A DNA stretch of 57,465 bases, filler included, from Acidimicrobiia bacterium (GTDB lineage: Bacteria > Actinomycetota > Acidimicrobiia > Spongiisociales > JAHEDJ01), in NCBI GenBank assembly GCA_029210695.1. It is 3 parts of 3 records of this genome, joined end to end, with 100 filler letters (N's around TTAATTAATTAA, not from the genome) between each part and the next. Parts side by side here need not be neighbours in the genome. Positions count along the whole stretch, not along the records: positions 21,171 to 39,291 come from JARGFH010000063.1; 2 more parts are not named here. One strand, 5' to 3'. A program made the position numbers and the translations under genes. Below the pieces are notes generated by a model. The model saw nothing but the letters and a program-made list of their open reading frames with translations. It was not told the origin of the DNA and searched no databases. How positions within the stretch are numbered: the stretch's first letter is position 1; every line of letters begins with the position of its first letter. Below, in pieces: positions 1 to 57,465 of the stretch.

Positions 1-70
1 CACCGCCTGGGCCCACCGCCAGACAACACGAGACAAAGCCGCCGCTTGACAAGATACAACCCTGGGGTGT

Positions 71-1078
71 CTAGCCCACTCCGACCGGACGGCCTCCGTA
101 GAGGCGGCACAGTGCAACGGTCAGGCGATCCATGGTCAGCCTGTGGGTCTCCTCGGGAGCCGATTTGAGGAGTCTGTCCGCCCGCAGCAGCGCCGACAGC
201 GCTGCTCGCAGTTCCGAGTCCGAGACACTCGACCGCCGGGTCCAATCACGCTTGACTCGCCAATCGCCCGGTCGTGCTCCTACGTTTTCGGCGTACTCAT
301 CGATGCTGCCTGCCGCCGAAGCGAGCGACCGCCGTTTGAGATCATCTTCGAGGTAGCCGAGTAGTTGGAGCGGATGTCCGTGCGTTAGGAAGTCGGCCAG
401 ACGCCGGAGGGCCTCTCCCACCTTTCCGGCGCTGATGGCGTCGGCCAGATGCCACATCGGTTCGTCGGGACGGTTGTGGAAACGAACGAGGATCGTCTCA
501 CGAGTAATGGCGGCTTCGCCTGCCAGTTGGTCGAGCGCTTGACCCAGGGCAGCAACGTTGCTGCCGAAACGCTGCATCAACGCCTCGCGGGCTTCAGCCG
601 GAATCTTCATCTTCCGGGTCCGGATCTCCGTCGAGAGCCAGGCGGCTGCATCCTTTTCGCGGAGTTTCTCGATCTTGATCGTCTCGCCACTCTTCAGCAT
701 TTTCGAGAGCGACGAAGGAACCGCACCGGCGGACACAACCACCAATATCGTCTCAGGGTCGGCATTCCCCAGGAGTTCGGCGATGACGTCGGCTTCTCCT
801 TTTAGCAAGTGCTGGCCATCAACGATCAGAAGGCCCTGGCGGCCGCCAAAGAGTGAGCCGGACTGGAGGGCGGGCAAAGCCGGTTCGACTTCCCCGCGCA
901 CAACCCCGTCACGCTCCATCCCCTCTGCAGCAGCACCGCGCCCAGGGACATCGACACGCACGATGTCTGCCCCCTGTACGTCGAGTTGGTCGAAAACGGC
1001 CTGTGCCCGCGAAAGCATCTGCTGTCGTTCGCCGGGTCCGGCATCCCGTGGACCGGAGACGTGCCAGATGGAGGTCAT
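71..1078 (-). CDS. holA: DNA polymerase III delta subunit
   Basis: About 335 aa with 'LQSGSLFGGR' and 'LLRADRLLKS' HolA-like segments. Lies near comEC as in the usual comEA-comEC-holA order. Start taken at the ATG at 1078, 1 nt after the upstream stop. Confidence 0.85.
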   Translation of the reverse strand: MTSIWHVSGPRDAGPGERQQMLSRAQAVFDQLDVQGADIVRVDVPGRGAAAEGMERDGVVRGEVEPALPALQSGSLFGGRQGLLIVDGQHLLKGEADVIAELLGNADPETILVVVSAGAVPSSLSKMLKSGETIKIEKLREKDAAAWLSTEIRTRKMKIPAEAREALMQRFGSNVAALGQALDQLAGEAAITRETILVRFHNRPDEPMWHLADAISAGKVGEALRRLADFLTHGHPLQLLGYLEDDLKRRSLASAAGSIDEYAENVGARPGDWRVKRDWTRRSSVSDSELRAALSALLRADRLLKSAPEETHRLTMDRLTVALCRLYGGRPVGVG

Positions 1079-1079
1079 G

Positions 1080-1793
1080 TCAGAGGTTCCACCCTCCACC
1101 GACCTGAATGTATGAACCCGTCACATAATCTGCCTCCGGAGAAGCGAGATAGCGAACCGCTCCGGCGATGTCGTCCAAGGTTCCCAAACGGCCCGCCGGG
1201 ATCCTCTCGAGAGACGGGAACGTGATGCTGTTCTCGAGTACTCCGGGCATGATCGCGTTCACGGTCACTTGGCGGGACGCCTCGGTCACAGCAAAGGTCT
1301 TGGTCATGATCAGCACTCCGGTCTTTCCAACGTAGTAGGGAAGAGACTTCGGTGAGGCGCGCAGGTTGTCCGCCCCCGAGTCGGCGACATTGATGATCCG
1401 GGCATGTGGCCGGCCCCGCAAGAGGGGCAGCAAGGCCCGGGTCGTGTAGAACGTGGCGCTGGCGGTCGCAGCCAGGACTCGATCCCAATCGTCCGTCGTG
1501 AGGTCGTCGGTATGCCGGATGATGAACCCCCCAACATTGTTGACGAGAACATCGAGGTCCCCGGCCTCCCGAATCGCCTCCGCCAACGCATCAACCGAGG
1601 CCGGGTCCGTGAGATCTGCTGCAACGAGGTCCGCTCCCCCTCCGGCTTCCACGACGAGGCGGGCCGTCTCTTCCGCTTCTTCCCTGCTCGAGCGGTAGTG
1701 CACGATGACATCAAACCCGTCGGATCCGAGGCTGATTGCCAGATGCCTGCCGAGGCCGCGGGCGGATCCGGTCACTAATGCGCGTCTTCTCAT
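1080..1793 (-). CDS. SDR oxidoreductase, pteridine/dihydrofolate reductase-like (TmpR/FolM type)
   Basis: TGSARGLG Rossmann motif, VHYRSS, LVNNVG, YxxxK (YYVGK) and C-terminal GGGWNL. Overlaps the folP stop by 4 nt. Confidence 0.8.
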   Translation of the reverse strand: MRRRALVTGSARGLGRHLAISLGSDGFDVIVHYRSSREEAEETARLVVEAGGGADLVAADLTDPASVDALAEAIREAGDLDVLVNNVGGFIIRHTDDLTTDDWDRVLAATASATFYTTRALLPLLRGRPHARIINVADSGADNLRASPKSLPYYVGKTGVLIMTKTFAVTEASRQVTVNAIMPGVLENSITFPSLERIPAGRLGTLDDIAGAVRYLASPEADYVTGSYIQVGGGWNL

Positions 1794-2611
1794 TCCATTC
1801 TCCCCATCAAACGTGCAATCTCTGCCACCGCTTCTGTGTCGTGAACGCGCAGGATGTCTGCTCCATACTCAAGTGCGAGCGTCGCCAGCGCCAGAGTAGG
1901 GGCGAGCTCGGCCTTGCGAGGAACCGGCAGGAGCACCGGCTTACCCAACGCGTGCAGGCGATCGAGTTGTCGGATCACGTCGAGTTGGTGGAGGGTGTAC
2001 CGGCTCCGATCTGCCCGGTAGGAGATCCCGATACCCGGATCGACCACCACGTTCGTCACACCGGAGCCTGCAAGTTGCCTCAGACGTAGCCCTAGACGAT
2101 CGACCATCCCGGCAACCAGCGACTGATCGAGATCGATCGAGCCGACGGCCAGCGGCGAATCGCCTTCGAGGAACATCACCACAGACGCCACGTTGCCACC
2201 CGCCACTACCTCGATCATCTCAGCCTGCCGGAGACCGCCTGTGTCGTTGATGATCACGGCGCCCAACTCGATGGCGGCACGGGCAACTTCCGGCTTCCAG
2301 GTGTCGACCGACACCAGGAAGCCTTCCTGGACGAGCCGCTGCACGGGACCGGCCAGTCGGGCGACTTCCTCATCCGGGTTCAATTCAACGTTCTCGAAGT
2401 GAGACGACTGGGCGCCGACGTCGATGATCGTCGCTCCATTGCGGCGGTGCGCGTCGGCGATACGGAGGGCTTCCTCGAGGTTGCTGGCGACGGTGGGGGT
2501 GTTCTTCGATTCGGGGGACAGATTGAGTACGCCCATGAGGTGAACTCGTCCGCCGGAGAAATCGATGGTGTGCGCTCCGGCCTGCAGACCGATCTCGGGC
2601 GACGTCGTCAA
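1790..2611 (-). CDS. folP: Dihydropteroate synthase (atypical motifs)
   Basis: MGVLN, IIDVG, SVDTWKPEVA, IINDTGG, VDPGIG and ILRVHD pterin-binding barrel motifs. Confidence 0.85.
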   Translation of the reverse strand: MTTSPEIGLQAGAHTIDFSGGRVHLMGVLNLSPESKNTPTVASNLEEALRIADAHRRNGATIIDVGAQSSHFENVELNPDEEVARLAGPVQRLVQEGFLVSVDTWKPEVARAAIELGAVIINDTGGLRQAEMIEVVAGGNVASVVMFLEGDSPLAVGSIDLDQSLVAGMVDRLGLRLRQLAGSGVTNVVVDPGIGISYRADRSRYTLHQLDVIRQLDRLHALGKPVLLPVPRKAELAPTLALATLALEYGADILRVHDTEAVAEIARLMGRME

Positions 2612-3063
2612 GGCCCGATGAGCAACGATCCGGAGATCTCGCTCTCACCCTGGTCGAGTGTGAGAACCACAGTCTCGACGTCTTCGGCGCCGGGGGCCAC
2701 GAGACCGATCGAAATCGGTATTCGAGCCTGACCCAATTCCAGGTTGATCGTTCCTCGCCACGGGTCGGCCGTCTCGTTGAAGAGCACAACGGTTAGCGCA
2801 ACGCGATTTCCCTCGAAGGCGCGGGCCTGGAAATCGACGTCGATACCGCCGCAGAGAGTCTTATCCTCTCCGGCCACCAACTGGGTGGCGCTCAGAACGA
2901 TCGGCTCGCTCCCCTCCTCGATGACCACCGTGAAGGGCGTCTCCACCTGGCCGGTACATGTCAGCACGTGGGTGAGTCCGCGCAGCGAAGATGTCATGAT
3001 CGGAATCAGAAAGACTCCGACGAGGGCGGCCAGCGCCACACGCGACTTGAGGATCGGCGGCAT
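2608..3063 (-). CDS. Hypothetical membrane-anchored/secreted protein
   Basis: N-terminal hydrophobic helix, beta-rich remainder, GGAGG RBS, 4-nt overlap with folP. Confidence 0.7.
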   Translation of the reverse strand: MPPILKSRVALAALVGVFLIPIMTSSLRGLTHVLTCTGQVETPFTVVIEEGSEPIVLSATQLVAGEDKTLCGGIDVDFQARAFEGNRVALTVVLFNETADPWRGTINLELGQARIPISIGLVAPGAEDVETVVLTLDQGESEISGSLLIGP

Positions 3064-3142
3064 GACCTCCAGTGTTCACGGCGTCGCCGCCAAAGTCAAA
3101 GATCGACCAATCGGAAACGGCGAACCGTTTAGCATGCGGGCC

Positions 3143-4012
3143 ATGGTCGACGCCACGCGCACGAAAACACGCTCTGTCAGCTACACCCAGGCCCGTGGCC
3201 TCGTTCTTCTGCTCGGCCTGGTTGCCTTGGGCGTCGTGGCTCTGATCATGTACGTCCGCAGAGTCGATCCGACGGAAGTCTCAGCCACGATGTTCTTCCT
3301 GCCCGTCTTCGTCGGGTTCTTGTTCTGGGGCATTCGGGGCGGAGTGATCCTCGGAGCGCTGGCAACCGTCGCATATATCTGGATCCGCTCGCCGGCAATC
3401 GATCTGATCGGCTGGAGCGAACTGGTCGGCTTGATCATCACCCGGGGAGCGGGCTACATGGCCTTCGGTCTGATCGGAGGTTGGGCCACGGAGCAGCTCA
3501 GGGATTCGATCACGAAACTAGATCTCTACGACCAGATCGACGATGCAACGGGTTTGTTCAACGCACGCAGCCTGGTCGAGACTGTGGACCTCGAGAAGTC
3601 CCGGTCTACCCGCTATGAGAAGATCTTCTCGCTGGTAACGGCCGAGCTTCCCGCCTCCGGTGAGTTGAGTCGAAGGGCGAAACGCAACTTCCTCACCGAT
3701 CTTGGGGATCGGGTCCGGCGCAGCGTCCGTGCGGTCGATCACGCCGTGCACGCCAAAGACGGCGACAACCACCTCCTGGCGTTCGTCCTTCCCGAGACCT
3801 CTGCAGAGGGCGCCCGGGTATTTGCAGGGAAGCTCGCCGAACAAGTGGCCGGTCTGGCCGCGGAGCACCATCTGCCACTCGAGGCTTCTGCCATCACCAC
3901 CTCGGTGGCCTCCTACCCTGATGATCCAGACGCGGTCGGGCTGATCGCACGACGGTTCCGCCAGATCGCCGCCCAGGAGTTTCCGGAAGCAGCCGACTCA
4001 ATCGCCGACTGA
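3143..4012 (+). CDS. Membrane protein with degenerate GGDEF-like domain
   Basis: Four TM helices, then DDATGLFNAR and 'FVLPETSAEGA...SVASYP'. GGDEF is replaced by DGDNH. Start could be 3134 or 3143. Confidence 0.75.
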   Translation: MVDATRTKTRSVSYTQARGLVLLLGLVALGVVALIMYVRRVDPTEVSATMFFLPVFVGFLFWGIRGGVILGALATVAYIWIRSPAIDLIGWSELVGLIITRGAGYMAFGLIGGWATEQLRDSITKLDLYDQIDDATGLFNARSLVETVDLEKSRSTRYEKIFSLVTAELPASGELSRRAKRNFLTDLGDRVRRSVRAVDHAVHAKDGDNHLLAFVLPETSAEGARVFAGKLAEQVAGLAAEHHLPLEASAITTSVASYPDDPDAVGLIARRFRQIAAQEFPEAADSIAD

Positions 4013-6133
4013 GATCACGACGTCACCATCGCGATCGGTTCGCCATACTTCGGCTCCCATCTCGTCGAGAACATCCACGACCTCGGGCGAGGGGTGCCCG
4101 TAGTCGTTAGGTCCGACCGGAATGATGGCCACCTTTGCCCCGGTCGAGCGTATCCAGTCGAGGTCGCTGGTCGCCGCCCCCTGGTGGGGCACCTTCAACA
4201 CGTCGGCGAGAATTGGCCCGAGGTCCTTCTGAGCATACGTCTCGACATCTCCCGGCATCAGAATGGTGTGACGGCCCACCTCGATCACCAGCACGATCGA
4301 TTGATCGTTCGGCGAGGCATACCGTCTCAATGGGCCTCTCACTTCAATGGAGAAGCTGCCGATTCCGGCTCTCCACCCGGGCCTGACGATCTCGGTCGGC
4401 ACGTTCTTGCGTGCAGCGAGATCGAGAAGCGCTCGCATCTCAGGGCCTGAATCAGAGTGACCGGAGTGCCAGATGAGACCAACCGGGAACTGCTCCAGCG
4501 CCGCGATCAACCCGGCCACATGATCGTGGTGTTGATGCGAAGCGACCACGAGGTCGATGTGGTCGATTCCGTATTGGCGGAGACGTGAGATCAGCAGTCC
4601 CTCGTCGGGCCCACCGTCGATCAGAACCACGGCTCCATCATCGCTCAGCAACAGCGTTGAATCTCCCTGGCCAACATCGAGGAATACCGCCGCCGGGAGC
4701 GTCACCGGAGCCGGGTTCAACCCGACAGCTATGAATGCCCATGCGGCGGCGGTCAATCCCATAACTCGGCGCAAGCCCGCCACCCGACCCAGTGCAACGG
4801 CTGCCATCACCCCGCAGTAGCCGAGCCACCCAATCTGGGGCCAGGGAGAAGCCGACCGGGCAATTGCCAGCACGAAACTCGCCAGCGTCGTTGCTATGTC
4901 GATGCAGTAGTCGAGACCGGACAGTACCCCGATACCTCCGAAGCTCGTGGCCGCGGCCACAAGTGGCCCGGCGAGGAGGTTCGTGACCGGTGACAGGAGC
5001 GGCAACGTTCCGAAGTGAACGAGTAGCAGCGGGGCTACTGCGAGTTGGGCGGAGACCGTGGCGGCCAACGCGGCCCCGACCATCGGAAGCCGCCGGAGTG
5101 GGCGATATCCGGCACCGGCGATGACTCCGGCGGTTGCTGCAACAGACAGCTGAAATCCGACATCGGAAACGAGTTCACCCGACACCAGCAACAGCCCTGC
5201 CACACCGCCTCCGAGGGCCGTCCAGGGTCCGATCGACACTCCGAGGGCTCTGGCCAGGAGAACAAAACCCGCCATCACCGCGGCCCGCAGGACCGATGGC
5301 TCCCATCTGGTCACGAGAACGAACAACACCAGTCCGAGGACGCCGAGGACGGCCCGCCGGCGGGGGCCGAATCCGAGCGGTGCCACGATGACCCACCAGA
5401 GCGTCAGGAAGAGAGCCACGTTGCTGCCCGAAACCGCCACATAGTGAGACAGCCCCGCCCGCCGGAGCGCTTCCGCGTCCGACGCAGGCAGCTCACGTAT
5501 GTCGCCGATGAGGAACCCCGAGACGAGGGCGGCGGCCGGCCGCACTGCCGTCGCCGCCAGCTGATCTTCGACCCTGGACCGCAACAAGTTGGCGACACGA
5601 AAGAAACCCTGCGCGACCGAAACCCGTTCCACACTGCGTGCCGCAATTTGCCCGGCGTAGACGTCCCCTCGGGCCTTACCCGGACGGGCTGTTAGACGGC
5701 CGCTCACCACAAGCCGGTCACCTGCCATGACGTCGAAGGTTTGGTCGCCGCTGACCAGCAGTCGTGGCCCGTCCAAGATGATCTCATGATGGCGAGTGCT
5801 CACGGACTCGGGTTCGATCAGAAACCAGAAGCCGGTCCTCCCGGGTCGGGGATCTTCGACGGCGATCCCCCGTACCTCGACGATGCCTTCCGGCACGAGG
5901 CTTTCGAGCGTCGCCTGATCGCGTTGGGTCGACAGGGATCCGGACAACGATCCTGCGGTCGCGATCAGAAGCAACGCAGCCAGGGAGCGCCTCCGCAAGG
6001 CGAGGACCGCGATGGATGCCAGCGACCCCGTCAGAACAGCCGTCCAGCTCAGCGATCGACCTGCCCAGGCGCCGAACCAGACGGATCCGCCTGCCAGCAG
6101 TGCCGATCTGCTCAGTTCATCCGGCACCCTCAC
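3998..6133 (-). CDS. comEC: DNA uptake channel ComEC/Rec2 with metallo-beta-lactamase domain
   Basis: HYVAVSGSNV, GFQLSVAAT, LDVGQGD, SHQHHDH, KVPHQG and NDYGHP motifs. Confidence 0.95.
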   Translation of the reverse strand: MRVPDELSRSALLAGGSVWFGAWAGRSLSWTAVLTGSLASIAVLALRRRSLAALLLIATAGSLSGSLSTQRDQATLESLVPEGIVEVRGIAVEDPRPGRTGFWFLIEPESVSTRHHEIILDGPRLLVSGDQTFDVMAGDRLVVSGRLTARPGKARGDVYAGQIAARSVERVSVAQGFFRVANLLRSRVEDQLAATAVRPAAALVSGFLIGDIRELPASDAEALRRAGLSHYVAVSGSNVALFLTLWWVIVAPLGFGPRRRAVLGVLGLVLFVLVTRWEPSVLRAAVMAGFVLLARALGVSIGPWTALGGGVAGLLLVSGELVSDVGFQLSVAATAGVIAGAGYRPLRRLPMVGAALAATVSAQLAVAPLLLVHFGTLPLLSPVTNLLAGPLVAAATSFGGIGVLSGLDYCIDIATTLASFVLAIARSASPWPQIGWLGYCGVMAAVALGRVAGLRRVMGLTAAAWAFIAVGLNPAPVTLPAAVFLDVGQGDSTLLLSDDGAVVLIDGGPDEGLLISRLRQYGIDHIDLVVASHQHHDHVAGLIAALEQFPVGLIWHSGHSDSGPEMRALLDLAARKNVPTEIVRPGWRAGIGSFSIEVRGPLRRYASPNDQSIVLVIEVGRHTILMPGDVETYAQKDLGPILADVLKVPHQGAATSDLDWIRSTGAKVAIIPVGPNDYGHPSPEVVDVLDEMGAEVWRTDRDGDVVISVGD

Positions 6134-6684
6134 GGAATAGCCACGGAATCCCGAATGGTGGCGAGCTTGCCTTCACCGATCCCCGGGACATCGAGAAGGT
6201 CCTCGACGACGCTGAATGGGCCGTTGGAATCGCGATAGTCGGCGACTCGTTGGGCTAGCACCGGCCCGATACCCGGCAACGTGGCGATCTCATCGATTGT
6301 CGCCGTATTGACCCTGACGCGGCCGTCCCCCGGTTGAAGCGGGAGCCCTCCAGAATCTCCTTCCTCGACGACCACGATCAGCGTGCCGTCGATGACGGGC
6401 GCGGCGAGATTCACCGCCGTGAGGTCGGCCGATGGAAGAGCCCCGCCGGCGGCCGCCAGGGCATCGGCAACACGAGCACCCGTCGACAACTCGACCAGTC
6501 CCGGCTCGACGACAGCACCGGACACGTGGACTGTGAGGCCGGCAGCCGGCGTTGGGCCCACATCCGTCGTGCCTCGATCTATCACCACGGGAGGCGGTTC
6601 GGTGGGCCTCCCACCAAACCAGATACCCGATCCGATCGCGATCAGCAAGGCGACCCCGCCGGCGACAAGGTGCTGAGGTTGCAC
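6130..6684 (-). CDS. comEA: ComEA DNA-binding protein (SLBB + HhH)
   Basis: VHVSGAV..PG, VNLA, VNTAT, LPGIGP and VPGIG motifs; coupled to comEC. Confidence 0.95.
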   Translation of the reverse strand: MQPQHLVAGGVALLIAIGSGIWFGGRPTEPPPVVIDRGTTDVGPTPAAGLTVHVSGAVVEPGLVELSTGARVADALAAAGGALPSADLTAVNLAAPVIDGTLIVVVEEGDSGGLPLQPGDGRVRVNTATIDEIATLPGIGPVLAQRVADYRDSNGPFSVVEDLLDVPGIGEGKLATIRDSVAIP

Positions 6685-6810
6685 GCGACTCCTTGTGGTG
6701 ACTAGCCCGTCTCACTCCGCCACACACCTCTATCACGATGCGGGTTCCGGCGGAAGGGGGTCGAGCACGCTCACTAGGGTTCAAGTGCCGTCCCAAGAGG
6801 AGAATCTGCA

Positions 6811-7614
6811 ATGCATCGGTATCGAGTCGAGCCGGGCCAGGCCGCCCAGATCGCCGCCCGTGACACCAGAGATTCGCAGGGCTTCACCGGCGACAAATCG
6901 GCAGGCAAGGCCAGGATCAAGGAACTGAACGCTGAACTAGAGGCGCTGCAGGAACTGCTCTACGCAGAGGGCAAACACAAGGTACTGATCGTGCTTCAGG
7001 CAATGGACACGGGCGGAAAGGATGGGACGATCCGTCACGTCTTCGACGGCACGAACCCGCAGGGTGTCAAAGTGGCGAGCTTCAAGAAGCCCACCGCTTC
7101 TGAACTTGCCCACGACTACCTGTGGCGGGTGCACGACGACACGCCGGGATCCGGAGAGATCGCCATCTTCAATCGATCACATTACGAGGACGTGCTGGTC
7201 GTCCGGGTCCACAGCCTGGTCCCCGAAGACCGGTGGCGGCGGCGCTACGACCACATCAACGCGTTCGAGCAGTTACTCGCCGACGAGGGCACCACAATCC
7301 TCAAGTTCTTCTTGCACATCTCGAAGGACGAACAGAAGGCACGGCTCGAAGCGCGGATCGACGAACCCCACAAGCGATGGAAGTTCGCCAAAGGAGATCT
7401 CGCGGAGCGGGAACGGTGGGGAGACTACGTCGAGGCCTACGAAGAAGCACTCACCCGAACGTCGACCGAATGGGCGCCGTGGTATGTGATTCCTGCGGAT
7501 CGCAAGTGGTACCGCAATCTGGCCACATCCTCCATCATCGTTGACGCCCTCCAGCGCCTTGGAATGGAATACCCGGATCCGGAAGACGGTCTCGACGATA
7601 TCGTGATCGAGTGA
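6811..7614 (+). CDS. ppk2: Polyphosphate kinase 2 family (class III-like)
   Basis: QAMDTGGKDG, FNRSHYEDVL and WYVIPADRKW motifs. Confidence 0.92.
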   Translation: MHRYRVEPGQAAQIAARDTRDSQGFTGDKSAGKARIKELNAELEALQELLYAEGKHKVLIVLQAMDTGGKDGTIRHVFDGTNPQGVKVASFKKPTASELAHDYLWRVHDDTPGSGEIAIFNRSHYEDVLVVRVHSLVPEDRWRRRYDHINAFEQLLADEGTTILKFFLHISKDEQKARLEARIDEPHKRWKFAKGDLAERERWGDYVEAYEEALTRTSTEWAPWYVIPADRKWYRNLATSSIIVDALQRLGMEYPDPEDGLDDIVIE

Positions 7615-7650
7615 GCTTGATGAGTCGAGAGCCGACGTGCTGATCCGCGC

Positions 7651-8457
7651 TCAGACCGTGGTCGGCTGTTCGTCCCTGGTCCGATTGCGAAGCCACAATC
7701 CGATCACACCACCGATGACCACCGCGATGCTGACCCAACCGTTCCTGCTGATCCCGAATACACGGAAAGTCGTGTCGGTCCTGATCAGTTCCAGCAGGAA
7801 CCGTCCCGTGCCGTAAGCGACGAAGTACACGAGCAGGATGGAGCCTCGTTTCAGATTGAACTTGCGTTCGACGGTGAGGAGCACGGCGATGACCCAGAGA
7901 TTCCAGAGCGACTCGTAGAGAAACGTCGGGTGGAATGTCTCGAAATCTAGGTAGTCGGCCGGCCGGTAGCGACGGGCGATTTCCAGGCCCCAGGGGAGAT
8001 CCGTCGGCGTTCCGAATAGCTCTTGATTGAAGTAGTTGCCCCAGCGGCCGATCGCCTGGGCCGCCGGGAGGCCGACGGCGACGGCATCGGCGAAGGCGGG
8101 GAAGTCGCCGCCGCGCCGTCGCATAACCCAGATAGCCGCGATCGCGCCGCCGGTCAGACCACCGAACAGCGCCAGTCCGCCTTCCCAGATCGCGAAGACG
8201 TGCAGCCAGCGCCCCTCGAAGCGCGAAAGGTGGGTGCTCACATAGGCCGTGCGCGCCCCGAGGAATCCGATCACCACCGCCCAGAAGGCGGCCTTCTCGA
8301 CGTCGGTTGGATTACCTCCGAAGCGGAGATACCGGCGCTCGGTAATGATCATCGCCACGACCACACCGATACCGATGAGGATCCCGTAGAAATGGATGTC
8401 GAGAGGTCCAACCTCGAGGATATTGATGGGCGGAGAAGGGATAGATGGTGTAATCAC
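7651..8457 (-). CDS. lgt: Prolipoprotein diacylglyceryl transferase
   Basis: IWEGGL, IGRWGNYFNQE and HPTFLYES motifs. Confidence 0.95.
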   Translation of the reverse strand: MITPSIPSPPINILEVGPLDIHFYGILIGIGVVVAMIITERRYLRFGGNPTDVEKAAFWAVVIGFLGARTAYVSTHLSRFEGRWLHVFAIWEGGLALFGGLTGGAIAAIWVMRRRGGDFPAFADAVAVGLPAAQAIGRWGNYFNQELFGTPTDLPWGLEIARRYRPADYLDFETFHPTFLYESLWNLWVIAVLLTVERKFNLKRGSILLVYFVAYGTGRFLLELIRTDTTFRVFGISRNGWVSIAVVIGGVIGLWLRNRTRDEQPTTV

Positions 8458-8500
8458 GGTCGCAATGCTCGCACAGGTGAGCGTCTACGCAAGCATCGGG

Positions 8501-8947
8501 CTATGCCGGGTTCATCGGACCGCCGGTCCCGATGGTGAATGCGAGAGCGGCCAACTCATCGCTGCGCAGTGTGTCATCACCGGCTTCCCGACGCGGTTGG
8601 AGACCGTACAGGTGGACCTCCGATCCATCCCGCATACGAAATCGGCCGACCGGGCCGATCAGCGGGCGAGTGCCCATCCCGCACTCGAGTATGTCGCGGC
8701 GGACGAGCCGGTGCCGCCGTCCGAAGTTGATCACGGTGACGTCCGACCCTTCGACCTCGACCCGCGACCTCGCCATGAGCCAGAAATAGAAGATGACGAC
8801 CAGAGCGATCAACCACAACAAGAGACGGCGATCGAAGGAGGGGGTGAACAGCGAGAACCCGATGATCAGGACGACTACAAACCCCCCACCCCACAGGGCC
8901 CGCGCTCGAAGATCGGGTGACTGGTAGATCCGCTTATCCATAGCCAA
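8501..8947 (-). CDS. Hypothetical membrane protein (2 TM + PH-like domain)
   Basis: Two TM helices followed by a beta-rich segment; co-oriented between leuS and lgt. Confidence 0.6.
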   Translation of the reverse strand: MAMDKRIYQSPDLRARALWGGGFVVVLIIGFSLFTPSFDRRLLLWLIALVVIFYFWLMARSRVEVEGSDVTVINFGRRHRLVRRDILECGMGTRPLIGPVGRFRMRDGSEVHLYGLQPRREAGDDTLRSDELAALAFTIGTGGPMNPA

Positions 8948-8961
8948 ATCCTAGAGCCCAG

Positions 8962-9071
8962 TTTTCTCCGCAATACTGTGCATCACCACACACCACAGCA
9001 TTGCGGAGAAAAGGGACTTCAGTTTCTCGGCAATACTGTGGACCACCACGGTCCATTGCATTGCGGAGAAA
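8962..9071. repeat. Two tandem REP-like palindromic units (about 60-bp period)
   Basis: ttttctccgcaatactgtg...cacagcattgcggagaaaa at 8962-9012 and tttctcggcaatactgtg...gcattgcggagaaa at 9023-9071. Confidence 0.8.
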
Positions 9072-9083
9072 GTGGTTGAGGCG

Positions 9084-11837
9084 TCAGCCTACGACGATGT
9101 TCACCAGCTTCGGTGGACGGGCGATCACCTTGCGGATCGTCTTGCCTTCCGTCCAGGGCGCGATCTTCTCTGCGGCCAGCGCAGTCGCTTCGGCGTCCTC
9201 CGCCGAGATACCCGCATCCACCTCAATTCGATCCCGGACCTTGCCGTTGACCTGAACGACCATCGTCACGGTGTCCTCACGGGCGATGTGCGCGTCGGAT
9301 TCCGGCCAGGGCTCGAGGTGGATGGATGTCGCGTGACCGGTGGCTTGCCACAACTCCTCGGTGATGTGGGGCGCGATCGGTGCGAGGAGCTTCAACATAG
9401 TGTCTCTGGCTTCCGCCCAGACATCCGGTGAAACATCGGCGGACCGCAGGGCATCCTGCATCTCGTTTCGCAGCGTCATCAACGTGGCCACCGCGGTATT
9501 CCATTTGAAGTCCATCATGTCGGCGTCGACCTTGGCAATGGACTGATGCACGCGTCGTCGCAGCGTCGACGAAGCCTCCTCCGACACCGTGCCAGGCTGA
9601 TACCCGGAGGTTCCGAGCTTCCACACATCATCGATGAACCGCCACGATCCGACGATCCCGCGACTGTCCCACGGCCCGCCCTTCTGCCACTCGAACGCGA
9701 ACATCAAATGAGTCCTGACGGTATCGGCTCCGTAGATGGCGACCAGTTCGTCGGGATTGATGGTGTTGCCTTTGGACTTGGACATACGCTCGACGTCCAG
9801 GTGGTGTTTCAACTGGGTCACATCGTTGGTCCCGAAAATGGTCGGGATCTCGATCGTCGCCTCCTCAGGGACCTTGACCGCCACGAGACCTTCTTCCGTT
9901 TGCACCTGAAGCGCGTTTTCGGTTCGGCGAATCAACTCGCCGACCACGAGGCCCGCCTCCGGGCCGGCGGTGGGATCGACCCGAATGGACGAGGCGACCA
10001 CGAGTTCGTCCCGACGATGACCGTCGACCACCAACCGGTCGCCCGGACGTTCCTCACCCAGGATCTGACCCTGGTTGCGGAGAACAGCGAACGGCTCGTC
10101 AAAGAGACCCGACGGATCGCGACCGTGTTCCCGCATGACCCGCTCGGTGTCGTCGAACACGCCCATGTCCCGCATTGCCTTCACGAAGAAGCGCGCGTAA
10201 AGCAGGTGCATCACGGCGTGCTCCGCCCCACCGGTGTAGACGTCGACGGGGAGCCAGTACGCAGCCTCGTCCGGGTCGAAGGGGGCTTGTTCAAATGAAG
10301 GTGAGAGATACCGGAGCCAGTACCACGAGGAACACATGAACGTATCCATCGTGTCGGTCTCACGACGGGCGGGAACGCCCTCCGAGTCGACCGCGGCCAG
10401 GAACTCCTCGTTCGTGACCAGCGGGCTGCGACCTTCAAACTCAACGTCCTCGGGTAAGACCACCGGCAGGTCCTCGTCGGCCACCGGTTCAACCTCGCCA
10501 TCGTCGCGGTGCAGCATCGGAATGGGTGAACCCCAGTACCGCTGCCGCGAAATCAGCCAATCTCGCAGCCGGTAGTTGATCGCTTCTCGACCTAAGCCGG
10601 CCTCTTCGAGCCAATCGATCGTGGCCGCGATCGACGGATTCGCCCGACCCTTGGCATTTGTCGTCTCGATGCCGTCGATCGGCCCGCTGTTGACCATCTC
10701 CCCCGGCCCGATATATGCCACCTCCATCTCGGGTTCAACGAGTGGCGCTGCCCCTTGGGGGCGGATGACGGGGATGATCGGCAGTTCGAACTGGCGGGCG
10801 AACTCGAAATCACGCTGGTCGTGGGCGGGCACCGCCATGATGGCGCCGGTCCCGTAGGAGAGCAGCACGTAGTCGGCGATCCAGACCGGGATGCGTTCCC
10901 GGTTGACCGGATTGACGGCATAGCCTCCGGTGAACACCCCGCTCTTCTCTTTCGTGTCTTCCATGCGCTCCAGCTCGGAGCGAGCGGCGGCGGCGATGCG
11001 GTAGGCGTCGATGACCTCGCGCCGATCCGGTGATGTAATCGAGTCGACCAGCGGATGTTCCGGGGCCAGCACCATGAAGGTGGCGCCCCACAGCGTGTCG
11101 GGCCTGGTCGTGAAGACGACGATCTCATCGCCCACTTCAGTGCGGAACGTGACCTCTGCGCCTTCCGACCGACCGATCCAGTTGCTCTGCATCGCCTTGA
11201 TGGCGTCCGGCCAGTCGATCCCTTCGAAGGAGAGCAACTCATCTGCATACTTCGTGATCGCGAAGAACCACTGTTCCATCAGTTTCTGTACAACGGGTTG
11301 TCCGTTTCGCTCATCGCGCCCGTCGATGACCTGCTCATTGGCCAGCACGGTCTGGAGTGTCGGTGACCAGTTCACCATCGCTTCGCCTCGATAAGCGATG
11401 CCCCGCTCGAACATCCTCTTGAAGAACCACTCCGTCCAGCGGTAATAGGCAGGCTCACAGCTCACCGCCTCACGCTCCCAGTCGAACATCGCACCCATCG
11501 AACGCAGCTGGCGTCGCATACGATCGATGTTCTCGTACGTCCATTTGGCCGGGTGCACGTTTCGCTGCACGGCCGCGTTCTCTGCAGGCAGACCAAAGGC
11601 GTCGAAGCCCATCGGGAACAGTACGTTGTAGCCTTTCATCCTCATCACCCTGGCGCGCGCGTCCGAAGGCGTCATTGCGTACCAGTGGCCCATGTGGAGG
11701 TCGCCGGACGGGTATGGGAGCATGGTCAGGGCGTAGTGCTTCGGCTTCTCCCAATCCACCGTCGAGCGGTAGAGACCGTCGGTCTCCCACCGTTCCTGCC
11801 AATGCCGTTCGATCGCCTCATGGTCGTACGCAGCCAT
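9084..11837 (-). CDS. leuS: Leucine--tRNA ligase
   Basis: HMGH (HIGH), TTRPDT editing motif, GTGAIMAVPAHD, DWLISRQRYWG and RMSKS. Confidence 0.98.
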   Translation of the reverse strand: MAAYDHEAIERHWQERWETDGLYRSTVDWEKPKHYALTMLPYPSGDLHMGHWYAMTPSDARARVMRMKGYNVLFPMGFDAFGLPAENAAVQRNVHPAKWTYENIDRMRRQLRSMGAMFDWEREAVSCEPAYYRWTEWFFKRMFERGIAYRGEAMVNWSPTLQTVLANEQVIDGRDERNGQPVVQKLMEQWFFAITKYADELLSFEGIDWPDAIKAMQSNWIGRSEGAEVTFRTEVGDEIVVFTTRPDTLWGATFMVLAPEHPLVDSITSPDRREVIDAYRIAAAARSELERMEDTKEKSGVFTGGYAVNPVNRERIPVWIADYVLLSYGTGAIMAVPAHDQRDFEFARQFELPIIPVIRPQGAAPLVEPEMEVAYIGPGEMVNSGPIDGIETTNAKGRANPSIAATIDWLEEAGLGREAINYRLRDWLISRQRYWGSPIPMLHRDDGEVEPVADEDLPVVLPEDVEFEGRSPLVTNEEFLAAVDSEGVPARRETDTMDTFMCSSWYWLRYLSPSFEQAPFDPDEAAYWLPVDVYTGGAEHAVMHLLYARFFVKAMRDMGVFDDTERVMREHGRDPSGLFDEPFAVLRNQGQILGEERPGDRLVVDGHRRDELVVASSIRVDPTAGPEAGLVVGELIRRTENALQVQTEEGLVAVKVPEEATIEIPTIFGTNDVTQLKHHLDVERMSKSKGNTINPDELVAIYGADTVRTHLMFAFEWQKGGPWDSRGIVGSWRFIDDVWKLGTSGYQPGTVSEEASSTLRRRVHQSIAKVDADMMDFKWNTAVATLMTLRNEMQDALRSADVSPDVWAEARDTMLKLLAPIAPHITEELWQATGHATSIHLEPWPESDAHIAREDTVTMVVQVNGKVRDRIEVDAGISAEDAEATALAAEKIAPWTEGKTIRKVIARPPKLVNIVVG

Positions 11838-11930
11838 CTACCTTGCTCCTGGAATGGCCGCCAGCGTACCAAGCCGGAACCGATCTACGGTCGGAATAGT
11901 CGGAGGGTTCGGCGCCTGCGCGGCTGCGCG

Positions 11931-12794
11931 CTACCCCTCGGACCCAAATGGATCCCCGCTACCGTCGGATGAATCCCGTAGGTACTGCTCGACTTGAGAT
12001 CCGATCTCGTCGGCCGTCGGGATGGAGTCACCCTCTTCCACCAACTCTTCCAGCTTCTCGACCACCTTCTGGATCTCCGGCCGCCCTGCGACGATGCCAT
12101 CCAGGTGCTCTCGCTGCTGTAGCGCCTCTTCCGGCAGCGAGTCGAGCGGTATCGAAATACCCAGGCGATCGGCGACGCGTTCAAGCAACACGATGACGCC
12201 TTGATGGAACGGGCCGCTCACATACTGCGGCACCTGGGCCCAATAGCCGCGGGCCGGAATCCCATCCGACGACAGCCGGTGAGAAAGCACGGTCAACGCG
12301 GCAGCAGGGACTCGCAACAGACCCTCCGGTTTGCGTACCAGAGGATCGAGTAGATCGGGATCGGGTGAAGTGGTGATCATCGGAGTCGGCACGGTGTGCG
12401 GGACCGGGGCCGGAACCGAGCCGATGGCAATGAACTCAGAAACACCGGCGGACAAAGCGAACTCGGACACTGCGGCGGCGAACGCCCTCCACCGGAGATC
12501 TGGTTCGGTCCCCCGCATGATCAGCAGATCGCGCCCACCTAGTTGCCGATGATGAACGACGAGATCCGGCCACTCGAGGCTCCGAAGATGTCCATCAATG
12601 AAGTCGACAACCGGCCTGCTCGACCGGTAATCGAAGAGCTGATCACCGTCGAACTCGGCCACGATCGGGCCGTCACCAGCCAGATGCTCGGCTGCCGCGG
12701 AACCGACGCCGGCGGCGTCGACCCAACCCTGCAACGAGCCGATCAGAACCGGTGACCCGAGATCAGCCTGGTGGCGGTAGGTGTAGAGGGGCAT
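11931..12794 (-). CDS. PAC2 (proteasome assembly chaperone) family protein
   Basis: GWVDAAG, DQLFDYRSSRP, EPDLRW, VPHT and WAQVPQY motifs. Confidence 0.88.
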   Translation of the reverse strand: MPLYTYRHQADLGSPVLIGSLQGWVDAAGVGSAAAEHLAGDGPIVAEFDGDQLFDYRSSRPVVDFIDGHLRSLEWPDLVVHHRQLGGRDLLIMRGTEPDLRWRAFAAAVSEFALSAGVSEFIAIGSVPAPVPHTVPTPMITTSPDPDLLDPLVRKPEGLLRVPAAALTVLSHRLSSDGIPARGYWAQVPQYVSGPFHQGVIVLLERVADRLGISIPLDSLPEEALQQREHLDGIVAGRPEIQKVVEKLEELVEEGDSIPTADEIGSQVEQYLRDSSDGSGDPFGSEG

Positions 12795-12856
12795 GCCTCA
12801 CCAGGGTACTCCTGGGGAACAGGCTGCGGGCACCCGGCTGAGACCGGGCCACACGT

Positions 12857-14167
12857 CTAGCCGCTCGGATCGACCACGCGGCCCATGAAGAGGATCAAAC
12901 CGGTTGTCGCGTCTCGAAGTACGAACAAGAACGGGCGATCAACCACGAACGGGACCGGCTCCATCGGAGCCGCGGTCAGCGACATGACTACAGCCGTGGC
13001 CGCGGCTGCCTCTGTTCCGGCTTCGTCTGCAGAGATCCAGGCTTCGTGGACGACGTCGCTGATGTACAGGTCCTTCGATCCCGTCATTCCCGTGAAATCG
13101 GCCGCGGCGCTGGTTGCCTCCCGTAGGCCGATTGCCTGCAAGGCGGGCACCAGACCGAGTTGTGTCCGGATCTCGAACTTCGGGAGAGCAAGGATGACCT
13201 GATCGGGCGACAGCGACTCCACCACCTGATCGATGAGCCCGTCCGACAATGATGCCTCGACCTGTGCGAAGGATCCTTCATCTGGAAGAATCACGAGCAT
13301 CGCCAGTTCGCCACCTGCGTATGGGATCTGCAGCGCTTGCCAGCCATCCCCACGCCCGACCGGCATCGAAGCGTCGGTGTGCATGATCGGCACCGACACT
13401 TCAGATCCGTCCAGGAGGGTGAAGGGGGCCTCCACGGTGCCCGCCTCATCGAACGGCATGAGCCAGGCGGCATTCAGATACACGGCGTTCACCAGCACCA
13501 GGCGGACCAGTTCATCGAGGACACCTTCACCGAGGAGGTCTTCGATGCGATCGTTGGTCTCCCCCGACACCCAATCGTTGATGGTGAGGCGAGCCTCTTC
13601 CCGAGCGGCTGGATCGATGAAATCGACCACCCGCATTCCGGCGCCGTAGTCGAGGGCGAGGAGATCGAGAAAGGCATCCCGGAACACCATTCCGTCTTGG
13701 CCCCACAGACTGTTGGCAATGCTGATCTCAACACCGCCCTCTTGTTCGGTGGCTGCGCGGTTGCGTGACTCGATGGCCTGGTCGAGCACATTGATGGCCG
13801 CGTGAAACTCCTCAGCGGTCAGAGGATTGCCGAGGACGGCGGCCATCTCTTCGGCCGTTGTTCCGGCCGCGCCCGCATAGGCCATGGCCAGCGCGGTGGA
13901 GATGCTGACCGGCGAGAACACCAGGTTCCCTTCAGGACCGGAAAGGCTGCCGTAGAGATGGGCGGCAAAACCCTGGAGACCTGCAGATACGGCCCCGACG
14001 TCGGTGGCCGGGGCATCCGGATCGGCGCGGTCGACATCTGATGCGACGAGCATGCCGGCCACAGTATCGGCGTCCGGAGCCGGGGCGCTGTTCGTTGGGC
14101 GGGTCTCTCCGCCTCCGCAGGCGGCAGCCACCAGTGCCAGGACGAGCGACAGGGCCACGAAACGCAT
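12857..14167 (-). CDS. Serpin family lipoprotein
   Basis: Lipobox AAAC, NLVFSPVS, LVNAVYLNAAW, hinge EAGTEAAAAT and DRPFLF..ILFMGRV. Confidence 0.93.
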   Translation of the reverse strand: MRFVALSLVLALVAAACGGGETRPTNSAPAPDADTVAGMLVASDVDRADPDAPATDVGAVSAGLQGFAAHLYGSLSGPEGNLVFSPVSISTALAMAYAGAAGTTAEEMAAVLGNPLTAEEFHAAINVLDQAIESRNRAATEQEGGVEISIANSLWGQDGMVFRDAFLDLLALDYGAGMRVVDFIDPAAREEARLTINDWVSGETNDRIEDLLGEGVLDELVRLVLVNAVYLNAAWLMPFDEAGTVEAPFTLLDGSEVSVPIMHTDASMPVGRGDGWQALQIPYAGGELAMLVILPDEGSFAQVEASLSDGLIDQVVESLSPDQVILALPKFEIRTQLGLVPALQAIGLREATSAAADFTGMTGSKDLYISDVVHEAWISADEAGTEAAAATAVVMSLTAAPMEPVPFVVDRPFLFVLRDATTGLILFMGRVVDPSG

Positions 14168-14377
14168 CACATGACTCCTTCTCGAGTTCTCACCAGTTAT
14201 GACGCCCGCTTCGTCCCGCCGGTTCCCGCCCCGAAATGCCAAGGACATACGCGACCAGTTCATCGTGCCGGCGGTGCTGACGTTCATCATCTGGGCACTG
14301 GAGTCGCTGGTCCAGACCGGCGAGGCCTACCGTGGCACGTCTCAGAACTCCGCAGTTACGACCTATAGGTTGACCTC

Positions 14378-15430
14378 CTACGGCAACGGCAAGCCGGGTA
14401 GCCCCACATTGATCTTGGCGAAGCCGGGGCCGGCGTACCCCTCTGGAACTTCGAAAGCCAGATTCGTGACAAATACGCTCTTGCGTTCGCCCTTTCCGGT
14501 CCCGAATGCCACGCTCGCCGGGAAGTCGAGACCATCCTCGTAGGTCGCAATCGTTTCGATCTGCTCACCATCTGCGCTCACGCGCACAAGGACGCTACCG
14601 GTGACGATGGCGGCATAGATGTTGCCATGGACGTCCAGAGCGATACCGTCGATCATCCACGGCCCGAAGTCTCCGAATCCGATGACCTGGCTCAGAACCG
14701 AGATATCACCGAGGACACCACCCTTCGAGACGGGGATCTCGAGCAACAGCGCCTTCTCGGTGTTGGCCACGATCAGGCTGCCATGCCGGTAGGCAATCCC
14801 GTTGGCGCCGATCGGATAGGGGATCGGATTCGGAGCGCAGACTCCGGTCAACAAGTCATCCCGGAGGAGCAATTCGGCTTCGCCACCTTTCGGGACCCAC
14901 CAGATGCCTCCCCGGCCGAACCAGCCGTCGAACACCGCGCCCGGAGTGACAGCCGCATCGCAGTACTCGTAGTAGTCGAGCCCATCTTCGACATCCCACG
15001 AGAACGTCTCGGTTATGAAGAGATTGCCGTTCTTATCGAAAGCAAGTGAGTTCGGCAACACGATCGCATTTGTACCCGCAACGAGTTCGACGCTACCGGC
15101 CATGTCAATCTCGAACACGCCGGCGAACTGCACCGCCGCGTACACATGCTTCCCATTCGCATCTACGGCCAGGCCGGCTGCGCCGGCGGTGCCCGGGATG
15201 GTCGCCAGGACGGAACCGTCACCCCCCGGATCGAACTTCCAGATTTCGGTTCTGGGCGGATCGCCCGGTATGCCGACACTCACGAACACGTTGCCGAAGT
15301 TGTCAACGGCGACACCTTCCGGGCCTGCATCCATCGGGGTGAAATCGGGAAACGTCGGAGCGCCGGCCATTGCGGGAGCCGCAACCACGATCATGCCCAC
15401 AACGAGAGCGACAACGAGGAACTTGCGCAT
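14378..15430 (-). CDS. Secreted SMP-30/gluconolactonase-like beta-propeller protein
   Basis: Signal peptide (MRKFLVV...AMA) and repeated blades PEGVAVD, PNSLAFD, NGIAY, DGIALD, PASVAFG. Confidence 0.8.
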   Translation of the reverse strand: MRKFLVVALVVGMIVVAAPAMAGAPTFPDFTPMDAGPEGVAVDNFGNVFVSVGIPGDPPRTEIWKFDPGGDGSVLATIPGTAGAAGLAVDANGKHVYAAVQFAGVFEIDMAGSVELVAGTNAIVLPNSLAFDKNGNLFITETFSWDVEDGLDYYEYCDAAVTPGAVFDGWFGRGGIWWVPKGGEAELLLRDDLLTGVCAPNPIPYPIGANGIAYRHGSLIVANTEKALLLEIPVSKGGVLGDISVLSQVIGFGDFGPWMIDGIALDVHGNIYAAIVTGSVLVRVSADGEQIETIATYEDGLDFPASVAFGTGKGERKSVFVTNLAFEVPEGYAGPGFAKINVGLPGLPLP

Positions 15431-15622
15431 TTCTGCACCCCTCAGAACTCCGTTGTAGACACATATGCCGGCACAGGCTCTCACCCGCGCGACCACGGAG
15501 CCTGAGTTTCAGGATATCTCCCTGGTCCCCACCGCACTAGAGGAAGACGACCCTGACACGTCGCGAGCACCAGGCTCAAAGCACCTCACTAGCCTGCGAT
15601 AGGCCAACCTCGAGGAGGGCTG

Positions 15623-16939
15623 ATGCCATCGCCGGTCGAACTGCTGCAAACGCTGATTCGCTTCAACACCACGAACCCGCCCGGCAACGAAACTGAGGCC
15701 ATCACCTACCTCGATCGTCTGCTCACCGGGGCCGGGATCGCCACCACCATCCTCACCCGCACCGCCTCGCGTCCCAACCTGATCGCACGAATCCCAGGTT
15801 CCGGCCAAGCACCGCCATTCTTGATGCAGGGCCACATCGACGTCGTGCCGACTACCGGTCAGCAATGGGATCAAGAACCGTTCGGCGGCCGGATCATCGA
15901 CGGATACGTGTGGGGACGCGGCGCGCTCGACATGAAGGGTGGAGTCGCCATGATGGTCGACGCATTCATGCGGATGGCGGCCTCAGAACGGCCACCCGCC
16001 GGTGACATCATCCTGTGCATCCTGAGCGACGAGGAGAACGGCGGCAACGAGGGAGCCCGGTTCCTCGTGGAGGAACACGCCCACCACTTCAAAGGCGTCG
16101 AGTACTGCATCGGCGAGTTTGGAGGCTTTCCTCTCGAACTCGGCGGCCGGCGCTTCTACCCGATCCAGGTGGCGGAACGGGTGGGCGTCTTGATCGACCT
16201 GACGTTCCGGGGAGCGGCCGGACACGGCTCGCTTCCCACCGCCGGCGGGGCGATGGCCAAACTCGGTACTGCGCTCACCCGCCTCGACCGCAAGCGCATG
16301 CCGGTTCACCTCACGCCCGCCACCCGACTGATGCTGGAGGGCATGATCGAACACACCGACGGTGCCATACAGCGCGTGCTGAGATTGTTACTCGATGAGC
16401 GCACCGCCGGCCCTGCCTTCAAGCTGTTGAGCTCTCGGCTATCGGTGTTGGAACCGGTCTTTCGCAACACGGTCAATGCCACAGTCGTCAGAGGCGGGGA
16501 CAAAGACAACGTCGTCCCGGCCGAGGTCTCCGTTCGCCTCGATGGCCGGATGCTGCCGGGTTTTGACCCGGATGAGATGATCGAAGAGCTTCGTTCGGTG
16601 ATCGGGAAGGACGTCGAGATCACCTACAAGACGGAGGGTTTGCCGCCGGTCGGCGAACCCAACCTGGCTCTGTTCGACCTCCTTGCGCGTATCTTGAAGG
16701 ACCGGGATCCGCTCGCTATCCCGGTTCCGTTCCTCTTGCCGGCCGTTACCGACGGTCGCTGGTTCGGACGCCTCGGAATCCAGCACTACGGATTCCTCCC
16801 GATGCAGTTGCCCGCCGGGTTCGAGTTTCAATCCACGGTCCATGCAGCCAACGAACGTATCCCCACAGCCGCGGTGAACAACGGATCCGACGCCATCTTC
16901 GATCTGCTCGAGCGCTATCCGGGCGAACACGGCAATTAG
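15623..16939 (+). CDS. M20/M25/M40 family metallo-hydrolase
   Basis: GHIDVV, GRGALDMKG, DEE and HAANERI motifs. Confidence 0.92.
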   Translation: MPSPVELLQTLIRFNTTNPPGNETEAITYLDRLLTGAGIATTILTRTASRPNLIARIPGSGQAPPFLMQGHIDVVPTTGQQWDQEPFGGRIIDGYVWGRGALDMKGGVAMMVDAFMRMAASERPPAGDIILCILSDEENGGNEGARFLVEEHAHHFKGVEYCIGEFGGFPLELGGRRFYPIQVAERVGVLIDLTFRGAAGHGSLPTAGGAMAKLGTALTRLDRKRMPVHLTPATRLMLEGMIEHTDGAIQRVLRLLLDERTAGPAFKLLSSRLSVLEPVFRNTVNATVVRGGDKDNVVPAEVSVRLDGRMLPGFDPDEMIEELRSVIGKDVEITYKTEGLPPVGEPNLALFDLLARILKDRDPLAIPVPFLLPAVTDGRWFGRLGIQHYGFLPMQLPAGFEFQSTVHAANERIPTAAVNNGSDAIFDLLERYPGEHGN

Positions 16940-17020
16940 GCATCGGCCAGTAGCCATTGGCCTCTGAGATCAAGCCGGTTTCACCTGCAAGGATGAAACG
17001 AGACACTAGGAGGTTGGCAC

Positions 17021-17878
17021 GTGACCATTCACAGGATCGGAATCGTCGGCGGCGGACTCATGGGATCCGGGATCGCGGAAGTATCCGCCAAGGCCGGCCT
17101 CGATGTCACCATCCGGGAAATCGACGCGGCCACCGTGGCCGCCGCCCGGTCGAAGGTCGAGAAATCGACCGGCCGGGCCGTCGACAAGGGCAAGCTCGAC
17201 CCGGAAACCCGCGAGGCAATCCTCGACCGCATCACATATACGACCGACCTCGGCGATTTGGCCGATAGGCAACTCGTCGTCGAAGCGATCACGGAGAACG
17301 AGCCACTGAAGTTGGAGATCTTCAGCACTCTCGACAAGGTCATCGAGGATGAGGACGCCATCCTCGCCTCCAATACCTCATCGATACCCATCACCCGCCT
17401 CGCCGGGGCGACGAACCGTCCCCAATCGGTGGTGGGAATGCACTTCTTCAACCCCGTCCCGGTCATGGGCCTCGTCGAGTTGATCAGCACGGTTCTCTCG
17501 TCTCCCGCCGTCGAAGCACGCGCCGAACAATTCGCCTGCGATCAGCTCGGCAAGACCGTGATTCATGCCAAAGACCGCGCCGGGTTCATCGTCAACATGT
17601 TGCTCGTGCCGTACATGCTCGAGGCCATTCGTCTCTACGAGAACGGTGTGGCCACCGCCGAAGATATCGACACGGGCATGCGCCTCGGCGCCAACCATCC
17701 GATGGGCCCTTTGACGCTGGCGGACTTCGTCGGACTGGATACCGCCAAGGCAGTTGCCGACGTGCTCTACGGCGAGTTCAAGCTCCCCCAGTACGCCCCT
17801 CCACCCTTGCTGGTTCGCATGGTGGAGGCCGGGCTGCTCGGCCGTAAAAGCGGCAGGGGCTTCTACGAGTACCAATGA
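17021..17878 (+). CDS. 3-hydroxybutyryl-CoA dehydrogenase
   Basis: GGGLMGSGIA, VEAITE, ASNTSS, GMHFFNP and HPMGPL motifs. Confidence 0.93.
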   Translation: MTIHRIGIVGGGLMGSGIAEVSAKAGLDVTIREIDAATVAAARSKVEKSTGRAVDKGKLDPETREAILDRITYTTDLGDLADRQLVVEAITENEPLKLEIFSTLDKVIEDEDAILASNTSSIPITRLAGATNRPQSVVGMHFFNPVPVMGLVELISTVLSSPAVEARAEQFACDQLGKTVIHAKDRAGFIVNMLLVPYMLEAIRLYENGVATAEDIDTGMRLGANHPMGPLTLADFVGLDTAKAVADVLYGEFKLPQYAPPPLLVRMVEAGLLGRKSGRGFYEYQ

Positions 17879-17885
17879 GCAGGTA

Positions 17886-17934
17886 CCTCCCGGAATCGGC
17901 TCTCGGCGCGTCGCCGGAGGCTGATACCGGGAGG
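17886..17934. terminator. GC-rich hairpin between convergent genes
   Basis: cctcccgg...ccgggagg stem between the dehydrogenase and lon 3' ends. Confidence 0.55.
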
Positions 17935-17985
17935 CAAATGCCCGGCGCCGGGCAGCGGACCTGGTCGTCCTCGTCTTGGCAGCCC

Positions 17986-20310
17986 TCAGCCGGCGGCCGG
18001 CTCCAAGGCGATGTCGAGCACCTCGCCGATGTTCCCAACGACATGGAACGTCATCTCGGTGCGAATCACCTCGGGCACATCATCGAGGTCGACCTCGTTG
18101 CGCAGTGGCACGATCACGTCGGTCAGACCGGCACGATGCGCAGCCAGGACCTTCTGCTTGACCCCGCCGATTGGAAGCACCTTGCCCTGGAGCGTCACCT
18201 CGCCGGTCATACCAACGTTGTGTCGCACCTTGCGACCGGTCAACAGCGAAACCAGGGCCGTCGTCATCGTGATACCGGCGGACGGACCATCCTTGGGAAC
18301 CGCCCCCGCCGGCACATGCACGTGGAACTGCCGCCGGAACGTGTCCGATGACAGTCCGAGTTCGCCGGCATGCGCTTCGACGTACGACAGAGCAATTCGG
18401 GCGGACTCCTTCATCACATCACCCAGTTGCCCGGTCAACGTGAGGCGCGGTTCTCCATCCATCGCGGTCGCCTCAATGAACAGCACATCGCCACCGGCAC
18501 CGGTAACGGCGAGGCCCGTGGCCACGCCGGGCACATCGGTACGATCGGCGGCCTCGTCATGCCAGACCTTCGGCTTGCCGAGATACTCGATGATCTGAGG
18601 CTCATCGATATCCACCGGGGTTTGCTCACCGGTTTCCGAGCGGACCGCGATCTTGGTTGCCACCTTGCGGGTGAGCTTGCCCAATTGCCGTTCGAGCCCA
18701 CGCACGCCCGCTTCGCGGGTGTAGCGGTCGACGACCAGAGCCAGCGCCGGCTCGGTCACCGAGATCTCTTCGGGCTCGAGGCCCGCCGATCGGATCTGGC
18801 GGGGCAACAGATGGTCGCGAGCGATCTCCACCTTCTCAGTTTCCGTGTAGCCATCCAGATGGATCACCTCGGTCCTGTCCAGCAACGGCGCCGGAATCGT
18901 TTCGAGAACGTTGGCAGTTGCGATGAACAGCACATCGGACAGGTCCAAATCGACTTCCAGATAGGTATCACGGAACGTGTGGTTCTGAGCCGGGTCGAGG
19001 ACTTCGAGCAGCGCAGAAGAAGGATCTCCCCGCCAGTCGGCGCCCACCTTGTCCATCTCGTCGAGTAAGAACACCGGATTCATCGTGGTGGCCTCGATCA
19101 ACGCCCTGGCCACCCGTCCCGGGCGGGCTCCGACGTACGTACGGCGATGGCCGCGGATTTCTGCCTCGTCGCGAACGCCTCCGAGCGCCACCCGAATGAA
19201 CTTCCGTCCCAGGGCTCTGGCGACAGATTCGCCCAGTGAGGTCTTCCCCACTCCGGGGGGTCCGACCAGCAGCAGAATGGCGCCATCTTGCCTTCCCGGT
19301 GCATGTTCGAGACCTCTCTCCCGCCGCAACTTGCGAACGGCCAGATGCTCAACAATGCGCTCCTTCACGTCGTGAAGTCCGGTGTGGTCGGCATCGAGGA
19401 CTGTCCACGCTTCCTCCAGGTCGAGGCGATCCTCGGACCGGGTGCCCCACGGCACATCGAACATCGTGTCGAGCCAGGTCCGGATCCAGGAATGCTCCGG
19501 GGATTGCTCGCTCATGCGCTCCAGGCGATCGATCTCCCGTTCGATCGATTCATGGACGCTTTCCGGTAGTTCTCGCTCGTCGAGCTTTTCGCGATACTGC
19601 GACGTGAGATCGGTGTCGTCGCCGAGTTCCTTCTTGATCGCCTCCAGTTGCTGGCGCAAGAGGTACTCCCGCTGACCCTTGTCGATCCGCTCGGCCGCCT
19701 CGTCCCGAACCTTCTTGCGCAGTTCGAACTCGGCGAGGGTCTCTCGCATCCAGTCGAGGACCTTGCCGATCCGCTGCCGGACGTCCAGCGTCTCGAGGAG
19801 ATCGACCTTTTGTTCCAACGTGAGGTCCGGCGAGTAGACGGCGATGTCGGCCAGGCGACTCGGCGTGTCGACATCGAGAACCCGTTCGGCCATCCGCCCG
19901 ACCCCGCGATGATCCATGACTGCGGTGAGCACGGCGCGGTACTCCTCAACGAGCGCGTCGAGTTCTTCATCGATGATCTCCGTCTCCGGATACTCCTCAG
20001 CCTCAACCCACAGTGCCCCCTTCTGATCGGTCGAGCCACCGCCCACCCGGGCGCGTGCAACGCCTTCGACCACGATGTTGCCTTCACCGTCGTCGTTGTG
20101 GATTTCGGCGATGGTTCCAACCGAGGCGTAGCGACCCTCGATCCGTGGGACGAGCAGCATGCGCCCGTCGGCCGCCGAGGCGGCTTCGAGCGCGGTGCGG
20201 CCCTCGGTGGTCTCTATCCGGAGGGTGACGACCATGTGTGGAAAAACGACACCGTTCCTCAATGGCAGCACCGGCAGTGTCGTATGCGTCGTGTTCTGCA
20301 TGGAATCCAT
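17986..20310 (-). CDS. lon: ATP-dependent protease La
   Basis: LPLRNGVVFP, GPPGVGKTS, RGHRRTY and PKDGPSAG motifs. Start could be 20310 or 20301. Confidence 0.96.
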   Translation of the reverse strand: MDSMQNTTHTTLPVLPLRNGVVFPHMVVTLRIETTEGRTALEAASAADGRMLLVPRIEGRYASVGTIAEIHNDDGEGNIVVEGVARARVGGGSTDQKGALWVEAEEYPETEIIDEELDALVEEYRAVLTAVMDHRGVGRMAERVLDVDTPSRLADIAVYSPDLTLEQKVDLLETLDVRQRIGKVLDWMRETLAEFELRKKVRDEAAERIDKGQREYLLRQQLEAIKKELGDDTDLTSQYREKLDERELPESVHESIEREIDRLERMSEQSPEHSWIRTWLDTMFDVPWGTRSEDRLDLEEAWTVLDADHTGLHDVKERIVEHLAVRKLRRERGLEHAPGRQDGAILLLVGPPGVGKTSLGESVARALGRKFIRVALGGVRDEAEIRGHRRTYVGARPGRVARALIEATTMNPVFLLDEMDKVGADWRGDPSSALLEVLDPAQNHTFRDTYLEVDLDLSDVLFIATANVLETIPAPLLDRTEVIHLDGYTETEKVEIARDHLLPRQIRSAGLEPEEISVTEPALALVVDRYTREAGVRGLERQLGKLTRKVATKIAVRSETGEQTPVDIDEPQIIEYLGKPKVWHDEAADRTDVPGVATGLAVTGAGGDVLFIEATAMDGEPRLTLTGQLGDVMKESARIALSYVEAHAGELGLSSDTFRRQFHVHVPAGAVPKDGPSAGITMTTALVSLLTGRKVRHNVGMTGEVTLQGKVLPIGGVKQKVLAAHRAGLTDVIVPLRNEVDLDDVPEVIRTEMTFHVVGNIGEVLDIALEPAAG

Positions 20311-20472
20311 CCTTGAAGCGATTGAAGGGTCAAACAAGTGCTGAGGTGAGTGTATTCCGTTTGGGAAACAATCTTATAAAGGATGACTCAGATAACACCA
20401 GCCCCTATGGCGCATATCTGCTCCTGGCGCCGACCGCTAATCTCCGAGCGTACCCACAGGAGGCGAATACCA

Positions 20473-20997
20473 ATGCTCCACCAATCAGACGAGATCTACG
20501 CGGCGGTCCTCGGCCTCCGCACAGTTCGCCGGTTCCTCCCCCAGCCGATCGACGAAGTTGCTCTCATTCGAATCCTCGAGGCGGCGAGGTGGACCGGCAG
20601 CTCGAAGAACCGCCAGTCTTGGTCATTCGTCGTGATCAGGAACCGTGATCAACTCGACACTCTGGCGGAGTGCGGAGATTTCACCGTACCCATCCGTAAC
20701 GCCCCCCTGGTTATCGCCCCGGTCCAGCACCCGGATGGATACGAATGGGATATGGGACGGGTGGCCCAAAATATCATGCTGGCGGCGGCCGCCATCGGAG
20801 TCGGATCGTGCCCCATCACCCTGCACCGCGAGGAGTGCGCCCGGAAGGCCCTCGGTGTGCCGGACGATCACTCCTGCCGGTACGCCGTCGCCCTCGGCTA
20901 CCCGGACCCAGATGCCGAAACGACAGGCCGAGCTGCTTCGCCGATGGGTGGCCGCAAGCCGCTCGACGAACTGGTCCGATACGAACGCTTCACCTAG
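20473..20997 (+). CDS. Nitroreductase family protein
   Basis: RTVRRF, SSKNRQSWSF and QNIMLAA...GVGSC motifs; AGGAGG RBS. Confidence 0.9.
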   Translation: MLHQSDEIYAAVLGLRTVRRFLPQPIDEVALIRILEAARWTGSSKNRQSWSFVVIRNRDQLDTLAECGDFTVPIRNAPLVIAPVQHPDGYEWDMGRVAQNIMLAAAAIGVGSCPITLHREECARKALGVPDDHSCRYAVALGYPDPDAETTGRAASPMGGRKPLDELVRYERFT

Positions 20998-21070
20998 GTG
21001 GCTGCCGAAAAAGTGGCTTTCGGTGAGGTTGGTTGGCGGCGGGCCAGTCGTGGGTGATGCCGGAGACCAT
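20994..21070. mobile_element. IS end (IS1182/IS5-like) at contig edge
   Basis: CTAG (20994-20997) followed by GTGGCTGCCGAAAAAGT (20998-21014), the exact reverse complement of 39446-39462. Confidence 0.65.
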
Positions 21071-21170
21071 NNNNNNNNNNNNNNNNNNNNNNNNNNNNNN
21101 NNNNNNNNNNNNNNTTAATTAATTAANNNNNNNNNNNNNNNNNNNNNNNNNNNNNNNNNNNNNNNNNNNN
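21071..21170. other. Artificial contig linker
   Basis: N44-TTAATTAATTAA-N44, which places stop codons in all six frames. Confidence 0.97.
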
Positions 21171-21757
21171 GTGTGTTCGAGGAGGTCGCCTTTGACGGAG
21201 GTGGCGATGACGGGTCCGTCCCATTCGAGGAGGGCGGGGATGGCGAATCCGGTGGTCTTGCCGGTGCCGGCCGGTCCGATGACAGCGACTGAGTGTTGGG
21301 CTTCGGTGGCGATGAGTCTTCGGTTGACGGTGCCGAGGGTGAGCCGTCCTGGCTGGGGTCGGCGGATCAGGAGGGGTTTGAGGTCTCGGGGTTTGGCCCA
21401 TCGGGCCGATTCGCCGTTTGAGGAGTTCTGATGGCGGTCGTGCCAGCGGTAGCCGAGCGCACCGGCGCCAATCAGAACTGCCACGAGGAAGATGAGGGTG
21501 GCGTAGTAGGGGAGGGGGTCGGGGAGCAGGTCGCCGGCTGCAGGTGGCCATGCCTGGACCGGTTGTCCCGGGTTGACGATGAGCTTCCAGAGAATGAGCG
21601 GGCTCTCCAACAGGGGAACGTGCATCCAGGTGCCGTCCCAGAGGCGGGTGGCGACCTGGCCGGCGGTCCACACCATCAGGCAGGCTGCTATCAGGCCGCC
21701 GGTGATGATGGTGAGGATCTTCTCACCGTCAGGACTGTTCGGCGCCGGGTGGGTCAT
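21171..21757 (-). CDS. Type IV coupling protein VirD4/TraG family (5' part, truncated by contig edge)
   Basis: Two N-terminal TMs, SARWA, Walker A GPAGTGKT and VIATSVKGDL. Confidence 0.88.
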
Positions 21758-22212
21758 CGTTCGATACCCCACCGCCGTGCCGTCCGGTGTCGATTGTGTG
21801 GTTCGGTGATGAGGGTGCGCAGGAGTGGCGTTTGGCAGGCACCACAGCGACAGGCTCGTGGGGTGGGGTGGGTCCAACCGTCGGGCCAGTAGGGGATGGT
21901 GGTGGCACAAGGTGTGCAGAGGGCGTGGCTGCCGAGCAGCGGAATGAGGGTGTATTCACCGGCAACCGGGATCTGACTGTCGCAGAAGTCGCAGATCCAG
22001 AGGCTGTTGTCGTCGGGGACGCTGGTGATGATGACCACCCCGAGTCGTTCCATCTCTCCCCGGAACCCGGCTTCGGCTGCGACTCGGCGCCGGTAGGCCT
22101 CGCGATGGGCGGCGGGCCGGACGACGAACCGCAGATCGTCACGGCACGACTCACACAACCCCTGCGCCGTGAGGAGAGTTTCGGCGTCACAGCTCACACA
22201 TGCGTCGCTCAC
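21754..22212 (-). CDS. Cys-rich hypothetical protein (multiple CxxC)
   Basis: GTG start overlaps the upstream stop and its own stop overlaps the VirD4 ATG. Motifs CVSC, CESC, CDFC, CTPC and CRCGAC. Confidence 0.7.
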   Translation of the reverse strand: MSDACVSCDAETLLTAQGLCESCRDDLRFVVRPAAHREAYRRRVAAEAGFRGEMERLGVVIITSVPDDNSLWICDFCDSQIPVAGEYTLIPLLGSHALCTPCATTIPYWPDGWTHPTPRACRCGACQTPLLRTLITEPHNRHRTARRWGIER

Positions 22213-22526
22213 CTTTCCACCCCCTGGCTGACGGCTCGTTGCCGGTGGGGCCGGTTGACGATCTCGGCGAAGAGGAGAAGTCCCGCTACTCGATCGTCGG
22301 CATCCAGTTGGTCCCACTGGTCGAGGACCATCTGGGCGAACCCGCCGACGGGATGTGAGTTCCCGTTGAGGGCGTGGGCGATGCTCTGTCGCTCGTCGTC
22401 GTCGAGGTGGAGCGAGCCATCGGAAGGGCCATCGTTGGAGGCCGTTAGGGAAGCGAAGGCGGCGGCGATCCGCCGCTTGCTGAGAATCTCGGTCGGGTCG
22501 ATCGGCTGGCGTTGGACGGATGTCAT
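22209..22526 (-). CDS. Hypothetical protein (105 aa)
   Basis: GAAAGGAA RBS before the ATG at 22526; coupled to the next gene. Confidence 0.7.
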   Translation of the reverse strand: MTSVQRQPIDPTEILSKRRIAAAFASLTASNDGPSDGSLHLDDDERQSIAHALNGNSHPVGGFAQMVLDQWDQLDADDRVAGLLLFAEIVNRPHRQRAVSQGVER

Positions 22527-22539
22527 CTGTCGGTTCCTT

Positions 22540-23745
22540 TCAGTGGGTACAGCCGCTGGTAGGTGCGCTGGCGGGGCTGAGCCCGATCCCGTTCCACCAG
22601 GCCTCGAGCGGACCTTGCGGGCAGAGCAGGGCACCGTCGGGGTTCCGGATCTGGAAGTGGAGGTGTGGGCCGCTGGAGTTGCCGGTATTGCCCGACGTCA
22701 TGATCAGATGTCCGGCTGTCACCTCGGTTCCGGGTTCGACGGTCACTTGGGTGCCGTGGCAGTAGGTGTAGCTGTGGTTGTCGAGACCGGCGATGGTGAT
22801 TCCCCAGCCGCACCGACAGGTTGGGCATGGCTCGTAGACGTTGCTGATGGTGCCGGGGTGGGCGGCGTAGACGGGGGTGCCTTCGGGTACGCCGAGGTCA
22901 GAGGCGGGGTAGTCGTGGTGATTCCGGCGGATCTCGTCGACGGTCACTGCGCTGACCGGCAGCGGGAAGGCGTACAGCTCGTCGGCGGTGACCGCGCCTT
23001 GGGTGAACTGAAAGGCTCGGTAGTAGTCGATCCACCTGGTGACGGTGGTGACGTACTCGGCGGAGTTGTTGTAGCGGCGGAGCGCTCGGGCGAGGTCGGT
23101 GGGGTTGGTGTAGTCGCCGGCGCTGGCGATGCAGAGGTGGGCGACGGTGCCGAGGGCGGCGTCGAACACGTTCTGCGGGTCGGCCGTGCCGTCGTTGTTG
23201 CCGTCCCGTCCGAAGGCACGCCACGATCCGGGGAGAAATTGTGCAGGCCCAACCGCACGGTCCCAGGTCGGGTCGCCGTCGAGGAGACCACCGTCTGAGT
23301 CGGGAATGACGGCAGTGCCTGGCTGTGAGCCGTCGAGGGTGACCCCATAGAGGGGCGGGGTCACCTGTCCGTCTGAGCCGACTGTCCGTCCACCGGTCGT
23401 CGCGTGATTGGACTCGACCTTCCAGATGCCGGCGATGACCGGCCAATCGACAACACAGCCGGAGGCGATGCTCGGCGCGTTGGTTTCGGCGGCAACGTAG
23501 GTGGAGAACACCACCGGCGGGATGCCGAGCGCTCCGCTGGCGGCGGCCGCCGGGCTGCCGACCACCATCGCCGCCACCCCGAGCACCATCACGAGGAGGA
23601 GGACGAGGCCCATGGGTGCGGTGACGAGCCCGAGGGTGATGACGATCCGCCACAGCAGCGATCCGTTGTTGTGTTCGGCGAGTTTGTCGGCGAGCTTTCG
23701 CTTGGCGAGATGGGTGGCGGCGCGGGCGACGAGTTGCCAGCTCAC
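22540..23745 (-). CDS. Conjugation cell-wall hydrolase: lytic transglycosylase + M23 peptidase
   Basis: TM segment; VESNH, AVGPAQFLPGSW, DPQNVFDAA and YNNS (SLT-like); HHDYPASD and GPHLHF (M23). Confidence 0.88.
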   Translation of the reverse strand: MSWQLVARAATHLAKRKLADKLAEHNNGSLLWRIVITLGLVTAPMGLVLLLVMVLGVAAMVVGSPAAAASGALGIPPVVFSTYVAAETNAPSIASGCVVDWPVIAGIWKVESNHATTGGRTVGSDGQVTPPLYGVTLDGSQPGTAVIPDSDGGLLDGDPTWDRAVGPAQFLPGSWRAFGRDGNNDGTADPQNVFDAALGTVAHLCIASAGDYTNPTDLARALRRYNNSAEYVTTVTRWIDYYRAFQFTQGAVTADELYAFPLPVSAVTVDEIRRNHHDYPASDLGVPEGTPVYAAHPGTISNVYEPCPTCRCGWGITIAGLDNHSYTYCHGTQVTVEPGTEVTAGHLIMTSGNTGNSSGPHLHFQIRNPDGALLCPQGPLEAWWNGIGLSPASAPTSGCTH

Positions 23746-25238
23746 GCCGAGGTCCTCCGCTGAGCCTGCTGCCAGGCAACCGCCGCCAGGGCGGGCGCCG
23801 GTTGGTGTTTCTTGCGGGGCAAGGCTGGGATGTCGGTCGTGGTTTCGCGGATGGTGTGGGTGACGCCGAGCCCGGTGAGCCCTCCAGCCTGGTAGGGGCG
23901 GACCCAGGTGGCGCCGTGGGATCCGCCGATCCGGTTGCTTTCGAGTCGTTGGAGGGTGGAGTCGGCGAACCGTTGGGAGATGTCGAGGAGTTGGCGACGG
24001 CCGACCGCCATGACGGCCATGAAGAAGATCACCAGCAGGAACCGGGTCCACATGCCGCCAGATACGCCGAGAAGTCCGTTGAGACCGGTTACCAACAGGG
24101 CGAGGAAGACACCCATCACGATCACGAGCGCAACCACCCGCACGAGCGCGGCCACCCAATGCCACAGAAGGGCACGGCCGGCGCCGGGGAACAGCCCGGC
24201 GTAGAGGGCGATGGGCAGGAGAGCGATAAGGAACAGGGCCAGGCCCTTGGCCACTACCAGCGTGAAGGCGGTGACCATGAACAGCGCCAGCGCTGCGGCG
24301 GCGACCACCAGATACAGCAGAGCTCCGACCAGGCGCCCGACCGTGGCGTCGGCGTTGAAACTCGCTTGAGCATCGCATCCGGCGGCTTCCATCAGCTGTC
24401 GGGGGGTGTCATCGAACCCGTGCGGCCCTGAGATCAGTGCCTGGTTGCGGGCGTCCGCGCATGGACCCGCCGGGAGCGGTTGTCCCCAGTTGATGGTGTC
24501 GTAGGGGTCGCGAACGAACCCGGCCATCAACCCCCCGCTCACCCGATCGGATACATTTGCGCCTCGGTCGGTGCCGGCGGCGAGCGAGACGATCTCGGCT
24601 GAGATCCCCCCGGCGGTTTGCATCGCCCCGGTTACCGCGCCACCGAAGCCTGGTCCGGTAGTGACGTGGACGAGCACGGCGAACACGATGAGGGTGAGGG
24701 CGAACTCCCCGGCCCCCGCACCGACCTTGCCTCGCAGGAATTGCCAGCCCATGTAGAGGGCGGACACGACCAGTCCGAGGTGTGACAGTCGCATCGGTCC
24801 CAGCACTCGATCGTCCAACAGGTCGGCGACGGCGGTGGCTGCGTCCGTGAGCGCTCCTTCGATGATGAACCCGGTGGCGGCCTGGAGCAGCCAGATCGCC
24901 AGGGCGACAAGCATTTTGGCGATCGAGAAGACCAGATCGGTGGCGGTGCCGAGCGTGACGCAGCCGATGTCGCCGATGAGCCCGTCGTTGGCGCAGCCGA
25001 TGTCGTAGCGGCCGATTCTGACGATTCCTTGGCTGTTGTCAGTTGGGTAGTCGGTGGGCGGATACAGCTCCTCACCCAGCTCGACGCCGGGGGAGGGCTC
25101 TTCGGTCTGGGCGTGGGCGGGGGGCGCCCAGGCCGCGGTGATGACGAGGGCGGCTAGTGCCAGTACGGCGATCCACCCCCAACCGTCCAATGCCAGCGAT
25201 TGGCGACTGTGCTCCACCGTGTCTTGGTGGTGGCTCAC
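23742..25238 (-). CDS. VirB6/TcpH-like polytopic conjugation membrane protein
   Basis: Many TM helices and a 'PYDTINWG' segment; GTG start overlaps the VirB4 stop. Confidence 0.75.
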   Translation of the reverse strand: MSHHQDTVEHSRQSLALDGWGWIAVLALAALVITAAWAPPAHAQTEEPSPGVELGEELYPPTDYPTDNSQGIVRIGRYDIGCANDGLIGDIGCVTLGTATDLVFSIAKMLVALAIWLLQAATGFIIEGALTDAATAVADLLDDRVLGPMRLSHLGLVVSALYMGWQFLRGKVGAGAGEFALTLIVFAVLVHVTTGPGFGGAVTGAMQTAGGISAEIVSLAAGTDRGANVSDRVSGGLMAGFVRDPYDTINWGQPLPAGPCADARNQALISGPHGFDDTPRQLMEAAGCDAQASFNADATVGRLVGALLYLVVAAAALALFMVTAFTLVVAKGLALFLIALLPIALYAGLFPGAGRALLWHWVAALVRVVALVIVMGVFLALLVTGLNGLLGVSGGMWTRFLLVIFFMAVMAVGRRQLLDISQRFADSTLQRLESNRIGGSHGATWVRPYQAGGLTGLGVTHTIRETTTDIPALPRKKHQPAPALAAVAWQQAQRRTSA

Positions 25239-27742
25239 GGCGCTGTCCCGTCGGCGGTGAGCTTCGAATCGTCTGGCTGGTGGTCGAGGGAGGGCCATGG
25301 TCCGACCGCCACCCGGCTGGCGCCGGGGGTGGTAGAGAAGGCGCTGACAATGTCGGGGTCGTCGGGTGCAGCGATGCGGACCAGCCCAAGACGTCCTGAG
25401 GGGTCCCGCATGAGACACTCGCCGGTCCCGAGCGATGTGATCGTCTCGACGTTGTCGTCACGCCCATCGGAGCCGAGGAAGCGGAGCGCGTCATCAGCGG
25501 TTCCGGGGGACTGGCGGAACACGATCCGGTAGCCCAACAGGGTGTCGACGTCTTCGGTGCCGCTTTCGGCGGTGAGGTCGCCGGGGAGTTGGCTGAATGC
25601 CCACACCGCTGCGAAGTGCTTGCGGCCGTCGCGGATCAGGTCCATCACGAGGGCGTGACCCTGAGCGCTCGCAGTCAGGGCGTGCGCCTCGTCCAGCAGC
25701 AGGGCGGCGAACCGGTCAGAGTGGCGGAAAAGCACCCGGCGGGAAAAGGCGGCGACCAGGTAGAGGATTGCCTGGCCGAGGAGTTCCTCGGGGAGCTGAT
25801 CGTCCCGGGACACGTTGCGGCGGGGGAGGCGGAGGCCGGGGATGTGGAAGCACACGTAGTCGCCGTTGAGGTTGACGGCGGGTCCCGGGTCTCCGAACAC
25901 CAACCGGCCGTAGGAGATCTCTGCGAGCGCCCGCAGCTTGTCGGCCACCTCACGACCCGGTCCGTCGGACGCTTCGAGGTCGTCGACTACATCTCGCAGC
26001 CTGGGGAGTTGACCGGTCTGCGCGGCCCGTTCGAGAGTGTGGTGGGCGGCCCGGTAGCAGAGAGTTCCGGCGACAGATCCCGGTGGAGTCGCGGTGAGGA
26101 GGGTGATGAACCCGACCCCGTAGCGGAGGCGTAGTTCGTCGTTGTCGAACACTGCGAACGGGTCGAGACCCACGGTGGCATCGGCGGAGATCTCCACCAC
26201 CTGGGCGCTGCCTCCCACCATGTCGGCGACCCGACCGTATTCACCCTGCTCGGTGCGGTCGATGGCGACCACTTGGCCGCCCATCGCCACAGTGTTGCGG
26301 GCGAGGGTCTTGGCCAGGAAGCTCTTGCCTGCGCCGAGTTCGCCGATGGCGGCGAGCGATCCCGACCGGTTGAGGTCACGAGGCCCGTGAGCGGGATCCA
26401 GGAAGACGGGACGGGGCACAAGCCCGTCGAGGGAGTACCCGAGAAGCATCCCGCCGGGGTCGCCGACACCCGATCCGGCGAACGGCATCGCCGAGGCCAG
26501 ACCGTCAGGCAGTAGGTCCTGGCCGTACTCGCGAACCACCGGCAGTACCGGCCCTCCGGGGAGCATCGAGGTGAAACATGCCAGCTGAGCGCCGGTGGGC
26601 CGGTAGAAGTTGAACTCGGCGGCCCGAAACGCCGACTCCAAGATCGCGATCCGGTGTTCGAGTTCGGCGAGGTCTCGGTGGGCGACGGCCACGGTGGTCG
26701 TCGCCCGCAACGCTGGGAGCGCCGGATTGGACTCGAGGCGAGCCCGATGCTCGTCGACCGCGTCGGTGGCGGCGGCCAGGGTGGTGGCCGGGCCGGCCGG
26801 GTCACCGCCCGGTTCGGCGAGCTGGCCGACCAGGTTCCGCTTTGCTCGTAGCGCCCGGCGGCGGGCGGCCTGGTTGTCGACCCGTTCGATCCGTATCGCC
26901 CAGTCCACCGGGTAGGGGAGTTGATCGTCCAGATGCCACAGCCACTCCCCGGACCCATACGGGAAGGTCCACGCCGCTGGGGTTTCGCCCAGGCACGAGA
27001 ACGCCTGATGGCCGATCCCGTGGTCGGGGTCTTCGACGGTGAGGTACCGCCAATGCGACGGACGATTCGGATCGGTGCGGCGGCCACCCTCGAAGTAGAC
27101 GGCGTCACGATCCAGTCGAACTACCGACGGACGATCAGCGCTGTTGTCATTCGGGAGGGGCAGGTCGAGGAGCCCTCGGAGCACGGCTCGCTCATACAGC
27201 CAGCGCACCTGGCCGGCGTCGAGGGGTCGGAGACGGAGATGCTGTGACAGCTGGTCTGCCAGCGAACTCGCCTGTCCCATCGCCACAGCAACTCGACGCT
27301 GCCCCACAACCGATGGAGGTGTCCCGAAGGCAAATCCCAGCTCCGAGGCCGCCGCCCGGAGCCGGTCCACCATGCGGCGCCCGCTGCTCGTGTCAGGGAG
27401 TTGGACGGCGAGGAACCAGCGGCGCTCAGACATCGACTCCGAAGCCAGCCGATTCGCCGCGCGTCGCGCAGTACCCGCCCAGCCAGGCGATCGCCCGTGG
27501 TCCTCGCCACGGATCCGCTGCTCGAGTTCGTCCCGTGAGAGCCTGCGGGCGATCGACAGGATCAGCGAATGAGTCGGGAGGCCGAGGAGGGCGGAGGTGG
27601 TGCGGGCATGCACCTCCCGGGCATCACGAACCGACCGATGCGGATAGGGGAATGGTTGCACCTCGAAGCACGCCCACACGGCACCGTGTGCACCCCACAC
27701 GAGATGACCGGTGATGCCGCGCACGGGCAGCGGATTACCCAT
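25235..27742 (-). CDS. VirB4-like conjugation ATPase (TcpF/AAA_10)
   Basis: Walker A GELGAGKS, Walker B LLDEAH, RDGRKH, SQLPGD and GECLMRD motifs. Confidence 0.92.
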   Translation of the reverse strand: MGNPLPVRGITGHLVWGAHGAVWACFEVQPFPYPHRSVRDAREVHARTTSALLGLPTHSLILSIARRLSRDELEQRIRGEDHGRSPGWAGTARRAANRLASESMSERRWFLAVQLPDTSSGRRMVDRLRAAASELGFAFGTPPSVVGQRRVAVAMGQASSLADQLSQHLRLRPLDAGQVRWLYERAVLRGLLDLPLPNDNSADRPSVVRLDRDAVYFEGGRRTDPNRPSHWRYLTVEDPDHGIGHQAFSCLGETPAAWTFPYGSGEWLWHLDDQLPYPVDWAIRIERVDNQAARRRALRAKRNLVGQLAEPGGDPAGPATTLAAATDAVDEHRARLESNPALPALRATTTVAVAHRDLAELEHRIAILESAFRAAEFNFYRPTGAQLACFTSMLPGGPVLPVVREYGQDLLPDGLASAMPFAGSGVGDPGGMLLGYSLDGLVPRPVFLDPAHGPRDLNRSGSLAAIGELGAGKSFLAKTLARNTVAMGGQVVAIDRTEQGEYGRVADMVGGSAQVVEISADATVGLDPFAVFDNDELRLRYGVGFITLLTATPPGSVAGTLCYRAAHHTLERAAQTGQLPRLRDVVDDLEASDGPGREVADKLRALAEISYGRLVFGDPGPAVNLNGDYVCFHIPGLRLPRRNVSRDDQLPEELLGQAILYLVAAFSRRVLFRHSDRFAALLLDEAHALTASAQGHALVMDLIRDGRKHFAAVWAFSQLPGDLTAESGTEDVDTLLGYRIVFRQSPGTADDALRFLGSDGRDDNVETITSLGTGECLMRDPSGRLGLVRIAAPDDPDIVSAFSTTPGASRVAVGPWPSLDHQPDDSKLTADGTAP

Positions 27743-28166
27743 CCGCCCGCCTCCTCAGACTCATCGGGGCCGACACGATCACTATGCCGATGTGGTTGCC
27801 TCGGGTCGGCCGTGGTTGCGTGACGGGTGTGCCGTTGCGGACTCCGTGTCTGCATCCAGGCGACAGGATCACGTTGGCGAGACCAGCGGCGACCAGGAAG
27901 GGGGAGCGGCCTTCGATTCGCCAATGCCTGACCGCCCACCCCGACCCCGCTATCAGCAGCGTGAAGAAGGCCAGGTTTCCGACCGCTCCCATGTGCGCCC
28001 ACACCGGTCGTGTCGCCAACAGCAGCCCGCTCATCCCTGCGACCGCCCCCAGTTGAGAGGCCGAAAGGGCCCACGGGAGTCGCCATCCGGCAACGTGTCC
28101 GATGATCACCGGGTGACGGAGGGCCTGTGTGTACGAGTGGTAGACGTCGACGTCCATCGCCCGCAC
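27735..28166 (-). CDS. TcpE/VirB3-like conjugation membrane protein
   Basis: YTQALRHPVIIG..GWRLP, two TMs and IEGRSP; immediately upstream of VirB4. Confidence 0.75.
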   Translation of the reverse strand: MRAMDVDVYHSYTQALRHPVIIGHVAGWRLPWALSASQLGAVAGMSGLLLATRPVWAHMGAVGNLAFFTLLIAGSGWAVRHWRIEGRSPFLVAAGLANVILSPGCRHGVRNGTPVTQPRPTRGNHIGIVIVSAPMSLRRRADG

Positions 28167-28430
28167 CTACAGCGACCCATCGGCCGATACGAAAATCGTG
28201 TGGGCGGGCGGGGCGAGGGCGCCGACGTCTTCGGCTACCTTGTTCTGTAGCCAGTCGGTGGCGTTTATGGCGAACAGGACGATGGCGGCCAGGATGATCA
28301 CTCCGATCACGGCCGACACGGTCCGCTTCACCAGCCACGACCACAAGATCATTCCGATGGCGATCAACACCGCCGCCCCGATCGCCAGGTTGGTCAAGTT
28401 CCCGACCACGGTTTCTGCTGTCTGGATCAT
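28167..28430 (-). CDS. Small two-TM conjugation protein (pilin/TcpD-like)
   Basis: 87 aa with two hydrophobic helices and a GAGG RBS; lies between TcpC and TcpE. Confidence 0.65.
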   Translation of the reverse strand: MIQTAETVVGNLTNLAIGAAVLIAIGMILWSWLVKRTVSAVIGVIILAAIVLFAINATDWLQNKVAEDVGALAPPAHTIFVSADGSL

Positions 28431-28443
28431 TCGAGTCCGCCTC

Positions 28444-29373
28444 TCAGTTGGTTTCCGACGATGCGACAGGTGGTGCCGACAAGAGCTCCGATACCTCCCA
28501 GCGGCCGTCCCGCTGTTCGACAACGAGGGCGTACTCGAGAATCTGAGCCCGGCCGGCGATGTCAGTCGCTCGGACAACCACCGCCACCTCGGTCCGACCG
28601 CCTGACGTTTCGGCCATCCCTGCCTGGAGGATCTCGACACTCGAGAACGGCGTCGGCCGGACCGGGACTATGGGCGAAGACGGGGAGGTGTACCGGGTGA
28701 GCTCGCCGTCCCCCGCCAGATAGGCAGCCAGGAAGCGCGACAGCATCTCCTCCAGCCCGGGTGTCGCATCGAGTCCGTCCACGTGATCGATCAGCAGGTC
28801 CGGGGCAGTGGCCCCGCCGGGTGCCGGCATGAGGGTCGGCAGGCCGGTGATGGCCCATCCAGTTGTCGTCTCGGCCACTCCAACCGAGTAGAAGCGGGTG
28901 CCTGCCGGAATCCATTTGGGCTGACCGTCGGCGTCGCTTTCGGCGGCGACAACCTCCGCAGCCACCGCCACCGCGTAGTAGCCAGGGGCGACCTCCGAGG
29001 CGCCAAGGCTTGTCGTCCTCGTCGCCGACCACGATCCGCTCTCGACTTCATCCAACGAGACGTTGTTCAGGAAGGGACCGAGCGAATCGGTCGATCCCTC
29101 GCCGGCACTGAGATAGGTGGCGATGAACAGCTCCGCGAAACCCTCGGCTCCAGCCGTCTCGGGGGGTATCTCGACCCTGGCCTCGATGTTGACGAGGTCG
29201 AGTCGTTCGCTGAGTGACGACAGCTGTGTTGCCACTAGAAAAGCGGTGACCGGACCTGAGATCACCAGGAACCACAGGACGAGGTGCATGGCCCGGACGG
29301 TCAGCACCGGATTCCATCCCCGGCGAGCGGACGGTCGACTGGCGATCGCCTCCTGATGGTCCTCGGAGGTCAT
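28444..29373 (-). CDS. TcpC/VirB8-like conjugal transfer protein
   Basis: N-terminal TM, GFAELFIATYL, FLAAYLAGDGEL and RDGRWEV segments. Confidence 0.8.
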   Translation of the reverse strand: MTSEDHQEAIASRPSARRGWNPVLTVRAMHLVLWFLVISGPVTAFLVATQLSSLSERLDLVNIEARVEIPPETAGAEGFAELFIATYLSAGEGSTDSLGPFLNNVSLDEVESGSWSATRTTSLGASEVAPGYYAVAVAAEVVAAESDADGQPKWIPAGTRFYSVGVAETTTGWAITGLPTLMPAPGGATAPDLLIDHVDGLDATPGLEEMLSRFLAAYLAGDGELTRYTSPSSPIVPVRPTPFSSVEILQAGMAETSGGRTEVAVVVRATDIAGRAQILEYALVVEQRDGRWEVSELLSAPPVASSETN

Positions 29374-29693
29374 CGGATCCCCCTTGACTGATCCATGACG
29401 CCACAGCGTCGAAGTTGCTGTGAAGCCATCTGACGGCGCAATGCCTCAACTCGGGCGTACTCGGCTCTCCAGTAGCCGTCCTCGAAGAAGCCCACCACCC
29501 GGCCGGCAAGTTCGCGGGACGGCAACGTTCCGCCAGTACTCAGGAGGTCGTCGAGCAGATCACACCAGATGTCCCAACCGGCCCGGATCTGGCTGTCCAG
29601 CTCGACGTCGGTCAGCGTGCGGGCGTCACCGTCTGACTGGGTGACCTTGAGACCGAGCTTTCGGTCCCTGGGTTGCTGTGAGAAAGCTTGCAT
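29370..29693 (-). CDS. Hypothetical protein (107 aa)
   Basis: GGAGG RBS; stop overlaps the TcpC start. Confidence 0.65.
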   Translation of the reverse strand: MQAFSQQPRDRKLGLKVTQSDGDARTLTDVELDSQIRAGWDIWCDLLDDLLSTGGTLPSRELAGRVVGFFEDGYWRAEYARVEALRRQMASQQLRRCGVMDQSRGIR

Positions 29694-29798
29694 ATTTCCT
29701 CCACTCGGTCAGTGATCGGGGTCGGTCGTCATGGCCGATCGCAGGCATAAGGGGCGGGCGGGGGAGCGGGACGCGACAGGCTCTCGAACTCCATGTGG

Positions 29799-30548
29799 TC
29801 ACCGAGCCAGGGTCAGGCCTTGGCGAACACGACGCTCGGCCCGCAGCCTTCGCTGTCGCAGCGTCTGGGGATCCACGTCCTCGGCGGCAGCCAGCTCATC
29901 GACCGAGACCCCAGCAACCCGGGTCATCACCACCAGGCGAGCCTCCCCCTCCCGAACCCGCCCTCGTTCACGAACCCACTCGACGAGTTGCTCAACCTCC
30001 TTCTCCTCGGACGGGCCGTCGGTGCACTGGTCGCGGACTTCGAGGTGCCTGTAGTCGTCGACGAACACGACAGGTTCCGATCTAGCACGAACTGCTGAGC
30101 GCAGGACTCGACGCCTCGTGTTCGTATAGATCCGGAAGCTCGGTGGTGTTCCTGCCGGCTCGGTGGCACACCAGGAGATGACGTCCAAGGCCGTGGCTAC
30201 GACCCGGGCGGCTCGTTCCTCTGTATCCCACCCGCGGATCCCGTTGATAAGGCTTTTCAACCCCGGGAGCACAACTTGGAGCGCGACTCGGCTGGCCAGT
30301 CCGTCGCCGGTGGCTCGCTCGAGCAGAGCAGCGAGAACCTGATCCCGCTCCGCCCAACTCGACACATCGCACCTCTGCGCAGTGGAAACAAGACGGTCAC
30401 CGTCATCGAATGCGAGTCGGTCGTCATCGGCTGACCAACTGGCCAGTCGATCTCGCAACCAGCGCGACTCGGACAGGATCCGCCACTCCGCATCAAGGCG
30501 ACGAATCAGCTCAGTGTCGGCCGCCCGTGCTGGGGCTCTCGACCCCAT
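29799..30548 (-). CDS. Sigma-70/ECF-like regulator heading the transfer operon
   Basis: C-terminal region-4-like HTH (EARLVVMTRVAGVSVDELAAAEDVDPQTLRQRRLRAERR) and an AGGAG RBS. Confidence 0.6.
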   Translation of the reverse strand: MGSRAPARAADTELIRRLDAEWRILSESRWLRDRLASWSADDDRLAFDDGDRLVSTAQRCDVSSWAERDQVLAALLERATGDGLASRVALQVVLPGLKSLINGIRGWDTEERAARVVATALDVISWCATEPAGTPPSFRIYTNTRRRVLRSAVRARSEPVVFVDDYRHLEVRDQCTDGPSEEKEVEQLVEWVRERGRVREGEARLVVMTRVAGVSVDELAAAEDVDPQTLRQRRLRAERRVRQGLTLAR

Positions 30549-30590
30549 TGGCCGCTCCTCTCGTGCATGTCACGAGGTGGAGCGTGCGCC

Positions 30591-30659
30591 GCAACCCTGT
30601 CAGCAGAGTGTTAGCAACCCTGTCAGCAGAGTGTTAGCAACCCTGTCATCTGAGTGTTC
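30591..30659. repeat. Three tandem 23-bp direct repeats
   Basis: gcaaccctgtcagcagagtgtta twice exactly, followed by gcaaccctgtcatctgagtgttc. Confidence 0.92.
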
Positions 30660-30754
30660 ACCGGCTCGGCAGGATCTGGTGCAGCTTGTTTCTCTTGTTC
30701 GGATCGCCGCACGGCAAACGCGGCCGGAACCCAGCTCCGTCTAGGCTGAACGGC

Positions 30755-32098
30755 ATGTATGCAGCTGGTCCGATGGGGGCAGGACAGCCACCCTATGCCC
30801 TGGCATTGGCCGATGTCGCGAAGCGTGGCCGTCTCGTGGTCTACACGGGCGCTGGACTTAGTCGGGGTCATCCAACGGATATCCCGGCTGGCGCCGAGGT
30901 GGCCCGTCGTTGCCATGAGCGGCTGGTCGATCTGCTCGGAGCCGATGCGCTGGATGGCGCAGACTCTTCGAACCTGACGTCAGTCGCAGACGTCGTGGCG
31001 GCTCTTGATGGTGGCCTCGATCTACTACGACGGACGGCTGTCGGCGTGGCTGAGTTCACAACGGCCGATCCCAACTTCGGTCACGAAGCCCTTGCGCTGC
31101 TCCTTCTCGAAGGTCTTGTCTCGACTATCACTACCAATTGGGATGACTGTATAGAACGTGCCGGGGGCGCTGAGCGCGTGCTGGCCGTCATCTCGGACCA
31201 GGATCGTCAACAGATTCACGCGCCTGCCCTTCTGAAGGTTCACGGCTGCGCAACCCGGCCTGATACGGTTCTTCTGACCAGTAAGGACCTGACGAACCCC
31301 CCGGTGTGGGTCCGAGATGAGATAAATGCCCGTCTTGCTGACTCACATGTGGTTTTTGTTGGCATCGGGGATGTTGCGGGGTACGTTCGGTCACGGATCG
31401 AAGAGGCTGCCGAGGCCGTTGGCGCGGGTGGCGCTATATATGTCGTATCGCCGAGTGTTGACAACAATTGGGATGAGAGCCAGTGGGCTGAGGTCCTGCC
31501 GGATCATCCGGCAGAACGCCGGTTTGGGCTGACTGCTGATGAGTTCCTTGATGGGTTGGCAGCGGCGTGTGTTCGGCTGCTTCTTCGAGAGATAGCTGAG
31601 GCAATCGAGGAGCAGAGTGAGGCCCTGGCCGCATTCAACAGGGCGCGCGGTGCTTTCGAAGTTGTCACTCCTTTGGACGCCCTCCGATGGCTCCGGGCCT
31701 GTGCAGTTCCGAGGCAACCGGGTCACTCGGTACTTCGTCAACAGTCCTTCACGTCGGCGCTTATCGCATTGGGTGTGCTTGGCCCCGATGATGTCGAGTT
31801 GCACCCACTCGGTCGTGCGATCACGAACGGCTCGGTGTACGAGGTTCTCGTCGGTGTTGGGAATATCACAGCTTCGAGATGTCGCCGTGAGGCGGAATCT
31901 CGCCTAATCAAATACCGGTCGGAGGGCGGCGATACCGCAACGAGCCCGACCTTTCTCGTTGCTGGAGCTGTGGGTCGGTTCACTAGTCCTGGAGGGCTGG
32001 AGCAGTCTGTGCTCGGTGACTCGGACCCCAGAGATTTGGTATCGGGGCCGCTGACGGTCTCGCCAACCCTCATTCGCGCAGAGGACCTGGCTGCATGA
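30755..32098 (+). CDS. SIR2-family (SIR2_2) NADase-like effector with C-terminal domain
   Basis: YTGAGLS, ITTNWD, LKVHG and VVFVGIG sirtuin motifs. The ATG at 30755 lies 7 nt after a TAGGCT -10 box. Confidence 0.85.
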   Translation: MYAAGPMGAGQPPYALALADVAKRGRLVVYTGAGLSRGHPTDIPAGAEVARRCHERLVDLLGADALDGADSSNLTSVADVVAALDGGLDLLRRTAVGVAEFTTADPNFGHEALALLLLEGLVSTITTNWDDCIERAGGAERVLAVISDQDRQQIHAPALLKVHGCATRPDTVLLTSKDLTNPPVWVRDEINARLADSHVVFVGIGDVAGYVRSRIEEAAEAVGAGGAIYVVSPSVDNNWDESQWAEVLPDHPAERRFGLTADEFLDGLAAACVRLLLREIAEAIEEQSEALAAFNRARGAFEVVTPLDALRWLRACAVPRQPGHSVLRQQSFTSALIALGVLGPDDVELHPLGRAITNGSVYEVLVGVGNITASRCRREAESRLIKYRSEGGDTATSPTFLVAGAVGRFTSPGGLEQSVLGDSDPRDLVSGPLTVSPTLIRAEDLAA

Positions 32099-32661
32099 TG
32101 GCCGAACCCACATTCCGAGCCGATCCGGATCTTGCGGCAATAGCGAGAGAGGTTCTATCCACCGAAGGCTTTGCCCACGAATCGATTGGCGAGGCAGCAG
32201 CCGGAATCCTTCTCGCGGAGAATCGTTACTTCATCATCGCTCTTGCGGCTACGCCCACCATCAGCGACCTCTTGATCGCTGAGCCCATTGTCGAGCGAAC
32301 CGTGAGTGAACGCATCGAGGCCGCCAACGTGGGTCCGAAGCTGTGGGATGCCTACGTTGTGCTGCTCACTCAGGAACGCCCGTCAGAAGAAGGGTCAGCG
32401 TCCCGGCCGCTCTTTGGCATCAACTATGACACTCGTGGGTTCAGGCGGATCGCTCGGGCGGGGGTCGAGCCCACAATCCGCGGTGTTCGGAATGCCCTCA
32501 CCCCATTTGTCCAACCAGTGCGACTGGAGGACGCCGGTCTTATGGACGATCCTTTCGATTCCCTGGCCACCGCCCTCGTTAAGCATGGGATTGAGCCGGA
32601 GCTAGCTTCACGTTCCGTAGAGATCTTCCAGCAGGGCGGAAGGATCGATGATGCGCTCTGA
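32095..32661 (+). CDS. ABC-three-component middle component-like protein (MC1/LmuC-like)
   Basis: 188 aa coupled between the SIR2 gene and the ATPase. The WDAYVVL...INYDTRGFRRI pattern recalls ABC-3C MC1 (from memory, not searched). Confidence 0.65.
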   Translation: MMAEPTFRADPDLAAIAREVLSTEGFAHESIGEAAAGILLAENRYFIIALAATPTISDLLIAEPIVERTVSERIEAANVGPKLWDAYVVLLTQERPSEEGSASRPLFGINYDTRGFRRIARAGVEPTIRGVRNALTPFVQPVRLEDAGLMDDPFDSLATALVKHGIEPELASRSVEIFQQGGRIDDAL

Positions 32662-34786
32662 CGTTCGTCTGGTGGGACTTGCTGTCGAATCGTTCCGCGG
32701 ATTCCGCGATCGTCGGGAGTTTGACCTCGACGCATCGACAGTTGTCATCACCGGTCCGAACGGAACCGGAAAGACGAGCTTCTTCGACGCAATGCAGTGG
32801 GTATTACTCGGGTCGATTGAGCGCTTGGAGGGCCTCCGGGCCCGAAAGAACGTCGAACACGTCGTAAGCAGATACCGACCGGGTGGCCGAGCGCGAGTAG
32901 AACTCACGCTCGTCTTCGAGGGTAGAGAAATCACCGTTGCCCGCACAGGGGACTATCGAGACAGCACGCTGGAAGTGCGAGGCGCCAACACAAAACCGCT
33001 GTTTGGCGATGCCGCACGGGATTGGCTGGGAGAGTGCCTCGTTCCGACCGAGCCCTACTCTCTTGCAATGGCCCTGACCACGTGTGGCCTTCTTCAGCAG
33101 GACGTCATGAGATCAGTGCTAGAAGCCAAACCAGCAGACCGATACGCACACATAACCACGGTCCTCGGGCTCCTAGGGCTTGAGGATTACGAGGACGCCG
33201 TCCGAGTCACGGCCAAAGAGGCCAACGATCAGAATGGGAACGCGCAGCACGATGTTGAAAGGGCTCGGGGCGCGGTCGAGACGGCATCCGCCATCCTCGA
33301 AACGCTCGAACAGCGCGCACTCCAACGTATCTCCGTGACTGTGGCTCGCTCCGAGATTGACCGCCAAGTGGCAGAGATGCCTGACTCAGTGAGCGTGACT
33401 CTTCCCAGCGCTTTGGACCTCGAGGCCGTATCCGAGCTAGCCCGCAGGTGTCACGAGCTAGTCGACCGATTCACAGGGTTCGTGCTCGCCGGGACGGAGA
33501 TCGAGAGCGACCGGAACAACCTCCAGCCGGCGGTCGGAGACGACCAGATCCGCGAGCTTCAAAGCGGCGTTGATGCCGCCAGTGCTGCTCTGGAGACGGA
33601 ATTGGCCGAACAGGAAAAGGCGCTCTCGCTTCTCACGGCTGCCGAGCAGTCGAGCGAGGAGATCTTGCGCCTCGCCGCAGCAGCACTCCCACAGCTGACT
33701 TCGCATTGTCCCGTTTGCGGCCAGTCGATCGACCCTGATTCTGTGGCAGAGCGGCTCCGAAGCATCGCAGGAGACAGTTCGACGCTCATAGAACTGCGCG
33801 CATCGGTCGAGAGCAGGTCTGCTCAGGTCGATGCAATGACGGTCGAGCGGGACAAACGCCAGTCCGAACTCGACAAGGCACAAGAGATCAACCGACAATG
33901 GGAGATGCTGCGTCGGCGGCATGTCCGGCTCGCCGATGAGCTGAACGAGAGCGAACTCGTCCAGGGTGTCCCCATAGCTGTAAGCCTTCTGACGCTCGAG
34001 TCGGTGGTCCTTGATGGTCCCGCGGTCACAGATTCGCTAGCTCGACTTGGTTCAGCTCTCGAACGCTACGCAGAAATCGCCCAGGAATCCCAGTCGGCAG
34101 GTGAGATCGATCGTGCAAGAGCAGAGCTGGCTAGCGCAAATCAGGCACTTGATGAGAGGACCACACACGGGGCTCGCCTTGCGACGCGCGCGGCAAGGCT
34201 GAAGCAACTGGCAGACGCCACGGCGAAGGCGCGCGTCGACGTTACCAAAGCGAGGTTTGAGGCGATCGAGCCTTTGGTTTCGGATATCTACAGCCGGCTC
34301 GATCCGCACCCAGCGTTCAAGATGATCGGGTTTGAACATGACACGTACTACGGAAAAGGGACCTCTAGCCCCGTGGTGCGTGATCTTGTGGCCGGAGTTG
34401 ACGCCGATCCTCTGATCGTTTTCTCTGCGTCGCAGGCCAACATTGCCGCTCTGTCGTACTTCCTGGCGATGAGCTTGGGCGCAGGCGAACGCGCCCTGCC
34501 GTTCGTGCTCTTGGATGACCCGCTCCAGTCAATGGACGATGTAAATGTGCTCGGATTCGCCGATCTATGCCGATTCGTCCGTTCGGAACGTCAGCTCATG
34601 ATCTCGACGCACGACCGGCGATTCGCAAACCTGCTCCGCAGAAAGCTGACTCCCCGCACATCGCAGGATCGCACGATCGTCTACGAGTTCGGTGGCTGGG
34701 ACCGCAGTGGCCCTTCAGTGACCATTGAGTCGCTTGAGGATGAGCTACAGGATTCGCCGCTGCGTTTGCTGGCGTCATCCGCATAG
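32648..34786 (+). CDS. Rad50/SbcC-like SMC ABC ATPase with zinc hook
   Basis: FRGF, Walker A GPNGTGKTS, Q-loop LQQD, coiled coils around a central CPVC, signature FSASQ, Walker B LLDDP..SMDD and H-loop STHD. Confidence 0.9.
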   Translation: MMRSDVRLVGLAVESFRGFRDRREFDLDASTVVITGPNGTGKTSFFDAMQWVLLGSIERLEGLRARKNVEHVVSRYRPGGRARVELTLVFEGREITVARTGDYRDSTLEVRGANTKPLFGDAARDWLGECLVPTEPYSLAMALTTCGLLQQDVMRSVLEAKPADRYAHITTVLGLLGLEDYEDAVRVTAKEANDQNGNAQHDVERARGAVETASAILETLEQRALQRISVTVARSEIDRQVAEMPDSVSVTLPSALDLEAVSELARRCHELVDRFTGFVLAGTEIESDRNNLQPAVGDDQIRELQSGVDAASAALETELAEQEKALSLLTAAEQSSEEILRLAAAALPQLTSHCPVCGQSIDPDSVAERLRSIAGDSSTLIELRASVESRSAQVDAMTVERDKRQSELDKAQEINRQWEMLRRRHVRLADELNESELVQGVPIAVSLLTLESVVLDGPAVTDSLARLGSALERYAEIAQESQSAGEIDRARAELASANQALDERTTHGARLATRAARLKQLADATAKARVDVTKARFEAIEPLVSDIYSRLDPHPAFKMIGFEHDTYYGKGTSSPVVRDLVAGVDADPLIVFSASQANIAALSYFLAMSLGAGERALPFVLLDDPLQSMDDVNVLGFADLCRFVRSERQLMISTHDRRFANLLRRKLTPRTSQDRTIVYEFGGWDRSGPSVTIESLEDELQDSPLRLLASSA

Positions 34787-34977
34787 GTCTGTGACCACGG
34801 CCGGCCATTCGCGATTCCCGCGCTCCGCGATCGATGTCGTGTTAAACGGCCTCTGAACAGGCAGTACGCGGGTTTCCCCTGGTAGTGGCAACCCCTAAGT
34901 TCGGGATCATAACCCGGTGGTCACACGTTCGGCCTTCGCTCCCGGCGGCGAGCAGTGGGGAACGATCCTCTTCCGCT

Positions 34978-35088
34978 CTAGTGGTCTGTCTGCTATTTGA
35001 TGACCGGGGTAGGCAGTGCCACGAACCCTGCCACAGCGGGGATCGTCCGGCAGGAGACCAAGTCACCAAATCCGCGACGGACCACTAG
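34978..35088. mobile_element. 111-bp MITE / internally deleted IS630-like element
   Basis: Terminal inverted repeats ctagtggtctgtc...atttg / caaat...gacggaccactag. The same end sequence occurs at 39215. Confidence 0.7.
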
Positions 35089-35273
35089 CGCCGTCGACGG
35101 CACGGACCGAATCGCCGTTTGCGGGGGCCGGGGCGGAGTCCACCGACAATATCGCATATCCGTGCGATGAGGTTTCATGAGCATCGCTCGGCGCCCGGCG
35201 CCCGGCCGCTTTAACGTCGTGCTGTCGGAACAAGGCTCGGCGGCTTGCCGAATGTGGCGACCGAGGGACACCA

Positions 35274-36572
35274 CTACCTGCGACTGCGACGCTCGGAGCC
35301 TCCCCAGAATGCTGCGCTTGCTGCGATCGAGACGCCAACGCCAAACAGCAGGGTTCCGATCTGAAGGCGCCATCGAGCCGCGTTCTCCTCTCCCTGATCC
35401 AGTAGCTCGAAACGAGGCGGCAGTGAGAAGCCACCCGTGCTTTCCCACTTGAGAGTCACGGTCGAGGCCAACGGCGGATCAGCGCTGACCACCCGCGCTC
35501 CTACAGCAAGCGAACCGTCTTCCGTGTAGGGCTCATAGTCAGCGATGAGCGAAACAGGCAAGGGGCGGACGTCTACGTCGGACAGCGAGTCGCCGCCAAC
35601 TGCGACCACGATCGGGCCGGCTCCAACAAGCCTGCCGTTGTGCTCTTCGACCCAAGAGGCGGCGACGGCTGTCTCAATCTGAAGTCGAACTGCGTACCGC
35701 TTCTGCTCGAGTTTGAAGGAGCACTCGGGTCCAGCCATGAGCAACTGTCCGACTTCAGCCGCGCTTCTCGACTCAGTCACGGTCGGTTCCGAGCCTTCGA
35801 TCATGAAGTAGGAAGCTGCAACTCTCTCCCCGATGAGCACCTGTGCCTCGTCTAAGGCGAAGTCTGACTCCCGGCATTCGTAGTCGGACATGGCGATCGC
35901 TAGATCTGGCTCCGCCGCCTCAAGGTCAAGTCGGAGTGGCGCATCCGGCCCGGATCGGTAATACGCCCCACTCAGGACCTGCGCTACGTCAAACACGAGC
36001 AGCCCCACTTGAGCAGAGGGACCAGAGGCAGCCAACGTTGAGCCCTCTGGAAACGAGGCGGTGACAATTAGGCGAGTACCGCCTGGATCCCAGTCGGGAT
36101 GTGGAGTGTGCACGGATCGGTGTGACACTCGGGCGCCGGCGAGGTCTCTCAGAACCGAAAGGTTGCCAGGCAACTCCTCGATGGTTGGCGACACGGGCAT
36201 CGATGGGTCGTGCATAGGCGCAAAAGAAACCGAAACCTCTGCATCAGAGGCGGCGACTCTTGGGTCATCGCTCACCACGGCCACGAGCAGGATCGGGCGG
36301 TCTGATTCGCCCAAGAGCACACTCTGCGGGAGAGCACTCACGGCTACAAGAGCGGACCCAAGGGTGAGCAGGGTGCCCGCGAGCACCCAATACCAGCGAA
36401 TTCGGTTGGGGCTACGTGACGTCCTCGGAGGCGTGTGGCCCCCAGGCACATGCGGATGGTGTGACCGATTGCTTTCCAACCCCCGATGGTTCAGGTATCG
36501 AGAGATGGCAGCGACCAGAATCACAGCGCATGCTGCCACGGTGACTTCCAGCCGAGGTCGTCTAAACCGCAT
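35274..36572 (-). CDS. Hypothetical membrane protein (N- and C-terminal TMs, large soluble domain)
   Basis: 432-aa ORF with a GAGGGG RBS and hydrophobic segments at both ends. Confidence 0.6.
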   Translation of the reverse strand: MRFRRPRLEVTVAACAVILVAAISRYLNHRGLESNRSHHPHVPGGHTPPRTSRSPNRIRWYWVLAGTLLTLGSALVAVSALPQSVLLGESDRPILLVAVVSDDPRVAASDAEVSVSFAPMHDPSMPVSPTIEELPGNLSVLRDLAGARVSHRSVHTPHPDWDPGGTRLIVTASFPEGSTLAASGPSAQVGLLVFDVAQVLSGAYYRSGPDAPLRLDLEAAEPDLAIAMSDYECRESDFALDEAQVLIGERVAASYFMIEGSEPTVTESRSAAEVGQLLMAGPECSFKLEQKRYAVRLQIETAVAASWVEEHNGRLVGAGPIVVAVGGDSLSDVDVRPLPVSLIADYEPYTEDGSLAVGARVVSADPPLASTVTLKWESTGGFSLPPRFELLDQGEENAARWRLQIGTLLFGVGVSIAASAAFWGGSERRSRR

Positions 36573-36905
36573 TCTGATCAGCCCCTCTTACTCCACCCAC
36601 CTGTCCCTTCACCTCGGTCAGTGCTTCATCGACACGCAGCTGGCGGCGGAGCATGTTGAGCCGATTCTCTTTCAAACCGAGGAGCTCACCAGATCGGAGA
36701 CCGGTGTATGCGGCGGTGAGTACCAGCGCCCGGTACCGGGGGTCGATGGCGTCAGCCAGCTTCTCGATCTCATCGGGCGAGAGGAACCGCATCTCCTCCC
36801 GGATGTCCTTCGGCAGCTTGATTCCTCGGCACGGCGAGTGTGCGATCAGATCTGAGGACACTGCCGCATCGAAAACGGCGCTCAGCAGTTGATTCGCTTG
36901 GTCAA
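36562..36905 (-). pseudogene. Tyrosine integrase internal fragment
   Basis: LLSAVFDAAV..DLIAHSPC, MRFLSPDEI and box I YTGLRSGELLGL. No HxxR or catalytic Tyr region and no N-terminus. Confidence 0.85.
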
Positions 36906-37942
36906 CTACCAGTGTGGTATTCCTCTCCTTCGACCAACGATACAAGTCCACCATCGACGACCTCTGCGACGGTGTGTTCGGTTCTCGCCACGCCGATTTC
37001 GTATCGAACTAGCAGGTCCACCAGCTCGTCGCCAGTCACGATGGCGATGTGGGTAGCGCCTGGTCGCTCTGCTTCGGTAGTCGCTCCCTTGCTGAACCCG
37101 CTCGCAGTGATGAGCATCCCGTGCTCCTCCGCGCCGAGGCTCCCGCGTAATTGCTGCACTGCAGGAGCCTGCACGTTGGCCTTCCAGCGTTTGGCTTGCA
37201 CAGCCATCCGGATCGGGAGCACACCGTCGATGATCAGATTGCCTCGAACGTCGATCCCCCCATCGTTGGAGAGTGGTGTCACTTCGACAGAGTCGAAGCC
37301 CATCTCGGCGAGCAGAAGGCCGATCAGCTCTTCGAAGCCTTTCGGGCTCAGATTGAGTAGCTCAGTGCGAAGCTGTCTCCGGACCACCTTGTTGTGCTCG
37401 GCGACTGTGCGGGCTACACCCTTCGGCGTCCACTTCCAGAGGCCGACCATGCCCTTGCCATGCTTGACGAAGCGTGGGTCATCACTCCTCTGAGTCCTGC
37501 GCTTGATCTCGGTGAGGATCTGCGCATACATCGTCGCTTCGGGAGTCGCCCCCTTTGTTACGAGGATTCCTTCGCTGAGCGCCCGGTCGGTGATCTCCCG
37601 ATAATGCATGGGCTTGCGGTCGGCGAAGATATCCAAGATGTACTCCGCCGAGTCGGTGAAGGACATTGTGGTGTTCCCGCCCGGAGTCCCAACATTGTCT
37701 GGAGACTCGCTGCCGGCCGTGACGTATTGGGTCAGGTGGAACACGCCAGGCGTCACCCGCGTGAACTGTGATGTCACGCCTTTGTTCTTGATATCCGTCG
37801 CTATCCGGGCGTTGACTGTGGCTTCAGGGGTCTTGCCCTTCGTGGACCAGAGTCCTCGGTTAAGGAGCTCATTGGTGATGTCGCGGTAGTGAAGTGGACC
37901 GGTCTCCTTGAGGATGTGCGCAACGCTGTCGAGTAAGGGCAA
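36902..37942 (-). CDS. Mrr-type restriction endonuclease with two HARE-HTH (HB1/ASXL) domains
   Basis: Two LHYRDIT/MHYREIT...TPEAT repeats followed by FEELI..LL..MGF, DGGID, VQAKRW and ITASGFS. TTG start with a CAGGAG RBS. Confidence 0.88.
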   Translation of the reverse strand: MPLLDSVAHILKETGPLHYRDITNELLNRGLWSTKGKTPEATVNARIATDIKNKGVTSQFTRVTPGVFHLTQYVTAGSESPDNVGTPGGNTTMSFTDSAEYILDIFADRKPMHYREITDRALSEGILVTKGATPEATMYAQILTEIKRRTQRSDDPRFVKHGKGMVGLWKWTPKGVARTVAEHNKVVRRQLRTELLNLSPKGFEELIGLLLAEMGFDSVEVTPLSNDGGIDVRGNLIIDGVLPIRMAVQAKRWKANVQAPAVQQLRGSLGAEEHGMLITASGFSKGATTEAERPGATHIAIVTGDELVDLLVRYEIGVARTEHTVAEVVDGGLVSLVEGEEYHTGS

Positions 37943-38153
37943 CTGGAACTCCTGTTTACCTACGACACAAGTTAGCAATCAGTCGCTACGGGCCTGGGAG
38001 CGCTTTCTGTCCTGGATGGTGACCTGACACAAATCCGACACAGACGAGCGCGAAACAGTGCTAAACGGCGAAGCCGAGCGAAGCGCGAAATCCCTGTTCA
38101 GAATACGTTTCTGGCTAAACTCCCAGGTCAGCGAAACCCCCTGATATGCCTGA

Positions 38154-38195
38154 ACACGGCAGAGGTCACTGGTTCGATCCCAGTAGCGCCCACCA
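38154..38195 (+). tRNA. 3' fragment of tRNA-Val (att site duplication; not a full tRNA)
   Basis: ACAC-GGCAG-AGGTC-ACTGG TTCGATC CCAGT-AGCGCCC-ACCA gives the T-arm, acceptor 3' strand and CCA. The 5' half (expected GGGCGCT...) is absent. Confidence 0.85.
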
Positions 38196-38512
38196 CACGA
38201 AACTGCCTGTCAGACATGGAAAACCCCAGGCCAGAGGCTAAATCCGACCGACCGAACCCTCCGCCAGTTCGTCGCCTCCGACAGCGTGAAGTCGCTTCAG
38301 ATAGTGCGGTTCCGCGGACACTCCGCGGACACCCGGGACGAGTCAGAATGGGTCGGGACGCGTACAAACGCGGCGAGAGTGCCGCGGGTGGAAATCGCCG
38401 GGCTCGACGTGAGGTGTGGATGCCGCACACAGCGGCAGATTGGTCCACGCCGCCAACCTACCGGATAGAAGCATCGCTGTTTCAGAATCTGGGCTTGTCC
38501 CAGTCCTAGCGT

Positions 38513-38725
38513 TTACTCGGAGACGGTGGGGTAGGTTCCCAGAAGATCGGGCACGAGCTCAAGGAGTGGATCGTCATGTGCCAGGTCAACATTCGACGGG
38601 TGCTCGCGCATGATTCGCTCAGTCACGCTTGCAGAGATTCCAAGCTTTCGACACGTCGAGACCTTCGTCGACCCCCGTCCGTCGATGAGCTGTCGCGCTG
38701 CTGTGGCATAACGGGCCTCACGCAA
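38513..38725 (-). CDS. Small HTH-like hypothetical protein
   Basis: 70 aa with a 'KVSTCRKLGISASVTERIM' HTH-like pattern; overlaps the upstream ORF by 8 nt. Confidence 0.45.
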   Translation of the reverse strand: MREARYATAARQLIDGRGSTKVSTCRKLGISASVTERIMREHPSNVDLAHDDPLLELVPDLLGTYPTVSE

Positions 38726-38987
38726 TTGTCCCTGCTCTTCTTCTATCCACGAGATCGCTCGACATCAACACCGGCCAATGAATCACCTCAGGTTGATTCG
38801 AGAGATATGGATCAAGTATTTCGGCACGTCGGCTGCGGCGGCTGGCGAATCCGAGTCGATCACGTTCAAGGGCCGTCATCTGCTCGAGGATCGTCGCGGC
38901 GATCTGTTCAATCTCAACTTCCGCTCTTTCGCGTTGCCCCGTCGAGTAGACCAGGCTCCAAACCTCATTGGGGACTCTTCGCCGCAC
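38718..38987 (-). CDS. Small hypothetical protein
   Basis: 89 aa with a GAAGGAAGG RBS before the GTG. Confidence 0.45.
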   Translation of the reverse strand: MRRRVPNEVWSLVYSTGQRERAEVEIEQIAATILEQMTALERDRLGFASRRSRRAEILDPYLSNQPEVIHWPVLMSSDLVDRRRAGTIA

Positions 38988-39214
38988 TCGACCTTCCTTC
39001 GGTCGATCGAGGGGGTCTTCTAGTGTCGGCTCCGAGATGGCAGGGTCTGGGGGAATCGGAACCGTCGGGCTGCAAATACGTTTCGCGCCTTGAGGAAGCG
39101 CCTAGATTCCTGTCAATGCCTGATGTGATAATTGATGAGAGGACCCTGGCGGGTTGGCTCGGTGGACCCACGGAGATCCGCGCCCGGAGTTTGGTGGAGC
39201 GAGGTGACTCTCCA

Positions 39215-39291
39215 CTAGTGGTCTGTCGCTGAAATGGCGAACCGGTGTAGTGTTGGGGGATGGTTGCTACTGCTGAAGCGTTGCGGATGTC
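39215..39291 (+). mobile_element. Left end of IS630-like element (truncated by contig edge)
   Basis: ctagtggtctgtcgctgaaat end matching the MITE termini; an ORF starts at 39260 (MVATAEALRM). Confidence 0.55.
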
Positions 39292-39391
39292 NNNNNNNNN
39301 NNNNNNNNNNNNNNNNNNNNNNNNNNNNNNNNNNNTTAATTAATTAANNNNNNNNNNNNNNNNNNNNNNNNNNNNNNNNNNNNNNNNNNNN
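39292..39391. other. Artificial contig linker
   Basis: N44-TTAATTAATTAA-N44. Confidence 0.97.
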
Positions 39392-39466
39392 CCAGTGTGA
39401 CCGAAAACGACCTCGAACGCGAGCACCCCCGACCCACAACCACCAACTTTTTCGGCAGCCACCTAG
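39392..39466. mobile_element. IS end (IS1182/IS5-like) at contig edge
   Basis: ACTTTTTCGGCAGCCAC (39446-39462) followed by CTAG; inverted copy of 20998-21014. Confidence 0.65.
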
Positions 39467-39477
39467 GGTCTTGCGCG

Positions 39478-40053
39478 ATGTTGCTCCTTGCTTCGGGATC
39501 GCCGCGCCGCAGTGAACTACTCGATCTGCTCGGCGTGTCCTACATAATCGAGTCACCATCTATCGACGAAACGCCTGTTCCCGGTGAGTGTCCTGAGCGA
39601 ACCGTGCGACGGCTGGCGGCGGCCAAGGGTGCGGCGGCCGCCGCCCTCCATCCCGATCGATGGGTGCTCAGTGCAGATACAGTGGTGGCGCTCGACGATC
39701 GTGTTCTGGGCAAACCAATCAACGGTCCGGATGCGGTTGCGATGCTGCGATTCCTCTCGGGCAGATCTCACCAGGTCTTTACCGGTATTGCATTGGGCAG
39801 ACAAGGTGCGACGCCCATGGTTGAGCACGCGTCGGCGACGGTCAGGTTTCGCCTTCTCGAGGAGCGAGAGATCGAGGCATACGTAGCCACCGGCGAACCG
39901 TTCGACAAGGCCGGTGCCTACGCAGTCCAGGGCGTGGGTGGTGCGTTCGTTGATCGCCTCGATGGTGAGCTCTCGACGGTAGTCGGGCTCACCCTCTCGG
40001 TCACTGCAAGGTTGCTTGGACAGGCAGGTATCCCCAGCGTTCTGGCCCGGTAG
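39478..40053 (+). CDS. maf: Maf family nucleoside triphosphate pyrophosphatase
   Basis: LLASGSPRR, IDE, ADTVV, LGKP and DKAGAYAVQG motifs. Confidence 0.93.
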   Translation: MLLLASGSPRRSELLDLLGVSYIIESPSIDETPVPGECPERTVRRLAAAKGAAAAALHPDRWVLSADTVVALDDRVLGKPINGPDAVAMLRFLSGRSHQVFTGIALGRQGATPMVEHASATVRFRLLEEREIEAYVATGEPFDKAGAYAVQGVGGAFVDRLDGELSTVVGLTLSVTARLLGQAGIPSVLAR

Positions 40054-40100
40054 AGGGGCAGCTCCACCCCGGTCTGGTCGAAGTCTGTTACGTGGCTTCT

Positions 40101-40219
40101 GGCCCAACAGCGTGGGCCGAAAGACCCTACGAGCGCCCGGTGACCGGACAGTAACGTTCCGGTTGTTGGGTCCCCCCTCAGCGATCGAGACCCCCGGCAT
40201 CGCCGGGGGTCTCATTCTT
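40101..40219 (+). ncRNA. Candidate structured small RNA
   Basis: 11-bp closing stem (40101-40111 with 40162-40172, 2 G:U), two inner hairpins, a C6 tract and a terminator. Confidence 0.4.
40187..40213. terminator. Intrinsic terminator hairpin
   Basis: Perfect stem gagacccccggc-atc-gccgggggtctc followed by attctt; lies between convergent genes. Confidence 0.75.
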
Positions 40220-40258
40220 AATGTAAGTCCGACGGCTCGGCCGACAGGCGGTGGTCGC

Positions 40259-41227
40259 CTAGCGGCTCCTCGCCGGGTGCGAAGTAGGCGCCAGGTGCTT
40301 CCTGAGCATGGCCCAAACATCCGGCCGGGCAAGTTTCGTTCGTAGGGACGCCAGCGTTTTGATAAACGCCGGAACGGCAGCCGAGGCGCTCATCGGGTTC
40401 GGGCGCAGGAGCGCTTGCACCTCCACCGAGGGAGTGATGGTGAGAACCTCGGTCTTGGGCCAGGCGTCGTGGATCATCGTTAGCTCTTCGTCGAGGGCAG
40501 CTTTTCCGACCCGATCGAATGCTCCCTCATAGAACCTGCCGCCGTCCCGCGTCTCGTCTGCTGCCATTGGGGCAATGATCAATACGAAGTCGAGTGGCTC
40601 TTCGTTGGCGAGGATGAGGTCTGCGTGGGTGCCGGACGCCACTCCACCGTCGACATAGTGGTTGCCGCCGAGTTCAAATGGAGCGAAGACCAGCGGCACT
40701 GCGGACGACGCCGCCACGGCTTGACGGAGTTCCACATCGGGCGCGTCCACGGTGCCGAAAGCTATCCGACGCCTCGATTCCAGTTCGTATGCAACTATGA
40801 CGGTCGGGTCGTCCGGCCAGCCATCTGCGAACTCACCGACCTCCTCGGCCAGCCAATCACCAATGCCGGCAGCATCGAACGGAGCCGGAGATCCAAGGAT
40901 GAGCGACACGCCGGGCTTGCGGATTCCCGGGATGATTCCATGTCGAACCCAACGGCGGACGCCTGCCGGGCGCCTTCGGCGATAAACCGCGGTGCGGATG
41001 CGATTGGCCACGTCTTCCCGGCTGTCGTCCGGGCGGGCAAGCGAGTCGATCGACAGTCTGCCCGAACGCACGATGCCGGCCACGTACGAACCCGCCGACG
41101 TTCCGATGATCACCTCGGACGAGTTGGGATCCCAACTCGTGGCCATATGGATAGCCATGAGAGCTGCCAGTTCATATGCAGCTCCGGTGATACCGCCACC
41201 ACCTAGAACGAGTCCTACCTTGCTCAC
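40259..41227 (-). CDS. Patatin-like phospholipase
   Basis: LVLGGGG, GTSAG and YVDGG motifs; GTG start at 41227. Confidence 0.9.
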   Translation of the reverse strand: MSKVGLVLGGGGITGAAYELAALMAIHMATSWDPNSSEVIIGTSAGSYVAGIVRSGRLSIDSLARPDDSREDVANRIRTAVYRRRRPAGVRRWVRHGIIPGIRKPGVSLILGSPAPFDAAGIGDWLAEEVGEFADGWPDDPTVIVAYELESRRRIAFGTVDAPDVELRQAVAASSAVPLVFAPFELGGNHYVDGGVASGTHADLILANEEPLDFVLIIAPMAADETRDGGRFYEGAFDRVGKAALDEELTMIHDAWPKTEVLTITPSVEVQALLRPNPMSASAAVPAFIKTLASLRTKLARPDVWAMLRKHLAPTSHPARSR

Positions 41228-41277
41228 GATTTGACAGGATAGAGCCGTTCTCCTGATCGCGCGGTATGGTCGACGGA

Positions 41278-42150
41278 ATGTCCGTTCGCCCGTATTCATG
41301 GCCACAAGATCTGCCGGGACTCGATGAGTTGTTCGAGCGGTGTCGTCTCCGCGATGGGCATCATCCACTCAGTGAGAACAAATACCGGACGATGCGAGGT
41401 GCCCAATCATCGGGTGAGGGCTTCGTCATCGAAGAGTCCGGGATTCCGGTTGGATACCTCCAGCTGCTGGCCAGCAAGATAGATGGAACGTATGAGTTCG
41501 AACTGGCGGTGGATCCGGCTCTACGCGGAGAACTCGAGGAGCCGCTGCTTGAAAGTGCGTTGGCGAGAGCCCGGCAACTGGGAGGCGACACGGCCATGGC
41601 CTGGGTCTATACGCCCGGCGGCGAGCGGCCACTCCAGGAGTTTGGTTTCGAGCCGTTGCGGGACCTCCATCAGCTCCGGGTGCCATTGCCCGCCGCGGCC
41701 CCTCAAATGGTGCTCGACATCCAGATCCGGGCATTCGAGAATTCAGACGAGGATGCGCTGCTTTCCCTCAACAACCGCGCATTTGCCGGCCATCCGGAAG
41801 CCGGAAACTGGACTGCAGAGGATCTTCATGAACGACAGGCCCACCAGTGGTACGACCCGACCGGAATACGTATGGCATTTTTCGGGGAACGTCTGGTTGG
41901 GTTCTGTTGGACGAAGGAGCACCCCGGAGGTCTCGGAGAGATCTATCTCATTGCCGTTGATCCCGGATTCAGGGGCCGCGGTGTCGGTCGGGCGATAGCC
42001 CTCGACGGTCTCGACTACCTCAGCAGCGCGAAAGGGTCAACGCAGGGGATGCTGTATGTCGATGCAGTGAACGAATCCGCCCTTCGGCTCTATGAAGGTC
42101 TGGGTTTCGAGGTCCATCACACCGATCGAGTGTTCAGTCTGAGTATCTGA
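41278..42150 (+). CDS. mshD: Mycothiol synthase (tandem GNAT)
   Basis: DGHHPLSE, ELAVDP, NNRAFAGHPEAGNW, GFCWTK, GEIYLIAVDP and MLYVD motifs. Start could be 41266 or 41278. Confidence 0.88.
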   Translation: MSVRPYSWPQDLPGLDELFERCRLRDGHHPLSENKYRTMRGAQSSGEGFVIEESGIPVGYLQLLASKIDGTYEFELAVDPALRGELEEPLLESALARARQLGGDTAMAWVYTPGGERPLQEFGFEPLRDLHQLRVPLPAAAPQMVLDIQIRAFENSDEDALLSLNNRAFAGHPEAGNWTAEDLHERQAHQWYDPTGIRMAFFGERLVGFCWTKEHPGGLGEIYLIAVDPGFRGRGVGRAIALDGLDYLSSAKGSTQGMLYVDAVNESALRLYEGLGFEVHHTDRVFSLSI

Positions 42151-42153
42151 ACT

Positions 42154-42378
42154 TCACGGATGCAGTTGGTCGAGGTCTTCGGACCGGTCGGTACCGAAGC
42201 GGCGACCGCAGGATCGGCATGCCTGATCCTTTTCGTTCGTCTGGGAATAGCACCACGGGCAGGGAAGATCGAGCTCGAGGTCCATCGTCGGTTGGGAATC
42301 CTGCAGGCGGGAACCACCAAACCTACCCCCGAGTACGATGCCGAATACCAGCACACGTACTATCAGATATGCGATCAC
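42154..42378 (-). CDS. Small membrane protein with zinc-ribbon (CxxC-CxxC)
   Basis: AAGGAGG RBS, N-terminal TM and CPWC...CRSC. Confidence 0.65.
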   Translation of the reverse strand: MIAYLIVRVLVFGIVLGGRFGGSRLQDSQPTMDLELDLPCPWCYSQTNEKDQACRSCGRRFGTDRSEDLDQLHP

Positions 42379-42513
42379 GTTGTCCTCCTTCGCCGGGGAG
42401 AATACGCGGCAAAGGCTCAGTAACGACGGATTTCGCGCTTTGCAGGCGAATCGGGATTCGTGCCTGCGAAGAGCATGGAGTGCTGGCTGGGGGAGCCAAC
42501 AGCAGTTGGTCCC

Positions 42514-43344
42514 CTAAGCGGGCAGCGAAGCCTCGATCTCATTCACAATGGGCATCAAGCGATCGAGTCGTCCGTCTGCCGTTTCGGCCGCCTGCATCAG
42601 TTCTCGACCTCCGTGGAATACGATCCACGGTTGCAGCACATCGTTCGGCATCGTTCGTCCGTAACCTTCGATCATGGCCTCCGCGGCCGCGTCGCCGGCC
42701 GACATACGGAGAGTCCACACCGCCAGTGAGAAGTCCCACTCGGCGGGAGCTGCGGTTGCCCAAGCCCAGTCCGTCAGCGTAACGCGTCCCGTCTCGTCGT
42801 CGACACGAAAGCGATCCGGGCGAGGATTCGTGTGACACGAAGTGGGCAAACCGCCGGCAGGCGGCTCGGCCGCCAAAGCGCGTTCGAGCAGGCTCTGGGA
42901 CAACCCGACGCGGCGGCGGTAGCGCGCCAGGCGAGTGAAGACCGATTGATACTCGGAGCGGAGCCAGGCCGCGTCCATTCCGCCGGCCAGATTGGTGAGA
43001 TCGTCGGGATTCGCCTCGTGCACGTGACGGAGAATTCGACCTGCCTGGCGAGCCGGACCCAAACTCGTCGGCAATGTGGCCAGATTCCAGGCACCGGCAT
43101 CCTCGAACAATCCCCAGGCGGCGTCGGCCTCGACGCTCCACTCGATTACTTTCGGAATACCGTCCACATCGGCCAGGGCTTCCAGAGCCCGCTGCTCACG
43201 ACGCTGCAATGAACTGGTTCGATACACCGTGAGGATCGTCGTTGCATGGGGAGCAAACAGCCGAAATGTTCGACCTGAGAAGCCGGACAGCTCGTGGACC
43301 CGACCACCGCGAGCCAGCTGATTAGCGATCTCCAATGCGTCCAT
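42514..43344 (-). CDS. Aminoglycoside phosphotransferase/kinase-like protein (degenerate)
   Basis: RE..AL..L, GRILRHVH, CHTNPRPD and LTDW...AEWD fold pattern. Confidence 0.7.
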   Translation of the reverse strand: MDALEIANQLARGGRVHELSGFSGRTFRLFAPHATTILTVYRTSSLQRREQRALEALADVDGIPKVIEWSVEADAAWGLFEDAGAWNLATLPTSLGPARQAGRILRHVHEANPDDLTNLAGGMDAAWLRSEYQSVFTRLARYRRRVGLSQSLLERALAAEPPAGGLPTSCHTNPRPDRFRVDDETGRVTLTDWAWATAAPAEWDFSLAVWTLRMSAGDAAAEAMIEGYGRTMPNDVLQPWIVFHGGRELMQAAETADGRLDRLMPIVNEIEASLPA

Positions 43345-43421
43345 ACAGTTCCCTCCGAAAGTAAGTTCCGAAAGTTTCGTTTGCTGCCATTACCCTACCG
43401 CGATATGACCGGAGAAACGCG

Positions 43422-45353
43422 ATGACCATCCAACTCACCTTTCCAGACGGATCCGTCCACGAACACGAATCAGGCGTGTCGGGGTTCGAAGTGGCCGCGG
43501 CTATCGGTTCCCGACTTGCCGGGGCGGCCGTGGCCATCAAGCTCGACGGTGAACTACTGGACCTGAGCAGGCCTTTGCCGCACGGCGGAGCGTTCGAGGT
43601 TGTCACCGAGACGACCGAAGAGGGTCGCCATGTCATCCGGCATTCCGCCGCTCACATCATGGCCCAGGCTGTGCTGGACCTGTTCGACAATGCGACTTTC
43701 GCAATCGGCCCGGCGATCACCGACGGGTTCTACTACGACTTCAACATCGGACGCCCGTTTGATCCCGATGATCTCGAGCAAGTTGAGCGCCGCATGGCTG
43801 AAATCATCGAAGCCGACCAGCTCTTTGAACGTGAGGCCTGCTCCATCGAGGAAGCACTCGCCCTGTTCGTCGACCAACCCTACAAGAAGGAGATCATTCA
43901 AGCTGTTGATGACTCCGAAGGGGCCGGTGGTGAATCGGTGAGCATCTACCGCAACGCGGAATTCGTCGATCTCTGTCGAGGTCCGCATCTGCCGAGCACA
44001 GGACGCCTCAAGGCGGTGAAGCTGTTGCGCTCAGCCGGTGCCTACTGGCGGGGCGATGAGACGCGCGATCAGTTGCAGCGCATATACGGGACTGCCTGGG
44101 AATCGAAGAAAGCGCTCGACGACTACCTCAACCGGCTCGAGGAAGCCGAACGACGCGATCACCGCCGCCTCGGAAACGAGTTGGACCTGTACTCGTTCCC
44201 ACCCGAGTTGGGGTCCGGTCTGGCTATCTGGCACCCAAAGGGTGGCTTGCTGCGCACGATCATCGAGGACTACAGCCGGAGGACCCACCTATCCCACGGC
44301 TATGAGATCGTGGCCACACCGCACGTCGCCAAGGCCCAGCTGTGGGAAACCTCCGGGCATCTCGACTTCTACGCCGAGGGGATGTACCCCGGCATGCTGC
44401 TCGACGAGCAGACCGAGTACCGGATGAAGCCGATGAACTGCCCGTTCCACATTCTGATCTTCAAGAGCAACGGACGCAGTTATCGGGAACTGCCGCTCCG
44501 TCTCTTTGAACTCGGCACCGTCTATCGGTACGAGCGTTCCGGCGTGGTCCACGGCCTCCTCCGAGCTCGCGGATTCACCCAGGACGACAGTCACATCTTC
44601 GCAATGGAGTCACAACTTGGCGACGAACTACAGAATCTGCTGGGTTTCACGCTGATGGTGCTGCGGGACTTCGGGTTCGACGAGTTCGAAGCCGACATTT
44701 CCACCAGGCCGGAGAAGTACGTCGGCCGGGACGAATCCTGGGACAAGGCTGAGGCCGCCCTCCAGCAAGCCCTCGAAATCGCCGGCCTACCGTTTGAGAT
44801 TGCAGAGGGTGAAGGCGCCTTCTACGGGCCGAAAATTGATGTGCACGTGCGTGATGCAATCGGTCGCCGCTGGCAACTCTCGACGCTCCAGGTCGATTTC
44901 GGGCAGCCCGAGAATTTCGACCTGCTGTATGCCTCAGCGGAGAACACCCGGGAGCGGCCGGTGATGATCCATCGCGCTCTCATGGGGTCGATTGAGCGGT
45001 TCGTCGGCATTCTGGTGGAGCACTATGCCGGAGCGTTTCCAGTCTGGCTCGCGCCGGTTCAAGCAGCGATCGTCCCGGTCGCCGATCGCCACATCGGCTA
45101 CGGCAGGGAGGTGGCTGCCGCGCTGGGCGAGGTCGGCTTGCGGGTCGAAGTCGACGAGGCAGACGACACCGTCGGCGAGAAGATTCGCCGGGCGATTACC
45201 CACAAGACTCCTGCTGTGCTCGTCGTAGGTGACTCGGACGTGGAAGACGGAACGGTCGGTCTCCGGCTCAGAGGAGATGAGCATGAACGGCGCGGCATCG
45301 GTATCGCGGACGCGCTCGACGAACTGAAGCAATTGGCGGCGGCGCCGCGATGA
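43422..45353 (+). CDS. thrS: Threonine--tRNA ligase
   Basis: TGS domain, RHSAAH, DLCRGPH, KPMNCP, RGFTQDD and MIHRA motifs. Confidence 0.98.
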   Translation: MTIQLTFPDGSVHEHESGVSGFEVAAAIGSRLAGAAVAIKLDGELLDLSRPLPHGGAFEVVTETTEEGRHVIRHSAAHIMAQAVLDLFDNATFAIGPAITDGFYYDFNIGRPFDPDDLEQVERRMAEIIEADQLFEREACSIEEALALFVDQPYKKEIIQAVDDSEGAGGESVSIYRNAEFVDLCRGPHLPSTGRLKAVKLLRSAGAYWRGDETRDQLQRIYGTAWESKKALDDYLNRLEEAERRDHRRLGNELDLYSFPPELGSGLAIWHPKGGLLRTIIEDYSRRTHLSHGYEIVATPHVAKAQLWETSGHLDFYAEGMYPGMLLDEQTEYRMKPMNCPFHILIFKSNGRSYRELPLRLFELGTVYRYERSGVVHGLLRARGFTQDDSHIFAMESQLGDELQNLLGFTLMVLRDFGFDEFEADISTRPEKYVGRDESWDKAEAALQQALEIAGLPFEIAEGEGAFYGPKIDVHVRDAIGRRWQLSTLQVDFGQPENFDLLYASAENTRERPVMIHRALMGSIERFVGILVEHYAGAFPVWLAPVQAAIVPVADRHIGYGREVAAALGEVGLRVEVDEADDTVGEKIRRAITHKTPAVLVVGDSDVEDGTVGLRLRGDEHERRGIGIADALDELKQLAAAPR

Positions 45354-45844
45354 CCGATCGCGAACCGGCCGGCATTCACATCCCGAAAGAGACGGCTGAC
45401 GCCGAGTCAGTACCCGAGGACCTCGACTCCTGGGCCCTCGGCCCGTATGAGTTCCCTTCTCCGCGCCGCCGACGCCTCTCGGCCTGGGTGTATTTGGGGG
45501 CCGGCATGCTCGCCGCAGGCGGGGCAATGTCGGGGTTGCCGGCGGGCATGTGGATAGTTGCCGCTTCTTTGGTGGGACTGGCCGGCTGGCACATGCTGAC
45601 GGCCTGGCCTTTGGAAGTACGGGACTCCGAGGCACTGGAGACGGCGGCGAGGTCTGTCTCGTTTCCGGTTGGCCATTCGTCGGGAGCCGTCCGTTTTGAG
45701 GGTTGGCGTTCCCGACCGACCTGGAACGTGTTGCTCTATTCCGCAGACAACCCTCCGTCAAAGCGAGGACTCGTGCTCCTCGATGCGGTGACCGGCGAGC
45801 TACGGGGAGAGCCCTTCGAAGAGGTTATAGGTCCTGAGTTGTAG
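45350..45844 (+). CDS. Hypothetical membrane protein
   Basis: Coupled to thrS; two TMs followed by a conserved-looking WRSRPTWNVLLYS segment. Confidence 0.7.
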   Translation: MTDREPAGIHIPKETADAESVPEDLDSWALGPYEFPSPRRRRLSAWVYLGAGMLAAGGAMSGLPAGMWIVAASLVGLAGWHMLTAWPLEVRDSEALETAARSVSFPVGHSSGAVRFEGWRSRPTWNVLLYSADNPPSKRGLVLLDAVTGELRGEPFEEVIGPEL

Positions 45845-45854
45845 GTTCTGAGTT

Positions 45855-45888
45855 CGAGAAGGCGGCCCCCTGTGGAGCCGCCTTCTCG
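45855..45888. terminator. Bidirectional terminator-like hairpin
   Basis: cgagaaggcggc...gccgccttctcg 12-bp stem between convergent genes. Confidence 0.75.
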
Positions 45889-45922
45889 CAAGAACCTAGA
45901 ACCTAGAACTTATGACCTGTTT

Positions 45923-47212
45923 CTACCTCTGGTCCATCGGTACGAGCTTGCGTTCGTTCTCTCCGACGTAGATCTGTCGTGGACGGCCGATACGGGTGGT
46001 GGGATCGAACCGCATTTCCTTCCATTGGGCGATCCAGCCCGGCAGCCTGCCGATGGCAAACAACACGGTGAAGATATCGACGGGGAAACCCATCGCCTTG
46101 TAGATGATGCCCGAGTAGAAGTCGACATTCGGGTAGAGCTTGCGCTCTGCGAAGTACTCGTCCGATAGGGCAACCTCTTCGAGTTGTTTGGCAACATCGA
46201 GCATCGGGTCGTCTTTGCCGAGCTTGTCGAGCACATCACCCGCATAGCTCTTGATGATCCGGGCCCGGGGGTCGAAGTTCTTGTAGACACGATGACCGAA
46301 CCCCATCAACCGGAACGGGTCATCCTTGTCCTTGGCCTTGGCGATGAACTGCTCGACATCGCCGCCACCCTTGATGATCTCGTCCAGCATCTCAACCACC
46401 TGCTGGTTGGCTCCACCGTGGAGCGGACCAGACAGGGCGTGGATACCCGAAGCAACCGACGAGAACAGGTTGGCCTGTGACGAACCAACCATGCGCACCG
46501 TCGACGTCGAACAGTTCTGCTCGTGGTCGGCATGCAGGATCAGGAGCACATCGAGTGCCTTCGAGATGACCGGATCGACCTGGAACGGCTCGGTCGGATA
46601 CGAGAACATCATGTGCAGGAAGTTCGACGAGTAGTCGAGATCATTGCGTGGATACTGGAACGGCTGACTCAATCCATACTTGTAGCCCCAGGCCACCAGC
46701 GTGATCATCTTGGCGATCAAACGCTTGGCGCTTATGTCAATCGCAGCCTCATCGGTCGGATCCAGAGCATCCGGGTAGAAGGTCGCCAGCGCCGACACCG
46801 CCGAAGCCAGCATCTGCATCGGATGCGCATCAGACGGGAAGGCCTCATACAGATGCTTCATGTCCTCGCGCACCATCGTGTGATGGGTGATGTCGTTGGT
46901 GAACTTCTCGTAATCTGCCGCAGTCGGCATTTCGCCGTAGAGGAGGAGGTAGGCAACCTCCAGGAATGAGGCCGTGTCGGCGATCTGCTCGATCGGGTAG
47001 CCCCGATAACGCAGAATGCCCTCTTCGCCGTTGAGGAACGTGACGGAACTCAGAGCTTCCGCCGTGTTGGCGAATCCCTTGTCCTGAGTCACGATCCCCG
47101 TCTGTCCCCGCAGCTTGTTGATGTCGATCGCCACTTCCCCCTCGGTACCGGTGATGACCGGCAAAGTGATCTCTCGATCGCCGATTCTGAGAAAGGCCTC
47201 GTCCATGTCCAT
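45923..47212 (-). CDS. gltA: Citrate synthase
   Basis: LRYRGY, HADHEQNCST, GPLHGGAN, GFGHRVYK and YPNVDFYSG motifs. Confidence 0.97.
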   Translation of the reverse strand: MDMDEAFLRIGDREITLPVITGTEGEVAIDINKLRGQTGIVTQDKGFANTAEALSSVTFLNGEEGILRYRGYPIEQIADTASFLEVAYLLLYGEMPTAADYEKFTNDITHHTMVREDMKHLYEAFPSDAHPMQMLASAVSALATFYPDALDPTDEAAIDISAKRLIAKMITLVAWGYKYGLSQPFQYPRNDLDYSSNFLHMMFSYPTEPFQVDPVISKALDVLLILHADHEQNCSTSTVRMVGSSQANLFSSVASGIHALSGPLHGGANQQVVEMLDEIIKGGGDVEQFIAKAKDKDDPFRLMGFGHRVYKNFDPRARIIKSYAGDVLDKLGKDDPMLDVAKQLEEVALSDEYFAERKLYPNVDFYSGIIYKAMGFPVDIFTVLFAIGRLPGWIAQWKEMRFDPTTRIGRPRQIYVGENERKLVPMDQR

Positions 47213-47230
47213 CTCCTTTGCTGCGGTCCG

Positions 47231-49279
47231 CTAGGACTCATCCTCCCGGGCCGCGTCGATCACCTTCCGGGCTTCCTGACTTGGCATTTCGTCGTACCGT
47301 GTGAACTTCATCTCGAAGAACCCGCGGCCCCCGGTCATCGACCGGAGATCGACCGCATAACGCTGCATCTCGCCCAACGGCACCTCAGCGGTGACCACCC
47401 GCAGGTAGTCATCCGAGTCCATACCGAGCACGCGGCCACGCTTTGCGTTGATATCGCCTATCACGTCACCCATGTATTCCTCCGGGACTCTGATCCTCGC
47501 CTCCATGATGGGTTCGAGGATGATTGCTCCCAGGTTCGGAGCTGCGGCCCGGAAGGCAAGAATGCCTGCCATCCGGAACGACATCTCATCCGAGTCGACG
47601 GAGTGGTACTTACCGTCATAAAGAGTGGCCTGGACGTCGACGACCGGGTACCCGGCGAGTGGACCTTTCACTAGGGCCTCCTGGACCCCTTTTTCCACTG
47701 CGGGGATGAATTGGCGGGGAACCGATCCACCTTTGGTCGCATTGATGAACTCGAACCCGGCACCGCGAGGGAGTGGAGCGAACTTCACGAAGGCAACGCC
47801 AAACTGCCCACGACCGCCGCTCTGCTTCTTGTGTTTCCCTTCGGCCTCGGTCGACGCGGTGATGCTCTCGCGATACGGAACAGTCGGGGTGGCAGTGTCG
47901 ATCTCAACGCCGAACTTCCGATTGATCCGGGCTGCCGTCACATCCAGGTGTGCGTCACCGAGTCCAGACAGCACCGTCTCATGGGTCTCGGGCCGGCGTT
48001 CGACGGAGAGTGTCGGATCCTCTTCAACCATCTTCTGCAGCGCACCCGACAGCTTGTCCTCGTCCTGTGAGGACTTTGGGAAGACCGCCAGTGACATGAC
48101 AGGGGCCGGGAAGCTGACCGGCTTGATGCGGATACCGGCGCCCGGGGTAACGAGTGTGTCGCCCGCCAGAAGGGAATCGAGTTTGGCGACTGCGGCGATG
48201 TCCCCGGTTGTGACCTCCCTGGCATCGTGGTGATCCTTGCCTTGCATGAAGAAGAGGTTGTGCATGCGGCCGTGACCGCCTCTGGTGGCGTTGTCGAGGT
48301 TGTCGTCGGCCATCACCGAACCTGAGAAGACACGGAACAACGAGATCCGACCGACGTAGGGGTCGGAATGTGTCTTGAATACGTAAGCGGTCGCAGGCCC
48401 CTCGGCAGAGACGACGAGTTCCCCCTCCTCCATCGGAGGCGCAGAATGCTCCAGTGGATTCGGGCCGAATTCAACGATGAAGTCGGCGAGGGTGTCGATG
48501 CCGATCAAGCCGGTGGCCGAGCCGCACAGGACCGGGAAGATTTCCGCTTCGAGCATGCCTGAATGTACGGAGGCGATGATCTGATCGCGGGTCGGCTCCT
48601 GGCCTTCGAAATATCGTTCCAGCATCTCGTCGTCCGTCTCGACGATGGCTTCGATGAGCGTGGTGTGTGCTGCTGCGACCGCGTCGGCCAATTCGGGGGG
48701 GAGATCGACCTGGGATGCGATGAACCCGCCGTCGTATCCGAAAGCCCGGTTGGAAACGACCCGCACGATCCCCTTGAGGTCCTGTTCAGATCCGATGGGC
48801 AGCTGAATAGGGGCGATGCGCTTTCCGAAGGCTTCGCTGAGCTGGGTGAGGGTTCGCTGGAATGACGACCGTTCCCGATCGAGCTTGTTGATGTATACGA
48901 CCCGCGGTATGTGCTCTTCTGAGGCGGCCCTCCACAAAGCTTCGGTCTGGACCTCGACTCCGTCAACGGCGGACACGACGAAGATGGCCATGTCGGCGAC
49001 CCGGAGGGCTGCAAGAGCATCGCCGATGAAGTCGGCGTACCCGGGGGCATCGAGGATATTGATCTTGTGGCCCTTCCATTCACAAGAGGCCACCGCGACG
49101 TTCAAGGAGATCTGGCGTTCTGTCTCCTCGGGTTCGAAATCGGTGACCGTGGTGCCGTCTTCGACACGTCCAACCCGGGTGGTGGTGCCTGTGACATGAA
49201 GGAGTGCTTCAGCGAGACTCGTTTTCCCGGCGCCGCCATGTCCAACCAGCACCACGTTGCGGATTCTCTCGGGAACCAC
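47231..49279 (-). CDS. Elongation factor G-like protein (EF-G2)
   Basis: GHGGAGKT, DAPGYADF, NKLD, GLGDAHL and KKQSGGRGQFG. The G1 motif is non-canonical and the gene is not in the str operon. Confidence 0.92.
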   Translation of the reverse strand: MVPERIRNVVLVGHGGAGKTSLAEALLHVTGTTTRVGRVEDGTTVTDFEPEETERQISLNVAVASCEWKGHKINILDAPGYADFIGDALAALRVADMAIFVVSAVDGVEVQTEALWRAASEEHIPRVVYINKLDRERSSFQRTLTQLSEAFGKRIAPIQLPIGSEQDLKGIVRVVSNRAFGYDGGFIASQVDLPPELADAVAAAHTTLIEAIVETDDEMLERYFEGQEPTRDQIIASVHSGMLEAEIFPVLCGSATGLIGIDTLADFIVEFGPNPLEHSAPPMEEGELVVSAEGPATAYVFKTHSDPYVGRISLFRVFSGSVMADDNLDNATRGGHGRMHNLFFMQGKDHHDAREVTTGDIAAVAKLDSLLAGDTLVTPGAGIRIKPVSFPAPVMSLAVFPKSSQDEDKLSGALQKMVEEDPTLSVERRPETHETVLSGLGDAHLDVTAARINRKFGVEIDTATPTVPYRESITASTEAEGKHKKQSGGRGQFGVAFVKFAPLPRGAGFEFINATKGGSVPRQFIPAVEKGVQEALVKGPLAGYPVVDVQATLYDGKYHSVDSDEMSFRMAGILAFRAAAPNLGAIILEPIMEARIRVPEEYMGDVIGDINAKRGRVLGMDSDDYLRVVTAEVPLGEMQRYAVDLRSMTGGRGFFEMKFTRYDEMPSQEARKVIDAAREDES

Positions 49280-49373
49280 ACGACCTCCTCGTTGCTCGGG
49301 TTCGGGCGCATACTAGTTGCGGTGACCAGCGCGGATTCCTGCTACGTTGGGCGCCTCCCGGGAAAGCCTCCAT

Positions 49374-49967
49374 ATGATCGAGCAACGAGCCAGAGGCCAT
49401 GTCGAGCGATATCTCGATCCGATCGGCCGTGTCCTCGTTGCTGCGGGGTTCACCCCGATGGCCGTCACGATCGTCGGCCTCAGCCTCGTGGTCGGCGGAT
49501 CGGTGGTAGTCGGGTTTTCACATTTCGTTCTGGGTGCCTCCATGGCCTTGCTCGGCTCGGCTCTCGACGGGCTCGACGGGACCGTAGCCCGCCTCTCGGG
49601 CAAGGCATCCAAACGCGGCGCCTTCCTCGACTCGGTCTCGGATCGCCTGGGTGAAACCGCTATGTGGGCGGGCCTTGCCTTCGCGGTGTCGCACAATGCG
49701 CTGGCCACCTCCGACAACGCGGTCCTGGCGTTGCTCTGCGTCCTCAACCTGGGAGCCTCACTTCTGGTGTCGTATCTCCGCGCTCGGGCGGAATCTGTGG
49801 GAGCAGACGGTCGCGGAGGGCTCATGGGTCGAGCGGAACGCGTGATCTTGTACACAGCCGGGCTGGCTTTCAACTTCGTCCCCGTTATGTTGTGGGTCAT
49901 GGCCGCCCTGACCTGGATGACCGTCGCACAACGGTTCGCATTGGTGTGGCAACGTCTCGAAGGTTGA
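49374..49967 (+). CDS. pgsA: Phosphatidylinositol phosphate synthase (CDP-alcohol phosphatidyltransferase)
   Basis: DGLDGTVAR..GAFLDSVSDR and SYLRARAE motifs. Confidence 0.88.
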   Translation: MIEQRARGHVERYLDPIGRVLVAAGFTPMAVTIVGLSLVVGGSVVVGFSHFVLGASMALLGSALDGLDGTVARLSGKASKRGAFLDSVSDRLGETAMWAGLAFAVSHNALATSDNAVLALLCVLNLGASLLVSYLRARAESVGADGRGGLMGRAERVILYTAGLAFNFVPVMLWVMAALTWMTVAQRFALVWQRLEG

Positions 49968-50845
49968 AACGCTTAACGGTCTACTGGACGCTGCGGTTCG
50001 CCGCCGGCATCCTGGCGATACTTCCCGAGCGCGTCGCAGTGCATCTCGGCCACCTCGGTGGCTGGATTGCCTGGCTGGTGGCCGGGGACAAAAAGCAGAT
50101 GGCCATTCGCCACATGGAGAGGCTCGGTGCGGGTGCGTCTGCTGAGCGCAAGGCGCGCCGGATGTACGCGGCCTACGGCCGCTACTGGGCCGAGGCGTTG
50201 TGGATGCGCCCGCGGCGTGCCGGCGAGGCGAGGGAGCGAATAACGGTCGATGGCCTCGATCGGGTGCTGGCCGCCCGGGATGCCGGGGCCGGAGTCGTAT
50301 TCGCTCTGCCGCATCTCGGCAACTGGGAAGTGGCGGGAACCATCGCTCAGAGTGAACACATCGAGCTCATGGCAGTGGCCGAGAATCTCCGCAACCGGCG
50401 CCTGGTCGACTGGTTCATCAAACTCCGCAACATGCTCGGGATCCAAATCGTTCTTGCAGACGGGAGCCGCGAAGTCTTCAAAAAGCTGCTGGCCGTGATT
50501 GGTCGAGGCGGCGCGATCGCCCTTCTGTGCGATCGGGATCTGAACGGACGCGGGGTCGAAGTGGAGTTCTTCGGCGAGATGACGACGTTGCCCGGCGGGG
50601 CGATCAGCATCGGTATTCGCACCGGTGCCCCTGTAATCCCGGTTGGCACGTACTTTCGGGACGGGCGCGGCCACCACATCATCGTCGGCCGACCAATCGA
50701 CATCCCGTCGGAAGGCAGCATGGACGAACGGGTGGCAGGGGGCGTACGAGAACTCGCCGCCGCCTTCGAGGCGTTGATACGTCGGGCGCCGGAGCAGTGG
50801 CATCTTCTCCAACCGAACTGGCCGTCCGATCGGGAAATCTCGTGA
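49964..50845 (+). CDS. Phosphatidylinositol mannoside acyltransferase
   Basis: YGRYWAE, LPHLGNWE, LLCDRDL and EQWHLLQP motifs; lies between pgsA and pimA. Confidence 0.88.
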   Translation: MKRLTVYWTLRFAAGILAILPERVAVHLGHLGGWIAWLVAGDKKQMAIRHMERLGAGASAERKARRMYAAYGRYWAEALWMRPRRAGEARERITVDGLDRVLAARDAGAGVVFALPHLGNWEVAGTIAQSEHIELMAVAENLRNRRLVDWFIKLRNMLGIQIVLADGSREVFKKLLAVIGRGGAIALLCDRDLNGRGVEVEFFGEMTTLPGGAISIGIRTGAPVIPVGTYFRDGRGHHIIVGRPIDIPSEGSMDERVAGGVRELAAAFEALIRRAPEQWHLLQPNWPSDREIS

Positions 50846-51885
50846 AGGTCGCAGTCGTTTCGCCCTATGCCCTCGATGCGCCGGGCGGTGTGCAGAACCA
50901 GGTCATTGAACTGACCAAACGTCTCGGAGACCAAGGTGTCGATGCCTGGGCGGTCGGACCGGGCCGCCGCGGACCGCTCGGCTCCCGCTTGTTGGGACGC
51001 GGCATCTCTATTCCCGTCAACGGTTCACGCGCTCCGCTGGGCCTCCAGCCGTCGATCCTGCGGAGAGCAGCGACAGCTGTGCAGGGAGCTGACGTGGTGC
51101 ACCTCCACGAACCATTCGTGCCGGTGATCGGCTGGGCCTTGTTGGGCAGGAGCGGGATTCCAATCGTCGGGACTTTTCATGCCGATCCGTCTTCTCTGGT
51201 TCGAGGCGCTTATCGCCGCCTGCGTCCGGTTGCGGGGCGAATAGCGAAGAACCTGTCGATTGCGACCGCGGTGAGCGAGGTCGCTGCTTCTGCAGTGCGG
51301 CCGTTTCTCCCGGATGTCACCATCATCCCCAATGCCATCGACACTGCGGAGTACCGGCCGGACGTGAAGAAAGACCCCCACCGGGTGGCGTTCCTCGGCC
51401 GCGACGAGCCGCGCAAAGGTCTCGATGTACTGCTGGCTGCCTGGCCTGCCATCACAAATGCGGTACCGGATGCCGAACTCGATGTGATCGGCACCTACAG
51501 ATCGGATCGAACCGATGGTGTTCGCTTTCTCGGGCGGGTCGATGGGAAGGACAAGGCAGATCGCCTGGCGGAAAGCGCGATCTTCGTCGCACCGAATCTC
51601 GGTGGCGAGAGCTTCGGGATCACGTTGCTCGAGGGTATGGCCGCCGGTTGTGCTGTTGTCGCCTCGGATTTGCCGGCCTTCACGGCGGTCGGGGACGCGG
51701 CGGTCAGATACTTCGCCCGCGGGAACGCCACGGACCTAGCCGAGGCGGTCATCGATCTGCTGCTCGATGCGGCGCAAACGCGGGAGGCAGGGCAGCATGC
51801 GGTGCGGCGTTCGCAAACCTTCGACTGGACTACAGTTCTCCCCGCGTACATGCAGACCTACGAATCCGCAGTACGCGGCCACTGA
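50842..51885 (+). CDS. pimA: GT4 glycosyltransferase, PimA-like
   Basis: PGGVQ, HLHEP, EPRKG and GGESFGITLLEGMA motifs; conserved locus. Confidence 0.85.
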   Translation: MKVAVVSPYALDAPGGVQNQVIELTKRLGDQGVDAWAVGPGRRGPLGSRLLGRGISIPVNGSRAPLGLQPSILRRAATAVQGADVVHLHEPFVPVIGWALLGRSGIPIVGTFHADPSSLVRGAYRRLRPVAGRIAKNLSIATAVSEVAASAVRPFLPDVTIIPNAIDTAEYRPDVKKDPHRVAFLGRDEPRKGLDVLLAAWPAITNAVPDAELDVIGTYRSDRTDGVRFLGRVDGKDKADRLAESAIFVAPNLGGESFGITLLEGMAAGCAVVASDLPAFTAVGDAAVRYFARGNATDLAEAVIDLLLDAAQTREAGQHAVRRSQTFDWTTVLPAYMQTYESAVRGH

Positions 51886-51905
51886 CCTCTCCTCTTCCCA
51901 GGACT

Positions 51906-53006
51906 ATGCAACAACTCATTGAACGCTTCAAGAACCTGTCCAGAGAGCAACAACTCGCCATTGGAGGTGGATCGGCCGTGGTGCTGGTCCTACTCGTCGT
52001 TGTGCTCTTTCTCACCGGGGGTGATGACGAACCGGTGAGCGTTGCCTCCACGACCACTTCGACCTCTGAGGTCGACACGACCACAACATCGCAACCCGGG
52101 ACTACGACCACAACGGTCGGGCCGGCGGGGGAGATCTGGCCGCTGACCGGAGTGGCCGATGCAGAGGCAGTCCCAACGGCACCCATCCTCGTCGCCAAAA
52201 TCGACAACAGCTCTTCTTCCCGGCCTCAAACCGGAATCGCCGAAGCAGACATGGTCATCGAGGTCCTCGTCGAGGGCGGCGTGGCCCGCTTCCTGGCCTT
52301 CTTCCAGTCGGAAATCCCCATCGAGATCGGGCCGATTCGGAGCGCCCGAGAAGTTGACCCGAAGCTCATTGCGCCATTTGGTGTGGTTTTCGCACACTCG
52401 GGCGGCGTGGCCGCCAATGTCGAGGCCATACGCCGGGTGGCAGTGGACGCCGGGGATCCTGTACTCGGCAGCGCCGCCTACGGTCGCGACCCTGACCGGC
52501 CCGCACCGTACGACCTGATGCTGAACCCGGAGGTAGCTCTCGAACTGGGTGACGAGACGACGGGGGACATCTGGTTCCGGTTCGACGAGACAGCACCGGA
52601 GGGCGAGCAGGCGCTGACGGTGAATCTCTCGCTCTCACCGTTGACCAATCCGACGTATCGATGGTCATCCGCCGATAACGGATTCCTCCGTTTCCACGGC
52701 GACGTCGCCCACGTTGATGACTCCGGCGAGGAGATCGTGGCGAGCAACGTAATCGTTCTGGTCGTACGCCAGATCGATACGGGCAGGACGGACTCCGCAG
52801 GCAACGCGGTGCCCGACTACCAGGTCAACGGCAACGGCGATGCGTTTGTGTTTCGCGATGGGGTTGCCATCCGGGGAACCTGGGAGCGCGGCAGCGAAGA
52901 TGGGTTCTTCCGCATCCTCGATGCGACCGGACAACCGATTCCCCTGGCCCCGGGGAATGTATGGATCGAACTCACCCCAATCGGCCGCAGCCTCGGCTGG
53001 CAGTAG
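51906..53006 (+). CDS. DUF3048 domain protein
   Basis: TM, Thr-rich linker, WPLTG, KIDN..RPQTG, VEGGVARF and GPIRSAR motifs. Confidence 0.85.
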   Translation: MQQLIERFKNLSREQQLAIGGGSAVVLVLLVVVLFLTGGDDEPVSVASTTTSTSEVDTTTTSQPGTTTTTVGPAGEIWPLTGVADAEAVPTAPILVAKIDNSSSSRPQTGIAEADMVIEVLVEGGVARFLAFFQSEIPIEIGPIRSAREVDPKLIAPFGVVFAHSGGVAANVEAIRRVAVDAGDPVLGSAAYGRDPDRPAPYDLMLNPEVALELGDETTGDIWFRFDETAPEGEQALTVNLSLSPLTNPTYRWSSADNGFLRFHGDVAHVDDSGEEIVASNVIVLVVRQIDTGRTDSAGNAVPDYQVNGNGDAFVFRDGVAIRGTWERGSEDGFFRILDATGQPIPLAPGNVWIELTPIGRSLGWQ

Positions 53007-53030
53007 AATCGGTAGAAAAGGAGTCACACC

Positions 53031-53906
53031 GTGGAACGTGGTACCGATCGAGTCAAGCGAGGCCTTGCCGAGATGCTCAAGGGCGGCGTGATAATGGACG
53101 TCGTCAACGCCGAGCACGCCAGGATCGCCGAGGACGCAGGTGCTGTTGCGGTGATGGCGCTCGAGCGGGTTCCGGCCGACATTCGGGCCGACGGTGGTGT
53201 GGCCCGCATGTCGGATCCGGCGATGATCGAAGAGATCATGGAGACCGTGAGCATTCCTGTCATGGCCAAGGTGCGTATCGGACATTTCGTTGAGGCACAG
53301 ATATTGCAGGCCATGGACGTCGATTACATCGACGAGTCCGAGGTACTGACCCCGGCCGACGAGGAGCACCACATCGACAAGTGGGCGTTCACGACTCCGT
53401 TCGTATGTGGTGCCCGCAATCTGGGGGAAGCCCTTCGCCGCATCGGTGAGGGGGCGGCGATGATCCGCACAAAGGGCGAAGCCGGCACCGGCAACGTGGT
53501 GGAAGCCGTTCGGCACATGCGGCGGGTGACGAATGAGATCCGGGCGCTGGCCTCGATGAGCCCGGAACAGCTCATGGCGGCGGCGCGCGACCTCGGCGCT
53601 CCGTTTGATCTGGTCCAGGAAATCGCCGAGACGGGCAAACTCCCCGTTGTGAATTTCGCGGCTGGAGGCCTGGCTACGCCTGCCGATGCTGCCCTGATGA
53701 TGCAGCTCGGATGCGACGGTGTGTTCGTCGGGTCCGGAATCTTCAAGAGCTCCGACCCATCGACACGGGCCAAGGCGATTGTTGAAGCAACCACCTATGC
53801 CAACGATCCGGACCAACTCATCAAGGTGTCACGGGGCCTCGGTGCGGCTATGCCCGGCCAGGAGATCGCCGATCTCGAGGTCAAGCTCGCCGAACGAGGC
53901 TGGTGA
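53031..53906 (+). CDS. pdxS: Pyridoxal 5'-phosphate synthase lyase subunit
   Basis: [22 protein letters not shown] and [11 protein letters not shown] motifs. Confidence 0.97.
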
Positions 53907-54481
53907 GGATGGGCCCGGTCGGTGTTCTCGCCCTCCAGGGCGACTTTCGGGAACATCAGCAGAGCCTGGAACGCGCAGGGGCGATCTCTCGACAGGTTCG
54001 CCGGCCGGCGGATCTCGACGGCATCTCAGCTCTGGTGATCCCTGGCGGGGAATCGACCACGATCGGCCGGTTGGCCATCCTCTACGGGTTGATCGACCCA
54101 TTGTGCGAGGTCGTCGACGGCGGGCTCCCCACGTTCGGTACCTGCGCGGGGCTCATCTTCCTGGCCGCCGGAACGGTCAAAGAGGGTCCGCCGCAATTGG
54201 GATGCCTCGATGTGATCGTCGAACGAAACGCTTTCGGACGCCAGAACGACTCGTTTGAGGCACCCATCGAGGTGCAGGGCCTCGAAGCGCCGTATCTCGG
54301 TGTGTTCATTCGGGCCCCGCAAGTCTCCAAGGTGGGGCCGCACGTGGAGGTGCTGGCGACCTACGATGGTCAGGTCGTCATGGTCCGGCAAGAAAATATC
54401 CTGGCTAGTGCGTTCCATCCGGAGCTCACAGACGACGTGCGGATCCACGAGATGGTGTTGAGCATGCGGAAGGGAGACTGA
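53903..54481 (+). CDS. pdxT: Pyridoxal 5'-phosphate synthase glutaminase subunit
   Basis: LALQGDF, PGGEST, GTCAG and FHPEL motifs. Confidence 0.96.
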
Positions 54482-55224
54482 TGTCAGGCCACTCCAAATG
54501 GGCCAACATCAAACACAGGAAGGGCAGGCAGGACGAGGCCAGGGGGAAGTTGTTCGCCAAACTCGCCAAGGCCATCGAGGCTTCCGCCCGTCACGGTGGC
54601 GGCGACCCGGCGATGAACCCGACGCTGGCGACGGCTATCGCCAAGGCCAAAGCCGCTTCGATGCCCAACGACAACATCGACAGGGCACTCAAACGCGGGT
54701 CTGGTGAGGGAGCGGACGCGGTCGACTTCACCGAGGTTTGGTACGAGGGCTATGGGCCGGGAGGAGTCGCCGTCTATATCCACGCGTTGACCGACAATCG
54801 CAACCGGGCCGGTTCCGACATTCGGGCGACGATGACAAGGAACAATGGCAACCTGGGTGAACCCGGCTCTGTCGGGTACCTCTTCGACCAAAAAGGATTC
54901 ATAATCGCCATGGGCGACGAGGAGGCCGTCATACTCACGGCGTTGGACGCCGGCGCCGAAGATGTCCGCGAAGCAGACGGGGCCTTCGAAGTCATAACCC
55001 GCCCCTCCGACATGCCGGTTATCGAGAAGGCTCTCCTGGGGGCCGGCGTCAAGGTGGAATCCGCAGACGTGACCCAGCTACCCAGCACGACCGTGCCGCT
55101 CGAGCGGGAAACCGCCGGCAAGGTGTTGCGCCTCATCGACGCACTCGAAGACCTCGACGACGTCCAGGATGTCTACGCCAACTTCGACATTCCGGACGAT
55201 GTGATGGACGCGCTCAGCCAGTAG
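54481..55224 (+). CDS. yebC: YebC/PmpR family protein
   Basis: [26 protein letters not shown] and DDVQDVY motifs. Confidence 0.95.
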   Translation: MSGHSKWANIKHRKGRQDEARGKLFAKLAKAIEASARHGGGDPAMNPTLATAIAKAKAASMPNDNIDRALKRGSGEGADAVDFTEVWYEGYGPGGVAVYIHALTDNRNRAGSDIRATMTRNNGNLGEPGSVGYLFDQKGFIIAMGDEEAVILTALDAGAEDVREADGAFEVITRPSDMPVIEKALLGAGVKVESADVTQLPSTTVPLERETAGKVLRLIDALEDLDDVQDVYANFDIPDDVMDALSQ

Positions 55225-55287
55225 CCGCACGCCGATCCCTGCAGGGAGGGCCCGGCGACAAAGCGTGATTCCGTCCGGACTGCCGGG

Positions 55288-55309
55288 TACAATCCCGTAC
55301 ATATGTTCG
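55288..55309 (+). promoter_or_regulatory. -10 box plus LexA (SOS) box overlapping the ruvC start
   Basis: TACAAT at 55288-55293. CGTAC-ATAT-GTTCG at 55296-55309 has one mismatch to CGAAC-N4-GTTCG. Confidence 0.7.
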
Positions 55310-55794
55310 TTTTGGGTATCGATCCCGGACTCACTACCACCGGCTATGGACTGGTTACTCGGACCGCCGACGGCCTCCGTCTGCGCACCTTTGGTGTGAT
55401 CCGAACTGCGACCGGCGACGCTATCGAACGGCGTCTGCTGGAGTTACACAGGGATCTCAGCGAGGTCATCGAGGAGCACCACCCAGATGCCATGGCGATC
55501 GAACAGGTCTTCACCAACCGGAACCTCCAGACATCGATCGCAGTGGGTCGCGCCTCCGGCGTAGCTCTGCTGGCCGGAGCCACGGCCGGACTGCCCGTCC
55601 ATGAATACACACCGACCCAGGTGAAGTCGGCAGTGGTGGGATACGGCAGGGCCGACAAAAAGCAGGTTCAACGGATGGTGATGCAGCGTCTCGACCTGCA
55701 TGAGCTACCGACTCCTGCGGATGCGGCGGATGCGCTGGCCGTGGCACTGTGCCACCTTCAGGCATACCGGCTGGCCGGTAGGTTGTCCGGATGA
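55303..55794 (+). CDS. ruvC: Holliday junction resolvase
   Basis: LGIDPG, IEQVF, EYTPTQVK and DAADALAVA motifs. Confidence 0.96.
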   Translation: MFVLGIDPGLTTTGYGLVTRTADGLRLRTFGVIRTATGDAIERRLLELHRDLSEVIEEHHPDAMAIEQVFTNRNLQTSIAVGRASGVALLAGATAGLPVHEYTPTQVKSAVVGYGRADKKQVQRMVMQRLDLHELPTPADAADALAVALCHLQAYRLAGRLSG

Positions 55795-56366
55795 TCGGCC
55801 GGCTACGCGGGACCATCGTGGGGCGCCGCAGCGAAGGCATGATCCTCGATGTCGGAGGGGTCGGGTATGAGATCGCAGTAACTCCACAGACGCTGAGTTC
55901 ATTGCCAGGGTTGAGCGAACCGGTCGTCCTCCATACGCACCTTCACGTACGCGAGGACGCGATGACCCTGTACGGATTCCTGGATGAACCGTCTCGCGAT
56001 ATGTTCCGGCTGCTGCTCGCCACATCGGGGATCGGGCCCAAGGTGGCGATGGCGATTCTCGGCAGCATGCGCCTCGAGGAACTCCATCGGGCGGTCGGCA
56101 ACGAAGACGTCGATGCACTGACGGTGGTTCCCGGCATCGGCAAACGAAGCGCCCAGCGCATCCTGCTCGAACTCAAGCCGCGACTCGTGGATGCCGACGT
56201 CGTCTCACTAGGTGGCGACTCTGGACCCGGACGCGTGCGTGAAGCCTTGGAAGGACTGGGCTACGGCGCGGCTGAGATCCGTGAAGTCATTCCGGACATC
56301 CCGGCAGACCTGCCGCTGCAAGAGCAACTCCGGATGGCGCTCAAAGCACTGGGGCGGCACAAATGA
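55791..56366 (+). CDS. ruvA: Holliday junction branch migration protein A
   Basis: [21 protein letters not shown] and PGIGKRSA motifs. Confidence 0.96.
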
Positions 56367-57394
56367 GGGAAGAACGCATGCTCATGGCCGACCCTATCGG
56401 TGAAGAAGAAGTGGTGACAGAGCAGAGCCTCCGGCCTCGTCGCCTGATCGACTTCGTAGGCCAGGCGAAGCTCAAAGAGCGTCTCTCCATTTCCATTGAG
56501 GCCGCCTCACAACTCGAGAAACCACTAGATCATGTTTTGCTCTCCGGTCCACCAGGTCTGGGCAAGACGACACTGGCCACCATCCTCGCCAACGAACTCG
56601 GCACCCGTCTGCGTGTCACGTCTGGACCTGCCCTGGAACGTCCCGGCGACCTGGCCTCGATGTTGACCAACCTCGAGCACGGCGATGTGTTCTTCGTCGA
56701 TGAGATCCATCGGTTGCCGAGGATTGTCGAGGAAGTGCTCTATCCGGCCATGGAGGACTTCGAGCTGGACATCATTCTCGGCAAGGGGCCGTCGGCGCAG
56801 TCGATACGGCTCGATCTGCCCAGGTTCACCCTCGTCGGTGCCACGACCCGGAAAGGCAAGGTCACCGCGCCGTTGCGAGATCGGTTCGGAATTGTCGACA
56901 AGCTCGATTACTACGACGCTTCTGATCTGGAAGTCATCGTTCGCCGCTCAGCCGGGATTCTCGGCATCGAGATCACCGATGGTGGCGCAGAGATGATCTC
57001 CAGGCGAAGTCGCGGAACGCCCCGGATTGCCAACCGGTTGCTGGCGCGTGTGCGTGACTATGCGATCGCCCGCGCCGGTGGGGTCGTCGATGACCAGACG
57101 ACGGTTCGGGCGCTCGAGGTGTTCGAGGTCGACGAGTTGGGGCTGGACAAAGTCGATCTGGCGATAATTTCTGCCATCGTGACGAAGTTCGGGGGAGGGC
57201 CGGTCGGCCTGTCAACGCTGGCGATCGCCGTCGGCGAAGAACCGGAGACGGTTGAGGATGCCTATGAACCGTTCCTGCTTCAGATCGGCATACTGCAGCG
57301 GACCCCGCGCGGCAGGGTGGCAACGTCCTCCGCATACACCCATCTAGGCCTGGAACCACCGGTGTCGGCACAGCGCGTTCTACCGGGAACCTAA
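56363..57394 (+). CDS. ruvB: Holliday junction branch migration helicase B
   Basis: [24 protein letters not shown] and RGTPRIANR motifs. Confidence 0.97.
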
Positions 57395-57465
57395 TGGGGG
57401 TCTACGGGGCTTCTGCGGTTGTGGGAGTCTTGTGGCTGAGCCTGCTGGCCGGTGAGCACTGCCGG

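Follow-up and report, generated by a model that had tools for sequence, protein, structure and literature searches.

The three-gene operon described here most likely encodes a type II Lamassu (i.e. ABC-3C) defence system of the order lmuA-lmuC-lmuB, with a SIR2 domain as effector. The first-pass annotation had proposed an effector, a middle component and an ABC ATPase, and this layout was borne out by an LmuB match for gene 3, a distant relationship of gene 2 to middle component 1 (MC1) and an effector-plus-C-terminal-domain (CTD) arrangement in gene 1. The proposed system type, ABC-3C or Lamassu, is also supported, but the two are not alternatives: they form one superfamily, as stated in the available parts of two reports (PMC10586767; bioRxiv 10.1101/2025.06.23.660979). 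The suggested novelty held to a lesser extent. For 'long' as well as 'short' Lamassu, SIR2 is already listed as an LmuA effector in the consulted portions of PMC12663957 and bioRxiv 10.1101/2022.05.11.491447, and what remains is that genes 1 and 2 escape the existing LmuA and LmuC models. The trio is thus a further, rather divergent member of the catalogued Lamassu-SIR2 kind and not a new kind.

Organization of the operon

The window, i.e. the whole stretch of 57,465 nucleotides that was analysed, contains the features listed in Table 1. The coupling of the three genes noted at first pass is confirmed: genes 1 and 2 overlap by the 4-nt ATGA at 32095-32098, and genes 2 and 3 by 14 nt (ATGATGCGCTCTGA) at 32648-32661. 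Gene 1 probably starts with the ATG at 30755, since 25 homologues have their first residue at that point. Three 23-nt direct repeats in tandem, the third copy being 87% identical, lie 96 nt upstream of this start and could constitute an operator.

Table 1. Features of the operon and its surroundings (positions along the window)
Feature	Position	Strand	Remarks
Type IV secretion genes (VirB4-like, TcpC, TrbL/VirB6-like, M23/SLT hydrolase)	21.2-29.7 kb	-	divergent from the trio
Three tandem 23-nt direct repeats, GCAACCCTGTCAGCAGAGTGTTA	30591-30659	.	divergent intergenic region; putative operator
Three-gene operon	30755-34786	+	translationally coupled, overlapping reading frames
Gene 1, LmuA-like effector, 447 aa	30755-32098	+	ORF call (30686/30755-32098), SIR2_2, motifs
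Gene 1, N-terminal SIR2_2 domain			residues ~1-257
Gene 1, C-terminal domain	31526-32095	+	residues ~258-447 (~190 aa)
Gene 2, LmuC-like middle component, 188 aa	32095-32661	+	
Gene 3, LmuB-like Rad50/SbcC-type coiled-coil ABC ATPase, 712 aa	32648-34786	+	
Gene 3, Walker A, GPNGTGKTS	32753-32779	+	residues 36-44
Gene 3, CPVC zinc-hook motif	33707-33718	+	residues 354-357
Gene 3, Walker B, FVLLDD	34502-34519	+	residues 619-624, 'hhhhDD' form

The ATPase and the middle component

Judged by its sequence, gene 3 is a Rad50-like ATPase of the LmuB type that keeps its ATPase motifs intact and has a single zinc hook, in agreement with the Rad50/SbcC-like protein first described. It matches the PADLOC LmuB models PDLC03865 (5.5e-51) and PDLC03859 (1.9e-45), the latter alignment pairing residues 21-666 with positions 15-595 of a 611-position model. 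Pfam reports SMC_N (1.1e-16), AAA_23 (1.1e-13) and, weakly, Rad50_zn_hook (0.0088). Compared with solved structures, the profile of the gene 3 family recovers Rad50 (4.2e-13), SbcC (1.1e-4) and fragments of the Rad50 zinc hook (1.9e-4 and 1.7e-3). CPVC, the sole CxxC of the protein, lies in its exact middle, the signature FSASQ (residue 592) precedes Walker B and the D-loop QSMDD (residue 627) follows it. Homologues (8/8) keep Walker A, the Q-loop, CPVC, the signature motif, Walker B (DD), the D-loop and the H-loop unchanged.

Gene 2 comprises an alpha/beta N-domain (~1-140), a low-confidence linker (142-149) and a three-helix C-terminal domain (153-187). PADLOC gave 0 matches to it at E<=10 and NCBIfam nothing meaningful, and Pfam MComp1 matched 0/22 members of its family at E<=10. 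Of the 30 ESM Atlas clusters nearest to gene 2, 25 fall in the set carrying PF20289 MComp1 (scores 0.96 and 0.93), a family annotated on 12–19% of the members of that set, and structural TM values of 0.66 and 0.54 were obtained against MComp1-bearing clusters. Comparison of the gene 2 family with three annotated MC1 proteins by hhalign gave P = 0.0023 over 119 colinear columns; the score of 27.0 was reached by 0/100 column shuffles (mean 12.7, sd 2.4, maximum 21.3), at a low hhalign probability (12.6%). By these profiles and models, gene 2 is distantly related to ABC-3C middle component 1 (PF20289), a family that is LmuC in PADLOC. When the model was compared with the PDB using Foldseek, a single match at E<=0.001 (an unrelated domain) was followed by weak restriction-endonuclease-like folds, and neither SbcD/Mre11 nor a solved LmuC was matched. 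Of the Lamassu profiles whose use was proposed at first pass, those of PADLOC matched only gene 3, as LmuB, and the description of a divergent variant is fair, since the LmuA, LmuC and MComp1 models miss genes 1 and 2.

Modelling of the complex, also suggested at that stage, confidently predicts that gene 2 docks on gene 3. The score was 0.61 (runs 0.66, 0.58 and 0.61) against 0.00 for the best of three controls; among solved complexes 116 of 157 attain this mark, and among mismatched pairs 2 of 215 do, counts that hold roughly here as custom alignments were used. Contacts agreed between runs to at least 89%, with a partner pLDDT of at least 78. In the predicted complex, gene 2 is placed at the head and coiled-coil base of gene 3, its C-terminal helices gripping the coiled-coil base.

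Genomic context

Two artificial linkers (N44-TTAATTAATTAA-N44), at 21071-21170 and 39292-39391, connect the three assembly contigs of which the window is made up. The trio lies on an 18,120-bp contig (21171-39291), separate from the contigs that carry the genes for Lon, nitroreductase, Maf and ThrRS. The conjugation genes from which the trio was said to diverge are indeed found on its contig. The term 'ICE-borne' is nevertheless only partly shown, its basis being confined to these type IV secretion genes: the tyrosine recombinase gene of the contig is a truncated one (130 aa), the contig ends cut the element, and its borders and integration site are unreadable in the window.

All three genes are present in the same order in 9 of 10 related loci, which span Actinomycetota and one Ignavibacteriales genome; the tenth (L009) has genes 1 and 2, no gene 3, and a downstream ORF with DUF4277 (transposase-associated). 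The three genes stay together while their neighbourhoods vary. This co-occurrence had been put forward as a check of the annotation. The trio is adjoined by IS110 transposases in one relative (L003) and an integrase in another (L005), and in a third (L007) it is flanked by genes for a patatin, an AAA_16 protein and a type I methylase, a setting that looks like a defence island.

Given the type IV secretion genes and the recombinase fragment on the same 18.1-kb contig, and the transposases and integrase in relatives, it is possible, but rather doubtful, that the same complex serves mainly for competition between mobile elements, as conjugative-element cargo that excludes or eliminates rival plasmids or ICEs rather than phage. 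Both plasmids and phage are targets of Lamassu/DdmABC according to the accessible text of bioRxiv 10.1101/2022.05.11.491447 and PMC10586767, the precedent being plasmid elimination by DdmABC in Vibrio cholerae. However, sequence cannot separate anti-plasmid from anti-phage action, the L007 setting and a type IV restriction-like gene located 2.1 kb downstream of the trio speak against this reading, and the G+C content of the trio (60–61.5%) differs from that of the transfer genes (65–69%), so that the trio may be a later insertion.

The SIR2 effector and proposed mechanism

Gene 1 matches Pfam SIR2_2 (1e-11), and the sirtuin motifs first reported were located as GAGLS at residue 32, TTNWD at 126-130 and KVHG at 161-164, all invariant or near-invariant across homologues; the catalytic N128, D130 and H163 are invariant in 26 sequences. 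In its AlphaFold2 model (pLDDT 83.6, pTM 0.86), the SIR2 fold is nearest to that of defence NADases, the best matches being the SPARSA SIR2 (5.3e-9), KomC, ThsA, DSR2 and Avs5-SIR2. The PADLOC matches of gene 1 are likewise defence SIR2 proteins, and none of the PADLOC LmuA models matched.

The CTD, unrecognised at first pass, matched no known family. It is built of helices and a beta-sheet, with an acidic loop at 412-433 that is disordered, and is presumed to be a docking or oligomerisation domain. Among the 73 full-length matches of a CTD profile that were scanned, SIR2_2 is present in 65 and no domain in 6, and the other 2 are unrelated repeat proteins. As far as this profile reaches, the CTD occurs almost only behind SIR2_2 domains, and the effector swapping that marks Lamassu is therefore invisible for it. 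The two annotated ABC-3C effector proteins compared with it by hhalign showed no similarity (E 0.85 and 0.37), and neither did any named cluster of the Atlas beyond its own family.

The SIR2 domain of gene 1 probably destroys NAD+. This is proposed by analogy because no Lamassu with a SIR2 effector has been experimentally tested in the literature searched. The domain could instead modify a specific protein or nucleic acid after activation, as a deacylase or ADP-ribosyltransferase, the sirtuin catalytic residues being common to both activities and NCBIfam models of NAD-dependent deacetylases matching it weakly and locally (E 2.1e-4, well short of the cut-off); this is unlikely, as the Pfam family is SIR2_2 and not the sirtuin deacetylase family, the top structural matches are all defence NADases, and PADLOC points to defence proteins too.

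For an NAD+-depleting Lamassu, the steps can be proposed from work on nuclease-type Lamassu systems, where LmuA sequestration, release and oligomerisation and DNA-end sensing have been described (available sections of bioRxiv 10.1101/2025.03.14.643221 and PMC12663957). An LmuB dimer joined through the zinc hook would, together with LmuC, hold the LmuA CTD, so that the effector stays a monomer and is inactive. When foreign DNA ends or replication intermediates are bound and ATP is turned over, LmuA would be released and could then oligomerise and hydrolyse NAD+ through its SIR2 domain. Growth of the infected or plasmid-invaded cell would cease before the invader spreads (abortive infection).

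Decay is seen in relatives, with L005 spread over several frames, an early stop in the gene 3 ORF of L002 and no gene 3 in L009, and the recombinase on the contig is truncated; yet there is little chance that the present operon is a remnant without current function, as its three reading frames are intact and full length and all family-invariant catalytic and structural motifs are kept. That gene 3 is a DNA-repair SbcC/Rad50 paralogue beside two unrelated genes is hardly credible: its family profile matches solved Rad50 and SbcC structures, and NCBIfam lists Rad50/SMC models, every one far below cut-off, but LmuB models outscore any repair model by far, docking of gene 2 on gene 3 is predicted, the genes overlap and are syntenic in 9 of 10 loci, and no SbcD/Mre11-type phosphoesterase, whose absence next to the trio had been noted at first pass, was found among 24 neighbouring ORFs scanned in the window or among 59 flanking ORFs of related loci.

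Comparison with known systems

The operon has the N-terminal SIR2 effector and the same order of effector-CTD, small middle gene and SMC-like ATPase as Lamassu-SIR2 in the available text of Millman et al. 2022 (bioRxiv 10.1101/2022.05.11.491447) and Haudiquet et al. 2025 (PMC12663957), and differs in that genes 1 and 2 are not detected by the PADLOC 2.0 LmuA and LmuC models. Its features are those of 'long' Lamassu as presented in the accessible part of PMC12663957: a single CxxC hook, an hhhhDD Walker B, a two-domain LmuC and an LmuA CTD with helices, acidic loop and sheet. However, the 712 aa of gene 3 fall short of the published long average (~800 aa) and lie between it and the short one (~600 aa).

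The nearest annotated relatives of gene 3 are in plasmid ABC-3C operons of Priestia aryabhattai (L011) and Bacillus sp. S3 (L012), with head matches of 7e-27 and 7e-15 and identities of 28% and 27%. Their RefSeq layout is hydrolase / 'ABC-three component system protein' / 'ABC-three component system middle component 1' / 'SMC family ATPase', and their proteins match PADLOC LmuA, LmuC (4.4e-9 and 7.5e-9) and LmuB (1e-78 and 5e-135). They share with the trio the top PADLOC LmuB model, the DD Walker B, a CPxCG hook, and a middle protein of 185–190 aa with the W-D-x-Y-[LV]-[VI]-L core of gene 2. In contrast, their effectors are of hydrolase or protease type and split over two genes, the ATPase has 963–982 aa, and the effector CTD is without detectable similarity to that of gene 1.

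DdmABC/Lamassu-Cap4 of V. cholerae and Salmonella LmuACB, the source of the proposed mechanism, follow the same three-part logic. In the accounts available they are of the short type, with a Cap4 nuclease effector and a deviant Walker B, and V. cholerae LmuB has no zinc hook. LmuC is at the coiled-coil apex in solved short-type systems, as far as these accounts go, whereas the predicted site of gene 2 is the head and coiled-coil base. Among the best 60 of the 83 PDB matches of the gene 3 profile at E<=1 there is no solved LmuB.

SbcCD/Rad50-Mre11 and the trio have in common a central zinc hook, an antiparallel coiled coil and heads of the Rad50 type. Mre11/SbcD binds through its C-terminal helices at the coiled-coil base, which is also the predicted site of the C-terminal helices of gene 2. 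The same binding has been proposed for long LmuC in the consulted part of PMC12663957. The trio differs by a much shorter coiled coil, the presence of a SIR2 effector and the lack of a nuclease subunit; in Foldseek, the gene 2 model had no SbcD/Mre11 match. Finally, although they use other sensor modules and no SMC-like ATPase, ThsA, DSR2, SIR2-APAZ/SPARSA, KomC and Avs5 share with gene 1 the SIR2 fold and its catalytic residues.

An operon of three genes that travel together

The first-pass annotation had described three coupled genes, and the same arrangement was recovered here. The small middle gene, gene 2, lies between an effector gene (gene 1) and an ATPase gene (gene 3) in a single operon, as in Lamassu type II and ABC-3C systems, and its ORF overlaps gene 1 by 4 nt (ATGA) and gene 3 by 14 nt, all three genes being on the same strand. 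A scan of species-representative genomes gave 10 related loci, from Acidimicrobiia, Microbacterium, Rhodococcus, Solirubrobacterales, Jatrophihabitans, Dermatophilaceae and one Ignavibacteriales MAG. The order gene 1-gene 2-gene 3, on one strand, is kept in nine of the 10 (gene 1 is cut by a contig end in two of these nine), so the neighbourhood survey proposed earlier finds the homologues co-occurring as a trio. The three genes travel together. The genes around them vary from locus to locus, with two IS110 transposases in one genome (L003) and an integrase in another (L005). The surroundings in a Solirubrobacterales MAG (L007; 89-4180, 9323-12429) look like a defence island: beside the trio are genes for a patatin-like phospholipase and an AAA_16 protein of 988 aa, together with two HsdM-type methylase genes.

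Relatives of the system also show decay. The tenth locus, L009, retains the C-terminal domain (CTD) of gene 1 (6.4e-23) and gene 2 but lacks gene 3, and its downstream ORF carries DUF4277 (L009 454-2050). In L002 (6485-8665) the gene 3 ORF ends prematurely, and in L005 (4600-8665) all three genes are spread over several frames; both are MAG sequences in which assembly error is possible.

It had also been remarked that no SbcD/Mre11 nuclease is adjacent. No Mre11/SbcD phosphoesterase nuclease occurs among the 24 window ORFs scanned, nor was such a gene seen among the 59 flanking ORFs scanned at the 10 related loci, where ORF picking was crude and most ORFs had no family. The adjacent nuclease that belongs to SbcCD or Rad50-Mre11 is thereby missing from this locus.

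Coordinates of the trio and of other features of the middle contig
Feature	Position	Strand	Remarks
VirD4-like ORF	21119-21910		cut by contig end
M23/SLT cell-wall hydrolase	22540-24378	-	family match
TrbL/VirB6-like	23742-25418	-	TrbL 2.1e-5
VirB4/TcpF-like	25235-27742	-	1.3e-49 and 3.7e-43
TcpC	28444-29373	-	1.7e-13
Three tandem 23-nt direct repeats	30591-30659		two identical, third 87% identical
Gene 1	30755-32098	+	ORF list; alternative upstream TTG at 30686, but 25 homologues start at ATG
Gene 2	32095-32661	+	ORF list; 188 aa
Gene 3	32648-34786	+	ORF list; 712 aa
Tyrosine recombinase fragment, 130 aa	36562-36954	-	Phage_integrase positions 2-63 of 172 only
HARE-HTH/Mrr protein, 358 aa	36902-37978	-	two HARE-HTH domains and Mrr_cat nuclease domain

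Gene 3 encodes an LmuB-type ATPase

PADLOC, one of the checks suggested with the first-pass annotation, gave a divided answer: gene 3 matches LmuB, but gene 1 has no LmuA match and gene 2 matches nothing. For gene 3, LmuB models are the top four of 75 matches (5.5e-51, 1.9e-45, 3.3e-33 and 7.5e-23), and the match at 1.9e-45 spans nearly all of a 611-position model. Pfam finds SMC_N and AAA_23, with Rad50_zn_hook sub-threshold, and the repair and SMC models of NCBIfam all stay far below their cut-offs. The Walker A motif is at residue 36, the single CxxC (CPVC) at 354 of 712, FSASQ at 592 and the Walker B FVLLDD at 619-624; CPVC and FSASQ, like GAGLS, TTNWD and KVHG of gene 1, are each where they had been reported. 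Among eight homologues (the window protein and those of related loci) the Walker A, the QQD Q-loop, CPVC, FS[AST][SA]Q, LLDD, the QSMD D-loop and the T-H H-loop are invariant in 8/8, as are the individual residues L621, L622, D623 and D624. The split ABC head and coiled coil of an SMC/Rad50-like LmuB are thus seen by PADLOC, Pfam and motifs, and on this sequence evidence gene 3 is an LmuB. Together with the synteny, its LmuB match supports the earlier interpretation of the trio as an ABC-3C/Lamassu layout with a SIR2 effector. Its Walker B is the standard DD and not the deviant D[QSTE] of short-type Lamassu (PMC12663957), from which we infer that ATP hydrolysis by gene 3 may be normal.

When a profile of the eight sequences was compared with the PDB, Rad50 (4.2e-13), SbcC (1.1e-4) and the Rad50 zinc hooks 6zff (1.9e-4) and 1l8d (1.7e-3) were matched, and none of the 60 best-scoring of its 83 matches (E<=1) is a solved short-type LmuB. 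The closest relatives of gene 3 among 72,556 plasmids belong to two Bacillaceae operons (Priestia aryabhattai and Bacillus sp. S3), both labelled in RefSeq as hydrolase, 'ABC-three component system protein', 'ABC-three component system middle component 1' and 'SMC family ATPase'. BLASTP aligns the head of gene 3 with those of the two ATPases (7e-27 and 7e-15), DD Walker B and CPACG hook included. These operons served as a positive control for PADLOC. Their ATPases match the top LmuB model of gene 3 (1e-78, 5e-135), their middle component 1 (MC1) proteins match LmuC (7.5e-9, 4.4e-9), and three of the four effector-side proteins match LmuA, the 'ABC-three component system protein' of L011 matching nothing. 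'ABC-3C with MC1' and 'Lamassu with LmuC' therefore denote the same thing in these libraries.

Gene 2 is a probable distant relative of middle component 1 and is predicted to bind gene 3

Gene 2 has no PADLOC match even at E<=10, none in Pfam and nothing meaningful in NCBIfam. Its family comprises 68 clusters, nearly all of 186-191 aa and named only 'hypothetical protein', with 24 invariant positions that include G80-P-K82-x-W84-D85-x-Y87 and Y111-D112. The Pfam model of MC1 (MComp1, PF20289) matched 0/22 family members at E<=10. In the ESM Atlas, 25 of the 30 clusters nearest to gene 2 belong to the set carrying PF20289 MComp1 (12-19% of members), with scores of 0.96 and 0.93 (233 and 215 of 256 features common), and the Atlas model of gene 2 superposes on MComp1-bearing clusters with TM 0.66 and 0.54. 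Alignment of the gene 2 family by hhalign with three annotated MC1 proteins (a three-row alignment, since a search from the Priestia MC1 added only two proteins) gave 119 colinear columns with P = 0.0023 and a low probability (12.6%), and paired KLWDAYVVL of gene 2 with LRWDMYLVL of MC1. The real score was 27.0, a value reached by 0/100 column shuffles (mean 12.7, sd 2.4, maximum 21.3), and a reversed MC1 template scored 16.5. We take the homology of gene 2 to MC1 as probably real but distant on these comparisons, with an hhalign probability of 12.6% and no HMM match.

The AF2 model of gene 2 (pLDDT 77.7) consists of an alpha/beta domain, a linker at 142-149 (pLDDT <50) and a three-helix tail at 153-187. 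Foldseek comparison of this model with the PDB returned neither SbcD nor a solved LmuC. Restriction-endonuclease-like matches were too weak (Foldseek TM 0.2-0.4, E 0.006-0.3), and neither a nuclease fold nor nuclease activity is claimed for gene 2.

Modelling of the complex had been proposed as a further check, and for the pair of gene 2 and gene 3 it gave a positive answer. The predicted complex scores 0.61 (runs 0.66, 0.58 and 0.61) and the best control 0.00; the score is a model confidence whose mark is reached by 116 of 157 solved complexes and 2 of 215 mismatched pairs, a rough calibration because our own alignments were used. The runs agree on at least 89% of contacts, with partner pLDDT of at least 78. 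The predicted complex packs the helical tail of gene 2 (153-188) against residues 174-192 and 514-556 of gene 3, which are the two coiled-coil strands beside the head, and the N-domain of gene 2 contacts the C-terminal head lobe of gene 3 at 610-710. A physical LmuB-LmuC complex of gene 3 with gene 2 is therefore a confident prediction of the modelling.

Gene 1 combines a SIR2 domain with a CTD of its own

Gene 1 carries SIR2_2 (Pfam 1e-11, residues 124-237), with GAGLS at 32, TTNWD at 126 and KVHG at 161. Across 26 aligned sequences G32-A-G34-x-S36, T126-T-N128-W-D130 and H163-G are invariant, so that the SIR2 fold is present with its catalytic Asn/Asp (N128, D130) and His (H163). In the AF2 model (pLDDT 83.6, pTM 0.86) the first ~300 residues resemble defence NADases: Foldseek places SPARSA SIR2 first (5.3e-9), followed by KomC, ThsA, DSR2 and Avs5, to 1e-7, among 171 matches at E<=0.001. 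The Foldseek check that had been suggested thus succeeded for gene 1, but for gene 2 it produced no LmuC or SbcD.

The CTD, of ~190 aa, is well modelled, with helices at 261-342, strands at 348-406 and a disordered loop at 412-433 in which D427 is near-invariant and G431-P432 invariant. An N-terminal effector followed by a C-terminal docking domain is the layout of LmuA, and gene 1 shows it as a layout only; no relation of its CTD to a known family, or to other effectors, was found. The CTD has no PADLOC LmuA or Pfam CTD match, hhalign detected no similarity to two annotated ABC-3C effector proteins (E 0.85 and 0.37), and the ESM Atlas returned its own family only. A profile of nine CTDs matched 191 clusters at E<=0.001 among 1.84 billion representatives. 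All new matches of at least 342 aa among the 150 listed were scanned (73 proteins; 13 others are SIR2_2 proteins, and 64 short fragments were left out), and 65 of the 73 carry SIR2_2, six have no family and two are unrelated repeat proteins. No other effector domain stands in front of the CTD in these 73 full-length matches, so that this CTD shows no sign of the effector exchange characteristic of Lamassu.

The family assignment is weakest at the CTD, which shows no effector swapping and has no detected outside relatives. Its lone pairing with SIR2 nevertheless agrees with the statement in PMC12663957 that Sir2 effectors were acquired independently. In addition, LmuA CTDs are called 'variable' in PMC10586767, and the mismatch thus weakens Lamassu membership less than it seems.

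The carrier contig

A repeat search detected two identical artificial linkers (44 N, TTAATTAATTAA, 44 N) at 21071-21170 and 39292-39391. The window is therefore at least three contigs end to end, and adjacency across the linkers is not real. The trio is on the middle contig, of 18,120 bp; the gene 2 protein is also recorded, independently, on a contig of 18,121. Neither Lon protease and nitroreductase on the left nor Maf, patatin and ThrRS on the right are demonstrated neighbours of the trio. The two outer contigs have a perfect 22-nt inverted match (20993-21014 versus 39446-39467), placed ~55 nt beyond either linker, that may be a repeat shared by assembly contig ends.

As the first-pass annotation had noted, the trio is divergent from a minus-strand block of conjugation genes (21.2-29.7 kb, with VirB4, TcpC, TrbL and M23/SLT). 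Its description as 'ICE-borne' holds in part: type IV secretion genes are on the same DNA molecule, but an intact integrase and attachment sites in the chromosome were not found. The tyrosine recombinase fragment is the sole recombinase. It shares 53 nt with the 3' end of the Mrr-like gene and also overlaps the start of a 432-aa ORF (35274-36572), an arrangement that suggests a decayed or rearranged element end. No tRNA gene was found, the repeat search showed no flanking direct repeats marking element borders besides the linkers, at which the contig stops, and a megablast of the whole contig against PLSDB revealed no near-identical plasmid. The carrier could be an ICE or a plasmid, and 'ICE-borne', only partly shown, reduces to sharing an 18-kb piece with type IV secretion genes. 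The contig looks mosaic in G+C, with 65-69% in the conjugation block (21172-30500) versus 60-61.5% in the trio and the genes after it (30700-35000). The trio may thus be a later insertion, given a G+C below that of the transfer genes.

The HARE-HTH/Mrr gene, 2.1 kb downstream of the trio, is a second defence-type gene on the contig. Its product matches PADLOC PDC-S02 (8.9e-37) and a type IV methyl-directed restriction model (1.7e-13). The 23-nt direct repeats sit between a divergent 249-aa ORF (29799-30548, minus strand) and gene 1, and may be a candidate operator or binding array. This ORF and the 432-aa ORF (minus strand), both beside the trio, have no match in Pfam, NCBIfam or PADLOC; the 249-aa product, with a helix-turn-helix-like end by eye, is possibly a regulator. 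The scan for promoters and terminators did no better than shuffled expectation.

A proposed mechanism and comparison with known Lamassu systems

Lamassu are among the commonest bacterial immune families, and to our knowledge all mechanistic knowledge of them comes from short-type systems with nuclease effectors. For nuclease-type Lamassu a cycle of sequestration, release and oligomerisation has been described (bioRxiv 10.1101/2025.03.14.643221; PMC12663957; 10.1101/2025.06.23.660979), and NAD+ depletion with abortive infection has been proposed for the SIR2 effector (bioRxiv 10.1101/2022.05.11.491447). For the trio the analysis established what its parts are, that their catalytic and hook residues are conserved, that synteny holds, and that an LmuB-LmuC interface is confidently predicted. 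By analogy, LmuB2-LmuC would sequester the oligomerisation domain of monomeric LmuA and the LmuB-LmuC complex would bind DNA ends. ATP turnover and DNA binding could then free LmuA, which would oligomerise into its active form, and the output of the SIR2 effector would be NAD+ depletion and abortive infection.

A more far-reaching reading is a tentative one, to which we give somewhat less than an even chance. It holds that the trio represents an undescribed actinobacterial clade of long-type Lamassu, in which a SIR2 effector with a private docking domain (~190 clusters, always behind SIR2) is combined with a divergent MC1/LmuC. Like SbcD/Mre11, the latter would clamp the coiled coil next to the head of a Rad50-like LmuB that is compact, zinc-hooked and hydrolysis-competent (DD). 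If this is true, the trio would be a living intermediate between SbcCD and the structurally known short Lamassu, and the first tractable case of an SMC-like sensor activating an NADase and not a nuclease. It is a candidate model for asking whether the sequester-release-oligomerise logic extends to NADase effectors, and how the Lamassu family arose from SbcCD. As a SIR2 system of three intact genes, compact and with long-type features, whose LmuB-LmuC interface is clearly predicted, the trio would be a reasonable choice. PADLOC 2.0 and Pfam profiles do not recognise the effector gene or the middle gene of this clade, and such systems would therefore be under-called in Actinomycetota.

Lamassu type I/II, 'Lamassu-like', ABC-3C and DdmABC form one superfamily according to PMC10586767, and ABC-3C and Lamassu are the same in bioRxiv 10.1101/2025.06.23.660979. 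SIR2 is among the catalogued effectors (bioRxiv 10.1101/2022.05.11.491447; PMC10586767) and is found in both long and short Lamassu (PMC12663957). The trio thus belongs to a kind of system that is already known. Only one validated long-type Lamassu is reported in section 5 of PMC12663957, and in the searchable part of the literature Lamassu with a SIR2 effector appear in catalogue or review mentions only, none as a tested system. The earlier suggestion of a divergent actinobacterial variant stands as far as the middle protein and CTD are divergent and the loci mostly from Actinomycetota, but SIR2 Lamassu are an already catalogued kind and one locus comes from the Ignavibacteriales MAG.

The long type, as outlined in PMC12663957, has a Walker B of the form hhhhDD and exactly one CxxC zinc hook, and gene 3 has both (FVLLDD, and CPVC at 354). 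Its length departs from the ~800 aa of a long LmuB: gene 3 has 712 aa and the homologue ORFs 715-761 aa stop-to-stop, and gene 3 falls between the published averages of ~600 aa (short) and ~800 aa (long). In a long LmuC an unstructured linker leads to a short extra domain that sits at the LmuB head, in the manner of the SbcD CTD, and the predicted structure of gene 2 shows the same feature. The helices, conserved acidic loop and beta-sheet of the long LmuA CTD are likewise present in gene 1, in a comparison with a verbal description only. In the solved short systems LmuC is at the apex (PMC12663957; 10.1101/2025.06.23.660979), whereas gene 2 is predicted on the head side of gene 3, the position that PMC12663957 proposes for LmuC in long Lamassu and for SbcD bound to SbcC. 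The trio thus differs from known Lamassu in degree, by its intermediate ATPase length and mostly actinobacterial range, and by a middle protein and CTD that have diverged beyond the reach of PADLOC and Pfam profiles.
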